Assembly: GCA_963748625.1 (NCBI GenBank)
Contig: CAVVJT010000010.1
Span: forward strand, 384,001-448,000
Origin: an uncultured Chloroflexia bacterium
Lineage (GTDB): Bacteria; Chloroflexota; Limnocylindria; Limnocylindrales; CSP1-4
Direction of reading: 5' to 3'
DNA length: 64,000 bases
A model generated the notes under the pieces. It was given only the letters and a program-made list of their open reading frames with translations, ran no database searches and was not told where the DNA came from. The translations under genes and the position numbers were made by a program. Shown piece after piece: positions 1-64,000 of the stretch. Position 1 is the stretch's first letter. The number at the start of each line of letters is the position of its first letter.

Positions 1-1
1 G

Positions 2-2302
2 ATCGTCGCCAAGGGCGAGACGCTCTGCGCGCTGTCGTCGTGGTCCCTCTACACGGGGTCGGCAGCGGGCCTGGTCTTCTACGTGGGAGGCCTGGGCGGT
101 GCGTACTACGCCCCCACCGTCCCGGCGACGATCTGGGATGGCGCCTGGCACCATGCCGTCGGCACGTTCGACGGCGCAACGGTCCGCCTCTACGTGGATG
201 GTGCCCAAGTCGGCTCAGGCACTCCCGCATCGACCTCGATCACCTACGCGATGGCTGACGAGACCGCGCTAGTGCTCGGACGGGACCGGGTCGCGTGCCC
301 CGGAGCCGGCAAGTACAACGGCATCGTGGACCAAGTGGCCGTCTGGAACCGCGCGCTCAGCGCGGGCGAGGTCCAGGCCCTCGGGGCCGGTCCGACACCC
401 ACGACCACCGCGCTCGAGTCGGCGCCCAACCCGTCGACCGCCGGCGCCTCCGTGACGCTCACGGCGACGGTCACGCCCTCGACCGCCACTGGCACCGTCA
501 CGTTCACCGATGTCACCGGGGGTGGCGCGGTCGAACTCGGGACGGACGCACTCGCCGATGGGGCGGCCGCACTCGCGGTGACCTTCGACACACCGGGCAA
601 GCGGCAGATCGTCGCCACCTATGACGGCGCCACCGACTTCGAGCCGTCGACCAGCAGCACGCTCACGCAAACCGTTGCCGCCGCGTCGCTCACGCCGACC
701 ACCACCACGCTGGCAGCCGTGCCGAACCCCATCGGCGCCGGGTCACCCTCGACGCTGACCGCCACCGTCACCCCGATCCCGACCACCGGCGACATCGAGT
801 GGTGGATCGACGGGGCGAAGGCAGCCACGAGCCCGGTTGGCCTCGATGGCAAGGCGAGCATCAACCGGACCTGGGCGGACCCTGGCAGCCACACGGTCCA
901 GGCGAAGTTCGTCGAGGGAACCCTCTACGCACCGAGTCAGAGCATCGTCACCAACGTGACGGTCGCGACGGTCGCCTACGCCGTGACCCTGACCGCCACG
1001 CCGGCCGTCGTGCCGCTCGGGACGACCACGCACCTGGCAGCAGGCGTCAGCCCCGCCACCGCCGGCAGCATCAAGTTCTACGCGGGCGCGGCCCTGCTCG
1101 GGACGCAGCCGATCACCGCGGGTGGCCAGGCCACCTGGGACCCGGTCGTGCCGCAGGGGTCCACCCAGTACCGGGCCGACTTCATCCCGACCGGCGCCAC
1201 CACGGTGGGCGGATCGGCGGCGGTGACGGTGCAGGGCAAGCTGCCGCTCACGCTCGACCTCACCGTCGACCCCTCGGCAGTGGTGTCGGGCGAGGGCAAG
1301 GTGACCTTCGAGATCTGGGCGTCGGACTACGACGTCAGCGGAGCAGTCGACATCTGGGACGTGACCGCGACGCCCGCCAAGGTGGCAACGACCACGTTGG
1401 CCGACGGTCAGGCGACGGTCGACACCCGGCTCCCGGGAACGGGCACGCACTCGTACGAGGCGCGGTTCGCCGGCAGCACCACGCACGTCCCCGCGACATC
1501 GAACACCGTGACGGTGGACCTGGCGCCGGACACCGTGGTCAGCGTGAATGGCCTGGCGCTCCAGTACGGCACGTTCTATCCGGTCAAGGACGGCTACAGG
1601 GATACGGTCGCCATCAAGGGCTCGCCGGCCGAGCCCGTGACCGTGACGATCAAGGTCAAGAACAGCAACGGGAAGACCGTGCGCAGTTGGACGCTCGCAC
1701 GGCGTGACACCGCCTGGTCCGTGGCGTGGAATGGCCGCAACACCGGCGGCACCCTGCAGCCGGCCGGCAAGTACAAGGTCACCCAGACGATCAAGGACGT
1801 CCCCGGCCACACGAAGACGTGGACTGGGTACACGGTGCTCTCGGGCAAGAAGCTTGCTTGGACGACCGCCACGATCACGAAGAACGGCCGGAACTACAGC
1901 AGCTTCAACTACTCGTCGTACGGCTGGGTGCTTCCCTCGAACAAGTACTCGAATGGTGTGAACATCTACGGGAACATCTACGACGAGTGGGCGTGGGTGG
2001 GCTACGCCTTCTCGGTGCCCAAGGCGATCAAGTACGGGACGTTCAAGTTCAGCGTGCTCGGGACGCCACAGAAGGGGCGCGGCGTGCCCTACATCTCGAT
2101 GTGGAACTACGCCGCAAGCTACGAGGACGCCGAGCGGTCGATCGGGCGGACGTACTCGTGGTACTCGACCTCTGCCACGGGAAGCTCACACGTCAGCCGC
2201 AATCGGATCGCCCGAGGCTACGTCACCGTGGTCGGCGAGAACTGGGGCTGGTACGACGTCGCGAAGGTCAAGCTCACGTACCGGTATGCCGTCCTGCGGT
2301 AG
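2..2302 (+). CDS. Surface/secreted protein, 5' end outside window: LamG-like jellyroll, several Ig-like (Big_3) repeats, FlgD-type Ig domain and an aromatic/basic C-terminal domain
   Basis: Frame is open from base 2. LamG motifs WHHAVGTFDG..LYVDG and GIVDQVAVWNRALSAGEV; Big_3 repeats TTTALESAPNPS..GTVTF; FlgD-like VKNSNGKTVRSW..WNGRNTGG..PAGKY. Confidence 0.85.
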   Translation: MVAKGETLCALSSWSLYTGSAAGLVFYVGGLGGAYYAPTVPATIWDGAWHHAVGTFDGATVRLYVDGAQVGSGTPASTSITYAMADETALVLGRDRVACPGAGKYNGIVDQVAVWNRALSAGEVQALGAGPTPTTTALESAPNPSTAGASVTLTATVTPSTATGTVTFTDVTGGGAVELGTDALADGAAALAVTFDTPGKRQIVATYDGATDFEPSTSSTLTQTVAAASLTPTTTTLAAVPNPIGAGSPSTLTATVTPIPTTGDIEWWIDGAKAATSPVGLDGKASINRTWADPGSHTVQAKFVEGTLYAPSQSIVTNVTVATVAYAVTLTATPAVVPLGTTTHLAAGVSPATAGSIKFYAGAALLGTQPITAGGQATWDPVVPQGSTQYRADFIPTGATTVGGSAAVTVQGKLPLTLDLTVDPSAVVSGEGKVTFEIWASDYDVSGAVDIWDVTATPAKVATTTLADGQATVDTRLPGTGTHSYEARFAGSTTHVPATSNTVTVDLAPDTVVSVNGLALQYGTFYPVKDGYRDTVAIKGSPAEPVTVTIKVKNSNGKTVRSWTLARRDTAWSVAWNGRNTGGTLQPAGKYKVTQTIKDVPGHTKTWTGYTVLSGKKLAWTTATITKNGRNYSSFNYSSYGWVLPSNKYSNGVNIYGNIYDEWAWVGYAFSVPKAIKYGTFKFSVLGTPQKGRGVPYISMWNYAASYEDAERSIGRTYSWYSTSATGSSHVSRNRIARGYVTVVGENWGWYDVAKVKLTYRYAVLR

Positions 2303-2344
2303 CGCCGAGGCAGGAGATCCGGTCGCCCGCGCCTGGGCGACCCC

Positions 2345-2465
2345 TCGGTCGCGCCGGCGACCTCTGACCACGTGAGTCGCACCCGTGAGCTCGACAGGGC
2401 GGTCGCCGTGACGCCCGAAGGCGCAGGGAGCGGTTCGAGCCCCGGCGCGCGGATGATCAGGGCCT
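2345..2465 (-). pseudogene. Fibronectin type III domain stub
   Basis: Minus strand reads PLPAPSGVTATALSSSRVRLTWSEVAGAT, a typical FN3 first half. It has no start codon and runs into a hairpin near 2320-2343. Confidence 0.5.
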
Positions 2466-2466
2466 G

Positions 2467-2667
2467 CTACCCCTTCGGAGCGGGGGGCTTCGGCTCCCGG
2501 GCCGTGCCGGACGATCGCTTCGACGGTGTCGTCCGGACGGGCGTGCCTCGGGGCGGAGGCTCGACATGCCCGCGCGCATACCGCTCGGCGTACGGATTGG
2601 GGATGGCGTCCCGGAAGTCGTACTCCGGCGCGACGTTGGGATCAGCCACGGGCTTCTTGGTAGGCAT
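2467..2667 (-). CDS. BrnA-like antitoxin
   Basis: MPTKKPVADPNVAPEYDFRDAIPNPYAERY carries the EYDF...NPYA motif and overlaps the BrnT gene. The C-terminus looks degenerate. Confidence 0.65.
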   Translation of the reverse strand: MPTKKPVADPNVAPEYDFRDAIPNPYAERYARGHVEPPPRGTPVRTTPSKRSSGTAREPKPPAPKG

Positions 2668-2923
2668 GGCGTTCAAGCGGCGTTGCTCGCCGCGCACTGA
2701 CGATGCGTATCCGGTCTCGCTCGACGAATACGACCACGAGGAGTTTACCCGCCGATGAGAAGCCGATGATCACGTCGCGGGCCTCCTGGCCGACGCATGT
2801 TGCCCGAAGCACCCGGGCGAGAGCGTCCCCGAACACCGAGCTCGCCTCGGCGAAGGTCACGCCGTGCTTGCGAGCATTCGACGACGCCTTGGATGGATCC
2901 CATTCGAACTCGAGGATGTCCAT
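2642..2923 (-). CDS. brnT: BrnT family toxin (DUF497)
   Basis: FEWDPSKASSNARKHGVTFAEA...IIGFS..LLVVVF..RIRIVSARRAT. Confidence 0.9.
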   Translation of the reverse strand: MDILEFEWDPSKASSNARKHGVTFAEASSVFGDALARVLRATCVGQEARDVIIGFSSAGKLLVVVFVERDRIRIVSARRATPLERHAYQEARG

Positions 2924-2979
2924 GCTCCGCCCCAGCCGAGGCGGGTGCATGAGGTTGCCAGGCGTCGCTTACGCGCCGC

Positions 2980-3145
2980 TTATCGCGGATCCACCGACAA
3001 GTGCGGACGCTTGTCGCTCAGGTCATTCAGCAGACTGATCTGCCAGTCCACGCTGTCCTGGCAGGAGGGGCCCAGCCGGTCGATCGCGTCGCTCACCGGC
3101 ATCCTGCCGGCCCGGTCTCGGTAGTAGATCGCCTGGTAGCTCACG
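2980..3145 (-). pseudogene. Truncated RelE/HigB (Gp49-like) toxin, N-terminal half
   Basis: SYQAIYYRDRAGRMPVSDAIDRL..QISLL is a typical start of this family; the ORF stops after about 54 aa. Confidence 0.55.
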
Positions 3146-3269
3146 GTGATCCCACGTCGCCTCAGATCCGTCGCCACTGCTTCCTCCCGGCCCCAAGCGA
3201 GCCTGCGGGGGTTGTGCGCAGGCGGATCATCGCGATCCCAACCTCACTCCGGGTTACACCAGCGCCTGC

Positions 3270-3443
3270 GCGTGCCCAGATGTCGCCCCGGAGCTTGCGG
3301 GCCGCCGTCAGACCTTCCTCGCGCACCTCCCGCATGGCCGCGACGACCTCGGCGGCCTCCTCGTCACGCAGCGATCCGATGAATTCCTGCACGGGGCGAC
3401 GTCCGGCGCCCGTCCGGTAGTCCCGCCACCTCCGTGCTGGCAC
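3270..3443 (-). pseudogene. Second truncated RelE/HigB (Gp49-like) toxin
   Basis: RRWRDYRTGAGRRPVQEFIGSL..AAEVVAAM..LRGDIW; similarity is lost after GDIW. Confidence 0.6.
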
Positions 3444-3611
3444 GTCGATCCCTCATGGTCAACTGGTCGCGGGCCTGCTCGGGCGTGACGACCGATGTCA
3501 TCGACGGAGCGACTGACCCGGCACCTCGCAGGCGCTTGGGCACAGGATGCTGATCCCCGCTCACCTGCCGCTTATGTCGCGGCGGCGCGTCCCCTCCCCC
3601 TGCCACACCGT

Positions 3612-3771
3612 GGCCAGGTCCACCAGCACCGGCACCAGCTCGCGCGTCGCCAACGGCTGCCCCATCGCGATCGCGTCGGCGGCCGGCCGCTCGCGCCAGA
3701 TGTGGAGGTCATGCCATTGCCTGCGATCGAGCTTCGCCAGGCGGTCGAGCAGCGCGTCCCAGCCCTTCGCG
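3612..3771. repeat. 160-bp direct repeat copy 1 (duplicate of the 3' part of gene 4527-5618)
   Basis: Aligns without gaps to 4566-4725 with about 8 mismatches by manual count. Confidence 0.95.
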
Positions 3772-3937
3772 CGAGCCACCCATCGCCGAGCGCGACCGAA
3801 ACCCTCACATCATCTGGGCGGAGATGTATGCCGGACGGCCCACATCCGGGCGGTCTTCAACGCCTTCGGCGAGGAGATCGAGGGGTTGGCGCGGTGAGTC
3901 CAGACGTGTGCGCCGGGTGGCGTGCGGCGTCGCGGGT

Positions 3938-4207
3938 CTACCCCACCGGGGCCGAAGACCGATCGATCACCCGGAAGCCGACCGACCGGACAACCCGGGC
4001 GACATCGGCGGGGAACGGGAGGCCGTCGAGCAGGACACCCTTGCGACGCGGGGACAGGATCTCGATCCCGACCACCGAGCCATCGGCCGCGTAGTTGATG
4101 CCCCGGGCATCGTCGAGCCGGACCTGGTGGTCCCAGCGCGCATCGCTCAGGGTCAGGTATGCCGCGTCCACGGCCTCGTCGTATTCGAGCAGCATGTCCA
4201 TCATCAC
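3938..4207 (-). CDS. DUF2283 family protein (putative antitoxin)
   Basis: LEYDEAVDAAYLTL...INYAADGSVVGIEIL. Confidence 0.85.
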   Translation of the reverse strand: MMMDMLLEYDEAVDAAYLTLSDARWDHQVRLDDARGINYAADGSVVGIEILSPRRKGVLLDGLPFPADVARVVRSVGFRVIDRSSAPVG

Positions 4208-4444
4208 CTTGCGCCCCTGCGCCAGACGGTCACCACGCGGAGGTCGTCAGTATTCCACCACCACCTCAACACCCGCACCGTCGAACCATCGCGACCTGAT
4301 CTCGCGGAGCTCGTCGTGGTCGGATGGCCGCACCTCGTCAGGATCGTCGTACACAAGGCGGATCAGGGAGAGTGGGATGCGCTCCCGTTGTGCCTCGCGG
4401 ATGGCATGCCTGCTGAGCAAACGGGGGTCGAAACGGTCTGACAT
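4204..4444 (-). CDS. DUF4258-like putative RelE-fold toxin, one frameshift near 4253
   Basis: LSRHAIREAQRERIP..VYDDPD. Removing one base gives ..VVDTDDLRVVTVWRRGAR* with the stop overlapping the DUF2283 start. Confidence 0.7.
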
Positions 4445-4526
4445 GTCCTGGTCGATGCCGGTGGCGTGCGGGAGTCGACGATACGAACGGGGGCTTACGT
4501 GGGGCTTATGCGGGAGCTCCCCACCG

Positions 4527-5618
4527 TCAGCGACCCCGGGGCCACACGGCATCGATGTACACCCGGGCCAGGTCCACCAGCACCGGCACCAGCTCGCGCG
4601 TCGCGAACGGCTGCCCCATCGCGATCGCGTCCTCGGCCGGCCACTCCCGCCAGATGTGCAGGTCATGCCACTGCGTGCGATCGAGCTTCGCCAGGCGGTC
4701 GAGCAGCGCGTCCCAGCCCTTCGCGATCCGCCGGCCGCCATCGACCGACCGCAGCACCAGCTCCCCGTCCTCGAGGCGCGCCCGGAAGCCCATCACCGCC
4801 CCCTTGGGCGTGAAGCCGCCGCCGATGTAGTCCCCGATCCGCAGGTCGTGCTTCTCGACCACGGCCTCGAGGGCCGCCCGACGCCCCGGATCCGCGAGCA
4901 GCTCGAGGAACCGCGGCCAGTCCCACAGCTCCCGGTTGACGGGGCCGAACTCGGGCGAGCCGTCGCCCTTCTCGATGTACCAGCCGGCCGCGACATGCGC
5001 GGGCGCGTGGGCGGGATCATCGAGGGACCCGTTGGCATAGACGACCAGCTTGGAGGCGCGCCAGCCCTGTCCCCACTCCCCGCCCTGGTGGTAGCGGTCC
5101 GCGATGGCGAGGTGCACCTCGGGACTGCCGTAGATGGGCCAGGACGAGAAGTCCGGGTCGATGTCCAGCAGCGGCCGGAGCACGAGCGGCACCAGGGCGA
5201 CGGGATCCGACCGGCGGCGCCACGTGGTGCCCGTGACCTGGCCGAAGTCCGACGGGGCGAAGCCGGGCCAGCTCCAGCCATCGGTGGGCCGGAGGCGGAC
5301 GCGCGAGCCGATTGCCACCGACGAGGAGCCCGGCGCCAGGCGGCCGAGCGCGTCATCGACATCGCCCCGCACCGACGGCTCCAGGGCCAGGCGGCGGGCC
5401 GATCGCAGCGCCTCGACAGCTTCCTGCTTCGCCCCGAAGCCCGCGGCTGCCTCCACGACCCTGACGGCGAACCTGCCGAACTCCGGGTCGGTCATCCACG
5501 GGGCGACGACATCGATGGCCTCGGCACCATGGCGGGCGATCGGCGTGCGCCACTCGATCCGGGTGAGCCGGTCCGCGACGCGCGCCTGCGCGATGGCCTC
5601 AGCCAGCTGCGGGTTCAT
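4527..5618 (-). CDS. Hypothetical protein with helical N-terminal domain and Trp-rich C-terminal domain
   Basis: 363-aa ORF with coding-like codon usage; no family recognised. Confidence 0.7.
   Translation of the reverse strand: MNPQLAEAIAQARVADRLTRIEWRTPIARHGAEAIDVVAPWMTDPEFGRFAVRVVEAAAGFGAKQEAVEALRSARRLALEPSVRGDVDDALGRLAPGSSSVAIGSRVRLRPTDGWSWPGFAPSDFGQVTGTTWRRRSDPVALVPLVLRPLLDIDPDFSSWPIYGSPEVHLAIADRYHQGGEWGQGWRASKLVVYANGSLDDPAHAPAHVAAGWYIEKGDGSPEFGPVNRELWDWPRFLELLADPGRRAALEAVVEKHDLRIGDYIGGGFTPKGAVMGFRARLEDGELVLRSVDGGRRIAKGWDALLDRLAKLDRTQWHDLHIWREWPAEDAIAMGQPFATRELVPVLVDLARVYIDAVWPRGR
4566..4725. repeat. 160-bp direct repeat copy 2
   Basis: Matches 3612-3771. Confidence 0.95.
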
Positions 5619-5654
5619 CGACTGGCGGTTCGAGCGCGACCACCTGGCACCCGC

Positions 5655-6014
5655 CTAGACATCAGCGAGATCAGGTACGTCGGGATAGTGACCGTAGTCA
5701 TGGATTGCCTGACCGTACCTGACCTTCGTGGGCAGGCCGCAGATGGCGCACCTGGCCAGCGCGTCAAGCTCGAGCCGGTGGTCAACGAAGTGACCCGGGT
5801 AGCCACCGGCGCCGTAGCGCACCCCCCGGCCGCAGGTCCGGCACGTCAGGTGCGCCCTCGGTTGCCGCACGCGCGGGAGCGGCCGGTGGCAGGTGGGACA
5901 GACCTCGAGTGGCTGGGGTGGTGGTGGCGATGCAGGACGCCGCGGCTCGATCTGGCGGCCGTCCGTGTGGCGCTTTCCTGCGGTGTCGCGGATGTCCCCG
6001 TGTCTGTTCGGCAT
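5655..6014 (-). CDS. Small Cys-rich (zinc-ribbon-like) hypothetical protein
   Basis: Three CxxC pairs (CPTC, CRTC, CAIC); GAGGAAG upstream of the ATG. Confidence 0.55.
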   Translation of the reverse strand: MPNRHGDIRDTAGKRHTDGRQIEPRRPASPPPPQPLEVCPTCHRPLPRVRQPRAHLTCRTCGRGVRYGAGGYPGHFVDHRLELDALARCAICGLPTKVRYGQAIHDYGHYPDVPDLADV

Positions 6015-6194
6015 GGCTTCCTCATCCCCTGCAACTGCCGAATGCAAGGCTACCGTCGGCCGCCATCAGCCGGAACCCGCCAAGACTTCGGATAGCCTCA
6101 ACACGGTGGACAACGTTGATGGTCCCGAGCGGCGGTATGCGAGGCTCGCCGACGCACACCGCACCGATCCGGCCGCGGGCGTAATAGGCCCGAA

Positions 6195-7238
6195 CTAGAG
6201 GTCGAACAGGGACTGCTGGACCGGCGTCTCCTCGGCGGCTCGATGGGCGGGCGCCGTATCGTCGGCCGAGGGGTAGGCATCGTCGGCCGGGGCGCCGTCA
6301 AGGGCGGCGTCGGCCGCGGGTGCGACCGGCCCAACCAGCGGGCGCGCCCCCAGGGCGACCAGACGCAGATTGCCCTCGGGCACGGCATCGCCCGTGCGCA
6401 CGTACACGGGCACCCAGCCCGCCTTGAGCGTCTCCACCGCGCCCGCCCACGTCCCGCCTGACGCCGTTGAGCTGGATACCACCACCGCGACGTCGGCGAT
6501 GGCGTAGATGAGCTTGTTGCGACCCATCGCCGCACCCGCCGAGAACGCGGCCCCCGGGTGGTACGGCGATGCCAGCGCGACCATGCCGTCTGCGAGGGCG
6601 GCGCGCGTTGACGGCTCACGGAGCCTGCGCTCGATCCCCTCGGGCAGCAGGCCAGCCACCCGGCCGCCAGCCTCGAACGCCGCCGCCATAGCCTCCTGGT
6701 CCACACCGCGCGCACCACCGGACACGATCACCCGCCCGTCAGCGGCGGCCGATGCCGCGATCCCCCGCGCGAATTCGGATCCTGCCGCATCCACGTCTCG
6801 GGAGCCGACCACCGCCACCCCGCCCGCATCGAGGATGGAGCGGTCGCCCGCGGTGAACAGCAGCGGCGGTGCTTTCGGGCCCAGGCGGGCACGGAGCCGC
6901 GATGGGTAGTCTGCATCGGCCAGCGTCACCACGGTCACCCCGCGACCGGCGAGCCGTTCCAGCTCGAACCCGAGGTGCCCGGAGCGGGCCAACTGCGCAG
7001 CGACCCTTTCCGGGTCGAGGTCAAGGCCGACCAGGATCTCCGCCAGCCCGTCGTCCCCGGCGACCGGCAGACCCAGCAGCGCGCCCGCGGCCAGGCCCCG
7101 AGCCGCGAGACGATCCGCGACCTTCGCCCATCCCGCCGGCCCAAGCGGCTTCGTCGGCTCGTGCCTTGACGACGCAATCGACGAGCAAAGGAGCACGATG
7201 GCGCGCGCGTCGTCCGAGATGGCCACGACGTCGTCCAT
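6195..7238 (-). CDS. DprA/Smf-domain protein (RqlI-like)
   Basis: DADYPSRL..PPLLF..VAVVGSR..IVSGGARGVD..AMGRNKLIYA..GGTWAGA. Start overlaps the helicase stop (TGATG). Confidence 0.9.
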   Translation of the reverse strand: MDDVVAISDDARAIVLLCSSIASSRHEPTKPLGPAGWAKVADRLAARGLAAGALLGLPVAGDDGLAEILVGLDLDPERVAAQLARSGHLGFELERLAGRGVTVVTLADADYPSRLRARLGPKAPPLLFTAGDRSILDAGGVAVVGSRDVDAAGSEFARGIAASAAADGRVIVSGGARGVDQEAMAAAFEAGGRVAGLLPEGIERRLREPSTRAALADGMVALASPYHPGAAFSAGAAMGRNKLIYAIADVAVVVSSSTASGGTWAGAVETLKAGWVPVYVRTGDAVPEGNLRLVALGARPLVGPVAPAADAALDGAPADDAYPSADDTAPAHRAAEETPVQQSLFDL

Positions 7239-9286
7239 CACGACACTCGCTGGCTCGCACGCGCGAGCGCGAACGGGTGCACGGGACCCGCACCCGCATC
7301 GGCCAGCAGTCCGCCCGCCACCGTCAGCGTCCAGCGCGAGTCCACGATGTCGTCCACGAGCAGCACGGGTCCCGGGCGCACGAGCTCGGGGCGGACCGCG
7401 AGCTTCGCACTGGCGTTGGCAAGCTGCTTGGCGCTGTTCTGCATCGCTTTCTGGGGACTCGCTCCGTGACGCACCGTGAGGCAATCCACGTACGGTAGCC
7501 CGAGGCGGTTCGCCAGGCGCCGCGCAACGTTGTCCACGAGCGCTGGCTTGCTTGACGACGGCAGCGCGGTCACCCACGCCGGGGCCGGTTCCGGTGCCCA
7601 GCGGTCCCGGATCAGGGCCACGGACGCATCAACCAGGCGGTCGTCGAACGCGCCATCGTGGTACTTGCCTACCTGCACCATCTGGCCGAACCCGGGATCT
7701 CCGTACCAGGCCAGCGCCCGCCCGGGCTCAAGGACGACGCGCAGGCGGTGCCCGTCCGCGTCCAGCTTGCGTGGCTCAATCACCAGGTCCTCCCCGCCGA
7801 AGAACCGCACCGCCAACTGCACGAGGTCCGGGTCCACGGTCCGGGGCCAGATCACGCCGCCATCGTTGGAGCAGTGACAGCAGACGTCCGCCGCCGGGTC
7901 ATCGAGAACCAGGGCGATGAAGCCCATTCGACAGTCGTCGGTGTCCACGTACTCGCGCATCTGGGCAAGCTCCGCCCGGCGGGCGGCCGTCACCCCCGCG
8001 ATCCGCTCCTCGTCCTGGCGCCACGGGTTCGGCGTGCGGAAGTAGCGTCCTCGCTCGTGAGCCACCGCTCCATCAACCTCGAGCAGCTTGAGCGCCTTCT
8101 CGATCTGCTTCTGCGGCAGGTTCACCTCAGCCTCAAGCGCGTGCATGGTGGCTGGACCCGCCATCTCCAGCGCCCGCAGGATCTGCTCCATCCGCGCGGT
8201 GGGCGGGAACGCAGCCTCGATGAAGTACTCCGCGATGTCATCGTCCTCGCGCCCTGTGAGCAGCACCCCGAACGCATCAGCTACCCCGCGGCCGGCGCGG
8301 CCCACCTGCTGGTAGTAGGCGATGGGCGAGCCCGGACGCTGGAAGTGGACGACGAAGCCAAGATCGGGCTTGTCGAAGCCCATGCCGAGCGCCACCGTGG
8401 CCACCAGCACGTCGAGCCGGTTGGCCAGAAGGTCCGCCTCCAGGTGCTCCCGGTCCGCCGCGCCCACGTCGGCGTTGTAGGCGAAGGCACGGAAGCCCAG
8501 GTCCCGGAGCCAGCGCGCCACGCGAACCGTATCGGCCACGGTCAGGCAGTAGACGATCCCGCTTCCGGGCATGGAGGGAAGGTGCTCCGCCAGCCAGGCG
8601 AGGCGCTCCGCCTTGTCGTGCAGGTGGATCGCGTCCAGGTGGAGCGAGGCGCGCGCCAGGGGCCCGCGGATGATCGCGACATCGTCGCCAAACTGGGCGG
8701 CCACGTCGTGGACGACGCGATCATTGGCCGTCGCCGTCGTGCCCAGCACTGGCACCGTGGGCCCCAGGAGTTTCAGGAGCCGGCCGATGCGCCGGTAGTC
8801 CGGGTTGAAGTCGTGCCCCCAGTCGCTGATGCAGTGGGCCTCGTCCACGACGAACATGCCGATGGAGCGCTGGATGCTGGGCAGGACACGCCCGGTGAAA
8901 TCCTCGTTGGCGAACCGCTGCGCCGACACGAACAGGACGTCGATCCGGTCCTGCTCCAGGTCCGCCTCGATCGCGGGCCAGTCGTCCCGGTTGACGGAGT
9001 TGATGGTGACCGCCCGGAGCCCGAGGCTCGCCGCCATATCGATCTGGTTGCGCATGAGCGCGAGCAACGGCGAGACGATGAGCGTGGGGCCGTGGCCCAG
9101 GTCCCGGCGCACCTTGGTGGCAATCCAGTAGACGAGCGACTTCCCCCAGCCCGTCCGCTGCACCACCAGCGTGCGGGAACCACCGCGGATGGCTGCCTCG
9201 ATGGCGGCTCGCTGGCCGTCACGGAACTGCACCCGAGGGCCAAGCATGGTCTCAAGGTGGGCCTGGAGGATGTCGCTGGTGGCCAT
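7238..9286 (-). CDS. RecQ-like helicase with C-terminal phosphoribosyltransferase domain (RqlH type)
   Basis: QRTGWGKS, VVDEAHCISDWGHDF, TATAN, ATVALGMGFDKPD, YYQQVGRAGR, Zn motif CRM..CCHC, PRT motif VLLVDDIVDSRWTL. Confidence 0.92.
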   Translation of the reverse strand: MATSDILQAHLETMLGPRVQFRDGQRAAIEAAIRGGSRTLVVQRTGWGKSLVYWIATKVRRDLGHGPTLIVSPLLALMRNQIDMAASLGLRAVTINSVNRDDWPAIEADLEQDRIDVLFVSAQRFANEDFTGRVLPSIQRSIGMFVVDEAHCISDWGHDFNPDYRRIGRLLKLLGPTVPVLGTTATANDRVVHDVAAQFGDDVAIIRGPLARASLHLDAIHLHDKAERLAWLAEHLPSMPGSGIVYCLTVADTVRVARWLRDLGFRAFAYNADVGAADREHLEADLLANRLDVLVATVALGMGFDKPDLGFVVHFQRPGSPIAYYQQVGRAGRGVADAFGVLLTGREDDDIAEYFIEAAFPPTARMEQILRALEMAGPATMHALEAEVNLPQKQIEKALKLLEVDGAVAHERGRYFRTPNPWRQDEERIAGVTAARRAELAQMREYVDTDDCRMGFIALVLDDPAADVCCHCSNDGGVIWPRTVDPDLVQLAVRFFGGEDLVIEPRKLDADGHRLRVVLEPGRALAWYGDPGFGQMVQVGKYHDGAFDDRLVDASVALIRDRWAPEPAPAWVTALPSSSKPALVDNVARRLANRLGLPYVDCLTVRHGASPQKAMQNSAKQLANASAKLAVRPELVRPGPVLLVDDIVDSRWTLTVAGGLLADAGAGPVHPFALARASQRVS

Positions 9287-9383
9287 GTCCTCGAGTATCG
9301 CGCGGAACCGCACCGGCGGCGAAGGGTCATGGCCTCACGCCGCCGGGCGGGAGGGCGGGCCAGTCGCCGCGCGATACGCTGCC

Positions 9384-9749
9384 TCAGCAGCCGAACGGCG
9401 TCGCCGAGACCTCCGTGCAGATGGAGCGCATGGTGCGCTCGAGGTTCGACACCGCTGACTCGATCGAGCCCAGCCGGTCCCGAATGCCAGAGATCTCGCC
9501 TTCCAGGCCGCTGGCTGTGTCAGCCTCCATCGACGCTTCGATTGAGTCGATGGACGCCTTGACGGCCTGGAGATCAGAGCTGAGTCCATCCAGCGCGAAG
9601 GTCACGTTGGGATCGGACACGTCGATCCCCGCGGTCGCATCGAAGACATCGTCCGGCGTCGCGACTGGGCGGAGTGCGACGAGCCCGACGAGGCCGAGCG
9701 TGGCGAGTTGGGCAGCGAGGATCAGGGCGAGGATTTGGCGTTCGTTCAT
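9384..9749 (-). CDS. Membrane-anchored small coiled-coil hypothetical protein
   Basis: N-terminal hydrophobic helix followed by acidic heptad-like sequence. Confidence 0.6.
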   Translation of the reverse strand: MNERQILALILAAQLATLGLVGLVALRPVATPDDVFDATAGIDVSDPNVTFALDGLSSDLQAVKASIDSIEASMEADTASGLEGEISGIRDRLGSIESAVSNLERTMRSICTEVSATPFGC

Positions 9750-9955
9750 TGCGGCATCGTAGGACCGCCGGTCGGCTGCGATAGGTGCCGACTGGACTTC
9801 GGCGTGTGGTCGCGCGAACTTCGGTCGTAGCGGCTAGGCCAGTCGGGGAGCTTGCGGTCCCGCCACGCGGTGCGTACTAGGAAGGTCCTGACGTCGATGA
9901 CAGGGTCCGCACGGGTGCCCAGCCGCGCATGGATGTCACCGCCTAGCAGCAGCGA

Positions 9956-10864
9956 TCAGCCGGACTTGGGGTGGCGTTTCCAGCGGTACTGGGTCGGCTC
10001 CAGGTCACCGTCCTCGATCCGCCACTGCGGGATGAAATCGAGTGTGCCGCCGTCGGCAACAACTGCGTCTCCGGACCGGTCGACCTTGATGCCGGTCACA
10101 ATGGCGAGCGCTGTGTTCGGGTACTTCTCCACCTGCCGGCGCTCGTTGATCGTGATCAGGATCTCCTGGAGTGACCCAACGAGACCCTTCACCTCGACGT
10201 GGAGTTCCTCGCCATCCCTAGTCGCGAGGTAGTCGTAGCTCCGGTTGAGGTGGACGTCCTCTACGTCCCAGTCGTCGCCCCTGAGGTGCGCGAGCGTCAA
10301 CTCCATCGCTCGCTCTTCGATGGCCTTTCGCGACTGCGCGTCGCTCGAGTAGCCTTGGCCACCAACCCGGACGATGCGCTCGAAGGCGGGCTGGTCGACC
10401 AAAAGGCCGCGGGCAAGGTCGTCCTCGAGTGCCGCAGGGGTCGCGTCTGTGCTGGGAAGCTGGACGACGAGCTTGATGCGCCGGGTGTTGTTCCCGGAGC
10501 CGGCCTTCGAGGCACGGTGGCCCACGGATCGCTGGGACCGCTGCAGGCTCAGGCGCGTCGCCTCGGGGTCGACCGACCGCAGGGAGACCGGAAACGGAGC
10601 TCCCGGGTCGAGCACCGTCTCAAAGCGAGGAAGAAACCCGGACCGGCTGGAGTCGACCACGGCGTCAAGCAGGACCGCGTCGAGGGCGCCAAGGCGGGCC
10701 AGGATGAGGTGCAGCCCACGCTCGTAGTCGAGGTGGCGCTCGTTGACGCCACCCTTGGCACCACCACGACTCTCAAGCCAAACGGCTAGGTGGCCATCCG
10801 ACGTGCCAGTGGAGAAGGTCGCATCGAGCGGGTGACCGCCCACATCCCGAACCTTGCGCGCCAA
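9956..10864 (-). CDS. Putative type IV restriction nuclease: EcoKMcrA-N-like domain plus DUF3883 PD-(D/E)XK domain
   Basis: C-terminus IEERAM..WDVEDV..SYDYLA..HVEVKG..ITINE (DUF3883). N-terminus LESRG..R..DY..L.RL..SGNNTRRI resembles the E. coli McrA N-terminal domain. Confidence 0.75.
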   Translation of the reverse strand: MARKVRDVGGHPLDATFSTGTSDGHLAVWLESRGGAKGGVNERHLDYERGLHLILARLGALDAVLLDAVVDSSRSGFLPRFETVLDPGAPFPVSLRSVDPEATRLSLQRSQRSVGHRASKAGSGNNTRRIKLVVQLPSTDATPAALEDDLARGLLVDQPAFERIVRVGGQGYSSDAQSRKAIEERAMELTLAHLRGDDWDVEDVHLNRSYDYLATRDGEELHVEVKGLVGSLQEILITINERRQVEKYPNTALAIVTGIKVDRSGDAVVADGGTLDFIPQWRIEDGDLEPTQYRWKRHPKSG

Positions 10865-10966
10865 TCGCCTGCCCCCAAACTGAAGCTGGAGTCACAGTCT
10901 ATGTCGTCATGGGACTTCCCCTGGCGGGCGCTGGATGTCCCGCCTGCGCCCCGCTAAGGTTCGCTC

Positions 10967-11437
10967 GTGCCGACCCACCGTGAGACCTACCACCCCGCCG
11001 ACTACCAGGCACCCGATGGGTCGTGGGCCTCATCAGAGCCGATCCGCCGGACGATGCTGGGTAATCGGGGCCGCGACACCAAGCCGGAACTGGCTGTGCG
11101 GCGTTTGCTTCATTCGCGCGGCTTGCGCTATCGCGTGGCATATAGGCCAGCCCGCTCAGTCCGTCGGTCCGCAGATCTTGTTTTCACTCGAGCTCGGGTC
11201 GCCGTATTCGTCGATGGATGCTTCTGGCACTGCTGTCCGCAGCATTTCCGGATGCCCGCTACCAACCGCGAATACTGGGAGCCGAAGCTCGCCGCGAACG
11301 TGGACCGGGATCGCCAGACCGATGATCTCCTCTCTGCGGAGGGCTGGACCGTCATCAGGGTGTGGGAGCACGAAGTCGCAGTTGAGGCTGCGACCCGCAT
11401 CGAGGATGTCGTGCGCTCAATGCGGAAGGCGCGGTGA
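10967..11437 (+). CDS. vsr: Very short patch repair endonuclease
   Basis: RDTKPEL..GLRYR..VFVDGCFWH..YW..K..NVDRD..GWTVIRVWEHE. Confidence 0.93.
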   Translation: MPTHRETYHPADYQAPDGSWASSEPIRRTMLGNRGRDTKPELAVRRLLHSRGLRYRVAYRPARSVRRSADLVFTRARVAVFVDGCFWHCCPQHFRMPATNREYWEPKLAANVDRDRQTDDLLSAEGWTVIRVWEHEVAVEAATRIEDVVRSMRKAR

Positions 11438-11543
11438 CACCGAACCTGGCACACTCCCTTCGTACTAAGAGTGCTCGCTGACCTCGCCTCAGACGATTGG
11501 AGTACCAGAGATCGCTCGGCGCCATGCTCCTGCAAGCGAAGAG

Positions 11544-12701
11544 ATGTTCCCGGAGTCAGCAGCCGATCGGATGCCCGCGGTGCCGTTCAACTACATCGAC
11601 CGGCCCCAGTTTCGGTTCGTCGACCTGTTTGCCGGGATTGGTGGGATCCGAAAGGGGCTGGAGAGTGCCGGCGGGCGCTGCGTCTTCACGGTAGAGATCG
11701 ACAAGTTCGCGAAACAGACGTACTCGGCGAACTTCGACCCGGTCGAGGCCGGAGATATCCGAAAGCTGCCCGCCGAGGACCTGCCGGTCTATGACGTGCT
11801 TGCGGGTGGGTTTCCCTGCCAGCCCTTCAGCCTCGCCGGCGTCAGCAAGAAGCTCAGTCTGGGGCGCCAGCACGGCTTCAGCGATGAGAAGAGCGGCAAC
11901 CTGTTCTTCGACATCGTGCGGCTCATCGACGACGCGCCGAGTCCCCCGCCGGCCCTCTTCCTCGAGAACGTCAAGCACCTGACGCGCCACGACAAGGGAC
12001 GCACCTTCGCGGTCATCCTGGCGACCCTTGAAGATCGTGGCTACAACGTCGTCTGGAAGGTGGTTGATGCCCGGCCTTGGGTGCCCCAGCACCGCGAGCG
12101 CACGTACATCGTCTGCCTGCATCGCGACTACTACGGCGACGCGCGCTTCGAGTTCCCGGAGATCCCCGCGGACGCTCCGTGGCCCTCCCTCGGATCGATC
12201 CTCGAGAGCGATCCGATCCCAGACCGGTACATCCTGACGGAACACCTCTGGCAGTACCTGCAGGACTACGCCCGGAAGCACCGCGAGCGGGGCAACGGAT
12301 TCGGGTATGGCCTAGTCAGTCCGGAGGATACGACCCGGACGCTGAGTGCCCGGTACCACAAGGATGGGTCGGAGATCCTCGTCCGAACGGACGGACCACA
12401 GCCGCGGCGCCTGACACCGCGCGAGTGCGCGCGTCTCATGGGCTACCCGGACACCTTCGACATCCCGGTTTCCGACACGCAGGCATACCGCCAGTTCGGC
12501 AACTCGGTCGTCGTGCCGGTGATCAGCTTCCTCGCACAGGCACTGGCATCGCAGGTGCCGCTGCGGCAGGCGCAACCGCTCGCAACACCAAGGGGGACAA
12601 CGCGAGTGACCCGGCGTGCCAAGAAGGTGGGGACCAAGTCAACTCAAGATCGCGATCTGCCGCAGGTGGCCTTTCCGTCTGAGGCTCTTGCCGAGGGCTA
12701 G
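11544..12701 (+). CDS. dcm: DNA (cytosine-5)-methyltransferase, Dcm/M.EcoRII-like (predicted CCWGG)
   Basis: DLFAGIGG, GGFPCQPFS, ENV, QHRER. Target-recognition region GNGFGYG..TRTLSARYHKDGSEIL and QAYRQFGNSVVVPV closely match Dcm. Confidence 0.93.
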   Translation: MFPESAADRMPAVPFNYIDRPQFRFVDLFAGIGGIRKGLESAGGRCVFTVEIDKFAKQTYSANFDPVEAGDIRKLPAEDLPVYDVLAGGFPCQPFSLAGVSKKLSLGRQHGFSDEKSGNLFFDIVRLIDDAPSPPPALFLENVKHLTRHDKGRTFAVILATLEDRGYNVVWKVVDARPWVPQHRERTYIVCLHRDYYGDARFEFPEIPADAPWPSLGSILESDPIPDRYILTEHLWQYLQDYARKHRERGNGFGYGLVSPEDTTRTLSARYHKDGSEILVRTDGPQPRRLTPRECARLMGYPDTFDIPVSDTQAYRQFGNSVVVPVISFLAQALASQVPLRQAQPLATPRGTTRVTRRAKKVGTKSTQDRDLPQVAFPSEALAEG

Positions 12702-12767
12702 TGCCGAGTGCAGGCGCCGGACCCGCGGTCCCGATGCTCGCGGAACCGCGAGCGCGCTCATCCCGAG

Positions 12768-13904
12768 CTACTCGCCCAACTCCACCTCGAAGGCCTCGCC
12801 AACGCGGTACAGGCGCATCCGTTCGCCAGTCCTCGCCCCGGCTCTACGCAGGAAGTCCCCGACTCCCGTGATCCGATACTCGTCGCGCGTGCTGGTGTTG
12901 AACCGCCGGCCGTTGTAGTGCACCAGGCGCCACGTCCACTTCGTCTCAAGACGCCGAAACAGAACGGACAGCTCCGCCGACGGGTTGACCGTTGACTCGT
13001 CCAAGCGAGTGATGGCTTCAGCCCAGTTGGCACCGATGGCAATTGCAGCCTGGTGGCTGCCCGTGTCCCCGATGTCGTTCGGCGAGAGATGCTTGTCGAG
13101 GACCAGGTCACGCGCAACGCCTGCAGTCGGGCCCGCCGACGGGTCCGCGATGGCCCGGCCCGCCGCCAACGCTGCCTCATCCACAAGGCGAAAGACAATG
13201 TCACGTACGTACTCGTCTGGCAGTGCGCGCAGTTCAACAACCGCACCCTCGCGGCGGACCCGCTTCGACGCCTCTCGCATGATCTCCATCCGAGATGGCT
13301 TGCCGCCAGTCTTCAGGGCGGCAACCGCGCCTCCCAGGTAGCGACCGACCCGGCGATCGCCTGACAGGCTGGAGCGCTCGGTGATCTGAACCAGTTCGTC
13401 TTCACCTAGGAGTCCGAGGAGCTCGTACGGGTCTCCTGCGCTCGGGTCGGACAGTAGTTCCGCCCGCCACCAGAGACGACCGAAGGTGTTGCGAATGCCC
13501 CTGTTCTCGCCAAGGAACCTCTCTCGAGACGTTGGCTCTCCGCTCTGGCCGGGGAACCGCCAACGCACGACATGTGGTGCAAGCACACAGCCGAGGAAAG
13601 CCCACACCCCAGGGTGAGATGCCTCGGCCGGCGACATGTTCAGTGTTCGATGCAGCAGGCGGGCGCCGTATCGATCGAAGTAGTGGATCCCGTCAGCCTT
13701 CTCCGCTTCACCGACAAGGGACGACAGCTTGGCTCGCAGGTCGTGTAGCTCCCTCTCACTGATGCGCGCGCCACCGGAGGTTCCGTACTGGACAAGTGGG
13801 TGCCTCGTGTCACTCAATCGCTGCAGTTGCGGCCATGCGACGCCGCGACGCTCGTCGGCCAATCTGCCGGCCTCAGAAGCGGGCAGGCGAGGCAGTAGGT
13901 TCAC
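12768..13904 (-). CDS. DUF6339-like protein fused to a C-terminal EcoRII-N (B3-like) DNA-binding domain
   Basis: EASHPGVWAFL..VRWRF..RNTFGRLWW (DUF6339-like); KHLSPNDIGDTGSHQ..NPS..HYNGRRF..TRDEYRIT (EcoRII-N-like). Confidence 0.8.
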   Translation of the reverse strand: MNLLPRLPASEAGRLADERRGVAWPQLQRLSDTRHPLVQYGTSGGARISERELHDLRAKLSSLVGEAEKADGIHYFDRYGARLLHRTLNMSPAEASHPGVWAFLGCVLAPHVVRWRFPGQSGEPTSRERFLGENRGIRNTFGRLWWRAELLSDPSAGDPYELLGLLGEDELVQITERSSLSGDRRVGRYLGGAVAALKTGGKPSRMEIMREASKRVRREGAVVELRALPDEYVRDIVFRLVDEAALAAGRAIADPSAGPTAGVARDLVLDKHLSPNDIGDTGSHQAAIAIGANWAEAITRLDESTVNPSAELSVLFRRLETKWTWRLVHYNGRRFNTSTRDEYRITGVGDFLRRAGARTGERMRLYRVGEAFEVELGE

Positions 13905-14809
13905 TCTGGAGCCTCATCGGTTGCTGCGAACGTTCGGAAGAAGCCCTGAAGCCCGGCCTCGATCTCTGCGGGGTGACTCGCATAGATCGCCTGCGCCTCA
14001 GCAAAGGCTGGATGCCCCGGCAGCGCCGCGATGAGGCGTCTCACGGCCTCTCCTACCGTGTCGTCGTCCAACTCCTCGACGTCCGCAGGCTGCCACAACG
14101 AGAGTGCCGTTCCAACCATGGTGCGTGCAACATCAAACCGGATCGCCTCTCGGATCGCGAGAGCATCAGGCTGTGTTGATCCGGTGGTCAGAGCACTGAC
14201 CACCCGCCTTGATCGTGAGTTGACCATGAGCCTGAGACCACCCAGCACGGGCATGGCCGGCCCCTGAATGTCCCAGTCCAGGTACCAGGCCGCATCCACG
14301 CTCATCCCCGGGACCGAGGAGAAGTCAACGATTTCGGTCGGGAACCTGGTGCCAGCGCCCGCCAGGCTCACCCTAACCTCATCCGACCATAGGACACTCC
14401 CTGGTCGACTTGCGACGAAGGGGCGGTCCTGCACCGAACGTGCGAGCACGAGCGCTACCTGGAGCTTGAGCCGCCCGGCAAGTTCCGCACCAGGAACCAC
14501 GCAGTCGATTGCGTGATGGTCGAGGTCAGCGTGCGGCTGCTGTTCGGCGAGATGTCCGCCGCGAATGCTCGTCCCGGAAGAGCTCCAGCCAAGAAACAAC
14601 CGCACCTCGTCTCCGGGCTGCAGTCCACAGTCCTCCATCACGTCCGCCAACATGAAGCCGACCTCGGCCTGGATGTGAAGGTCGGTTGCCGGGTCCCAAT
14701 CGTCGACCTTCAAAGGCACCGAGGCTTCACCGCGGAGCCTGTGCCACTCAACGAAGCTGATCCGGTCGTCCTCGACGGTCCAGAAGGGGCGAATGCGTGT
14801 GCGCGTCAT
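13901..14809 (-). CDS. Hypothetical protein within the defence operon
   Basis: 302-aa ORF with 4-nt start/stop overlaps to both neighbours. Confidence 0.8.
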   Translation of the reverse strand: MTRTRIRPFWTVEDDRISFVEWHRLRGEASVPLKVDDWDPATDLHIQAEVGFMLADVMEDCGLQPGDEVRLFLGWSSSGTSIRGGHLAEQQPHADLDHHAIDCVVPGAELAGRLKLQVALVLARSVQDRPFVASRPGSVLWSDEVRVSLAGAGTRFPTEIVDFSSVPGMSVDAAWYLDWDIQGPAMPVLGGLRLMVNSRSRRVVSALTTGSTQPDALAIREAIRFDVARTMVGTALSLWQPADVEELDDDTVGEAVRRLIAALPGHPAFAEAQAIYASHPAEIEAGLQGFFRTFAATDEAPE

Positions 14810-16689
14810 CGCTTGCCGCCCTCGAGGGGCACCGCAGTGAGCTCAAGACCGGTCGCCAGATCAGGGGACACCGTCCCAACAACGGCCCAATCGTCGCCAT
14901 CGATGCCTGCGTCGATCTGGACAACCTCACCCGCTATGAACTCGCCGGATGGCGTTCGCCAGCCGAGGACCTCTGGCTGCACAGCACCCGCGGGCACATC
15001 TGACTCGAAGGAGCCATCGTCAAGAACCGCAGCGGCTCGAGCAGTCACAAGCGATCCGAGAGTGCCCTTCTTGTGCTTGATGACGAAGGGCAGGATCACG
15101 ACAGGCCGCCCACCCTCGCCGCCGAACTCCGGCCGACCGGTCGTGATCCGTGCCCCCGGTCCAGTCGTTGTCCCGCGGCTCTTCTCGTGCTCGATCTCGC
15201 CCGGGCGATCTCCATCCGCGCCCAACAGGGCCGCGCCCAGGAAGTTGGTGAACTCCCCTACCGGTGCCTGAGGCTCGCTAGTGCCATGATCGGAAGCCTC
15301 GCCGCGATACGACTGCCCGACCTCGCGCACGGCCTTGAATACGGCGCGGACGACGCCCTTGGCCTCGCCCCCGTCAAGGTTGTCGACAACCCAATCGTCG
15401 TGGGCAGGCGGCTCGGAGTCCGCATAGTGGCGGTCATAGTGCCGATCCGCAATTACTACACCCCCGTACTCCATGACGTCGGTGCTCAGCTCGAGTGCGG
15501 GCACGTAGCGAACGACGAGCTCGGGCGTTCGCATCAGCGCGAAGTGGTGCGAGGGCGAAGAGAAGTCGGGTGGTCCCGCGACGGGCCGGGGAAACTTGAT
15601 CTGAGCTCCGCTGATGCGGCCCCGGGGCCGGATGGGGCCCATCTGAGCTGCTATCAACGCTACCCGGTTCCTCCAGTAGGTGACCTCTCGGGCCCTCGTG
15701 TCTCCGACGGGCACCTCCCCCGCATAGTTCTTGGCCGCCTTGTACGCGGCAACGTACAAGTCCAGCGGGGGAAACGCTTCGGGTGCCGGGACGATGAGAG
15801 GGGAGCCCTCCCAGCTCGCGGTGAAGTCAATCGCAGGCCGGCCATCCGAACCCGGCAGCATCTTCGGCCAGAAGTACCAGAGAAACCCTTCGACCAGGAA
15901 GGCCATAGCCCCGAGACCGAAGCCGCCGTCAAACTTCGGGTTGATGACGCCAATTGTGGTCCCGGTCTCGACGCGGTCGAACCCGGGCAATCCGAGCAGC
16001 TCGGCAGCTTCATCAGCCTCGGCATTGAGAAGGGGCTCGACAATCCCACCGCGCCTCTCGCCCCACCAGTGCCGTCCGGTGTAGCGACCCAGGTCAGGGC
16101 CCGTCCTTATGGCGTATCGGGGGCCAACACAGCTGATGATGAACCGAGACTCCAGGCTCCCAGCGTGTCGTGTCCGCGTGTAGACCGCGAGCGTCTGGGT
16201 CTCGGCCGCGAGGTAGAGGGCTGCCTTGCCGTACCCGTACGTTCCGCCGGTTGACACGCGGCGGTCCGGCGGCTCGCCGACATTCCTCAGGAAGTCGACG
16301 AAGTCGCGCGGCGCGTTGTCAGCAGTCATTTCATCTGCGCGCGTGGGCCCACCCAAGCCCTTCGTGCCGCGGTCGCTCAGTGCCAGAACCCAGGCGGGCC
16401 CGCCAGTGCGGACCACCTCGTAGAGCGGGAGTGTGTCCTCGCTCGCGCCCGGAGGAAGATCGCTGAAGAACCGGCGAACGATCTCGCTGCGCCGGGTCAC
16501 GGCGTACCCATCAAGCGCAAATCGGATCGTCGCTCCGATGTGCGCGTCCCACGAGTTCTGGACTGCCTCCCGCAGCATGATCGTCATGGGATCGATCGCC
16601 GGCCGGCCAAGCGGGTTCAGGAGGCCTTCTCCAGCCAGGTTCCCCATCGCTCCGAATGCTTCGGACTGAACGTGCAGCGATCCGATCAT
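14806..16689 (-). CDS. GHKL (MORC/MutL-like) ATPase-domain protein
   Basis: REAVQNSWDA (ExxxNxxD), SDRGTKGL (DxGxG), GGTYGYGK, GTTI. Confidence 0.82.
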   Translation of the reverse strand: MIGSLHVQSEAFGAMGNLAGEGLLNPLGRPAIDPMTIMLREAVQNSWDAHIGATIRFALDGYAVTRRSEIVRRFFSDLPPGASEDTLPLYEVVRTGGPAWVLALSDRGTKGLGGPTRADEMTADNAPRDFVDFLRNVGEPPDRRVSTGGTYGYGKAALYLAAETQTLAVYTRTRHAGSLESRFIISCVGPRYAIRTGPDLGRYTGRHWWGERRGGIVEPLLNAEADEAAELLGLPGFDRVETGTTIGVINPKFDGGFGLGAMAFLVEGFLWYFWPKMLPGSDGRPAIDFTASWEGSPLIVPAPEAFPPLDLYVAAYKAAKNYAGEVPVGDTRAREVTYWRNRVALIAAQMGPIRPRGRISGAQIKFPRPVAGPPDFSSPSHHFALMRTPELVVRYVPALELSTDVMEYGGVVIADRHYDRHYADSEPPAHDDWVVDNLDGGEAKGVVRAVFKAVREVGQSYRGEASDHGTSEPQAPVGEFTNFLGAALLGADGDRPGEIEHEKSRGTTTGPGARITTGRPEFGGEGGRPVVILPFVIKHKKGTLGSLVTARAAAVLDDGSFESDVPAGAVQPEVLGWRTPSGEFIAGEVVQIDAGIDGDDWAVVGTVSPDLATGLELTAVPLEGGKR

Positions 16690-17679
16690 CCGTGCAGCGA
16701 CTCCGCGAACTCAATGAGAAGGTCGCTCAGGACCCCGGCAGCGATGGGAGCAGGTGCCTCCTCGAGGTTCGATCTGGTACTGAAGTCCAACGACTCCGGC
16801 AACAGGCCACGCGTGGAAGGCTTGGGCGGTCAGCCGGGGGAACGTCCGATCAACGAGGAATGCTCTCCTTGTCTTGACCCGCAGCCGAGTCTGATCGTCC
16901 AAGAGGTCGGCCGCCGATACGCCGGCGGCATCGAGGCGGTCATAGAGCTCGACTGGCTGAACCCCCAAGGCGTGAATGCGTGAAACAAGGTCCTGAAGGG
17001 TGTCACCGCCAGCAGGGACCTTTTCCACGACGTAGACGACCAGTAGCAGGCGGCCGTCGGGTGGCGTTGCCAACTGGTCCACCCCATGGACAACCAGCGC
17101 TGTCATGCCGCGGTCGAAGGTCGTCTTCACCTCAATGTCGATGCCATCGCTGACGAAGTCGTGGCGACCCTTGGCTGGGCCCGCCCAAGAGCCAACGGCA
17201 TTCACGGACCTGCTTGAGAGCTCCTCCAGGAGCGTGAGTTCGCCAAACAGACCCATGCGCGCTGACTGGCTCAGGCCGCCCGCCGGCGGGTTCCGGAAGA
17301 GCTCCCGCCAGCGATCGAGCACGACGCTGGCGGCAAGATCCGGAGCGCTCATCCCGTCCGCTGCGCCGAGTGCCTCGACGGCAACAGCTGTGAACACGTG
17401 GTTGAGCCGCGCGTCGAGACATGCCAAGTCGACGAATGGCCGGAGCACACCGTCAACCAGCAGATCTCTCGGCACGATCTGCACGCCGCTGCTGCGTGTG
17501 TCGGGCCGGATTGCCCGGTCCGCCTCAGACGGGAAGAGAATGTGACGACGGCCCCATGGATCGACAGCTACCCGCGCCGTCGCCGGAGAGGGCAGTTCGA
17601 GCACCAAGTATTCATCGCGGGAGCCCTCCCCCGAAGCCAGGAGCCCCGCGAAGGCATCGTCCAAGCCGCGTAGGTCCAT
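16686..17679 (-). CDS. PD-(D/E)XK motif protein (DUF4420, MzaD-like), frameshift near 16768
   Basis: LDRWRELF..GLFGEL..WAGP..HDF..IEVKTT..DQL..FPRL. Removing one base gives YQIDL..LHG* with an ATGA overlap onto the next gene. Confidence 0.85.
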
Positions 17680-20268
17680 CAGGCAGCCCCATCAATCTCG
17701 TCATCGAAGTCCGTCTCGCCCTCGGGCTCTTCGACGTAGGCCTCCGCCAGGAAGGCGGTCTTGTAGGTCTGTGGCGTGCTGTTCTGGGCCTTCGGGAACA
17801 CGATGCCCAAGCCGATCACGTCCTCAACCGCACCGAGGGGCTCACGGTCCCCTCCGGCCTCTCCACCGTCCTTGTCCAGTACGTAGACGAGCAGAAGGGG
17901 AACTGCTGCCCTCCTCTCAAGGATCCGGTCCAGCGCCGCGGCGCCCGTCGGAGTCGTGCGATCTGCGAGATCAAGGACCAAGTCCCCGGCGCTCACGATG
18001 ACGCCCATGCGCGCAGTCGCATCATCGGACGCCTTCAGGCGGGACCGCTTGAGTGCACCCACCTTCACGTCGGGCGTGAACTTCACCTCTCGGCCATCAG
18101 AGCGTCCGATGAACGCGACATTCCACCGAGTGAGTTCCTGGCGCTTCACCTGGTCGCGGATGTATCCGCCGATGGTGTCGCCGGAGAGGCTGCGGGCACC
18201 TTCGTGGAAACGGTACGTCTCGACAAAGTCGAGCACGGATCCGTACTCGACCCCACGACAGACGACCGACCCGCGTACGTCGTACCGCTCGCTCGCGGCC
18301 GCCCTCGCGAGGCGCTCAGCAGCTCGAAGGTTGTCGCACAGGAACTGAGGGTCCCTGTGGTGGAACATGATCGTCTGCACCAATTGCCCGCTGAATGACA
18401 CCTCTGCGTCCACAGCCCGCCGCATCTTCAGCGGGGAGGTGATGCTCAGGGCCGGGTGGCAGCGGATCCTCGGCCCGAACTGACGGGGTGTCAGGCCTTC
18501 GCTTTCATACCGTGCTATGTCGAAACGGATCTCCTGCTCAACCAGCGCGAGATCGGCGAACGATCCTTCCAGCTCCTTGGTCATCCAGATCCGCGGCAAG
18601 TCCTCGTACCCGTCACGGTAGCCAAACCAGCGACCCATCTGGAGGAGCGTGTCGTACGAGCCCGCGGCCCGGACGAAGTAGCTGACCACAAGGCCCTCGA
18701 GAGTGAGCCCTCTCGATAGGACGTTCCCCCCGATCACGATGAACACGGACCCGGGCTTGGCATAAGTGAGGCGCCTCGCACTCTGGGCGTTCTCGATGAC
18801 TACCTCGAGTGCGGCGAGCACTCCGGGAAGTGCTTCGGCCAGTTCTACAAACGCGACCGACCTAGGCCACAGCCCCTCGGGCTGAACGCGTCCCACCTCT
18901 GCAGCCCACAGCGAGCGGAGCTCCTCGATGAGGGTGGCATCGCCGCTGTCGATCTTCTGCTTGAGTTCGGCAAGAAGACCGCCGAGCGCATGGGCCATCT
19001 TGTTCTGCACGTCCACGTACATCGAGGTGTGTACGAGCATGCTGGAGTGCTCGTCCCGATCGCCGCGCGCCCAGCGAGCTGCAGTTGCCATCACGAAGTA
19101 GGCGGTAGCAGAGCGGAGCGACTCGGTGACCTCCGGATCGAACTGGCCGCGCGACTTTGCCGTCCGTGGCTGAAGAGCGACGATCTCGTCTTCAGGGACC
19201 TGCCGGACGACGTCCAGGCCGGGCCTTCCTGTTTCTGACTCGTCCGGCAAGCGGTCTCGTCCGAACAGGCGCTCCGTGCCGAAATAGGTCCCCGGCCGCG
19301 GCAGGTCGAAGATGAAGTCGCGGGGGTACAGGTCGTCATCCTCGGCGTCCCGCATGCCGATGAGGACATTCGCGAATGGAGTGGCGGTGTAGCCAACGTA
19401 AGCGGAACGGGGATACACGCGGAGGAGTTCGCGAATCCGGTCGTTGATGGAGGACGGATCGGAGTCGGACGCGGTGTTCGATACTCGCCTGATCTGCCTC
19501 ATCGTCAATGACCAGGAGCGGGCAGTCCGCGAGGACACCCGAACTGGCCCTCCGACTCCACGTGATCAACTTCTTCAGGCGCACGGAGTTCTTCTTAACG
19601 ACCGCCAAGACGCGCTGGTCGCTGTCACCACGGAGGATCGCGTCCGGCTGCTTCCAGCTCCCAACCTTGAAGTCAGATTCCTCACTTGTGAGGCTGTGCC
19701 ACATCTGTTTCGTAAGAGGTGTGAGGTCGACTATCTCGCGGTCCAACCGCTTCTGCGTCTGGACTCGCAGTGCCTCATGCACGCCCGCAAGCACGATGAT
19801 GAATTTGTACCCGGCATCCGCCGCCTTAGCGACCACGGCCGAGTAGTTGGCGGTCTTGCCGCTCTGTACGTACCCAAGGACGAGGCCGCGGGAGTCGAAT
19901 TCGGCTTGTGCCGGATTTGGCAGATGCGCAACAATTCTCGAGCTCGCGCTGTCAATGCTGGAAACGGCCTCTTGGGGGAGCCGCTTTTCCAGCGCCCGGC
20001 GCATCTCCGGCCAGAACGGGTCGTTGGGATGTGGGTTCTGGTACCAGCCCTTGTCCTTCACATCGACAAAGCCGGCAGGGATCTTGTACTTGCGGATCCG
20101 ATCTGCTCGCGCTTCAAAGATCGACAAAGCTGCGGCCAGCCGATCCGGAGGGACCCACCGACTCAGGTCCTGCACCGCCTTGTCTGCGGTCTTTCCGTCC
20201 CGAACCGCGCCGCGAATCGCGTCTACCAGGGGCTCCAGGTCCAAATCCTCGAAGATCGGTTCTTCCAC
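17679..20268 (-). CDS. Z1-domain SF2-helicase-like protein (MzaC-like), frameshift near 19479
   Basis: GLVLGYVQSGKTANY, LVIDDEADQAS, YVGYTATPFAN, GGNVLSRGLTLEGL, YDTLLQMGRWFGYR. The two ORFs join by removing one base. Confidence 0.9.
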
Positions 20269-20385
20269 CGCTACTTCCTCCCCGGCAATCTGCCGCCAGC
20301 CGTCAAGTGCGTGCGCACGCTCACACGTGTTGAGCGAACCTCAGGATCGCGCCTCGACGATCGGGGCAGCGTCCTCGCCCGAACG

Positions 20386-22740
20386 TTAGCCATCCTGCGA
20401 ATCTCCAAGCACTCGCCCTAGGGTCGTTCCCCATCGCGGCGTGATGCGCCGGGTCGCCGGATCGAAGGTGAGAGTGAACGTCGGTCCGGCGTCACCCTGG
20501 CGACGGAACCACGGCTTCACGCCGTTCCGCAACTGCGTCGCGGCGACAACGACCATCCAAGACACATCGCCGTCCTGCAGGGTCCAGGATCCGTCGAGGC
20601 CCGCGTCGGCCGGAACCCGGAGGAAACCGTTCCAGTCCAAGGCATCGCGGACGTCGACGGTCAACCTGACACGGCCAGCTGGATCCCGATCGACACCCGA
20701 GACCACGGCTGGCGCAGGGCCGCCCCGACCGGCATCGGCCGCACGGGCGGCATCAAGGTCCGCGGTGGTGAAGCTCGCACCCGGGATCGCGTAGAGCGAC
20801 GCACCTACCCGTTCCACAACCAGCGACTGGCCCAGCGCCACGCTCATCGTCACCACTTCAATGCCTGCGGCAAGGACCTGGCGCCGGATCACGTGGTAGT
20901 GGACGACGGGGCCACGAGCGCGGAGCACTTCCAGCACGACCCGCTCCGCCACTCCCGGCTGAACGTCCATATCCGGACCGATCCACGCGTACCGCGACCC
21001 TGTATCCCGAACGAATGGACTCTGCGCGAGCGCCTCCTCAAGAACGGCCATTGGGAGTGAAACACCGTGGTCCGCGCGGCGACGAGCATCGCGACGGAGC
21101 GCACGGTTGATCGAGTGGAGCCCCTGCGGCCCCACCACTAGGAGCAGCTTGGCCACGCGCTTGACGAACGGCGTCTCCAGGTCTCGCGGTCGCCACGCCC
21201 AGCAACCACCAGCAAGCCAGCCGATGCCGTCAAGGCCGGCGATATGTTCACGAACCCCTTCCGGATCAACCACGACGCCGATAAGGTCCAACTCCGCTTG
21301 CACCTCGGCAAGCGAGACGAAACCACGACGGCGCAACTGCCGTCGCACTGCTCCGCGAAGTGCTCCATCGTTGGTCTGTATGGCCGCGATGGCTTCCTTC
21401 GACACGCCAAGGACATCCCCGTCCTCGGACTCAACCACTGACCAATCCCGCACCAGCTTCAGGCGCCCGATCTCCTCGAGCGCCTCAAGCTCGACCTCGC
21501 GGTTGGTGAGGCCCATCTGCCGGCACTCGACAGCCAAGTCACGGCGTCGCATCGCTCCGCCCGCCTGCTGCAGGAGGGCCTGGATAAGACACGCGGTCGG
21601 CAGGAAGCGGCCGCGTTCAAGCTGCTTCCGCTCCACCTTGTCAACGATCTGGCGAATCCGCTCACGCGTGAGCTTGTACTCCTGCGCGACCTCATCGAGC
21701 GTCTTTCGACCATCACCGTCCCAACCCCAACGCCTGCAGAGGATCTCGCCGGACCGGTTGGCCGGCACCAAGGCTGACAACTCATCGGACAGGCGCTGTG
21801 GGTGTTCGAGCCGGTCGGCGATGAGCAGGAGCCCCGTCCTGAGTTGATCCCGATACCCCACGAGGCCACGGCGCTGGTCGATCGTCTCACCGAGCACCTC
21901 GCGAATCGAGACATGCTCCGTGCTTCGGAGCCCCAACTGCGGGTCGCTCAGCAGGATCTGGTCCAGCCAAGGATCGAGCATCGTTTGCGCATCCGCCGGA
22001 AGGTCGAGCCACTCCCCGATCGGCGTATGGGCAACGACGGCGGGGTCTTCGGCGGTCTGCTGCTCTGCACGCATCAAGTCAGCGACGCGGGCGTGTCGGT
22101 CGCTGCGAATTGGAGGGGGGCCAGCAAGGGCCTTCAGGATCCCGCTTCGGAGCAATTCGAGCGCGGTCTTGCCGACGGCGTAGAAGGAGAGGAACCGCTC
22201 CTCGGAAAGATCGGCGATGTTGGCGAAGACCAGGTATCCCTCGCGACGGAGCCTGTTGGCGGCGCGGCTGCCAACGACCTCCTCGGTGATTAGCTCGTCC
22301 GACCAGGGTTCTGACTTCAGGACGGCTGCGGTATCCGCGTCGAAGATCGGGGTCCCAGCGACCAAGCCCTGGCGTACGGCCGGGTTCGCGACCCCGGCGT
22401 CTCGCGCATCGGGGATCGGACGCGTGACGAGATCCGTGACGCGCTCCTGCAGGAGGGCGAGCGACGTGACGCCTGCTCCCCGGATCGCCAGGAACTCCTG
22501 CTGCGTGATGCCGGCTAGATGGGCGAGGACCGAGAAGCCAGCGCGCCGAAGGCAGTTGAACCCGCGGACCCCGATGAGATCCGCGGTGATGGAAACGTCC
22601 CGCCAGGGATCTTCGCGGAGCAGCTGCGAGATGGCTGCCGGAAAGACGGGCTCGTCAGGGGCAGGCTTGGGCGCTTGAGCTGGCGCTGGCACGACCCTGC
22701 CCGCGGCGCGAACCCGGAACCGGTGCTTCATCGCGGCCAT
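20386..22740 (-). CDS. Protein with two RNA polymerase alpha-CTD-like HhH domains and a sigma-70 region 4 HTH
   Basis: GVRGFNCLRRAG..EFLAIRGAGVTSL; GSRAANRLRREG..FYAVGKTAL; ILCRRWG..TLDEVAQEYKLTRERIRQI. RBS GGGGGAG before the ATG at 22740. Confidence 0.8.
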   Translation of the reverse strand: MAAMKHRFRVRAAGRVVPAPAQAPKPAPDEPVFPAAISQLLREDPWRDVSITADLIGVRGFNCLRRAGFSVLAHLAGITQQEFLAIRGAGVTSLALLQERVTDLVTRPIPDARDAGVANPAVRQGLVAGTPIFDADTAAVLKSEPWSDELITEEVVGSRAANRLRREGYLVFANIADLSEERFLSFYAVGKTALELLRSGILKALAGPPPIRSDRHARVADLMRAEQQTAEDPAVVAHTPIGEWLDLPADAQTMLDPWLDQILLSDPQLGLRSTEHVSIREVLGETIDQRRGLVGYRDQLRTGLLLIADRLEHPQRLSDELSALVPANRSGEILCRRWGWDGDGRKTLDEVAQEYKLTRERIRQIVDKVERKQLERGRFLPTACLIQALLQQAGGAMRRRDLAVECRQMGLTNREVELEALEEIGRLKLVRDWSVVESEDGDVLGVSKEAIAAIQTNDGALRGAVRRQLRRRGFVSLAEVQAELDLIGVVVDPEGVREHIAGLDGIGWLAGGCWAWRPRDLETPFVKRVAKLLLVVGPQGLHSINRALRRDARRRADHGVSLPMAVLEEALAQSPFVRDTGSRYAWIGPDMDVQPGVAERVVLEVLRARGPVVHYHVIRRQVLAAGIEVVTMSVALGQSLVVERVGASLYAIPGASFTTADLDAARAADAGRGGPAPAVVSGVDRDPAGRVRLTVDVRDALDWNGFLRVPADAGLDGSWTLQDGDVSWMVVVAATQLRNGVKPWFRRQGDAGPTFTLTFDPATRRITPRWGTTLGRVLGDSQDG

Positions 22741-22780
22741 GTCTCCCCCTTGGCACAATGCCGATCTATCAACTCCCCCA

Positions 22781-25700
22781 TCACACCCGCTCCGGGCACA
22801 TCGCCCGATAGTCGCACCACTGGCACGCCTTGCCGGGGGTCGCCGTGAAGTCGCCCGAGCGGATCCGGGCCGCGCGCTCCAGGATCGCCACGCGGGCCGC
22901 ATCGAGCTGGTCGTCCGTGCGGGTGGTGGACATCCGCTGGGCGGTCTCGGTGAAGTAGAGGGTGACGCGCTCGGGCGTGCCCAGGGCCAGCGCGTCGCGG
23001 CAGGCGAGGGCGTAGATGGTCAGCTGGAGGTTCTCGCTGACGTCCTTCTGGCTGGACATGCGGCCGGTCTTGTAGTCGATGACCTCGACGCCGCCGTCCG
23101 GCGTCCGATCGATCCGGTCGATCCCGCCGTGGATGCGCACGGGCGCGCTGCCGTCGTCGGGCATGAGCACGAGCTCGAAGTCCAGCTCCTCGTGCAGGGC
23201 CTCCCCCACCCCCTCCAGCTCGCCTGACCAGAAGTTGTCCAGCATGGTGTCGATGCGGCGCTTGTAGCCGGCCTCGGCGGTGGCGTCGGGGAAGGCCTCG
23301 GGCGTCCAGTTGGCGGCGAAGAGGGTGGCGAGGTCCTCGCGCGTGGGCATGGGCTCGCCCCGCGCGGCGCGCTCGCGGCGCTCCCTGGTGAACGCCTCGA
23401 AGGTGGCGTGCGCCGTGTGACCGAACCCGAAGGCGGCCACGGGCCGGGCGGGCTCCGGGATCCGGTAGACGTAGGCCAGGGCGTACCGCAGCGGACACGC
23501 CTCGTACATGGACAGGCTGCTGTACGAGAAGTGGCCGGGCACGGGCGCCACGGCGAGGAGGTTCGCGCCGGCCCCACTGTCGAGCGCGACGGTCCGGAAG
23601 GTGAGCGGGTCAAGGCCGGCGGCACGGGCCTGGTCTGCCGACATGGCCGCGGACCGGCCGATGTCCACCAGCTGCTGCTCGAACCGGGCCCGGGCGGCGT
23701 CGGCCTCGGGATCGGCGGCAGCGGTGGCCTCCATGCAGGCCGATGAGCTCGGATGCGCGCAGGCGCAGCGCGAGGCGACGCTCACGCGACGAGGGCAGCG
23801 GGAGGACCCGGCGGGCGGCGGCCAGGGCGGCTGTGGCACCGGCAAGACCATCGGGCCCGTCGGCTCCGGCTTCGGTTTGGGTTCCGTCTTCGGCGGCTTC
23901 GGCGTCGGCGGCTTCGGCATCGGCGTCGTCGTCGTCCAGCGTCCGGTCGATGACGGTCAGCTCCGGCCCCCGGCCGTCGAGCAGCTCCGCGATGAACATG
24001 CTCTGGGCCTTCGCGCCCGCGCCCCCGTGCGTGCACAGGAGCAGGCGTTCCTGCGCCCGGGTGATCGCCACGTACAGGAGCCGCCGCTCCTCGTCGAGGT
24101 GGAGGTTGCCGCCCGGGACCTGCTCGCGCAGGAGCTCGCGCGGGAACCAGCCGCTCCCCTGCTCCTTCACGGGCCACTCGCCCTCGAGCAGGTCCGGCAC
24201 CACCACCACGGGGAACTCCAGGCCCTTCGCCTGGTAGAGGGTCATGAGGCGCACGCCCTCGACATCCTCGGACAGCTCCACGCTGGTGGGCAGCTCGCCG
24301 CCCGCGGTCTTGAAGGCCTCGAGGTAGTCGATGAAGTCCGCCAGGGTGCCGCTCGGGTTGGCGGCCTGCCAGTCCGCGGTGAAGCGCAGGAAGCTCGCGA
24401 TGGCGACGACGGAGCGCTTGGCCTCCAGGGTGCCGGTGGCCAGGAGGTCCAGCACGGTGCCGTTGAGCTCCAGGTAGCGCTCCAGGATGGTGTGCGGGCC
24501 GTCGCGCCAGGTCCGCGGGTTGAGCTCCTCGATGGCGGCAAGGAGGTTGCGCAGCTTCGCCCGGAGGGCGGGATCGACGGGGGCGCGGCGTTCGGTTCGG
24601 TCGCCGCCGTTGCCGTTTGCGCCGTTGTTGCCGTTGCCGTTGCCGTTGTTGCCGCTGGCGCCGTGGTGGCTGGTGTCGCCGGCAGCGGGCGCGAGGTTGG
24701 CCTCGCCGCTGTCCACCAGCCGGTGGACGGCCGAGAGCAGGTGGCTGCGGTCGAACTTGGCATCGCGGCTGACCGCGAGGATCTCCAGGGCGTCGAGGCG
24801 CCACGGGCCGCCGGTCATCATGCGCACGAGGGCGGCGTCGTTGGTGGGATCGGCGATGGCGCGCAGGGCCTGCTCGAGGTCCCGGATCTCCGGCGTCTCG
24901 AAGAGCGACAGCCCACCGACGATGGTGAACGGGATGTCCTCCGCCTTGAGCCGATCGACGATGGCGTCGCGGTGCTTGTGCTTGCGGTACAGGACGGCGA
25001 CGTCGTTCCAGGCGCGGCCGGCGGCGTGGAAGGCGCGGATGGCGTCCACGATGGCGACGGCCTCGTCCTCGGGCCCGGCGCAGACGTGGAGCTCGATGGG
25101 GTCGCCCGGGTGCTTGTCGGTCCGCAGGACCTTGTCGGGCGCGAAGCGGGTCTCGTTGCGGCCGATGAGGCGGTTGGCGGCGTCGAGCACGAAGCTGGTG
25201 CTGCGGAAGTTCTGCTCGATGGCGAGGTGGCGCGGGGGTGCGGCCGGCTCCAGGTCGGGCGCGTGCGCCGGGGGCCGACTGAAGCGGGCGTCGAATTCGG
25301 CGAAGGCGGCGAAGCTGGCGCCCCGGAAGCGGTAGATCGACTGGTCGTCGTCACCCACCACCATGACGTTGTCGGGCCGATCGGGCGTGCGGCCCAGAAG
25401 CTCGATGAGCTCGATCTGGGCGACGTTGGCGTCCTGGAACTCGTCCACCAGGATGTAGCGGAACTGGCGCTGCCATCGACGGAGGACGTTGGGGCGGCGT
25501 CTTGAAGAGGCGGGCGACCAGGGCGATCTGCTCGCCGAAGTCGAGGAGGCCGCGCGCGGCGATGGTGTCCTCGTAGGCGCGATAGACGCGGGCGATCTCG
25601 GCGAGGCGCATGACCTCCAGGGCGGCGCCGTCGAGGACGTAGGTGGCGGCGAGCTCATCGATGCGTTGGAGTTGATCGCCGTCCAGGCGGTTGCGGCCGA

Positions 25701-26507
25701 CCAGGCCGCCCGTGCCGATGATGTTGCGGCGGGCCTCCCGCTCGGCGGTCCGCTCGTGCTCGTCGTGCTTGTAGGGCTTGACCTCGAAGCCTGCGGCCTC
25801 GGCGCGCTCCTTGGCGCGGACCCTCGCGTAGTCGCCGCGGACGTCGCGCACGGGCTGCAGGTGGCCGGTGCGGTCCAGGCGCTCGGTGGCCGCCTCGAAG
25901 CTGCCGTAGTCGTGCTTCGTAGATCGTCGCGCTCGGCGTCCACGAAGGCGTCGAAGTCGTCCGGGCTGACCAGCTCGTCCTTGGCGCGGTTGATGAAGCC
26001 CACGAGACCGCCCAGGGCCCAGTCCGCGTGGTAGCGCAGGTCCAGGGCGGGCGTGATCTCGCGCAGGAGGAGGAGCTGGCCGATGCCGTCGAGGACGTCC
26101 GGCCGCGCCGGGAGGCCGGCGTCGGCGGCGTTCTCGGTGAGGATGCGCTGGCAGAAGCTGTGGAAGTTGCTCACGCTCATGCGGGCGCGGGTAGCCGGGC
26201 CCACGGCCTGGTCCAGGCGCTGGCCCAGCTCGGCTGCGGCCTTGACGTTGTAGGTGAGGACGAGGAGCTGCTCGGGCGCGAGGGGGCCGTCGAAGGGGTT
26301 GCCGTGCCTCGGTGCGGGCTCGGCCGGGATGGGGCTGCCCGCGGTCGTGGTATCGCCCTTGGTGGCCAGCAGCCAGCGGACGCGCTCGACGATGACGCGG
26401 GTCTTGCCGGTGCCGGCGCCCGCGATGACGACGGTGGGGCCGTCGGGCGCCTCGACGATGGCGCGCTGGGCCTCGGTGAGCGTCGTCACTGCCCCGTCGC
26501 CGGTCAC
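22781..26507 (-). CDS. UvrD/AddA(AdnB)-like helicase with C-terminal Fe-S PD-(D/E)XK nuclease; about 4 single-base insertions
   Basis: AGAGTGKT, LVDEFQD, VGDDDQSIYRFRGA, QNFRS, QAKGLEFP, EERRLLYVAITRA. Nuclease CPLRY..GIDRID..IDYKTG..QLTIYA..CQWC..C. Shifts near 25930/25915, 25500 and 23735. Confidence 0.88.
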
Positions 26508-27794
26508 TGGCGCACCCATCGGCCGCAGCCTGTCGAGGTGAAGCCCGCGTCGGTAGCGTCGATCACGACCACCTTCGGCGCGTCAACCTCGCCGGCCTCG
26601 ATCGTCTCGGACGCGTCGCCGCTGAAGCCGCGCAGGCGCGACCAGGTGCAGGCGGCCGGGTTAGGCGGGCTGGCGGTCCAGGTGCCAGGGAGCAGGTCGG
26701 TCCCCACGATGAGCGTGCCCTCGCCCACGTTGGTGGTGGAGCCGGTCACCGCGGACAGGTCAGACGACCACTCGCCGCACCCGCCCGACACGAAGGTCCA
26801 GTCCGTCGTCCGCGATCTCAACCACGGCGTACCCGCGCACGGTGGCCTTCACGTTGCCCTCGGGGGTGCGCCGCTCCCAGTAGCAGCTGGGTGTCGGCGC
26901 CCGGGTCCGGTAGATGCCGGGCTGCACGTCCGAGCCCACAGTCAGCGTTTTGCCTTCGCCGAAGGTGACCACGCCCGACGGCGCGGTGGTGGCCCCGGCG
27001 CCGTTCCGCGGCTCCAGGTGCACCCTGACGTTGTCCGTGTCGGACGGATCGTCGGCATCGTGGAATTCGAGGACGTTCCAGCCGTCCCGCAGCTCCACCT
27101 GGACGGACCAGCCGGAGCTCCCCGTGGTGTAGATGGTGCGTCCCTGGCAGGCGGGGGCGCTGCAGACGACGGCGTCGGGGCGCGCGGCGGTTCCGCGGAC
27201 GGTCACCTGGGGGTTGCGAGCCTCGTACCCGTCGGGCGGAAGCTCGTCGCGCGGGAGGCCGTCCACGGTGGTGATCTGGACACCGCCGGACGCGGGGTCG
27301 TAGACGACCTCGAAGAAGTCGACCTGGCCGATAGGGCCGGTGGACTCGCAGGCGAGGTAGTTGGAGCCGTCCTGGAGGTCCAGCCTGACGGTCCACGTGC
27401 CGGGACTGGCGCCCGCCGTCTCGTAGTACTCGGCCTCCTCGGCCCAGCAGTCCACCTGCTCATCCTTGAGGATCTCGATCTCCAGGACTGCGGTGGGCGA
27501 GTGCACGGTGTACAGGGGCTCATCCACGAGGTGCGCGGGCTCGCCGTTGACAGACACGATGCGGAAGGCGGGATCCTCGAGGTCGATGCCGGCCCTCGGC
27601 TCGTCCCAATCGTCCCACGCGCCCATGCCCGGCCAGCCGTCCCAGGCGGTCGGCGGCACGGGCGGACGCACGATACCGATGACCCCCACCACGACGACGG
27701 TCACGACGGTCCACGCGAGTGCGATCGCCAGCAGGCCCCGCACGCCATCGTTCGCAGGTTGCGTCCCGAGCTCGCCGCCGGCAGGGTGCGTCAC
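26504..27794 (-). CDS. Membrane-anchored extracellular protein with two repeated Cys-containing C-terminal domains, frameshift near 26810
   Basis: N-terminal TM helix; repeats VGSDVQPGIYRT..CYWER and VGTDLLPGTWTA..CTWSRL. Confidence 0.7.
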
Positions 27795-27800
27795 GTCTGC

Positions 27801-28268
27801 CTAATACCGGTACAGCGAGGCCACGAAGGGCACCCGGTTGTAGAGCCACAGGCCGATGGGCAGCGTGATGATGAGCACCACCAGCCCCCAGGCGAAGGTC
27901 ATCATCGCCGCCGACGCCCACCACCCCACGAAGATGAACCACAGGCCGCGGATGGGCCACGGCGTCTGCTGGAGCCGGCTCTCGCCCGTCCAGATCGCGC
28001 CCGTGCCGTCAGCGTAGGCGTACGTGTAGGTGGTCCGCGGGCGGAGCGTGAGGACCGTGGGGATGCGGTTGATCAGCCAGATGCCCAGGGGCAGGCCGAT
28101 GATCGTGATCATGGCGAACCAGGCGACGGCGGACACGATCCCGGTCAGCCACCAGCCGACGAACACGAACCAGATCGCACGCACCAGGTAGCCGGGGCCC
28201 GATTTGACCTCAGCGACGACGGGCGGCGGCGCGACGGGGCGGGTGGGCGGCGGCGGGGTATTGGTCAT
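27801..28268 (-). CDS. YccF-domain membrane protein
   Basis: Two repeats of R.(I/L)WF.FVGWW..ITIIGLPLG / LIITLPIG. Confidence 0.8.
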   Translation of the reverse strand: MTNTPPPPTRPVAPPPVVAEVKSGPGYLVRAIWFVFVGWWLTGIVSAVAWFAMITIIGLPLGIWLINRIPTVLTLRPRTTYTYAYADGTGAIWTGESRLQQTPWPIRGLWFIFVGWWASAAMMTFAWGLVVLIITLPIGLWLYNRVPFVASLYRY

Positions 28269-30147
28269 GTGCTCCCGATCGTGCGCAGGCGTTGTGACAG
28301 GTTGGGTGTCGCAACCACGACGAGATGGGCGGTCGCGCGCGTCAGCCCCGTGTACAGCAGGGCGTCCAGGCGCGGGGCCTCGTCGGGCAGCTCGCACAGG
28401 ATGATGACCGGTTTCTCCAGGCCCTTGAAGCGCCGGACGGTCTCGAACTGGACGATGGCGTCGTCGGGGGGAAGGTCGGGCACCTCGTCGGCCGGGAGGC
28501 GGAGCGACTCGCCGGCGTCGTCGATGGCGCCGTTCCACAGCTCCACGTTGCCGAAGCGGCGCCTGCGCCAGACCTCGCTCCTGGTGGCCGATGCGCCCGA
28601 GAGCACGGCGATGTCCCAGGTCCGGACACCCTGCTCCACGATGAGCTTGTGGAGCTGCTGGCGGACGGCGTCGACGGTGGGCTGGCCGGGTTCGGCCTCG
28701 ACGATGACGGGGGCGCTCCCCTCCTCCAGGACGGCGTACGGCACGATGCCCTCCGGTCCACGGTAGAAGCGGGTCGCGAGCTGGGTGACCGGCGCCGGAC
28801 AGCGGTAGTCCTCGAAGAGCTCCACCTTGTCCAGGCCGAGGTCGGCCACGCGGTCATCGCGGTAGAGGGCCTGGCCGGGGTCGTGGAAGACCCAGAGGAT
28901 GTCCTCGGCCGGGTCGCGGAGGAGGAACTCGAGGGAGGTGAGCCAGGCGGGCTCGAAGTCCTGGCCCTCATCGATGACGAGGGCGTGGTAGCGCTCGTCC
29001 GGCAGGGCGTCGATGGCCTGGTCCAGGGCTGCGGGGAGGGTGGTGTCGAACCAGTCGCGCGGGAGGCTCGCGTCGTCCTTCGGCTTCTTCGGGATGGTGC
29101 TGGCCTTTGTCCCCAGGGTTTCGCAGAGGCCGTGGAAGGTGGTCACCGCCGGACGCCTTGTCGCGTCCGGCTCGAGCTCGGCCAGCTCCCTCCGGACGGC
29201 GGTTGCCAGCGGCTGGTTGAAGCAGACGAACAGGGTGCGCCAGCCCTCGCGTGCGAGCCTCCTTGCCTTTTCAACGGCCACCAGGCTCTTGCCGGAGCCC
29301 GCGGGCCCGACAACCTCGAGGCGACGCGTGGTCCGGTGCTGGTTGAGGACGAGCTTCTGGAGGGTCGACGCCTGGAGGAGGCGCGTCCTGCCGTCGTCGA
29401 CGTCGCGCTTGACGAGTCGCGTGAGGGTCGCCGTGGGGGCGAGGAAGTCGTTGATGGTGTCGGTCTCGTGCGCGGTGAGCGGGCGGCCGTGGGTGCCGTC
29501 GCCGGTCCACCAGGTCCAGGCCTGCTCGATGGCCGTTCTTGTGGTCGCGGGAGTCTCGAGGGCGGCGGCGTCGAGGACGATCTCCCTCGTCACGTCCGGG
29601 CCGAGGAGGGCGTGGCCCCGCGGGAGGGTCGCGAGGTCGGCGTCCGGGAAGGCGACGGCGTGGCCGGCTCTCAGGTCCCGCTGGTCGATGGCGAGGATGC
29701 CGGCGAGCGTGCGAACGAGATCGTGCTTGTTCTCCTCGGCCTGGCGGAAGGGGCTCCGGCTCAACTTTCGGGCGCCCAGGAACCAGGTGTCGCCGCTGCG
29801 GCTCGGGGTGCCGGACTTGGTCTCGATGACGAGAATTCCGTGGTCCTGGTTGACGAGGACGAGGTCGGCCTCGCCGTCGTGAGCGGGCTTGGTGCGGTCC
29901 GGCTTCGCGATGAAGCGGACGCCGGCGTGGAGGGTGGTGCCGGCGGGGAGGGTGGTGCCGGCGAGAGAGTGGTGCCGGCGTGGAGGGTGGTGCCGGCGGG
30001 CAGTCCCGGAGTCGGCGCGAGGGCGAGGGCGGCGCGTGCGCGGTCCTCCACCAGGCGCTCGGCGCGCTCACCCAGGGTGCTGCCGTTGGTTCCGTTGGTC
30101 CCGTTGCTGCCTGGGGTGCCTGGGGTGCTGGGCTCGAGTCCCCCCAA
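28265..30147 (-). CDS. NERD nuclease plus SF1 helicase, frameshift inside an 18-bp tandem repeat near 29965
   Basis: GEADLVLV..ILVIETK..SPFRQA (NERD); GPAGSGKS; IDEGQDF; RFKGLE; YTGLTRA. Start is uncertain (TTG after GGAGG). Confidence 0.8.
29922..29997. repeat. 18-bp tandem repeat x4 (encodes AGTTL[H/P]); third unit is 17 bp
   Basis: ccggcg(t/g)ggagggtggtg units read directly from the sequence. Confidence 0.85.
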
Positions 30148-30233
30148 TCGCGTGCCTCCCGAGGATGTGGTGCGTTGCCTCGAGCCTAGCGGTCGGACGC
30201 CCGGCCGGCGATGGGCCATTCCGCCCACCGAAG

Positions 30234-30317
30234 GTCCACCGGCGGCCCGGTTCGTCCACCGGCGGCCCGGTTCGTCCACCGGCGGCCCGGGTCGCCCATC
30301 GGCGGCCCAGTTCGTCC
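30234..30317. repeat. 20-bp tandem repeat, about 4 units (gtccaccggcggcccggttc)
   Basis: Two exact and two degenerate units; a related inverted copy lies at 35022-35075. Confidence 0.9.
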
Positions 30318-30386
30318 GGAGCACGCCGGCCCGCCGACGCTCCGCCTGCCGACCCGCCCGATGCGCGCCCGCCTTGGACGTCCCTG

Positions 30387-30451
30387 CTGCCCGCCTTGGA
30401 CGTCCCCTGCCCGCCTGCCCGATGCGCGCTGGCCGCGCGAACCGTCGGGTG
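30387..30451. repeat. About 65-bp direct repeat, left of the HTH-nuclease gene
   Basis: ctgcccgcct(t/c)ggacgtcccctgcc(c)gcctgcccgatgcgcgctggccgcgcgaaccgtcgggtg; second copy at 31360-31423. Confidence 0.92.
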
Positions 30452-30608
30452 GACCTGCCCCGCTTTCGTGGACACCTACCATCGCGGCAGCAGCCGCAGG
30501 AAGGCGTCCCGTATGAGGGGGGCGCTTGGGGGGCGCAGGACCCGGAAGTGGACAACTCCAGCCCTCGAGATGAGTGCGCGTTAATCCGTACCTGCCACGA
30601 TCAGCGGC

Positions 30609-31265
30609 ATGGCAACGCGTGAACGTCCGGGAGACCTCGGCGCCGAGGATGCCCGGACCATCTACCAGAAGACTGCCCGCGAGATCCGGCAGGCCCGGAT
30701 CGCTGGCGGCTGGAGCCAGGAGGTGGTCGCGCGTGCGGCCGGCATGTCGCGCACGCAGCTGTACCGGCTGGAGAAGGGCAAGTTGGAGGAACCGGGGCTC
30801 GAGGCGATCTGCCGCGCGAGCCGGGCGGTCGGCCTGTCAGTGAGCGTGACGCAGCACCCGACGGGTGAACGCCTGCGCGACACCCCGCAACTCAGGCTGG
30901 CCGAGGACTTCGCCACCTACCCTGCCAGCCCGATCATGATCCGCCGCGAAGTCCCCCTGCCGATCGAAGGCGACCTGCGCGCCTGGGACATGCTGGTCTC
31001 CGAGGGTCGACGCATCGCTTTCGTCGAGTGCGAGACCCGGCTCGGCGACCTTCAGGCCCTCGGCCGGCGGCTCGCCCTCAAGCTGCGCGACGATCCGCGC
31101 GGCGACGTGGTCATCCTCGTTGTGCGGTCCACCGCCCACAATCGGCGCGTCCTCGCCACCCACCGGGAAGCTCTCCGCGCCGAGTTCCCGCTCGACGGCG
31201 CCACCATTGCTCGTGCCCTCCGCGCCGGCCGCGTCCCGACCGCCAGCGGAATCATCCTCATCTGA
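30609..31265 (+). CDS. XRE-family HTH fused to a restriction-endonuclease-like (PD-(D/E)XK/DUF559-like) domain
   Basis: IRQARIAGGWSQEVVARAAGMSRTQLYRLEKG; REVPL..RAWDML..VECETRL. Confidence 0.75.
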   Translation: MATRERPGDLGAEDARTIYQKTAREIRQARIAGGWSQEVVARAAGMSRTQLYRLEKGKLEEPGLEAICRASRAVGLSVSVTQHPTGERLRDTPQLRLAEDFATYPASPIMIRREVPLPIEGDLRAWDMLVSEGRRIAFVECETRLGDLQALGRRLALKLRDDPRGDVVILVVRSTAHNRRVLATHREALRAEFPLDGATIARALRAGRVPTASGIILI

Positions 31266-31359
31266 TCGTCCACCGCAGATCGGCCTGGCGTCCTTGCGCC
31301 ACGAGGCGCGCGCTGGCCGTCTGACCTCCCGCCTGTCCGCTGGCCCGATGCGCGCTGGC

Positions 31360-31423
31360 CTGCCCGCCTCGGACGTCCCCTGCCGCCTGCCCGATGCGCG
31401 CTGGCCGCGCGAACCGTCGGGTG
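31360..31423. repeat. About 65-bp direct repeat, right of the HTH-nuclease gene
   Basis: Matches 30387-30451 with one substitution and one indel. Confidence 0.92.
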
Positions 31424-31547
31424 ACGGCCGGTTTCTGAGCGCTGGGTGCGCAGGATGGGGCGTCCGGGCGCCCGGAAGCGCGATCCAGCACGCTGAGCGC
31501 GCATGCACGATGCCCCACCCGACCGTACGCACGCTGAGCGCGCATCA

Positions 31548-31616
31548 GGGGGGGTAAGGGGGCATGGGGGCATGGGGGCAGGGGGTAGGGGGCGGGGGCA
31601 TGGGGGCGCGAGAGGG
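31548..31616 (+). repeat. G-run array (eight runs of 5 or more G, short loops), potential G-quadruplex
   Basis: gggggggtaagggggcatgggggcatgggggcagggggtagggggcgggggcatggggg. Confidence 0.7.
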
Positions 31617-31679
31617 ACACGCCGGGGTGAACGCTCCGTGGAACCTGGCCCGACCCGCTGGCGTCAGGGCGCCGAACGC

Positions 31680-31726
31680 CACGGAACCCACGGAACCCAC
31701 GAACCCACGGAACCCACGGAACCCAC
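31680..31726. repeat. 9-bp tandem repeat, about 5 units (cacggaacc)
   Basis: Read directly, just upstream of the SIMPL gene. Confidence 0.85.
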
Positions 31727-31758
31727 CCCGGCCACCTCGCTGCCAAGGACCCAGACAG

Positions 31759-32547
31759 ATGCAGACCTCCTCCACCTCCACGCAGAACCCCTGGCGCATC
31801 GCCTTCCTCGCGGGTGCCGCCGTCGTCGCCGTGGGCCTGATCGCCGGCCCCGTCCTCGCGGGCGTCATCCGCCCCTCGACCGGCACCGCACAGCTCGCTG
31901 CCGGTACCGACGGCACCCCGGCCGAGCACACGATCTCCGTCGGCGGAGCGGGCAAGGTCACCCTCGTCCCCGACATGGCCACCGTCAACCTCGGCGTGGT
32001 CGTCCAGAAGGACACCGCCAAGGCCGCCCGCCAGGCCGCTGCGGAGCGCATGACCGGCGTCGTCGAGGCGCTCAAGAAGCTGGGCATCGACGACAAGGAC
32101 ATCGCCACCTCCACGGTGTCGCTCAGCCCCGTCTACGACTGGTCCAACAACACCCAGCGCATCACCGGCTACCAGCTCAGCAACATGGTCACCGTGACCG
32201 TGCGCGACCTCGACAAGCTCGGTGACGTCCTCGACAACACGATCACCGCGGGCGCCACCAGCGTCGACGGCATCACGTTCGACGTGGCGGACCGCAACGG
32301 CGCCGAGGCGAAGGCCCGCGAGGCCGCCATGGCCGACGCCAAGGCCAAGGCCGACACGCTCGCCAAGGGCGCGGGCGTCCGGGTGACCGGCGTCCAGTCC
32401 ATCAGCGAGTCTGTCTCGACCCCGGTCTGGTACGACTACCGGATGGCCGCCCCGGCCGCGGGTGCCGCCGAGGACGCCTCCACGCCGGTCATGCCCGGCA
32501 CCACCGACGTCACCATCACCGTCCAGGTCGTCTACCTGATCGACTGA
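31759..32547 (+). CDS. SIMPL domain (DUF541) exported protein
   Basis: TISVGGAGKVTLVPDMATVNLGV..DIAT..SPVYD..ITGY..A..DAKAKA..LA; N-terminal hydrophobic segment. Confidence 0.9.
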   Translation: MQTSSTSTQNPWRIAFLAGAAVVAVGLIAGPVLAGVIRPSTGTAQLAAGTDGTPAEHTISVGGAGKVTLVPDMATVNLGVVVQKDTAKAARQAAAERMTGVVEALKKLGIDDKDIATSTVSLSPVYDWSNNTQRITGYQLSNMVTVTVRDLDKLGDVLDNTITAGATSVDGITFDVADRNGAEAKAREAAMADAKAKADTLAKGAGVRVTGVQSISESVSTPVWYDYRMAAPAAGAAEDASTPVMPGTTDVTITVQVVYLID

Positions 32548-32569
32548 TCGACTGACCCAACGGGGCTCA

Positions 32570-32601
32570 CGGCCCGGGTTCCCTCAGCGGAACCCGGGCC
32601 G
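32570..32601. terminator. GC-rich hairpin between convergent genes
   Basis: cggcccgggttcc-ctcagc-ggaacccgggccg, a 13-bp stem without a U tract. Confidence 0.65.
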
Positions 32602-32808
32602 CTCGAATTCACGCCGCGTGAGTCGCCAATGCATCAATCCTGGCACGTCCCCGCACGATCGGGACGCGAAGGTCGGGTTTCGCGGCACGGTCACGCACGC
32701 TGGCAGGCCTACTTGAGTCTGGGGCGCATCAAAGGGCCGAAGCCCCCGCCGCGGTTCGGCCGAGTAGGGCCCGGCGCCAGGCGGGGCCGCTCAATTCTGC
32801 GCCCGCGC

Positions 32809-34229
32809 TCAGCCGGCCAGCGCCTGCTCCAGGTCGTCGATCACGTCGGCCGGGTGCTCCCCGCCGATCGAGAGCCGCACCAGGCCCGCGCGGGATCTGC
32901 GCCGTCTCGCGCCCGACCGCGCCCTGCTGCTGGTGCGTGGAGATGGACGGGATCACGGCCACGCTCTTCACGCGGCCGAGGTCCGTCGCCCGGAAGACCA
33001 GCTCCAGCCGGTCGTACATCCGGCGCGCCGCCTCGACCCCGCCTCGCAGCGTGAACCCCAGCAGCGTCCCGTAGCGGGCCACCTCGTGCCCCTCGGCGTC
33101 GCCATCGGCCAGGCGGAAGTCCCGCGCCGCCACCGATGTGCCCCGGATGCTCCAGCAGCCCCGGGTAGAGCACCCGGTCCACGTCCCGGTGCCCGTCGAG
33201 GTACCGCGCCACCGCCATCGTCGAGCGTGACCACGCGTCCATCCGCGTCCGCAGCGTGCGCAGGTCGGACAGCAGCGCCAGGGCGGCCTGCGGCGAGAGC
33301 GACGCCCCCATGTCGCGCGACGGCAGCAGCTTGAGATGCGTGGCGAAGTCGGCGCGCAGGTCGTCCGCGCCGGACCGCATCACGATGTCCCGCCGCGCGA
33401 CCACCGCCCCCGCGATCGCCAGCCCCGACGCCCCGATCGCCTTCGACAGGGAGTGGATGACGATGTCGGCCCCGAGGCCCAGCGGCCGCAGCAGCGCGGG
33501 CGTCGCCACGGTGGAGTCCACGATCAGCGGCAGGCCCGCGTCATGGGCGACCTCGGCCAGCGCGGGGATGTCGGCCAGCGCGAGCGCCGGGTTCGACGGC
33601 ACCTCCACGTAGAGGAAGCGGGTGCCCTCGTCGATGGCCGCGGCCCAGGCGTCGGTGTCGAGCGGGTCGGCGATCCAGCGGACCTCGATCCCCCGCTCCG
33701 CCTGGTACCGCGAGAAGAGCATGAAGGTGCCGCCGTAGCACTTGGCCGATGCGACGAGGTTCGGCTTCGGCAGGTCCGCGTCGGCCGCGAGCAGCGCGTT
33801 CGTGGCCAGGTGGACGGCCGCCATGCCGGAGCTGGTGACGACGCAGGAGGCCTCGATGTCAGTGGCGTAGGTCTCGAGCAGCGCGAGCGTCTCCTCGAGG
33901 TACCCGGTGGTCGGGTTGGCGATGCGGGTGTAGCCCCACGCGGGCATGAGGTACGCGAGGGCGGCCTCGAGCTCGTCGGAATCGGCGAAGTGCTGCGCGG
34001 GCGACGCGTAGACGGGTTCGATGAGCGAGCCCTGGTTGCGGGCGGCGGCGAGGTGGTCGTAGACGCCGTGGACCGCGATGGTGTCGAACCGTCGGGTGCG
34101 GGCCTTCGCACGGGTGGCCGCCACGACCTCGCTCATCTCGCGGCCGCGGGCGACCCAGGCATCGAAGCCGGAAGGTCCGGTGGGGTCGATGGGGCCGTGG
34201 GGCGGATCGGGCTCGGCGGGGGCGGTCAT
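32809..34229 (-). CDS. PLP-dependent transsulfuration enzyme (cystathionine gamma-synthase/O-acylhomoserine sulfhydrylase family), two frameshifts
   Basis: YTRIANPT, SSGMAA, CYGGT, EVPSNP, VDST.ATP, HSLSK (PLP Lys), VRLSIGGEH. Shifts near 33133 and 32890. Confidence 0.88.
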
Positions 34230-34258
34230 GGCAGCGGGTCTCCTCCTGGGGGCGACGG

Positions 34259-34726
34259 CTAGAGGGGGAGCGCCGGGGCGTCCTTGACGGTCGCCATCAC
34301 GACGCTGGTCTGGATGCGGGCGATGCCCGGGAGCGGGGTGAGCTTGTCCACGACGAAGCGCTCGAGGGCGCGACGGTCGGGCAGGACCACCTTGAGCTGG
34401 TAGTCGAACTGGCCGGTGAGGTGGTGGCACTCGAGGACTTCGGGGAGTGCGGCCAGGGCCGTCCGGATGCGGGCGACCGCGTCCTGGTGGTGGAGCGCAA
34501 TGCCGATGGAGATCAGGCACAGCAGGTCGAAGCCGGCCCGCTCCTGGTCCACGCGTGCGGTGTAGCCGGTGATGACCTTCCTCTCTTCGAGGCGTCGGAC
34601 GCGCGCGTGGGTGGCCGCGGGGCTCAGGCCCACGGTGCGGGCGAGGTCGAGGTTGCTCATCCGGCCGTCCCGCTGGAGGCTGCGGAGGATCTCGCGGTCG
34701 AGGTCATCGAGGGTGATGCTGGTCAT
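34259..34726 (-). CDS. Lrp/AsnC family transcriptional regulator
   Basis: LDDLDREILRSLQRDGRMSNLDLARTVGLS..PEVLECHHLTGQFDY. Confidence 0.93.
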   Translation of the reverse strand: MTSITLDDLDREILRSLQRDGRMSNLDLARTVGLSPAATHARVRRLEERKVITGYTARVDQERAGFDLLCLISIGIALHHQDAVARIRTALAALPEVLECHHLTGQFDYQLKVVLPDRRALERFVVDKLTPLPGIARIQTSVVMATVKDAPALPL

Positions 34727-35096
34727 GTTCCTGCCGGTTCTGCAAGGGGTTGTTCGGTATGTGAGCATGATGTCCGAATATCTGTCGGCTGTCGATGGGT
34801 CTGCCGTGCAGTTGTTCGGCCACCGGGAGAGTTGCCTGCAGGGCGCCCATCTTCGGCGGCATGCCGACTTCTCGACGGTTCGCCCCACGTGGGGGCCAGA
34901 TCCGCACCTCGCACGCACGCACCGGGTCGCAAACCCGGGGTTTCGCGCGCAGAGCACGCTCAGCTGGGCCCGAACCGCCCCCCACGTGGGCCGCCGCGCG
35001 GGGTTGGAGCCGGGGAACGTAGGCCGCCGGTGGACGAACCGGGCCGGCGGGGGCTGCAGATGGGCGACCCGGCCCGCGACACGTTCAGGGGACCCG

Positions 35097-37462
35097 GTGC
35101 ACACTGCGCCCGTGCGCCGCTTCGCCCGTCTCGCCCCGCTCGCCGCCCGCCGTCTCGCCCCGCTCGCCGCCTTCGCGCTGGCCACCGCCGTCGGCCTGTC
35201 CGGCATCACGGCGCCCGCAGCACGCGCCGCCGACGGCTTCGCCGAGACCGCGACCACCACCTACACGCTCCAGCCCGCGAAGGGTCGGCTGGCGGTCAAG
35301 GTCACGCTGCGGATCACGAACAGCACGCCCGACACCACCGAGCCCTACGAGTGCACCAAGTACCGCGAGGACTGGTTCTGGGGCACGGTCCCGTACACGG
35401 ACACCTGCTACCGGACCACGCACTGGTACCGCAACCAGGCGTCGATCTGGGTGGAGCGAGAGGCCGGCAAGGTCAAGGCGACGTCGGGCGGGAAGCGGCT
35501 GGCGGTCGAGTCGAGCCAGAAGGGCGACGCCTACCGCCTCGAGACGATCACGTTCCCCAAGCTGTTTTACGGCAAGTCCCGCACGATCACCGTCACCTAC
35601 ACGCTCAAGGGCGGCAGCCCGCGGTCGGACACGTTCACCCGGACGCTGCGCGCATACGCCTCGTTCTGCGTGATCGCCAACGGCGCCGACAAGGGCGAGG
35701 TCACCGTCCGCCTGCCGTCGGGCTTCAAGGTGGAGACCTCGGGCGAACCGCTGCGTGGCAAGGTCGACGGCGGCTCCCGGGTGTTCACCTCGGGCGCGGT
35801 CAAGGACACGTCGCGCTGGTACGCGTGCCTGTCGGGCACGAACGAGGACGGGTACACGGCCGAGGAGATGACCGCTCCCGATGGCCGCACGGTGCGCCTG
35901 CTGTCCTGGCCCGAAGACCCCACGTGGACCCGCGGGGTGCGCGACGAGGTGTCGGCCGGGCTGCCCGAGCTGCGCCGGCTGGTGGGTGCGGACATGGCCG
36001 GATCCGACGCGCTGGTCGTGAAGGAGGCCTCCACCGGCAACGAGTACGCGGGGTTCTACGACCGCAAGTCGAACACGATCACCGTGGGTGAGGACTACAC
36101 GCAGCCGTCGCTCGTGGCCCATGAGCTCGCGCACGTCTGGTTCAACGGGAGCGTCTTCGCCGAGACCTGGATGTCCGAGGGCTACGCCGAGTGGGCGGGG
36201 CGCACGGCCAGCGGCGACCTCGCGGCGTGCGGTCGCCCGGAGGCCGCACCGGCGTCGCTGACCCTGGCCGACTGGCGATATCTGGAGCCGCGCTCGAGCG
36301 CGGAGGAACGCGACGCGGTGTCGGCGCAGTACGACGCCTCCTGCTACATCGTCACCCGCGTGGCCCAGGCAGCCGGCGCGGACCGGATGGCCACGGTGAC
36401 GACGGCTCTGCTGGGTCGCGACGATCCCTACGCGCCCGGCTCGGACATGGCGCGGGCGACGAAGATCGCGACCTGGCGGGACTGGCTCGACGCGGTCGAC
36501 GAGCTGGGACTGCGGCCCGCGGGTGCCGCCGAAGGCCTCGCGTCCGACCTGCTGGTGGAATATGGGATCGCGTCCGACCGGGCACTGCTCGCGAAGCGGG
36601 CATCGGCGCGACGGGCGTACCAGGAGCTGCTGGCGACCGTGGTGATGTGGGATGTGCCCCCGGTCGTGCGCACGCCGCTCACGGAGTGGCACTTCGACGA
36701 TGCCCAGGCCGCGATCGCCGCCGCCGGCGAGACCTGGGAGGTCACCGGCCAGACCGATCTCGTGCTCGACGGCGTCGAGGCACGGCAGGGGCCGGCAGCC
36801 TCGGCCTGGGAGGGGGCGGCGTCCCTTGCGGACCTCGAGGAGGCGGCCTCGATCGCGCGGCGGCAGCTGGTGGCGTCGAAGGATGTGGCCGAGGTGCGGG
36901 AGCTGCTGGAGCAGCGCCTTGACCTGGTGGAGCAGGTGGGAATGGTCGGGACGGTGATGCCATCGCTTGACAGCGCCGTGGCGGCGATCAGGGTCGGTGA
37001 CGACGCGTCGGCGGCCGAGATCACGCTCCGGGTGCGCTCGATGCTGGGCGGGCTCCGGGCGCAGGGCGAGCAGCGGATCGTGCTGGGCGTGGGGATCGCG
37101 ATCCTGGTGCTGGCGCTGGCCGTGGTGCTGGTCGCCTGGCGGGTGCAGGTGTCGTCGCGCCGGCGTCGGGCCGGGCGGATGGCGGCGGCTGGTGCGGCGG
37201 GCGTCGGACCTGGTCCGGTTCCCGTCGGCACGTCGGCCAGTCCCGATGGGTTCAACAACGACAGCACCGCGACCGTTGTGGATCTGCCTGGTGTCGCGGG
37301 CCCGCTGCCTGCGTGGGCATCCCCGTCCATCGACGACTCCCCCACGATGGCCGTGCCGGACCTCGGGGCGCCGGCTGGGGCGCCGGCTGGGGCGCCGGTC
37401 GAGCCGCCGCTGGAGCCGCCTTCGAGCCGCCGCTGCCCCCTCCCCCGCCGCCGGTTCGCTGA
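35097..37462 (+). CDS. Exported, C-terminally anchored zinc metallopeptidase (gluzincin, M1/MA-like)
   Basis: Signal peptide; VAHELAHVWF..WMSEGYAEW; TM helix; Pro-rich tail. True stop is probably TGA 37460-37462 after a frameshift (the uncorrected ORF runs to 37574). Confidence 0.8.
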
Positions 37463-37513
37463 ACCTCGGGGGATTGACGCAATGGGTGCCCCCGGCGCAG
37501 CGCGATTCTCATC

Positions 37514-37766
37514 CTCGCACCAGGTGGGAGCTACCTCCGGCCAACCTGCCATCCCGCCACCTGGTGCGAGCTAACCGCCCGAACGCTCCCCTTGGGTCGG
37601 CTTAGGGTCACCTGGTGGGAGCAAGCGGATGTCGCAGGCCGACGACTTCGGATAGCTCCCGCCTGGTGGGAACAACCACACGTCCGGCGTGGGGTCCACG
37701 CTCAGCAGTGGTCGGCCAGCAGGTCGGTGGTGAGCAACACGTCGGATAGGTCCCACCTCGTGGGAA
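37514..37766. repeat. Cluster of five imperfect palindromes, consensus TAGCTCCCACCWGGTGGGAGCTA (REP-like)
   Basis: Copies near 37514, 37554, 37605, 37653 and 37747. Confidence 0.75.
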
Positions 37767-37858
37767 TTTGCGCGAGTCCTCCGGCGTGGACCCCGGCACC
37801 GAGCGCTGGACCACGCCGGCGCACGGACGAAATCGATTGCACCGGGTAGGCTTGCCCG

Positions 37859-38941
37859 GTGACCGCCCCTGAGCCGCTGACGCCCGCCGCCGAGCAGACC
37901 GCGCCGCCTGCCGCGGACCCGACGGCGCCCGCCGCTGCCCAGGCCGTGCCCGCCGCGGACCCGACGGCGCCCGTCGCCGAGCACACCGCGCCCGTCGCCG
38001 AGCAGACCGCGCCCGCCGGCTCCCCCGTTCACTCGCGGACGGCGGCCCTCGTGCTGCTGGCGCTGCTCGCGCTGGTCTGGGGCGTGCACTGGGTGGTGGT
38101 CAAGCAGGGCCTGCAGTACATGCCGCCGCTCACCTACGGGGCGTTCCGCATGATCGGCGGGCTGCTCACGATGGTCGCCCTGCTCGGTGTCCAGGGGAAG
38201 CTGGTGCGGCCGCCGCGCGAGGACTACCCGATCATCGCGTCGGTCTCGCTGCTCCAGATCGCGGCCGGCGTCCTGATCATGAACTTCGCCCTCCAGGCCG
38301 TGCCCGCCGGCCGCTCGTCGGTGCTGCTCTACGCGATGCCGCTGTGGGTGGCGCTGCTGCTGTGGCTCTTCTTCCGCGTCAAGCCGCGGCGCAACGAGGC
38401 GATCGGCCTGGTCCTGGGGCTCACGGGCATCCTCGTCCTGGTGAACCCGACCGTCATCGACTGGAGCATCCCTCTCGAGCTTGCGGGCACCGTCGCGCTC
38501 GTCATCAACGGCGTCCTGTGGGCGGCCGTGACCATCCATATCCGACGCCACACCTGGCGCTCCACCCCGCTGCTCCTCCAGCCGTGGATGCTGCTCGTGG
38601 CGGGGGTGCCGATCGTGGCCGCCGCCATCTTCTTCGAGCAGGGGCGCGAGGTCACCTGGGGCTTGCCGTTGATCCTGGCGCTCCTCTACTCCGGGCCACT
38701 GGCGACCGCCTTCGCGAACTGGGCGAGCCAGTCGATCACGCGTTCCCTCGGCCCGCTGGCGTCCGCCGTTGGGTTCCTGGCGACGCCGGTTGTCGGCCTG
38801 ATCGCGGGCGCGATCGTGCTCAACGAGCAGCTGGGGCTGATCGACCTGGCCGGGTTCGCGATGGTGCTCGCAGGGATCGCGGCGACGTCACTGTTCCCGG
38901 CGCCCGCTCCGCGAGAGCGGGCCGCCGCCGAGCGCACCTGA
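37859..38941 (+). CDS. DMT/EamA family transporter with repetitive N-terminal tail
   Basis: LVWGVHWVVVKQGL..PPLT..FR; about 10 TM helices. Confidence 0.9.
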   Translation: MTAPEPLTPAAEQTAPPAADPTAPAAAQAVPAADPTAPVAEHTAPVAEQTAPAGSPVHSRTAALVLLALLALVWGVHWVVVKQGLQYMPPLTYGAFRMIGGLLTMVALLGVQGKLVRPPREDYPIIASVSLLQIAAGVLIMNFALQAVPAGRSSVLLYAMPLWVALLLWLFFRVKPRRNEAIGLVLGLTGILVLVNPTVIDWSIPLELAGTVALVINGVLWAAVTIHIRRHTWRSTPLLLQPWMLLVAGVPIVAAAIFFEQGREVTWGLPLILALLYSGPLATAFANWASQSITRSLGPLASAVGFLATPVVGLIAGAIVLNEQLGLIDLAGFAMVLAGIAATSLFPAPAPRERAAAERT

Positions 38942-38986
38942 CGACGCCTCGGCACCGAACCGACGCCACACGGCGCCGGCGATGCC

Positions 38987-40240
38987 CTACTTGACCCGCG
39001 ACAGCCACCCCACACAGGCCGCCGTGACTGACACGACGCCCATCGCGACGCCGACGCCCACCCACCCGGCAACCGGCTCGATGACCGCGAACAGCGTGGG
39101 CCCCAGGACCATGCCCGCATTCTGGCCGAGCATCAGCGCGGCCATGCCGGCACCAGCCAGACGGGGCAGTGGCATCGCCTCGGGGACGGCGGCGAACAGG
39201 GCCGACGGCACAGCGCCCATCGACAGTCCCACCGCGAACAGCACGAGCGGCAGCATGGACTCGACGGTGAAGGGCAGCAGCACGAGGACGCCCATCAGGA
39301 CGCTGGCGATCGTGAACACGAGGCGCCGCGAACCGATCTTGTCCGAGATCAGCCCGGACCCGAATGAGCCAACGCCGGCACCGACGAGCACGAGGCTCGA
39401 CACGGCCGCCGCCATCGCCAGCTCGAAGCCGCGCTCGTCGACGAGGAATGTGGCGAGGAACGCGTTGACGCCGCCAGCCGCGGTGCTCGAGAGCCCGAAC
39501 ACCGCCGCAAGGATCCAGATCTCGCGCCCGCTGAGGCCGAGACGGAGGTCACCCAGGGCACCGCTCGTCCGACGCGTGCCACGCGCCTCCACGCGTGAGC
39601 CGGCACCCGCACTCTGACCCGCACCCGCACTCGGACCTCCACCGCGAACCACACCGAACACGACCACCCCGGCCACCGCAGCCACGGCGGCCGACAGCCA
39701 CCACGCTGCCGCCCAGCCCCAGGTCGATGCCAGCGCCGGCCCGATCAGGTACATGAGAATCCCGCCCACCGGCACCCAGGTCGCCCAGATGCCCATGGGC
39801 AGGCCCCGCCGCTCGTCCGGGAACGTGCCCGCCACCACGGCCGGTGCGGCCACGCCGACAAGCCCCACCCCGACGCCCTGGACGGCGCGCCCGGCGAGGA
39901 ACATCCCGAAGTCCGGGGCGACGACGCCCAGCAGGCTCCCCAGCACCACGCTGGCCATGGCCGCCACGATGGTGGCCCGAGCCCCGTACCGCACCAGCAG
40001 CAGCCCGGCCGGCAGAGCGAGCACCAGCCCCGTGATCGAGAACACGGACATCATCGAACTCGCCGCCGCCAGGTCGACGCCGAACGACTCGATGAGGAGC
40101 GGCATCAGCGGCGGTGCCGCGAACTGCGCCATGACCGCAGCGATGCTCGCGAGGTAGACCGCCCCCAGGACCAGCCACGGCGACGCCATGGGGCGCGAGA
40201 CCGGGATCGACTGGGCGATGGGTGCGGCGGCAGGTGACAT
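38987..40240 (-). CDS. MFS transporter
   Basis: About 12 TM helices; GRAVQGVG, FPDERRGLPMGIW, GLISDKIGSRR. Confidence 0.9.
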   Translation of the reverse strand: MSPAAAPIAQSIPVSRPMASPWLVLGAVYLASIAAVMAQFAAPPLMPLLIESFGVDLAAASSMMSVFSITGLVLALPAGLLLVRYGARATIVAAMASVVLGSLLGVVAPDFGMFLAGRAVQGVGVGLVGVAAPAVVAGTFPDERRGLPMGIWATWVPVGGILMYLIGPALASTWGWAAAWWLSAAVAAVAGVVVFGVVRGGGPSAGAGQSAGAGSRVEARGTRRTSGALGDLRLGLSGREIWILAAVFGLSSTAAGGVNAFLATFLVDERGFELAMAAAVSSLVLVGAGVGSFGSGLISDKIGSRRLVFTIASVLMGVLVLLPFTVESMLPLVLFAVGLSMGAVPSALFAAVPEAMPLPRLAGAGMAALMLGQNAGMVLGPTLFAVIEPVAGWVGVGVAMGVVSVTAACVGWLSRVK

Positions 40241-40317
40241 AGAAGCTCCGAACAGGAAGGGAGGCCCCCGCCCGGCGAGGAGCGGGAGCCTCCGGGGTTG
40301 CAGCGAAGATGAGCCCT

Positions 40318-41607
40318 CTAGCGGTACACCCCGAACTCCTTGGTGGCGTCGGCCCAGGCCTGGACGTTCTCCACGGAGCAGCCCTCGAGCTCGTTGACGT
40401 ACGTCGCCATGACGTAGCCGCCGCCCTTGCCCAAGGTCTCGCACAGCTCCTGGGTCTTCTCGCGGATCTCGGCGACGCTGCCGCCGCGGACCGTCGAGTT
40501 GGGCATGCCGCCGACGATGCACATGACCTCGCCGGCGGTCTCCTTGATCAGCTGCATGTTGCTGTTCTGGAACATGCCCACGGTCTTGCCCTTGGGCAGG
40601 CGCGCGAGGTACTCGACCCGCTTGTCCCAGATGCCCTCGTAGTAGACGACCGGCGTGATCCCCGCATCGATGAGCCGGAGCTGCATCTCCTCGAGCTGCG
40701 GCCAGTAGAACTTCTCGAACTGCTCGATGGACATGAACCCGTCCGACCCACGGTGGAGCGGGATGAACGTGTACGGGTTGCCCATCATCCGGCACGTGGC
40801 GATCGCGTTGTCCACTTGGAAGTCGAGGACCTTCTTCTCGGCGGCCAGCAGCTGGTCCGGCCGCTGGCGCAGGTCCAGGAAGATGCCGCGCATGCCGCGG
40901 AGCGTGTCCGACATGAAGTCGAACGGCGCCTCGGTCAGGGCGCCCAGCCAGGTGACGGGCGGCACGCCGACCGCGGCGAGCGCCTGGGCCTGCCCGACAG
41001 ACATCCCGATCCACTCGGCCTGGGCAGCCGCGGCCTTCTGCAAGGCCTCGAAGGCCTTCTGGACCGGCGGTGCCCCCAGGGCGGGCAGTCCGAGGATGAT
41101 GTTGTAGTAGCCGAAGAGGCTCATGCCGAGCGGCGGCAGGTACTGGAGGCCCTCGAGCTCGCTGAAGGCGCGCGGGAGGTACGTCCGGATCGCGAAGTCG
41201 CTCATGTCGTTCAGGAAGGCGTCGTAGTCCTCGGCCTTCATGAACTCGTGCTCGTCGAACTGGTAGGAGCTCGAATCCGGCAGCGACCAGCCCGGCCACT
41301 TCGTCATCCGGTCGCCCAGGATCGTGCTGGGCCGAGGATCGTGCCACGGGCCGAGGGTCTCATCGGGACCGAATCGGGCCGCAGCCTCCACGAGGACGCG
41401 GGTCTGAAGGTCCCAGTCGCGGTAGAGGTCGGCGTGGGAGACGCCCGCGAGCTCGGCCGAGAAGTAGCCGAGGCCCAGGGACATCGGCACGCGGTCCGGC
41501 TGGCCCATGGCGTACGCCGTCTTAATCCGGGTCGAGCGCTCGACGAGCAGCTCCGCAGGCGTCTTGGCGAGGTCGGGGTTCACCCAGCCGGTCATCGTGT
41601 CGGTCAT
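40318..41607 (-). CDS. Uroporphyrinogen-decarboxylase-fold protein, probable substrate:corrinoid methyltransferase
   Basis: QPDRVP, DTLRGMRGIFLDL, PLHRGSDGFMS..FEKFYWP, CIVGGMP, GGGYV, ENV; lies in a corrinoid operon. Confidence 0.8.
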   Translation of the reverse strand: MTDTMTGWVNPDLAKTPAELLVERSTRIKTAYAMGQPDRVPMSLGLGYFSAELAGVSHADLYRDWDLQTRVLVEAAARFGPDETLGPWHDPRPSTILGDRMTKWPGWSLPDSSSYQFDEHEFMKAEDYDAFLNDMSDFAIRTYLPRAFSELEGLQYLPPLGMSLFGYYNIILGLPALGAPPVQKAFEALQKAAAAQAEWIGMSVGQAQALAAVGVPPVTWLGALTEAPFDFMSDTLRGMRGIFLDLRQRPDQLLAAEKKVLDFQVDNAIATCRMMGNPYTFIPLHRGSDGFMSIEQFEKFYWPQLEEMQLRLIDAGITPVVYYEGIWDKRVEYLARLPKGKTVGMFQNSNMQLIKETAGEVMCIVGGMPNSTVRGGSVAEIREKTQELCETLGKGGGYVMATYVNELEGCSVENVQAWADATKEFGVYR

Positions 41608-41608
41608 C

Positions 41609-42247
41609 TCACGCCACCCCGGCCTTCGTCCAGCTCTTGGCAAGATTGACGGCGTCCATGGCGTTGAGCCCGAACGCGTCCGCCCCGGCGAACACGCGGA
41701 CCTGGTCGTCCACGGTCCCGCCGCCGATCATGATCTTGACGCCGTCGCGCACGCCGGCAGCCTCGAAGGCGGCCACGGTGTCGCGCATCGCGTCGTAGGA
41801 GAGGGTCAGGAAGCCCGACAGCGCGACCACGTCGGGCTTGTCGGCCTTGACTGCCTCGACGAACGTGTCGACCGGGACGTCCACGCCCAGGTCGCGGACC
41901 TCGAAGCCGTTGACCTCGAGCATGAAGTGCACGATGTCCTTGCCGATGTCGTGGATGTCGCCCTGCACGGTGCCAAGGAGGACCTTGCCCAGCTTGGGCG
42001 CGTCGCTCTCCGCCGTGAGGTGCGGCTTCACGATCTCGCTGATCTGCTTGAGCATCTCGCCTGCGAGGATCAGCTCGGGGACGAAGTACTCGCCCTTCTC
42101 GAACCGGTCGCCGACGATGGCCATGCCTTCCTTGCAGGCTTCGAGGATCTCGAGCGGCGACGTGCCGCCCTCGATCATCTCGGTCGCGAGGCTGATGGCC
42201 TGCTCGTCCTCCATCTCCGCGATGGCATCGATGAGCGCTTGTGCCAT
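41609..42247 (-). CDS. Corrinoid (B12-binding) protein
   Basis: Cap domain GMAIVGDRFEKGEYFVPEL; GDIHDIGKDIV..DLGVDVP..LSG..IGG. Confidence 0.95.
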   Translation of the reverse strand: MAQALIDAIAEMEDEQAISLATEMIEGGTSPLEILEACKEGMAIVGDRFEKGEYFVPELILAGEMLKQISEIVKPHLTAESDAPKLGKVLLGTVQGDIHDIGKDIVHFMLEVNGFEVRDLGVDVPVDTFVEAVKADKPDVVALSGFLTLSYDAMRDTVAAFEAAGVRDGVKIMIGGGTVDDQVRVFAGADAFGLNAMDAVNLAKSWTKAGVA

Positions 42248-42276
42248 GCGATCTCCTCCGTTGCCGGCCGCGCCGG

Positions 42277-43095
42277 CTACTTCGTGGCGGGTACAGGGCC
42301 GAGCAGCCCTGCCCGGAACGCGCGGGTGTAGGCAAGGCAGTGCCGGTCCTTGCCAAGGAGTAGCTCGGTCGCAAGCAGGGACGCCTTCAGCTCGCGATCG
42401 AGGGGGTCGAGGATCGCGCAGTCGAGTCCGGCCTCGACGGCGAGCGTGAGGTAGGTCCGGTTCACCAGCGCGCGGGATGGCAGGCCGAACGAGACGTTGG
42501 ACAGCCCGGACGTCATGTGGACGTCGGGGAACTCCGCCTTCACGCCGCGCATCGTCGCGAGGGCGATGTTGGCGCTCTGGACGTTGGTGGAGATGGTCAT
42601 GACGAGCGGGTCCACGTAGACCCTGCCGTCGGGGATGCCCGCCTCGCGGGTGAGGCTGATGAGGCGGCGGATCACGGTCATCCGGGCCTCGGTGCTGGCC
42701 GGGATCCCGTTGTCATCGAGGGCCAGGGCGACGACCTCACCACCGGCCGCCGCGGCCAGCGGCAGGACGCCGTCGATGCGGTGCTGCTCACCGCTGATGG
42801 AATTGACGAGCGGGGTCTTGGAGACCGCGCCGAGCGCCGCCCGCAGGGCCTTCGGGTTGGCCGTGTCGATCGAGAGCGGCAGATCCACGACGGACTGGAC
42901 GGTCTCGATGAGCCAGACAAGGTCCTCGGGCTCGCGCTCGGGACTGGTGCCCGCGTTGACATCGATCCACGTCGCGCCGGCTTCGGCCTGGCGACGCGCC
43001 AGGTCCTCGATGAACGCCTGGTCGCGACCGACGACGGCGGTCTGGACGGACTTGCGGGTGCCGTTGATCTTCTCGGCGATGACCTGGAATGCCAT
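42277..43095 (-). CDS. Methyltetrahydrofolate:corrinoid methyltransferase (AcsE/MeTr, pterin-binding)
   Basis: IAEKINGT, QAEAGA.WIDVNAG, LSIDT, VNSISGE, VDPLV, GLSNVSFGLP, AILDP. Confidence 0.9.
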   Translation of the reverse strand: MAFQVIAEKINGTRKSVQTAVVGRDQAFIEDLARRQAEAGATWIDVNAGTSPEREPEDLVWLIETVQSVVDLPLSIDTANPKALRAALGAVSKTPLVNSISGEQHRIDGVLPLAAAAGGEVVALALDDNGIPASTEARMTVIRRLISLTREAGIPDGRVYVDPLVMTISTNVQSANIALATMRGVKAEFPDVHMTSGLSNVSFGLPSRALVNRTYLTLAVEAGLDCAILDPLDRELKASLLATELLLGKDRHCLAYTRAFRAGLLGPVPATK

Positions 43096-43103
43096 GGGCT
43101 GCC

Positions 43104-45011
43104 TCAGTCCTCAGTGGAGATGGAGCGGGGGAAGAGCATCGAGTTCGCGAACCGGCGCTGGAACCCGGGGTAGGTGGTGAGCTCCACGTAGCCCGCCTCG
43201 TGGGCGATGTCGCGGGCGCGCGCCCGCTCCCGGAGCGAGATGAGCGCGGCCTTGGCACCGGTGCCGGCGGCGTTGCCGACCTGGACGTAGGCGGCGTTGG
43301 GGAGCCTGGGCAGGAGCCCGATGGCGATGGCGTTGTCGAGGTCGAGATAGCTCCCGAAGGCGCCGGCGACCACGACCTCGTCCACCGACGCCGGATCGGT
43401 CCCGGTGGCGTCGAGCAGGATCGAGATGCCGCACTCGATGGCGCCCTTGGCCAGCTGGATCTCGTTGATGTCGCCCTGGGTGATGGCCACGTCGCGCCCG
43501 ATGCCGTTGGTCGCGGCCGGTGCGAGGACGTACTCGAGCCCCTTCTCGCTGCGGCGCACGCCCTCTGTGTCGGCCTGGAGCCGGCCCCGGAAGTCGATGC
43601 GGCCAGTGCGGTACAGCTCGGCGACGGCGTCCACGATCCCCGACCCGCAGATGCCCACGGCGGGTGCTCCGCCGATGGTGTCGATCTCGGGCCCGCGGTC
43701 GTCCTCGAACATGCGCACGCGCTCGATGGCGCCCGTAGCCGCCCGCATGCCGTCACGGATATGGGCGCCCTCGAAGGCGGGGCCGGAGGCGCAGGAGGTG
43801 GACGCGAGGTGGCCCATCGAGGGGCGGCGCAGGACGATCTCGGTGTTGGTGCCGATGTCCACGCCCACCTTGACCGCGTCCACCTTGTCCAGGTCCGCAC
43901 CCAGGATCATCGCCACGTGGTCTGCGCCCACGAACCCGCCGACATTGGGGAGCACGTGGATGCGCGCGTCGGGCGCCAGGTGCAGGCCCAGGTCCCGGGA
44001 GCGCACGTCCATCGGTGACGAGGTGGACGCCACGAACGGTGCCTGGCTCAACTGACGCCCGGGGAGGCCCAGCAGCAGGTGGTGCATGGCGGTATTGCCC
44101 ACGATGCAGCCTTCGGCGACCTGGTCGCGCTCGACACCGGCGGCCTCACACATGGAGCCGACGAGCTGGTCCAGGCCCTCGCGGACCACGCGGGCCATCG
44201 TGTCCGAGCCGTTGGGCTGGCGGACGGCGTAGGCGAGGCGGCTGATGACATCCTCGCCGTAGGCGATCTGGGGGTTCATCAGCCCCTCGCTCACCAGCTC
44301 CTCGCCGGTCTCGAGGTCGATCAGGTAGCCCGCGATCTTGGTCGTGCCGAGGTCCACCGCGAGGCCGACCGCGTGCAGGCCGGGCTCAAGCACCCCGACG
44401 ACCTCTGCGCCACGCACGAGGAGGGTGACCTCCCAGCCGGTGCGCCGGACGAGGCCGGTGAGCTGGGCCAGCACCACCGGGTCCGCGTGCAGGCGCCGGA
44501 GGCCGTGGGCGACGGTGGCGGCGGCGAGGATGCGGTCGAAGTCGGAGCGGGCATCGCGCAGGCTGGGGGGCTCCGCGTGGACGCGGTAGACGCGCACGGC
44601 GGGGTCCACCGCGATGATCCGGTGCGGCCCGGTGACCTGGAGCCGCTGGTCGGTGATGAGCGAGGCCTTGGGGACGTGCACCTTGATGGCACTGGTCACG
44701 GGGACACGGCAGGCCAGCCGCTCGCCGTGGGCGATCTCGGACCGGCTGAGCGCGCGCCGGTCGGCATCGGATGGCGTGGGCAGGTCACCCTCCATCACGA
44801 CGACACGGCACCGGCCGCAGGTCCCGTCGCCGCCGCACACGGAAGCGAGGCCGATGCCCGCGTCCCGTGCGGCGTCCAGGAGGAGCGACCCCGGCTCCAC
44901 CTGCACCCGGCGACCCGCAGGCTGGAAGTCGACCTCGAAGGTCACCGACGCCGGGGCCGGTCCGCGGGAGGGCTCAGGCGCGCCCGAATCAGGCACGCTC
45001 GAATCAGCCAC
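43104..45011 (-). CDS. Reductive activator of corrinoid proteins (RACE/RamA-like, 2Fe-2S plus ASKHA/DUF4445)
   Basis: CGGDGTCGRC..RLAC; VDLGTTKI; NPQIAYGEDVISR; DIGTNTE; GPAFEG; GICGSG; QLAKGAI; AGAFG. Confidence 0.92.
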   Translation of the reverse strand: MADSSVPDSGAPEPSRGPAPASVTFEVDFQPAGRRVQVEPGSLLLDAARDAGIGLASVCGGDGTCGRCRVVVMEGDLPTPSDADRRALSRSEIAHGERLACRVPVTSAIKVHVPKASLITDQRLQVTGPHRIIAVDPAVRVYRVHAEPPSLRDARSDFDRILAAATVAHGLRRLHADPVVLAQLTGLVRRTGWEVTLLVRGAEVVGVLEPGLHAVGLAVDLGTTKIAGYLIDLETGEELVSEGLMNPQIAYGEDVISRLAYAVRQPNGSDTMARVVREGLDQLVGSMCEAAGVERDQVAEGCIVGNTAMHHLLLGLPGRQLSQAPFVASTSSPMDVRSRDLGLHLAPDARIHVLPNVGGFVGADHVAMILGADLDKVDAVKVGVDIGTNTEIVLRRPSMGHLASTSCASGPAFEGAHIRDGMRAATGAIERVRMFEDDRGPEIDTIGGAPAVGICGSGIVDAVAELYRTGRIDFRGRLQADTEGVRRSEKGLEYVLAPAATNGIGRDVAITQGDINEIQLAKGAIECGISILLDATGTDPASVDEVVVAGAFGSYLDLDNAIAIGLLPRLPNAAYVQVGNAAGTGAKAALISLRERARARDIAHEAGYVELTTYPGFQRRFANSMLFPRSISTED

Positions 45012-45750
45012 GCCCGAAGCCGGGCAGCTGCGGTGCGGGCGTGCGGCCGTCGCGCACGAACATCTGGTACGTGACCTCGACGCCCGGCTCCACCACGACG
45101 CACTCCTCGTCCCACGGCCCGAAGAGGAGCTTCTCCACCAGCGTGGGGGTGCCCTTGATCTCCTCGTACCGGAGCTCGAAGTGGCGGGCGTTCTCCTTGG
45201 CGAACTCCCGGTAGTGCTCCAGCTCGTAGGCGCCGGTGTCGATGAAGGCGATCCGTGTGTAGTTCTTGAGCATCAGCTTCATGATGCGATCGGCCTTGGC
45301 CTCGCCGTACTTGCCCACCAGGTCCATCTGCGAGTCGAGCGGGCTGTCCTTCGCCTCGATCCAGCCCTTGGTCAGGAAGTAGGTGCCGGGCTCCGCTGCG
45401 TGCTGGGCCTCGTACTCGTCGCGCGAGCCCAGGAAGATCGCGATGCAGTCGTCCACCCGCGGGATGACGAGGCGGGCGCTCTTCGACGTGAGGCCGACCA
45501 CGCCCTGGGAGCACAGGCCATAGCCGAGCAGGATGGTCTCGAACCCCTCCGACCGGTCGATGACCTCCTGAAGGGCCGCCGTCAGCCCGCCGGGACGGAA
45601 GTGGAGGCCGAAGTCCATGACCTCGCGGACCATCTCGTCCGGCATCCGCGGCGCCATCTCCTCGATCACCGTGGCGCAGGCGATGACCTTCACGCGGGCG
45701 GGGTCGTACGGGAAGGTGCGGGCGGGCGGCAGGGGTTCGGATCCAGTCAA
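45004..45750 (-). CDS. DUF1638 domain protein
   Basis: KVIACA..GLH..P..LLGYGLC..PRVDDCIAIFLG..GTYFLTKGW..YTRIAFIDTG. Confidence 0.88.
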   Translation of the reverse strand: MTGSEPLPPARTFPYDPARVKVIACATVIEEMAPRMPDEMVREVMDFGLHFRPGGLTAALQEVIDRSEGFETILLGYGLCSQGVVGLTSKSARLVIPRVDDCIAIFLGSRDEYEAQHAAEPGTYFLTKGWIEAKDSPLDSQMDLVGKYGEAKADRIMKLMLKNYTRIAFIDTGAYELEHYREFAKENARHFELRYEEIKGTPTLVEKLLFGPWDEECVVVEPGVEVTYQMFVRDGRTPAPQLPGFGRG

Positions 45751-45778
45751 TGGAGCTCCTGGGTGACGGACCGGTCGC

Positions 45779-45803
45779 GATTGCGATATATAAACATTGC
45801 AAT
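45779..45803. promoter_or_regulatory. AT-rich divergent promoter, candidate HutC/GntR-type operator
   Basis: gattgcgatatataaacattgcaat is the main AT-rich patch between the divergent operons. Confidence 0.4.
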
Positions 45804-45913
45804 GGCCTGGCGGAGTGGGACGAGACGCCCTGAATCGAGGGGCCGTTCGGCCTCCCCGCTCCCCTGGCCGAGCCGCGAAGGTTGCAGACGACCACGAGGA
45901 GGCAGAGGTGGCG

Positions 45914-46741
45914 ATGCTGGGCGAGGAGCGGGCGGGCGGACCGGGGCGTGCCGCCGGCGCAGGCTCCGTGCGCCGGATCGATCGCGAATCGTTCGAGCCC
46001 GCCTATTCGCAGCTCGCCGACATCCTCCGCCAGCGGATCGAGGAGGGCGAGTTCCACGCCGGCGACCGGCTCCCCACCGAGGCGGAGCTGATGCGCACCT
46101 ACGGGCTGTCGCCGGTGACGGTGCGGCGTGCGATCAAGATCCTGGTCGACGAGCGGGCGGTCACCGCGACCCCGGGCCGCGGCACGTTCGTGGAGGCGGC
46201 CTCGATCGCCACCGCGACCTTCGACCTGGGCTCGTTCCGGGCGATCCTGGCCGATCCGAGGGTCAAGGTCCGGATGCTCGCGGTCCGGGTTCGGCCCGCG
46301 TCGGGGCGGGTCGCCCGCATGCTGGAGCTGGACGAGGGTGACCGGGTGGTGTCGATCCGGCGGGTCCTGCACCGGGACGGCCAGCCGGTGATGTTCCACC
46401 GGGAGTCGCTCACGTACGACCCGCGGCGCCCGGTGATCGAGACCGAGCTCGGGGTGACCGCACTGCGCGACCTGTTCGAGGGCAACGGCCAGGTGGGTCC
46501 CAAGCGGGGCCGCCTCACGCTGCTGGCCACGACCCTGCGCGATGAGGAGGCGCAGCACCTGCGGGCGACCGTGGGCGAGGCCGCCTTCCTCCTGGAGCAC
46601 CACTTCTTCGGCTTCGACGATCGGCCGCTCTCGTGGGGCGTGTTCGTGTGCCGGGCGGGGCTGCTGACCTTCGAGACCACCGTCGGCTTCGACTCCCGGA
46701 GCACGACGCCAGGCCCGGCGACCCGGGAGGAGATGGCGTGA
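45914..46741 (+). CDS. GntR family regulator (HutC/UTRA subfamily)
   Basis: PAYSQLADILRQRIEEGEF..RLPTEAEL..VTVRRA..GRGTFV, followed by a UTRA-like domain. Confidence 0.9.
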   Translation: MLGEERAGGPGRAAGAGSVRRIDRESFEPAYSQLADILRQRIEEGEFHAGDRLPTEAELMRTYGLSPVTVRRAIKILVDERAVTATPGRGTFVEAASIATATFDLGSFRAILADPRVKVRMLAVRVRPASGRVARMLELDEGDRVVSIRRVLHRDGQPVMFHRESLTYDPRRPVIETELGVTALRDLFEGNGQVGPKRGRLTLLATTLRDEEAQHLRATVGEAAFLLEHHFFGFDDRPLSWGVFVCRAGLLTFETTVGFDSRSTTPGPATREEMA

Positions 46742-47406
46742 CGGAGACGCTGGAGACCCTGATCGCGGATCTCGAGGAGGAGCGGGCGATCGCCCTTGTG
46801 CGCCGGCGGCTGGCCGCGGGCGAGGATCCCGGGGCGATCATCGAGGACTGCCAGCGCGGGCTTGCGGTCGTCGGGGACCGCTATCGCGAGGGCACCTACT
46901 TCATCGCGGGCCTGATCATGGCGGGCGAGATCTTCCGCGAGGTGATGGAGATCCTGGAGCCGCTGGTCGGACCGGCGGCGACGCGTCCGCGGGAGGGATC
47001 CGGGCCGACGGCCGGGCGGGTGCTGGTGTGCACGGTCCAGGGCGACATCCACGACCTGGGCAAGAACCTCCTCGTGATGCTGCTGCGGGCGATGAACTTC
47101 GAGGTGGTGGACCTCGGGGTCGACGTGCCGCCCGAGGACGTCGTGCGCGCCGCGGCCGAGCTCCAGCCCGACGTGATCGGCCTGTCCGGGATGCTGCTCA
47201 CCTCGTTTCCGACCATGCGCGAGACGATCGCCGCGCTGCGTGAGGCGTTCGGGGACGGGCCAGATGCGCCCGGGATCATCGTGGGCGGCGGGCAGATGAC
47301 GGAGGGGACGGCCGCCTGGGTGGGCGCCGACCGCTGGAGCGACAACGCCGGGACGGCGATCCCCGAGATCGCGTCGCTGGTGGAGCGCAACCGTCCCGAC
47401 GAGTAA
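46738..47406 (+). CDS. Second corrinoid (B12-binding) protein
   Basis: GDIHDLGKNL..DLGVDVP..GLSG..VGGG; GTGA overlap with gntR. Confidence 0.92.
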   Translation: MTETLETLIADLEEERAIALVRRRLAAGEDPGAIIEDCQRGLAVVGDRYREGTYFIAGLIMAGEIFREVMEILEPLVGPAATRPREGSGPTAGRVLVCTVQGDIHDLGKNLLVMLLRAMNFEVVDLGVDVPPEDVVRAAAELQPDVIGLSGMLLTSFPTMRETIAALREAFGDGPDAPGIIVGGGQMTEGTAAWVGADRWSDNAGTAIPEIASLVERNRPDE

Positions 47407-47465
47407 GGCCGCTTCCGGCGCCCGGACTCGCTGAGTCGCGCTGGACTCAAGTCCGCATCGGCCTC

Positions 47466-47876
47466 CTAGAGCTTGCGGTCCGACTCGCCCGTCGCGTCGA
47501 ACGAGGCGTGCATCATGCCGAGGGACGGATCCGGGCCCTTGAAGCCCACGAGGTACTCCAGGCGGATCGGCGCGAACGCCTCGTAGAACAGCACGTCCTC
47601 GTCGCCCAGCTGGCGGAACGCGTGAATCCAGTTGCCCGGGATGACGAGCAACGAGCCGGGCCCCACCTCCTTCTCCTCACCCTCGACCTTCGCCCACAGG
47701 CGCCCCGAGACCACGAGCATGATCTGCTCGGCCTCGTGCTTGTGCTCGGGGATGACCACGCCGCCTCGGTAGACGATGCGGGTCATCATGACCTTCTCGC
47801 CCGACACGGTCTGGCGGTAGACGCCCTTGACGTACTCGACCGTCGGGAACTCGTCCCAGGTGGTGATCTGGCTCAT
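47466..47876 (-). CDS. Cupin domain protein
   Basis: PEHKHEAEQ..VSG..IPGNWIH. Confidence 0.88.
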   Translation of the reverse strand: MSQITTWDEFPTVEYVKGVYRQTVSGEKVMMTRIVYRGGVVIPEHKHEAEQIMLVVSGRLWAKVEGEEKEVGPGSLLVIPGNWIHAFRQLGDEDVLFYEAFAPIRLEYLVGFKGPDPSLGMMHASFDATGESDRKL

Positions 47877-48907
47877 TCGGCGATCTCCTCGGACTCGGTG
47901 AGCGGGGCCGCAGCGAGCGCGTCCAGCCCGCGCAGGATCTTCTCGGGGGTGACGGGCAGCGAGTCCACGCGCACGCCGGTGGCGTGGTAGATGGCATTGA
48001 CGATGGCCGGGATCGGTGAGTTGGCGGTCATCTCGCCCACGCCCTTGACCCCATACGGGCCGTTGGCCGAGGGCACCTCCAGCACAACCGACTCGATCAC
48101 GGGCAGGTCTGCCGGACCCGGCATGAGGTAGCCCGCGTAGTCCTTGGGCGAGTGGTCGCGCGAGGGGTAGTAGGGCTCCGTCGTCTCGTACAGCGCGTGG
48201 CTCATGCCCATCCATGCGCCGCCGTGGATCTGACCCTGGACGAGCGCCGGGTTGACCATCCGGCCCACCTCGTACGCCGAGCGGATGGAGAGGACGGTGA
48301 CCACCCCGGTGTCGGTGTCCACCTCAACCTCGGCGACCGTGCAGGCGTAGGCCTGGGTCGAATCGGGGTCCATCGCGCCCGTCTCCGGGTCGACGGTTGA
48401 CTTCGGCTTCATCCAGGCGCCGCGGCCGGCGATGGTGCGCCCGTACTGGAACTGGGCGCGCGACGCAAGGTCTGCGATCCCGAGGCGCTTGGCAGGCGAT
48501 CCCGCGACGAAGACGAAGCCTTCCCCGTCGAGCACGAGATCGTTGACGCTGACCTCCAGCTCCTCCGATGCGAGCGCCAGGACCGAATCCCGCGCCTCGA
48601 TCGCGGCCGCCTTGACGGCATTGCCCACGCGGTGGGTCGCCCGCGAGGCGAAGGTGCCCATGTCGTGGGGGCCGGTGTCGGTGTCGGCGGTCTGGACCAC
48701 GATCTGGTCGTAGGGCACGCCGAGGGTCTCGGCGGCGATCTGGGCCATCACGGTCCGCAGCCCCTGGCCGAGGTCCGTGGCGGCGAGCACCACGTTGAAC
48801 GAGCCCGACGTGGTGGCGTGGATCAGGGCCTGGGACGGGTCGCCGCCCAGGTTCATGCCCGTGGGGTAGTTGACGGCGGCCATGCCGGTCCCGCGCAGCT
48901 TCGCCAT
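47873..48907 (-). CDS. Xanthine dehydrogenase family molybdopterin-binding subunit, C-terminal part
   Basis: DLGQG, GTFASRAT, EVEVDTDTG, GQIHGG, GPYGVKGVGE; has its own RBS (GGAGG). Confidence 0.9.
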   Translation of the reverse strand: MAKLRGTGMAAVNYPTGMNLGGDPSQALIHATTSGSFNVVLAATDLGQGLRTVMAQIAAETLGVPYDQIVVQTADTDTGPHDMGTFASRATHRVGNAVKAAAIEARDSVLALASEELEVSVNDLVLDGEGFVFVAGSPAKRLGIADLASRAQFQYGRTIAGRGAWMKPKSTVDPETGAMDPDSTQAYACTVAEVEVDTDTGVVTVLSIRSAYEVGRMVNPALVQGQIHGGAWMGMSHALYETTEPYYPSRDHSPKDYAGYLMPGPADLPVIESVVLEVPSANGPYGVKGVGEMTANSPIPAIVNAIYHATGVRVDSLPVTPEKILRGLDALAAAPLTESEEIAE

Positions 48908-48909
48908 GG

Positions 48910-50292
48910 TCAGCGACCTCCTTCCGGGCCGGCCGGGGCCGGATCGGACTCGGACCGGGGCGCCGATGTCATCGCCGCGAGCTCCGGCGCAAGCTCGTGC
49001 CCCACCAGGCGTGCGGCCGCCTGCATCGTCTCGATCAGCGTCGCGTCGGCTGTCGCCTTGCGGTGCGGCTTGATGTCGCCGTTCCGGTGCGCATTCCGGA
49101 AGCGGACCGTCCACGGGTCGATGCCGCAGGCCTCCGCGATCCTGTCCATCTGGACCTCGACCGCGAAGTGGCCCATCGTCACGCCGAACCCGCGCATCGC
49201 CGAGGTCGGTGTGCGGTTCGTGTAGACGCAGTACGCGTCGACCACGACGTTGGGGATCGTGTACGGGCCGCAGGCGTTGGCCGCGAACTTGGTGATCGCG
49301 TAGGGCGTCTGGCGGCTGTAGGCGCCGCAGTCCGCCATGCCGGTGACCTTGCGCGCGATGATCGTGCCGTCGGCCATGACGCCGTCCTTGATCCGGATGA
49401 TCTCGGCGCTGCGCGTGGAGGAGACCTGCATCTCCTCGGAGCGGTTGTAGACGTAGCGGACCGGCCGCCCGGTGAGCACGGCGCCCAGGGTGGCGAGCGG
49501 CTCAACGATCACATCCACCTTGCCGCCGAACCCACCGCCGACGGTGCCGCCCACGAAGCGCAGCCTGTTCGCCGGCATCGCCAGGATGATGGAGGTGTTG
49601 TCGAGGCTGAAGTAGATCGCCTGGGTGTTCGTGTAGACGGTGAACCGGCCGTTGGCCTCCGGGACGGCGATGCAGCCGGTGGTTTCGAGCGGCGCGTGCT
49701 CGATGGGGCTGGTGCGGTACTCGCCCTCCACGATGTGGTCGGCCTGCGCGAAGCCGGCCTCGACGTCGCCCAGCCGGACGCGACGGCACTCGTGGCCCTC
49801 GTACATGAACGTGTTGTTGCCCCAGTGGGTGACGATCGGGGCGCCGGGGGCCAGGGCCTCGTCCATGTCGAAGACGGCCGGCAGCTCCTCGAGGTCCAGG
49901 CGGACCTTCGCGACGGCCTCGTAGGCGGCGGCCTCGGTCTCGGCGAGGATCGCGACGATCGGTTCGCCCTTGTAGCGGACGCGGTCCACCGGGAGGACGA
50001 ACTCCTCCTCGGGTTCGACGCCGATCAGGCCCAGGATCGTGTAGACGTTGTGCGGGACGTCCTTGTGCGTGAGGACCCGGACGACACCCGGGACCTGCTC
50101 GGCCGCCGAGGTGTCGACGCCCCGGATCCGTGCGTGGTGGAGCGGGCTGCGGACGACCTTCAGGTGGAGCTGGCGCGGGAAGGCGAGGTCGGTGCTGAAC
50201 TGGGTCCGGCCGGTGACATGGCCGATGCCGTCGTTGCGCTCGACCGCCTGGCCGACGGTGTGGAGGGTGTCGGGCTCGATCGTCCCGGTCAT
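48910..50292 (-). CDS. Xanthine dehydrogenase family molybdopterin-binding subunit, N-terminal part
   Basis: RSPLHHARI, EHAPLET, VGGGFGGK, SAMRGFG. Confidence 0.9.
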   Translation of the reverse strand: MTGTIEPDTLHTVGQAVERNDGIGHVTGRTQFSTDLAFPRQLHLKVVRSPLHHARIRGVDTSAAEQVPGVVRVLTHKDVPHNVYTILGLIGVEPEEEFVLPVDRVRYKGEPIVAILAETEAAAYEAVAKVRLDLEELPAVFDMDEALAPGAPIVTHWGNNTFMYEGHECRRVRLGDVEAGFAQADHIVEGEYRTSPIEHAPLETTGCIAVPEANGRFTVYTNTQAIYFSLDNTSIILAMPANRLRFVGGTVGGGFGGKVDVIVEPLATLGAVLTGRPVRYVYNRSEEMQVSSTRSAEIIRIKDGVMADGTIIARKVTGMADCGAYSRQTPYAITKFAANACGPYTIPNVVVDAYCVYTNRTPTSAMRGFGVTMGHFAVEVQMDRIAEACGIDPWTVRFRNAHRNGDIKPHRKATADATLIETMQAAARLVGHELAPELAAMTSAPRSESDPAPAGPEGGR

Positions 50293-50768
50293 CGGACCGG
50301 CTCCCCAGCCGCCGCCGCGGCTTCGATCGCCTTGATCACGGGCTCGTACCCGGTGCAGCGGCAGACGTTGCCCGCGAGCGCATCGACGATCTCGTCGCGC
50401 GTCGGGGTCGGGTTGTGGTCCAGCAGGGCCTTCGTGAGCATCTCCATGCCCGGCGTGCAGTAGCCGCACTGGAAGCCGTTGGCGTCGAGGTAGGCGCGCT
50501 CGATGGAGCTGAGGCCCTGCGCGGGGGTGAGCGCCTCGAGCGTGGTGACCGTCCGGCCCGCGACGTCCTGGACCGGCAGCAGGCAGGCAAGCATCGGCTC
50601 ACCGTCCACCAGCACCGTGCACGAGCCGCAGCCGCCCTGGCGGCAGCCGTCCTTCACCGAGATCTGGCCGAGCTGCGTCCGGAGCACCTGCTGGAGGGTG
50701 GCCAGCGGGCTGACCAGGACCTCCACGGGGCGTCCGCCCAGCTCGAAGCCGACAACGACCGAGGCCAT
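50289..50768 (-). CDS. XDH/CoxS-like 2x[2Fe-2S] subunit
   Basis: GCRQGGCGSCTV..CL; QCGYCTPG; NVCRCTGY. Confidence 0.95.
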   Translation of the reverse strand: MASVVVGFELGGRPVEVLVSPLATLQQVLRTQLGQISVKDGCRQGGCGSCTVLVDGEPMLACLLPVQDVAGRTVTTLEALTPAQGLSSIERAYLDANGFQCGYCTPGMEMLTKALLDHNPTPTRDEIVDALAGNVCRCTGYEPVIKAIEAAAAAGEPVR

Positions 50769-50769
50769 G

Positions 50770-51681
50770 TCACGCACCCCTTTCGACGGGGCTCGCGAGC
50801 TGCTCCAGCGCCCGGCCCGTGATCACGCCGGTCATCCGCCGCCGGTACCACTCGCTTGCGACGGCATCGGTGACGGGCTCCGACTCGTTGGCGGCCGCCT
50901 CCGCGGCACCTGCGATGGCCTCGGCGTCCAGGCGTCGGCCCTCGAGCAGCTCCTCGGCTGCGTGGGCGCGCAGCGGGTGGGGGCCCGCGGCACCGAGCGC
51001 GAGGCGGACGTCACGTGCGATCCCGTCATGGTCCATGCGGGCACGCGCCGCCACCGTGACGACCGCGGGCGTGTTCGCGTGCCTGCGGCCGAACTTGACG
51101 AACGCCGTTCGCTCCCCGGTGGGTCGCGGCGGGACCAGGACGGCGACCACGAGCTCGTCGAGCCCGACCACCGTCGTCATGAAACCGGTGTGGAAGTCCT
51201 TGAGATCGACCGTGCGCTCCCCTGCCGGGCCCGCGATGACGATCCGGGCATCGAGGGCGAGCAGCGCGACCGCGATGTCGCCCCCGGGCGGCGGGGTGAA
51301 CAGGTTGCCCCCGATCGTGCCCATGTTGCGGACGGCCCACGCGGCGGTGCGGCGCGCGGCTTCCGCGAGCAGGGGGATGTCTGCCAGGGTGGTGAGCTGC
51401 GTCAGCGTCACCATCGCGCCGATGCGGGTGCCGGCGACGGGACCAGCGCCCGGGTCGGCGTCGAGGCCGGGGCCGTCGTCGGGGCCCGCATCCGTGCGCC
51501 CGATCGTGTCGAGGCCTGCTCGCCGGAGGCCCATGACCTTGCCCGGCAGGCTGATGCCCTCGTTGACCAGCGGCATGACAACGGTGCCGCCGGCCATGAC
51601 CAGCAGCTCGGGCCCGTGCTCGCCGAGCAGCGCCAGCGCCTCGGCGACCGAGGTCGGCTGGAAGTAGGTGGCGACCGTCAC
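50770..51681 (-). CDS. XDH/CoxM-like FAD-binding subunit
   Basis: AGGT, IGA, VRNMGTIGGN, S.WYRR. Confidence 0.93.
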   Translation of the reverse strand: MTVATYFQPTSVAEALALLGEHGPELLVMAGGTVVMPLVNEGISLPGKVMGLRRAGLDTIGRTDAGPDDGPGLDADPGAGPVAGTRIGAMVTLTQLTTLADIPLLAEAARRTAAWAVRNMGTIGGNLFTPPPGGDIAVALLALDARIVIAGPAGERTVDLKDFHTGFMTTVVGLDELVVAVLVPPRPTGERTAFVKFGRRHANTPAVVTVAARARMDHDGIARDVRLALGAAGPHPLRAHAAEELLEGRRLDAEAIAGAAEAAANESEPVTDAVASEWYRRRMTGVITGRALEQLASPVERGA

Positions 51682-52181
51682 TCGGGGACCTCCGTGGTTC
51701 GCGGTTCGTCGGGTGCGAGGCGTGCGTCCAGGGCGCGCAGGCCCTGGTCGACCAGGGATGTGGCGAGACGTTCTGCGATGCTGCCGTCGAGGCGGGCCAG
51801 GGGGCCGTCGATGCGGCCTGTGCCGGCGTAGTCCAGGCGGGTGCCGGCCGCGGGCAGGTCGGCGCCATCGGTCTCGGGCGGGTCGGCGAGGGTGAGGAGG
51901 GTGAATTCGGCGCGGCCCGTGATGGTGCCCATCGACCCTTCGACGCGGCCTTCGAGGGCGGCACGCTCGGGGTCCTCCACGTCGACCAGCCGGACGTGGG
52001 TGCGATAGACGCCGACCGCGCCCGGGAGGCGCAGCGCGATCCGCCCTTCGTAGGTGTCAGGTCCGGTCTGCCGCACGTCCTGCGCGCCCGGGATCACCGC
52101 GAGCAGCACGCGCGGATCGCGGATGGCGGCGAAGACGCGCTCGCGGGGGGCGGCGAAGGTGTGCGTCCCGTTGATCTTCAC
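51678..52181 (-). CDS. CoxG/SRPBCC family protein
   Basis: APRERVFAAIRDPRVLLAVIPG; position in the XDH operon. Confidence 0.85.
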   Translation of the reverse strand: MKINGTHTFAAPRERVFAAIRDPRVLLAVIPGAQDVRQTGPDTYEGRIALRLPGAVGVYRTHVRLVDVEDPERAALEGRVEGSMGTITGRAEFTLLTLADPPETDGADLPAAGTRLDYAGTGRIDGPLARLDGSIAERLATSLVDQGLRALDARLAPDEPRTTEVPE

Positions 52182-52956
52182 GGGTTCGCGGCCCGCGCCG
52201 GGTTCGCGGCCCGCGCCGGGTTCGCGGCGGCCACGAGGGCCGCTTCGACATGGTCGAGGTGGGCGGTCATCGCGACCTCGGCGGCGTCGGGATCGCCGGC
52301 CTTGAGGGCGGACAGGATCGCCTCGTGATCGGCCAGGGCCAGGGCGCGGGTGGCGCGGCCGGCGCCGGTGCGCTCGCGGCTGACCTTGGCGAGGGTGTTG
52401 ATGATCTGCATGAACTGGGCCAGCAGGAAGTTGCCCGCGGCCTCGCAGACGGCGTCGTGGAAGGCGATGTCGAGGGTGCTGAAGCGGTCGGGGTCACCCA
52501 CGGCGAACGGAGGTCGCGGACAAGACCGTCCATGCGCGCCAGCTGGTCGGCGGTTGCCCGCGTGGCCGCGAGGCGGACGTTGCCGGCCTCCACGACCCGC
52601 CGGGTCTCGATGACCTGTGCGAGCGCGACGGGATCCTTGCTGAACACGAAGTCCAGGTGGGAGACGAGCGCCTGCGGCTCGAGCGCGGTGATGTAGGTGC
52701 CGGCTCCCTGGCGGATCTCGACCACGTTCATGATCGCGAGCGCACGCAGGGCCTCGCGCAGAACGGGGCGGCTGACGTGCATGACGGCGGCGAGGTCTCG
52801 CTCCGCGGGGAGCTTGTCCCCGGGACGCAGCTGCTCCGCCTTGATGAGGTCCAGGAGGCGGGCCGCGATCTCCTCGGACAGGGTGCTGCGGTTGACGACG
52901 GCGAACTGCGGCCAGGCAGGCGTGGCCGCCGCCCCCGTCCCGTTCGTGATCGCCAT
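52178..52956 (-). CDS. GntR/FadR family regulator, frameshift near 52503
   Basis: LRPGDKLPAERDLA..VSRPVLREAL..RQGAGTY; FCD domain DIAFH..GN..DHEAI..AHL. Confidence 0.88.
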
Positions 52957-53020
52957 GTCTGCTCCCGGTGCCCTGCTCGTCGACGTTGACGGGATGCTAT
53001 GGCCGTCTGATAAAGTCGTC

Positions 53021-53037
53021 AACTGGTAAGACCAATT
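53021..53037. promoter_or_regulatory. FadR-subfamily operator (PdhR-box-like)
   Basis: AACTGGTAAGACCAATT is one mismatch from the AATTGGTnnnACCAATT palindrome and lies between divergent genes next to the FadR gene. Confidence 0.75.
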
Positions 53038-53055
53038 ACGGACAGGAGCGGGTCG

Positions 53056-53343
53056 ATGATCGAGCGGCACATCTCCTTCGACGTCAAGGCGGGCCAGGGC
53101 GAGGCCTTCGTGCGGTTCTTCACGGAGCAGTACCGGCCGCCGGTGCTCTCGTTCGAGGGCCTGATCGAGTGTTCCATGCTCCTCGAGGCGGACAGCGCCA
53201 CCCGCTACCAGATGGTCTTCCGCTGGGAGCACGCCGAGAACGCGGTCGCCTGGCGCGTGAGCGAGGTCCACCAGGGCCTGCAGCCCGCCCTCCAGGCGCT
53301 GATCGACGGCATGGCGATCACGGCGTACACCAAGGTCGCCTAG
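53056..53343 (+). CDS. ABM (antibiotic biosynthesis monooxygenase)-like protein
   Basis: 95 aa; FDVKAGQGEAF..FEG..RW..AW..SEVH. Confidence 0.75.
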   Translation: MIERHISFDVKAGQGEAFVRFFTEQYRPPVLSFEGLIECSMLLEADSATRYQMVFRWEHAENAVAWRVSEVHQGLQPALQALIDGMAITAYTKVA

Positions 53344-53346
53344 GCC

Positions 53347-54339
53347 ATGGCCGCCGATCGGTTCCTCGTCACCGGTGGCACCGGCTGCATCGGCTCGTGG
53401 GTGGTCCGTGGCCTGGTCCGCGCCGGCATCCCGGTCACGGTGCTCGCGTCGAGCGGCCGGATGGACCGGCTCGAGCTGGTCCTGTCCCCCGACGAGCTGG
53501 CCTCGGTCGAGATCGTCCGTGGCGACATCACGGACGTCCCGGCGCTCGAGGCGGCCACCCGGGCCTCCGGGGCTGCGGGGATCATCCACCTGGCCGCGCT
53601 GCAGATGCCGTTCTGCGCCGCCGACCCGATCCGCGGGGCTCGCGTCAACGTCGAGGGGACGGCCGCCGTCTTCGAGCTTGCGCGCAGGCTCGAGATCGGC
53701 CACATCGTCTATGCGTCCTCGGCGGCGGCCTACGGTCCGGCCGCCTTCTATGCCGACGAGGTCGTCGGCGCCGACGCCCCGCTCCATCCGACTTCGTTCT
53801 ACGGCGTCGTACAAGATGGCCAACGAGCAGGCGGCGGGCGTGTACCACACAGCGTGGGGCATCTCGTCCACCGGCATCCGCCCCCACTCCGCCTACGGTC
53901 CGGGCCGCGACCAGGGCGTCACGTCCAAGCCAACGGTGGCGATGATCGCGGCGGCGGGCGGGCGCCCATTCCACATCGACTTCGGTGGCGCCTACCAGTT
54001 CCAGTTCGTGGAGGATGTCGCGGCGGCGTTCATCTCGGCGGCCGTGCGCCGGCTCGATGGCGCGCAGGTGTTCAGCTGCCCGGGCCCCGGATCGCGGTCG
54101 CATCCATCGTGGAGCTGCTCGGCGACCTCGTGCCGTCCTCGCGCGGCCGGATCACCCACGGTGACCGGGTCCTCCCCTTCCCCGCCGCCTTCGACGGCGC
54201 CCCGATCGAGGACGCGCTCGGCCCGCTGCCGCTCACCCCCGTCGAGGAGGGTGTGCAGCGGACGCTCGACACCTACCGCGCCGCGTTCTCACGCGGACTG
54301 CTCGACGATGCGTGGCTCGATCGCGTCACGGGAGCCTGA
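53347..54339 (+). CDS. NAD-dependent epimerase/dehydratase with two compensating frameshifts
   Basis: LVTGGTGCIG, IIHLAA, VNVEGT, SSAAAYG. The YxxxK and YGPGRD segment is in the alternative frame between about 53810 and 54080. Confidence 0.85.
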   Translation: MAADRFLVTGGTGCIGSWVVRGLVRAGIPVTVLASSGRMDRLELVLSPDELASVEIVRGDITDVPALEAATRASGAAGIIHLAALQMPFCAADPIRGARVNVEGTAAVFELARRLEIGHIVYASSAAAYGPAAFYADEVVGADAPLHPTSFYGVVQDGQRAGGGRVPHSVGHLVHRHPPPLRLRSGPRPGRHVQANGGDDRGGGRAPIPHRLRWRLPVPVRGGCRGGVHLGGRAPARWRAGVQLPGPRIAVASIVELLGDLVPSSRGRITHGDRVLPFPAAFDGAPIEDALGPLPLTPVEEGVQRTLDTYRAAFSRGLLDDAWLDRVTGA

Positions 54340-54506
54340 CCGTGGACGTCGCCAGCCTCACCGCCTGACTGCCGCCGGCACGGCGGCGCCGCGGGGCTGA
54401 CCACCTCGTCTGCGACCATACGCAGCTGACGTCCGGGGGCGGGCCCGCTCACGACCTCGCCTCCGCCCGCACGGGCAGGTGGAAGCACCGCAACCGGGTC
54501 GAGCCG

Positions 54507-55551
54507 TCAGTCCGCCGGGATTTCCACGACCCGACCCTGGAGAGCCGACGCGCGAGCCGCGTCGAGCACGGAGATGGTGCGGATCCCCTCCTCCACCGGA
54601 ACGGGGAAGGGGGCCTCGCCGCGCACCGCCGCGGCGAACTGGGCGTAGTAGTCCTGGTAGGCGCCGCGTTCGGACGGGACGCGGACGGCACCGGCATCGG
54701 TCCGGAGCGTGCCCCAGGCGGACTCGGGCTCGTAGCCCCATGCGGCACCCTCCGCGAGCGGCCGGCGCCCGGCGAAGATGGCCTGGGTCTGCGCATCGGT
54801 CGAGTGGGCCACGTAGGAGCCGAGGGACCCGTACGCCCGCAGCTCGCGCTCGACATTGCGATTGAGCTTGCTCGCGCTGGCCCGGGAGCGCACGCCCGAG
54901 GTGTGCGTGAGGGTCACCGCGAACCCGACGTCGGTCCGGCCCGCCGGCAGCGTCGACCCAGTCGACCTGCGCGAATACCGAGACCGCGGGTCCAAGGAGC
55001 CAGAGCAGCTGGTCAACCAGGTGCGCGCCGAGGTCCCGGAGCAGACCGCCGTGCGGCCCCGGTTCGAGACCGCCGGGCTCGTCGAGATCGAAGCGGCTCT
55101 CGACGCTCCAGAGCTCGCCCAGGTCGCCTCGCGAGATCACGGCCGCGAGAGTCCGGATGTCGGCATCCCAGCGGCGGTTGTGGAACACGTTGACCGCGAC
55201 CCCGGCCGATGCGGCGGCGGCCGCCAGCTCCCGAGCACCCGCCGCATCGGGAGCGAAGGGCTTGTCGCCGATCGCGTGGACGCCACGGCCGACGGCCTCG
55301 AGTACAAGGTCGCGCCGGGTCTCGGGTGGTGTGGTGATGACGACCGCCTCGACGCCGGAATCGAGCATGGCGCCGAGCGAGCCGAACACTGGAACCCCGG
55401 GATAGTCGGCCTCCGCCTCGGCGCGGCGCTCCGATGAGCGCGCGACGAAGCCGGCCAGCTCGACTCCCTCGGCCGCCACGATGTACGGCGCGTGGAAGTA
55501 CCGCCCGCCCTTCCCGTAGCCGACGAGCCCCATCCGCAGCGGTGCGTCCAT
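54507..55551 (-). CDS. Gfo/Idh/MocA family oxidoreductase, frameshift near 54945
   Basis: GLVGYGKGG, DKPFA, FHNRRWD, GLLRDLGAHLVDQ. Confidence 0.88.
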
Positions 55552-55815
55552 GCCTGCCTCCCGATCCACAACGAGCTGATCCTGTGCCTGCCCCATCACC
55601 GCGCCCTCGCGCCGTGGGACTACGGTTCCGTCGTGCGCTGAATCTCCCGGGGAACGGGAGATCGAGCGCATCAGGAGCCATGGAGCCACGCTCGTGCGCC
55701 AGCCGTCCCGCGCAACGGGAGGTCTGGCGCGCCGTGGGACCGTACTCCCGCGTGCCGGGAAGTGCCAGCCGTGCGGCCCGGGCCTGGCGCCGCGCCGCGA
55801 CGGGACTGGCTCAGG

Positions 55816-57102
55816 TCAGGCCCGCGTCATGCGCTCCGCGATCGAGCACCAGTCCCAGAGCCGCACCGGGTCCGTGCGGCAGGTGCTGATGTCCTTGAGG
55901 GTGAACTCGACCGGGCAGCCGTTGGCGCGGGTGGCCGCGAGGACGTCGGTGAAGTCCTTCTCGGCGATCGCCGGGACCCACTCGTCCATGGCCACCATCG
56001 CCGGGTTGGGCTTGCGGCTGTAGACGAAGTCCGGGCCGATGGACTCGGCGGCCTTCTGGATCTTCGCCCAGGCGCTCACCGAGATCTTGCGGACGTTGGG
56101 GATCCTGCGCACCGAGTCGATGCGGTTGTGGAGCGGGTCGCAGCAGCCGAAGTAGCCCAGGCCGAAGCGCTCGTACCAGCGCGCGTAGTAGCCGGGCACG
56201 AACTCGTCGAACATGGCGTCGCTGACCGAGACGAACAGCTGGCTGCGCCCGACGGTCCAGGTATCCACCGGCCGCACGTGCGCCGGATCGAAGCCGGGCT
56301 TCGGCAACTCGATCGTGTGGGCCCCCGTGCAATGGATCCGGTCGTTGCCGTAGCCGATCAGCCCTTTCGCCTCGAGCATGTCCAGCTCCTCGAGGCGCAC
56401 GGTGGTGAACCGCTCGGCGATCGCGTGGAGGTGCTCGGGCCGGTCCATGAAGTCCACCAGGATCGGCTCGGTGCCGCGGAACTGCTCGATGTCGTCCCAG
56501 AGCGGGAATGCCAGCTCGTCGCCGTTGTAGCCGGTGAGGCCCTGCATGCGGACCTCGAGGAGCCCGTCGAGCAGCTCGTGCGCCCAGGCCTCGCGCTCCG
56601 CCGTGGCCGCCACGTTGAGCGACGGCTCAAGGGCCCGGAACTTCGCGATGTCCTCGGGTTCGGCCAGCTGGTCGACGTAGGCGTGGCTCTGGACGGCATT
56701 GCCCTCGCCCTGGTCGATGGTGTCCTCGGCGATGCGGATGCCCCAGCCGGGCCGGTCGATGACCTTCTTGATGTCAACGTAGGGCTCGACGACCATGTCG
56801 ACCCGCGCGTGGTTCCAGCGGTAGAGCTCGCGGCGGAACGTCGCCTCGAGCTGGCGGGCGAACGGGTGGGTCGTGCGCATGACGAGCTCGTCGGCGCCCG
56901 GGACGCCGGGCGTGGCGAGCTCGTGCCACGGGATCTCGTCGATCATGACCAAGGGGCGCTCGGGGCGGAGGGCGTTCAGGGCCTGCCACTCGCGGATGCG
57001 CTCCGCCTGGACAGGGAGTGCGGCAATCTCCGCGAGCTTCGACGCAAGCTCGCGGACGATGGCGACGTCGGCCTGCGGCAGGCCGGTGCTGGTCTCGGTC
57101 AT
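55816..57102 (-). CDS. Uncharacterised protein, probable UroD/MetE-like TIM barrel
   Basis: QFRG.E.ILVDFMDRPEHLH, VS..MFDEFV, YFGCCDPLH, IPNVRKISVS. The fold is inferred from the motif pattern. Confidence 0.65.
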   Translation of the reverse strand: MTETSTGLPQADVAIVRELASKLAEIAALPVQAERIREWQALNALRPERPLVMIDEIPWHELATPGVPGADELVMRTTHPFARQLEATFRRELYRWNHARVDMVVEPYVDIKKVIDRPGWGIRIAEDTIDQGEGNAVQSHAYVDQLAEPEDIAKFRALEPSLNVAATAEREAWAHELLDGLLEVRMQGLTGYNGDELAFPLWDDIEQFRGTEPILVDFMDRPEHLHAIAERFTTVRLEELDMLEAKGLIGYGNDRIHCTGAHTIELPKPGFDPAHVRPVDTWTVGRSQLFVSVSDAMFDEFVPGYYARWYERFGLGYFGCCDPLHNRIDSVRRIPNVRKISVSAWAKIQKAAESIGPDFVYSRKPNPAMVAMDEWVPAIAEKDFTDVLAATRANGCPVEFTLKDISTCRTDPVRLWDWCSIAERMTRA

Positions 57103-57224
57103 CGTGATGTCCTCGTCGGGTGGTGCGCGCTCAGCGCTCAGCGGGCCAGCAGGCCGCGGGCCAGGTCGACCGCGGCACCGGCATCGGGGGCGTAGCCGTC
57201 GGCGCCGATCTGGGCAGTATGCTG

Positions 57225-57240
57225 ACTGGAACGATTTAGT
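57225..57240. promoter_or_regulatory. LacI-type operator copy 1
   Basis: ACTGGAACGATTTAGT, a CG-centred imperfect palindrome that matches the site at 59673-59688. Confidence 0.7.
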
Positions 57241-57357
57241 CTGCACAGTAGGACTGGCCACGACGGGTGTCAAGCCCCCTTCTCAAACGATTTGGTCCCT
57301 GCGTCCTCCGATGGTCGATCGCGCGGGCTAGACTCCGGGAAACGAAGCGAGGGACCG

Positions 57358-58377
57358 ATGGCGGACGAGTCGGCGAACGCGCCGAAACGGGCGACGATCA
57401 AGGACGTGGCGCGCGCCGCAGGCGTGTCGACCGCCCTGGTGTCGATCGTGCTCAACGGTGCTCCCGGCGCAAGCGACGCGACCCGGGCACGCGTGAAGGG
57501 CATCGCCGAGGAGATCGGCTATCGGCCTGACGCCCATGCCGCCCTGCTCCGGCGCCGGCGCGCGCGCCTGCTCGGCGTGAGCTTCTCGGTGCAGTCGGCG
57601 TTCCACGGGGACCTGCTGCCAGGGATCTACACCGCCGCCGAGGCCGCGGGCTACGAGGTCACGCTCAGCGGCTGGACCGAGGCCCGCAGCGAGGAGCGCG
57701 CCATCCAGGCCCTGCTCACGTTCCGCTGCGATGCGCTGCTCCTGCTGGGCACCGAGGTGGACGAGGCGCGGATCGCAGTACTCGCGCGCTCGCTGCCGGT
57801 GGTGGTCATCGGGCGACGCCTGGCGGAGCCGGTCGCTGACACGGTCCGCACCGATGACATGTCGGGCCTGCGGCTCGCGGTCGAGCATCTCGCCGCGCTG
57901 GGCCACCGGCGCATCGCGCACGTGGACGGCGGGGCGACCGTGAAGTCAGAGGACCGCATCGCGGGCTACCGGGCCGCCATGGAGGCGCTGCGCCTGGGCG
58001 GGTACATCGAGATCATCCCGGGCGGCGAGACGGTCGAGGCGGGCATCGAGGCGGGCCGCCGGCTGCTGGCCGACCCAGGTGAGCGGACGGCCGTCGTCGC
58101 CTTCGACGATGACTGTGCATGGGGCGTCATGAGCCTGCTGCAGGCCCAGGGCGTCGGGCTCCCGGGCGCCCTGTCGATCGTCGGCTTCGATGGCAGCCGC
58201 CTCTCACGCCTCACCCCGCTGTCGGGCATGACCACGGTCCGCCAGGACGCAGAGATGCTGGCGTCGCTCGCGGTACAGCGCGCGGTCGCATGGATCGAGC
58301 ACGGGCGTCTGCCTGACCCGGACGTGGTCCTCGCGCCCAGCCTGATCGAGGGCCGCAGCACGGCTCCGCTGCCATGA
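57358..58377 (+). CDS. LacI family transcriptional regulator
   Basis: ATIKDVARAAGVSTALVSIVLN..LGHRRIAHV..SIVGFDG..TTVRQD. Confidence 0.95.
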   Translation: MADESANAPKRATIKDVARAAGVSTALVSIVLNGAPGASDATRARVKGIAEEIGYRPDAHAALLRRRRARLLGVSFSVQSAFHGDLLPGIYTAAEAAGYEVTLSGWTEARSEERAIQALLTFRCDALLLLGTEVDEARIAVLARSLPVVVIGRRLAEPVADTVRTDDMSGLRLAVEHLAALGHRRIAHVDGGATVKSEDRIAGYRAAMEALRLGGYIEIIPGGETVEAGIEAGRRLLADPGERTAVVAFDDDCAWGVMSLLQAQGVGLPGALSIVGFDGSRLSRLTPLSGMTTVRQDAEMLASLAVQRAVAWIEHGRLPDPDVVLAPSLIEGRSTAPLP

Positions 58378-58704
58378 CCCCGACCACCGACACGGGGTTC
58401 GCCGGCCTCACCACCTGAAGCCTGCGCATCGAGCGGATCAAGACCATCGCCCTTCGCGCGGCGTTGGTCGCGTGTTGAACCCGCTGGGAGTCATGAGCGG
58501 GCTGTCCGCGCACGGGACGTGCAGCAAACTCGACCTGGCTGCACGCCCGCCGCACGGAGCGGGCCCGGGCGACTCCCCCTTGAGTCACGAGGACTCACGA
58601 GCGCTGACGCGCCGCCCGGGCACAACAACGCCCCCGGTCCGCGGAGACCAGAGGCGTTGCCGGCGCAAGCGCCGGAGGAGGATCCGGCAGGTGATCGCGG
58701 GGAG

Positions 58705-59627
58705 CTACCGGGTGACCTTCATGCCACAGGTCTTGAAGTAGTCGTAGGTGCGCTTCGCGATCGGGAAGGGCTTGTCCCAGTCACACGGGTACAGGTCCTG
58801 CTCAACGATGCAGTAGAGGTCGCGGTCGAGGCCGGCGAGAGCCGCGAGAAGCGAGGGCATGTCCGGGTCGCCCAGGGGCGGCTCGACCATGACGCCAAGG
58901 CGGACGGCCGGCGGGAAGCCCAGCTTCTCCTCGGCCACGCGGGCGCTGATCGCGCGGTCCACCTGCTTGAGGTGGACGTACTGCACGCGGTCGGGGTAGT
59001 CCGCGATGAGCTTGAGGTTGTCGGCGCCGCAGTACGCGACGTGGCCCGTGTCGAGGCAGAGCTGGACGGTCTCGGGATCGGTCCCGTCGAGGAAGCGCTC
59101 GATCTCCTCCTGGGTGCCCACGTGGCTGTCGGCGTGGGTGTGGAAGACGAGCACCGCACCGTGCTTGTCGGCGACGTACTTGCCGAGCTCGCTCATGCCG
59201 GTGTTGAGGTTGGTCCACTCGCTCGTCCGTCAGGGTGAGGCTCATCGGTGAGGTTGCCGTCGTTGTCCGTGTAGCCCTCGGGCAGGATCACGAGGTGCTT
59301 CGCGCCGTTGGGGCCCAGGATCGCCATCTCGGCGTCGCAGTCGGTCTTGGCCTTCTCGAGCGCCTCCCTGCCGTGCTGGAGGCCCATCGCAACCGTGCCG
59401 CCCGTGAGGGTCAGGCCGCGCTTGGCGTATGCCTCGCGGATGATGCCCGGGTCAGCCGGGAGGTAGCCGAAGGGGCCGAGCTCGCTGTACTGGTAGCCGG
59501 CTGCCTGGACCTCGTCGAGGTAGCGCTCCCACGGCGTCTGGAGCGGGTCGCCACTGGGGTTCCACACACCCCAGGAGTCAGGGGCGGTCCCCAGCTTGAG
59601 CTTGGGATAGGTCGGCAGTTCGGTCAC
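58705..59627 (-). CDS. IolE-like sugar phosphate isomerase/epimerase (2-keto-myo-inositol dehydratase type), frameshifts near 59220-59240
   Basis: GTAPDSWGVW, ELGPFGYLP, FHTHADSHV, LCLDTGH, YVHLKQVD, IVEQD; RBS AAGGAG. Confidence 0.82.
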
Positions 59628-59672
59628 CGTGGAGCTCCTTGCACCGTGCTCGCGGACGCTTGTGGCGCCCAT

Positions 59673-59688
59673 ACTAATACGTTCTAGT
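59673..59688. promoter_or_regulatory. LacI-type operator copy 2, upstream of the iolE-like gene
   Basis: Reverse complement ACTAGAACGTATTAGT compared with ACTGGAACGATTTAGT. Confidence 0.7.
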
Positions 59689-59954
59689 TGGAACGCAAGG
59701 GCGTCTGCCCGGGGTCCCCCCAAACATGTGGTGTCCAGAGGTTGTCCGTGCAGGCCTCGACCGACGGAATGACGATCCGGGGGTTGAGCCACGAGGGCAG
59801 CGGGCTGATTCGCCCCATGCTTGGGGCGCCGCCGGGTGGGCACGGCCGGGCGGGCGGGACCAGGCGAGTGGGCGGCGGCTCGGGCGGGCGCACCGCATGG
59901 GGCAGGCGCACCGCATGAGGCGGGCGGCCCTGGTGGCACCCCCGACGGGAATGA

Positions 59955-59989
59955 GGAACCGGGGTCCCAGCAGCTTGGAACCCCGGTTC
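59955..59989 (-). terminator. Hairpin downstream of the ABC permease
   Basis: gaaccggggt(c)cca..tggaaccccggttc. Confidence 0.55.
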
Positions 59990-60030
59990 GAGCAGGTCAG
60001 CGATAGGAGCCGGGAGCCGCCTCCTGACGG

Positions 60031-61038
60031 CTACCGGTTCTTCCGCTCGTCAATGATGATCGCGACGATGATGATCGAGCCCTTGACGATGAGCTGGTAG
60101 AACGGCGACACGTTCAGCAGGTCGAGGCCGTTGTTCATCACGCCGATGATCAATGCGCCGATCACCGTCCCCCACACGGTGCCGATGCCGCCCGCGAACG
60201 ACGTGCCACCGATGACGGCCGCGGCGATCGCGTCGAGCTCGAACCCGATGCCCAGGGCCGGGGTAGCCGAGCCCACGCGCGAGGTGAGGACGATGCCACC
60301 CAAGCCTGCCATCAGGCCCGAGAACATGTAGATCAGCACCTTGGTCCGGTTGATGTTGACGCCCGAGACGCGGGCCGCCGTCTCGTTGCCGCCGATCGCG
60401 TACACGTGGCGGCCGAAGCGCGTGTAGCCCAGCATGATGTGGGCGAGGACCACGACGGTTCCGAACACCAGGATCGGCACCGGCACGCCGAGCAGGCTCC
60501 CCTGGCCGATGAACAGGAAGTCGTCGTTGAGGGTCGAAACCGGGCGGCCGTCCGAGTAGATGTAGGCCAGGCCTCGCGCGATCTGCATCATGCCCAGCGT
60601 GGCGATGAAGGGCGGGATGCGGGTGAACGCGATCAGCGCCCCGTTCACGAAGCCCAGGCTGAGCCCGACGGTGAGGCCGGCCAGGACGCCCACGATCGCC
60701 GGCAGCTGGACGCCGGGGTAGATCGCCTCTTTCCAGTCGGGCTGCTGCACGAAGCTCGCGGTGACAACGGCCGCGAACCCCAGCACCGAGCCCAGCGACA
60801 GATCGATGCCGGTGGAGATGATCGCGACGGTCACGCCCAGGGCCAGCAGGCCGATGACCGAGATCTGGCGGACGACGTTGATCAGGTTCTGGGGCTTGAG
60901 GAACGAGTTGTCCGGCGAGAAGATCGCCAGGAGGGTGCACATCCCCAGGAAGATGAAGATGATCATGTACTTCCGGAGGAACTGCCCTACGCGGCTCCCC
61001 GTGGTGGGCCCGCCGGAGGTCGAGGCGGCTGCAGTCAT
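60031..61038 (-). CDS. Sugar ABC transporter permease (RbsC/MglC type)
   Basis: [44 protein letters not shown]. Confidence 0.95.
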
Positions 61039-61053
61039 CGCGTGATCTCCTGG

Positions 61054-62559
61054 CTAGGCGGCTGGGGCGACCATGGGGGTCGCGGCCTCGAGCACCTTCT
61101 CCTGGGTGGCTTCGGCGCGGTTGAACTCCGCGGTGATCCGGCCACCGGCCATGACCAGCACGCGGTCGCTCATGCCGAGGATCTCCGGCATCTCGGACGA
61201 CACCATCAGGATCGCCTTGCCCTCCCGGGCGAGACCCGACATCAGGCGGTGGATCTCGGCCTTGGCGCCAACGTCGATGCCGCGGGTGGGCTCGTCGATC
61301 ATGAGAATGTCGGGCAGCGTCAGGAGCCACCGGGACACGAGCACCTTCTGCTGGTTGCCGCCCGAGAGGTTCCTGACAAGCTGGCCCAGGCTGGGCGTCT
61401 TGATGGACAACGCGTCCTTCTGGCCCTCGCAGGCGGCCTCGATCCTGCCTTTGCGCACGATCCAGCCGGGACTGTACTGGGGCAGGCTGGCCATGATCAT
61501 GTTGTCGCGCACCGACAGCACGCCCATGATCCCGGTCAGCTTGCGGTCCTCGGTGAGCAGGCCCATCCCAGCCCCGATCGCGTCGGACGGGCTCTTGATC
61601 GAGATTTCCTTGCCGCTGATCGAGATCGTGCCGGCGTCGGCCTTGTAGATGCCGAACAGCGTTTCGAGGACTTCGGTCCTGCCGGCGCCCATCAGGCCCG
61701 CCAGCCCCAGGATCTCCCCCTTGCGCAGGTCGAAGCTGATGTCCGCGATGACGCCGGTGCGGGTGAGGCCGCGCACGGACATGATCACGTCACCGATCTC
61801 CACCTCCTCCTTGGGGAACATGTGGGTGAGCTCGCGGCCCACCATCAGCGAGATCAGCTTCTGGCGGTCCAGCTCCGCCGCCGGAAGGGTCGCGACATGC
61901 TTGCCGTCCCGGAACACGGTGACGAAGTCCGCGATCTTGAAGACCTCGTCCATCTTGTGCGTGATGTAGATGACCGCAACCCCAGTCGCCTTGAGCGAGG
62001 CGATCATCCGGTGGAGATGGTCGACCTCGCGCTCCGTGATGGCAGAGGTCGGCTCGTCCATGATGATCAGGCGGGCATCAGTGGAGATGGCCTTCGCGAT
62101 CTCCACCATCTGCATCTGGGCGACCGAGAGGCTCTTCATCACCCGCTTGGGGTTGACGTCGATGGACCAGCGGTCGAAGACCTCCTGGGCCATCCGGGTC
62201 ATCTTGCCGTGGTCCACCAGGCCCAGCCGGTTCTTCGGCTCGCGCCCGAGGTAGATGTTCTCGGCCACGGTCATGGCCGGGACGGGCGAGAGCTCCTGGT
62301 GGATCATCGCGATGCCGTTGGCCAGCGCAGTGGAGCTGTCCGGGATGGTGACCTGCTGCCCCGCGAGCTCGATCGTGCCGCTGTCCGCACGGTAGATGCC
62401 CGCCAGGACCTTCATGAGCGTCGACTTGCCGGCGCCGTTCTCGCCCATCAGCGCGTGGACGGTGCCCGCCTCAGCCACGAGGTGGACGTCGTCGAGCGCC
62501 TGGACTCCGGGGAACGACTTCGAGATCCCCGTCATGCGGAGGAGTACGTCCTCAGCCAT
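61054..62559 (-). CDS. Sugar ABC transporter ATP-binding protein (tandem NBD)
   Basis: [35 protein letters not shown]. Confidence 0.95.
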
Positions 62560-62724
62560 TCGCTGCCTCACCCTGCGTCACGTGCGACCTCTCCGTCCCC
62601 TTCTCCCGGGAGTTTCCACCCCTGGAAACAATAAGGCCCGGAGGCCCAGCGAACCGGGCCTCCGAGCACTCACATGTGCGAGTCGCAATCCCGGGGCGAC
62701 GGAGCCGACCCGGGACGCCGCTTC

Positions 62725-63749
62725 CTAGTTCGCGCCGAGGAAGTCGTTGATGTTCTCGGGGGTCACGAGGACGTAGGGGATGTCCACGTAGTCCGGAACC
62801 TCGGTGCCGGCCAGGAGGTCGACAGCGGCCTGGACGCCACCGGCGCCCTGGCCCTTGGCATCCTGGAAGACGGTGACCTCGAGCTCGCCGGCCTGCATGG
62901 CGGCGAGGGCCTCGGAGGTGGCGTCAACGCCGCCGACGAAGACCTTGTCGAGCAGGTTCGCGGCCTTCAGCGCGTTGATGGCGCCGAGCGCCATCTCGTC
63001 GTTGTTGGCGCAGACGACCATGCCTTCCTTGAGGGTGCCGCTCTGGATCCAGTTCTCGGTGATGGCCTGGCCCTTGGCGCGGTCCCACTCGCCGGACTGG
63101 GTGGCGACGACCTTCATGCCTGCGGCAGTGGCCTTCTCGTTGCAGCCCTGGGTCCGGAGGACGGCGGCCTCGTTGGTGACCTGGCCCTGGAGGATGACGA
63201 CGTCACCCTTGTTGCCGGCGAGCTTGGCAAGCTCCTCCATCTCGACCTGGCCCGCGTACAGGGAGTCAGAGCCCACGTACGGCACGCCCGCGATGGACGG
63301 GTTGCGGTTGACGAAGACGATCGGGATGTTCGCGGCCTTGGCGGCGTCAGCCATGGGCTGCGCGGCGCTGGTGTCGACCGGGACCACGATGATCGCGTTG
63401 ACGCCCTGCGTGACGAAGTTCTCGACCTGGCTGAGCTGGGCTTGGCGGTGTCGTCCTGGGCGTCGACGATGTTGACCTTGACGCCGAGCTCGTCAGCCTT
63501 GACCTGCATGCCGTCCTGGACGCGGCTCAGGAAGGTGTCGCTGTTGGGGAACGCGACGCCGATCGTGACGTCGCCGGTGGCCGGAGCCTCGGTGGCCATC
63601 GGGGCCTCGGTGGCCATCGGGGCCTCGGTGGCTGCGGGTGCGTCGGTGGCTGCCGGGGCCGTGGTGGCCGTGGTGCCGCCGCACGCGCTCAGGATCATCG
63701 CGCCAGCGACCATGAGGCCGGCCAGGCGCGCAGTCCGAGTAAGGTCCAT
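62725..63749 (-). CDS. Sugar ABC transporter substrate-binding lipoprotein, frameshift near 63440
   Basis: Lipobox ILSAC, Ala/Thr/Pro linker (ATEAPM repeats), IPIVFVNR, ANNDEMALGA, TVFQDA. Confidence 0.9.
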
Positions 63750-63838
63750 GTGTTCTCTTCTCCTCCGCCGATGTGGCTTGACGATTCCGCGGTGCGCCGG
63801 GCCCCTGATGTCCCTCTGGGGCATGGTCGCGTTTAACC

Positions 63839-63854
63839 GCGTAATCGATTGCGC
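63839..63854. promoter_or_regulatory. Palindromic operator candidate upstream of the ABC operon
   Basis: GCGTAATCGATTGCGC, a near-perfect CG-centred palindrome that differs from the other two LacI sites. Confidence 0.5.
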
Positions 63855-64000
63855 ACTGTAACGGTTGAGCCGGGCGCCGTCAACCCCATTTCGACACCAA
63901 TGCGCTTCTTGACGACAACTGGCTCGATTCGGGGATGGTGAGGTCGCCCACCGTGGGTGCCACCCCAGCATGCCAGAACGGGCGGGAACCGTCGCGCGGC

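Follow-up and report, generated by a model that had tools for sequence, protein, structure and literature searches.

A putative methylation-keyed restriction island with a DEAD-Z1 motor, a DUF4420 nuclease and a Dcm-Vsr pair in an uncultured Chloroflexota bacterium

Island and gene organization

In a 64,000-nucleotide stretch of an uncultured Chloroflexia genome (the window), a vsr-dcm pair on the plus strand is convergent with a minus-strand set of genes in the order alphaCTD/sigma-4, DEAD-Z1, DUF4420, 627-aa GHKL-like, 302-aa and DUF6339-EcoRII-N. The question raised by this locus is whether these genes and the methylase form a single restriction system. The reading preferred here, with a probability of roughly 0.6, is that the island encodes a multi-subunit restriction system that is driven by ATP, keyed to methylation and of the DEAD-Z1 helicase/DUF4420 nuclease class; we infer that the five-gene cassette running from Z1 to DUF6339 has restriction activity.

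Pfam, NCBIfam and PADLOC matches agree with the ORF coordinates and place the genes where the initial annotation had put them (Table 1). That annotation had also described the region as less GC-rich than its surroundings, and the GC content is indeed 0.62-0.66 over positions 10001-22000 and 0.68-0.73 in the flanks, in a genome of approximately 71% GC. The vsr-dcm pair and the helicase gene set constitute a horizontally acquired island. Start/stop overlaps were said to join the last five minus-strand genes. Three junctions have them (TGATG between Z1 and DUF4420, with an overlap of 1 nt; ATGA between the GHKL-like and 302-aa genes; GTGA between the 302-aa and DUF6339 genes), but DUF4420 and the GHKL-like gene overlap (ATGA) only if DUF4420 is read on in the frame that follows its frameshift.

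Table 1. Features of the island, in window coordinates
Feature	Position	Strand	Evidence
NOV_C (DUF3883-type) C-terminal domain protein, 302 aa, D...EVK motif	9956-10864	-	PF13020, 2e-8
vsr, T:G mismatch endonuclease	10967-11437	+	TIGR00632, 2.1e-38, 131 bits (cut-off 97.85); PF03852, 7.7e-17
dcm, Dcm-type C5 cytosine methyltransferase	11544-12701	+	PF00145, 2.9e-81; PADLOC DrmMII, 2.7e-125
DUF6339 fused to EcoRII-N	12768-13904	-	DUF6339, 1.5e-15; EcoRII-N PF09217, 5.5e-8, 33.2 bits (cut-off 25)
Conserved 302-aa protein	13901-14809	-	no family match
627-aa GHKL-like (Bergerat) motif protein	14806-16689	-	motifs only
DUF4420 PD-(D/E)XK nuclease	16686-17679 (ORF as called 16711-17679)	-	PF14390, 8.8e-42
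DEAD-Z1 SF2 helicase-like motor	17679-20268 (ORFs 17679-19538 and 19336-20268)	-	PF10593, 2e-65
alphaCTD and sigma-70 region 4 protein, 785 aa	20386-22743	-	RNA_pol_A_CTD, 1.3e-7; Sigma70_r4, 7.2e-7

Methylase, Vsr endonuclease and neighbouring nuclease candidate

The methylase shares 49% identity with E. coli K-12 Dcm (E-value: 7e-101), including the variable target-recognition region between motifs VIII and IX, and its best PDB matches are 3LX6/3ME5 (310 bits; M.HhaI, 193). It is predicted to be CCWGG-specific, and its gene is the only PF00145 match in the source genome (G000). Vsr repairs deaminated 5-methylcytosine. Both dcm and vsr are intact.

A profile search found no EcoRII-C match in the source genome; the same model detected this domain at a related locus, L044 (E-value: 2.8e-49). 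To this extent the earlier statement that the island has no standalone restriction endonuclease stands, but it overlooks the NOV_C protein with its D...EVK motif. This protein is encoded within the low-GC island, divergently from the adjoining vsr, and occurs in 2 of the 401 genomes of the phylum sample, source genome included. It may be regarded as a candidate PD-(D/E)XK nuclease.

DUF6339-EcoRII-N and its 302-aa partner

The DUF6339 protein consists of an all-helical part (residues 1-253) followed by an EcoRII-N/B3 DNA-binding pseudobarrel (residues ~266-378; positions 12768-13109). Its AlphaFold model (pLDDT 93.3, pTM 0.76) has Foldseek matches only to B3, EcoRII-N, BfiI-C and UbaLAI domains (28% identity to 3HQF), with none to the helical part. 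In EcoRII-N the base-contact residues are N28, H36, Q37, Y85, R94, E96 and R98, and in EcoRII 5-methylcytosine on either strand abolishes binding by this domain, according to the available text of PMC2770665. Alignment of the reader domain with 1NA6/3HQF (E-value: 3.9e-4 for 3HQF) revealed that all seven contacts are kept in the window protein, as they are in each of P0001-P0006. With the similarity of the methylase to Dcm, this upholds the proposal that reader and methylase point to one site.

The EcoRII-N domain is nevertheless found on only 6 of 42 DUF6339 relatives and, because the fusion is so rare, is an addition to the subunit, not the core device for recognition. Three cassettes with a Dcm-like methylase (L009, L010 and L044) also lack it, and so it cannot be the general recognition device that it had been taken for. 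A B3-like tail is present on DUF6339 in four loci (the window, G152, G153 and G391), all with Dcm-like methylases, which are 55-57% identical to that of the window. EcoRII-N is a lineage-specific add-on gained by the DUF6339 subunit.

The 302-aa protein has no match in Pfam, NCBIfam or PADLOC. Its model (pLDDT 86.7) has a beta-sandwich at the N-terminus and a helical bundle at the C-terminus, with generic beta-sandwich matches only in Foldseek (TMq <=0.26). Complex prediction with DUF6339 residues 1-256 gave an ipSAE of 0.82, a mark attained by 58 of 80 solved complexes and, among mismatched pairs, by 2 of 110; the best of three controls scored 0.00. At least 95% of the contacts agree between runs (partner pLDDT 81), and the 302-aa protein is predicted to be the partner of the DUF6339 domain.

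GHKL-like protein

The 627-aa protein had been annotated as a GHKL ATPase. Three Bergerat-type motifs (E41xxxN45xxD48A49, D106xGTxG111 and G149xxG152xG154K155) are invariant in 69 sequences, but no Pfam or NCBIfam match was found even with relaxed cut-offs (E<=10 or E<=1), its profile had no PDB match at E<=10, and hhalign gave probabilities of 1% for E. coli MutL and 0.2% for a HATPase_c_3 family. The GHKL assignment, made on motifs, is unproven and the ATPase fold unconfirmed.

Motor, nuclease and frameshifts

GKT, DEAD and QxxR motifs are present in the Z1 protein. The catalytic residues of DUF4420 (E147, D174 and E183-V-K185) are intact, with E, D and ExK invariant in the alignment columns. 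Both genes contain frameshifts, each genuinely present in the given sequence. A one-base insertion at ~19479 (about 19476-19482) breaks Z1 into two ORFs between the DEAD and Z1 halves; its homologues are each encoded by one ORF (855-921 aa). A second one-base insertion, at ~16767-16773, replaces the last ~25 residues of DUF4420, and the alternative frame restores a YQI(D/N)L end and the ATGA overlap. Because each gene has such an insertion, the window copy may be dead or mis-assembled. Should the frameshifts be real, Dcm-Vsr would be the only working part and the restriction arm would be inactive.

That the window copy is a decaying remnant, with its restriction arm inactivated and the island now an orphan Dcm-Vsr pair, is given slightly less than an even chance. 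The two insertions, the intact dcm and vsr, and the fragmentary cassettes in three of the six other same-order genomes with a match (G127, G152 and G349) are consistent with decay. The inserted Z1 base is absent from ~98% identical contigs of two metagenome runs (X1 and X4), and H.CglI activity could not be reconstituted from separate domains, according to the available text of PMC5861437. On the other hand, assembly indels are possible because the genome is in 10 contigs with 7.74% contamination, and no metagenome run containing the source genome was found (best share of words 0.08). The catalytic motifs are otherwise all intact, and the DUF4420 shift affects the tail only. Decay of the window copy does not conflict with the preferred reading of the intact system.

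Conservation and neighbourhood of the cassette

The cassette (Z1, DUF4420, GHKL-like, 302-aa and DUF6339) recurs in the same order at 13 distinct loci in several phyla, and the alphaCTD/sigma-4 gene is not among the conserved genes. Of seven genome loci, six keep the order and one is truncated by a contig end; of 17 further loci, 11 keep it and the others are short or decayed. A PF00145 gene lies beside the cassette at L001, L002, L003, L004, L006, L007, L012, L014 and L016, and tblastn located a methylase at L009, L010, L013, L028, L043 and L044. Among the 16 distinct loci reaching past the DUF6339 gene, 15 have a methylase, and every one found is of the C5 class; the available sequence of L024/L025 has an IS element at that place and no methylase. 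Vsr or an HhH-GPD glycosylase adjoins the cassette at many loci.

The cassette might instead be a defence system in its own right, either independent of methylation or abortive, that shares islands with C5 restriction-modification genes, the Dcm-Vsr pair belonging to another restriction enzyme, lost or unrecognised. L044 encodes a complete EcoRII (N and C) after dcm-vsr, L010 an EcoRII-C protein, and L006 and L007 HNH_2 genes; therefore, the methylase may belong to a neighbouring classical restriction-modification pair. The putative NOV_C nuclease next to the window vsr is consistent with this, as are other defence genes near related loci (NERD-UvrD, Schlafen/AlbA_2, AbiEi, EAD7 and TIR). Cassette subunit similarity also does not follow methylase type: for loci sharing a Dcm-like methylase, subunit identity is 32-39% within the group vs 31-38% between groups, and no subunit is closer within the group. 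This alternative is nonetheless unlikely, given the near-constant C5 methylase, the T:G repair gene alongside many cassette methylases and the functional tie made by a methylation-sensitive CCWGG reader fused to a cassette subunit. The available text of Iyer et al. 2008 (PMC2292703) likewise reports helicase, RE-fold and GHKL proteins associated in the same way with cytosine methylases and Vsr.

The constant linkage to C5 methylases and to Vsr or a thymine-glycosylase-type enzyme could also suggest a repair helper for 5-methylcytosine damage, similar to MutL, UvrD and exonuclease acting with Vsr, rather than a restriction enzyme; Iyer et al. liken MutL-Vsr-UvrD to such operons in the portion of PMC2292703 available. 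This is highly improbable. The distribution is sporadic and island-borne: within the order the cassette occurs in 7 of 401 genomes, and none of the 38 genomes of the genus has it. The neighbours are defence-island genes. In the available texts, the homologous CglI Z1 motor serves restriction (PMC5861437) and EcoRII-N binds unmethylated sites, not mismatches (PMC2770665).

Relationship to known systems

The gene set is not the novel one-off first supposed; sets of this kind had already been pointed out (Iyer 2008, Puigbo 2017 and Miller 2022). The five-gene cassette fits the island that Puigbo et al. described in C. diphtheriae BH8 and the 'type I' putative defence system of Miller et al. 2022 (PMC9523054), for which the available text reports no experiment. 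According to that text, type I has a large Z1, a PD-(D/E)XK DUF4420, a cytosine methyltransferase and three further genes, is widespread and shows a strong association with DNA repair endonucleases. The further genes, unnamed there, are likely to be GHKL-like, 302-aa and DUF6339; an EcoRII-N fusion such as that of the window is not mentioned.

In the MORC/paraMORC operons of Iyer, Abhiman and Aravind (PMC2292703, as available), an SFII helicase, a novel nuclease of the RE fold (E-D-ExK) and a GHKL protein are laterally mobile alongside cytosine methylase and Vsr, and one GHKL family is swapped for another in related operons. None of the GHKL profiles tried matches the 627-aa protein, and the available text describes no DUF6339 or 302-aa partners.

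The EcoRII (type IIE)/Dcm-Vsr set resembles the island in its base contacts, methylase and Vsr, but in the window the reader domain forms the C-terminus of an unrelated helical protein, and no EcoRII-C was found in the genome. PADLOC PDC-M33, named in no paper found in a literature search, is matched weakly by the GHKL-like protein (PDC-M33A, 1.2e-5; relatives 1e-17 to 5.5e-13) and, also with low scores, by DUF6339 (PDC-M33C); PDC-M33B matched neither the 302-aa protein nor five of its relatives.

Mza (mzaABCDE) was reportedly described by Gao et al. in 2020. PADLOC Mza models matched Z1 (MzaC, 3.3e-75 and 1.2e-29) and DUF4420 (MzaD, 1e-12), and a sigma-4-containing gene lies upstream in both systems. 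Z1 also matched PADLOC Helicase_II (~2e-15). The absence of AIPR and the presence of extra subunits were correctly noted, there being no MzaB or AIPR/MzaE match and three other proteins instead. The label 'Mza-like' is loose, however, as NCBIfam scores are far under the equivalog cut-offs (309+120 vs 1500, 50.5 vs 420 and 31.8 vs 800 bits).

A biochemical precedent is provided by CglI/NgoAVII, which, in the available texts (PMC5861437, PMC4267653, PMC4267654, PMC5737866), combine a DEAD-Z1 motor, a B3/EcoRII-N-type reader, a nuclease and a C5 methyltransferase. The H.CglI DEAD-Z1 pair is a dsDNA translocase required for cleavage (PMC5861437, as available). QxxR motif VI is common to CglI and the window Z1, and the Z1 profile matches in the C. 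glutamicum control genome. CglI has two subunits with the reader fused to a PLD-family nuclease, whereas the window has five proteins, with a separate PD-(D/E)XK nuclease (DUF4420) and the reader on DUF6339. CglI recognises GCCGC; the predicted site in the window is CCWGG.

The proposed model for the restriction system is as follows. The DUF6339 subunit would dock on the 302-aa protein and tether or license the complex at unmethylated CCWGG. The Z1 motor would translocate DNA, as in CglI, and DUF4420 would cut it. Self DNA would be marked by Dcm, and the T:G damage that Dcm causes would be repaired by Vsr.

The alphaCTD/sigma-4 gene

The 785-aa protein, encoded 117 nt upstream of Z1, had been counted as a member of the system with two alphaCTDs. 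Pfam supports one alphaCTD and Sigma70_r4, but the second alphaCTD is visible by eye only, and ~400 aa of C-terminal sequence have no family assignment. NCBIfam MzaA scored 31.8 bits (cut-off 800). As no homologue was present in any related locus fetched, membership is not upheld, and the gene is a near-orphan outside the conserved cassette, with three distant relatives (22% identity) among 5.8 billion proteins.

Gene organization of the island

The observations behind the initial annotation, in which the locus was read as a multi-subunit restriction system, are largely right. The EcoRII-N fusion is its new part; the cassette to which this domain is attached is of a putative kind already described in the literature. 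The genes lie in a stretch (approximately 10,000-22,900) with a GC content of 0.62-0.66, compared with approximately 70% across the window. Five minus-strand genes, encoding Z1, DUF4420, 627-aa, 302-aa and DUF6339 proteins, form a cassette that converges on vsr and dcm. The four cassette junctions are start/stop overlaps (TGATG, ATGA, ATGA and GTGA), which argues that the last five genes of the minus-strand set are translationally coupled. The island is bordered on the left by a DEAD/Helicase_C gene and on the right by a PDDEXK_1 gene, beyond which lies a gene for a UvrD-type helicase. No tRNA gene was found at window positions 1-30000, and a promoter and terminator scan gave no promoter-like and four terminator-like sites, fewer than the shuffle mean, with none at the convergent junction.

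Genes of the island, with window positions and supporting matches (E-values where numerical)
Gene or product	Position	Strand	Evidence
NOV_C-domain protein, 302 aa, D...EVK motif	9956-10864	-	adjoins vsr, inside low-GC stretch
vsr	10967-11437	+	TIGR00632, 2.1e-38
C5 methyltransferase (dcm)	11544-12701	+	PF00145, 2.9e-81
DUF6339 + EcoRII-N	12768-13904	-	1.5e-15 / 5.5e-8
302-aa protein	13901-14809	-	no family match
627-aa protein	14806-16689	-	no Pfam or NCBIfam match
DUF4420	16711-17679 (as called)	-	8.8e-42
Z1 helicase, two ORFs	17679-19538 + 19336-20268	-	PF10593, 2e-65
RNA_pol_A_CTD + Sigma70_r4 protein	20386-22743	-	Pfam domains

The NOV_C-domain protein may be a PD-(D/E)XK nuclease that has so far gone unrecognised. 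It is rare, being encoded by 2 of 401 genomes in a phylum sample.

A search of 5.8 billion proteins gave three distant relatives (22% identity) of the alphaCTD/sigma-4 protein, which is encoded upstream of Z1; the fetched cassette loci contained no homologue of it. It is a local neighbour and not a cassette member, and the role initially assigned to it was overstated. If translation began at 22902, as in its longest ORF, the gene would run into the PDDEXK_1 gene upstream of it (end 22781); a start at the ATG at 22743 is more likely. Visual inspection shows a second alphaCTD-like repeat after the one detected by Pfam.

Conservation and distribution of the cassette

Loci with a gene for a relative of the DUF6339 protein were collected from reference genomes (7 loci), metagenomes (24 loci) and genomes of the same order. 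In tblastn searches with the window proteins, the order Z1-DUF4420-627-aa-302-aa-DUF6339 was found in six of the seven genome loci, and the last four genes were seen in the seventh, which is cut by a contig end. Of 17 further loci, 11 showed this order in the same searches; among the remaining six, L009, L013 and L028 are short contigs and L042, L046 and L047 are fragmentary copies. Once duplicates were removed (L005 and L017, equivalent to L004; L025, to L024; L045, to L002), 13 distinct complete loci remained, so that the gene set is less novel than was first suggested.

Named records of cassette loci belong to Chloroflexota and Polyangiaceae. The cassette is also carried by RefSeq plasmids of Agrobacterium and Synechococcus, where it is annotated as a Z1 domain-containing protein, a PD-(D/E)XK motif protein, two hypothetical proteins and a DUF6339 family protein. 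In the window's order, the DUF6339 protein is encoded by 7 of 401 genomes (including the window's own) and by none of the 38 other genomes of the genus, which points to a sporadic, horizontally moved island. In G391, another genome of the same order, a UvrD/PDDEXK_1 (AdnAB-like) gene lies directly next to the cassette (L043 16889-19825), as at 22781-26519 in the window, but with no alphaCTD/sigma-4 gene. This arrangement suggests that L043 and the window share an insertion site. Stop-ridden cassette fragments in L042, L046 and L047 (genomes G127, G152 and G349, all of the same order) adjoin intact-looking dcm/vsr matches, with two tandem dcm-vsr pairs in L046.

A C5 methyltransferase gene adjoins the cassette in most loci, as confirmed by Pfam for L001, L002, L003, L004, L006, L007, L012, L014 and L016 and by tblastn for L009, L010, L013, L028, L043 and L044. 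The exception is L024/L025, in which an IS element follows the DUF6339 gene. Many of these loci also have a gene for T:G repair, which is vsr in the window, L002, L004, L009, L010, L014, L043 and L044 and encodes an HhH-GPD/EndoIII-type glycosylase in L001, L006 and L007.

Other neighbours are typical of defence islands: an EAD7 effector-associated domain protein (L001 2192-2950), a NERD-UvrD helicase (L002 1525-3237), a Schlafen AlbA_2/HATPase_c_4 protein (L003 852-2252), an AbiEi antitoxin (L007 863-1645) and a TIR-FGE-sulfatase protein (L025 9450-11282). The Agrobacterium salinitolerans plasmid pAtCFBP5507a (L056) encodes Z1, two hypothetical proteins and DUF6339 at 6258-12442, with only 272 nt separating Z1 from the following gene and no DUF4420 listed; the gene listing in PLSDB may not be complete here. 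A separate set of genes a few kb away (15344-19713) encodes a DEAD/DEAH helicase, a standalone EcoRII-N protein of 142 aa, a HATPase_c_3 ATPase and an HNH endonuclease. This set is a further machine of the helicase/GHKL/nuclease type that has an EcoRII-N reader.

Reader domain and methylase

In the model of the DUF6339 protein (pLDDT 93.3), a beta-barrel domain lies C-terminal to an all-helical region (residues 1-253). Only the barrel had matches in Foldseek, namely plant B3 domains, EcoRII-N (3HQF, 28% identity), BfiI-C and UbaLAI. The protein has the conserved domain PF09217 (EcoRII-N; 33.2 bits, cut-off 25), and its barrel aligns with EcoRII in phmmer (3HQF, E-value: 3.9e-4). All seven base-contacting residues of EcoRII-N, as listed by Golovenko et al. 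2009 (PMC2770665), are kept (N276, H284, Q285, Y330, R340, E342 and R344), as are 7 of the 10 backbone contacts. The same seven base contacts are present in all six relatives that have the EcoRII-N fusion (P0001-P0006).

The methylase has 49% identity, variable region included, to Dcm of E. coli K-12 (E-value: 7e-101). The PF00145 match covers positions 1-322 of 324, and in PDB searches the methylase scored 310 bits on Dcm-type entries and 193 bits on M.HhaI. It is the sole PF00145 gene found in the genome. The kept base contacts and the likeness to Dcm mean that the predicted CCWGG specificity is well supported for both partners. The match between reader and methylase proposed in the initial annotation thus stands, and the restriction logic drawn from it is likely correct. 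Golovenko et al. 2009 (PMC2770665) report that EcoRII-N no longer binds when the inner cytosine of either strand is C5-methylated. The fusion protein shares the EcoRII-N effector domain and its CCWGG contacts with EcoRII, a type IIE enzyme, but differs in that it ends after the B3 domain; the catalytic EcoRII-C domain (PF09019) had no match in the window's genome. CCWGG avoidance was uninformative (observed/expected ratio of 0.98; 27,297 sites).

EcoRII-N as an add-on

Although central to the initial reading, the EcoRII-N domain has a more limited role in the family than was claimed, and it is an add-on. Among 42 DUF6339 relatives with precomputed Pfam assignments, it is present in 6, a Sigma-54 DNA-binding domain is present in 2 and DUF6339 stands alone in 34, some of which have tails without a Pfam assignment. 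The Sigma-54 type is exemplified by L016 10001-11575 (E-value: 1.5e-38) and likewise by P0028 and P0035. The Dcm-like methylase adjoining the fusion gene in L016 (12190-13581) bears an N-terminal MerR HTH. Divergent B3-like tails in L002 and L043 keep 3/7 and 2/7 of the base contacts, respectively, and a bare DUF6339 protein is found in L009, L010 and L044 despite a Dcm-like methylase (57-60% identity) in each.

In L044 (10334-11551; genome G232), directly after the cassette with its bare DUF6339, a complete EcoRII homologue follows dcm-vsr (EcoRII-N E-value: 4.3e-35, EcoRII-C E-value: 2.8e-49), and an EcoRII-C-only protein is encoded at the same place in L010 (8301-9062). The EcoRII-N fusion may derive from these genes. 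No cassette subunit is more alike among loci with a Dcm-like methylase (identity of 32-39% within that group and 31-38% between groups), so the cassette core has no visible co-variation with methylase type.

The fusion is useful because it points to the DNA-facing subunit and because the specificity that it predicts, unmethylated CCWGG, can be checked. An otherwise anonymous set of genes thereby becomes a restriction system open to experiment.

The 627-aa and 302-aa proteins

The 627-aa protein was initially labelled a GHKL ATPase. Its motifs ExxxNxxDA, DxGTxG and GxxGxGK correspond to the N-box, G1 and G2 in GHKL order, and across 69 sequences E41, N45, D48, A49, D106, T109, G111, G149, G152 and G154 are invariant and K155 nearly so. 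This part of the label stands; a link to known GHKL families does not. The protein had no match in Pfam (E-value ≤10), NCBIfam or a PDB profile search, and hhalign gave probabilities of 1% against MutL and 0.2% against a HATPase_c_3 family, and no link to an individual HATPase_c_3 protein. An Atlas search returned unnamed clusters only, one of them auto-named 'ATP-binding protein'. On the strength of the ordered motifs, a GHKL fold is likely.

The model of the 302-aa protein (pLDDT 86.7) combines a beta-sandwich with a helical bundle. Its Foldseek matches were all to generic beta-sandwiches, the PDB profile search gave none and the Atlas search gave unnamed clusters. In complex prediction, this protein and DUF6339 residues 1-256 scored 0.82, compared with 0.00 for the best of three controls. 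Among 80 solved complexes, 58 score this high, as do 2 of 110 mismatched pairs; because custom alignments were used, these counts are rough. At least 95% of contacts are shared between the runs (partner pLDDT 81), and the predicted interface joins DUF6339 residues 222-228 to the beta-sandwich of the 302-aa protein. This prediction supports binding of DUF6339 to the 302-aa protein.

A more far-reaching model for these proteins, to which we assign a probability of only about 0.3, is as follows. The GHKL-motif, beta-sandwich and DUF6339 proteins would form a three-protein licensing module that replaces the MutL and AIPR components of Mza and programs a generic Z1/DUF4420 engine. The DUF6339 C-terminus would be a socket for swappable readers (EcoRII-N; Sigma-54 in L016, P0028 and P0035; other tails), by which the engine is re-aimed at the mark of the neighbouring C5 methylase. 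If true, ATP-dependent restriction would here follow a new design principle that rests on three folds without a solved relative. For three of the five cassette proteins, there is neither a solved relative nor a published experiment, and family annotation does not go beyond a DUF. The cassette is nonetheless common: residues 1-260 of the 627-aa protein, its N-terminal domain with the GHKL motifs, match 1225 clusters at the 50% identity level with E-values ≤1e-3 (474 with E-values ≤1e-30).

Comparison with known systems

Mza, reportedly described by Gao and co-workers in 2020, is said to comprise MzaA (sigma-70), MzaB (MutL-like GHKL), MzaC (Z1), MzaD (DUF4420) and MzaE (AIPR). The motor core of the locus had been called Mza-like, a description that is loose by the PADLOC and NCBIfam models, as only distant Z1 and DUF4420 proteins are common to both and every equivalog test fails. 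The match to MzaA (NF041931) reaches 31.8 bits (cut-off 800) and involves the sigma-4 HTH only (PADLOC MzaA E-value: 1.4e-4). No ORF of the locus matches the MzaB models of PADLOC or NCBIfam. MzaC (309.3 and 120.2 bits, cut-off 1500) and MzaD (50.5 bits, cut-off 420) are homologous but far below the equivalog cut-offs, and AIPR/MzaE is unmatched in the 10 ORFs scanned with Pfam, PADLOC and NCBIfam. Matches to PADLOC PDC-M33 are weak (A, 1.2e-5; C, 3.6e-9; B, no match).

The enzymes CglI and NgoAVII provide the nearest tested mechanism, in which a Z1 motor works with a B3 reader alongside a C5 methylase. They are two-gene (R and H) systems with the B3-like reader on a PLD-family nuclease, whereas the window encodes five cassette proteins, with the reader on DUF6339 and a separate PD-(D/E)XK nuclease. 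CglI is merely cited in the MANTIS preprint. The putative 'type I' system of Miller et al. 2022 (PMC9523054) has Z1, DUF4420, a cytosine methylase and three further genes, with associated repair endonucleases. These named components are shared with the window and the number of extra genes agrees; compared by text description, the two are very probably the same cassette. Puigbo et al. 2017 describe a C. diphtheriae BH8 island in which a Z1 helicase, DUF4420 and a Dcm-like methylase occur together with an 'EcoRII-like' gene and three proteins that are unclassified. Iyer et al. 2008 (PMC2292703) predict a restriction-modification system of an SFII helicase, an RE-fold nuclease, a GHKL protein, a cytosine methylase and Vsr. 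No paper naming DUF6339 or PDC-M33 was found in the literature searched.

DUF4420 and DUF6339 had no match in any of the 14 control genomes. BsuMI, considered as a relative, was dropped because Z1 had no match in the B. subtilis control genome and, among the controls, was found only in C. glutamicum.

Motor, nuclease and frameshifts

The Z1 protein has the motifs GKT, DEAD and QxxR (motif VI; PADLOC Helicase_II E-value: ~2e-15), which are features of the DEAD-Z1 motor of H.CglI (PMC5861437). In DUF4420, E147, D174 and E183-V-K185 are invariant among relatives; an E-D-ExK signature is given for the novel RE-fold protein of such operons by Iyer et al. 2008 (PMC2292703). Profiles of the Z1 C-terminal part and DUF4420 had no match in the PDB.

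Both genes are frameshifted in the window, and the finding therefore weighs less for the source genome. Z1 homologues are single ORFs of 855-921 aa; the alignment of the window's two ORFs to them switches frame at 19477-19484, directly after DEADQAS. The DUF4420 ORF departs from the conserved YQIDL tail of the family at approximately 16770, and the neighbouring frame has a plausible tail whose TGA overlaps the ATG of the next gene, as in all relatives. Each frameshift reads as one extra base in the heptamer ATCGAAC (16767-16773 and 19476-19482, minus strand). A third copy (13645-13651) leaves its reading frame unharmed, and the window has 7 copies where 6.3 are expected. Systematic sequencing error at this heptamer was rejected, as frame changes are not in excess genome-wide: they were found at 11 of 126 ATCGAAC sites and 535 of 9021 random sites and, in a second test, at 30 of 344 ATCGAAC sites compared with 3-10% in nine control heptamers.

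The window's copy of the cassette may be broken. If real, the split between DEAD and Z1 would probably be inactivating, by analogy with H.CglI, whose separated domains did not restore activity (PMC5861437). Assembly error is a possible source of the frameshifts, since the source genome is in 10 contigs with 7.74% contamination. No sequencing run containing this genome was found (best DNA share 0.08; no RNA run listed). Short contigs with ~98% identity from two freshwater metagenome runs (X1 and X4) are without the base at 19479, and an intact Z1 allele therefore exists.
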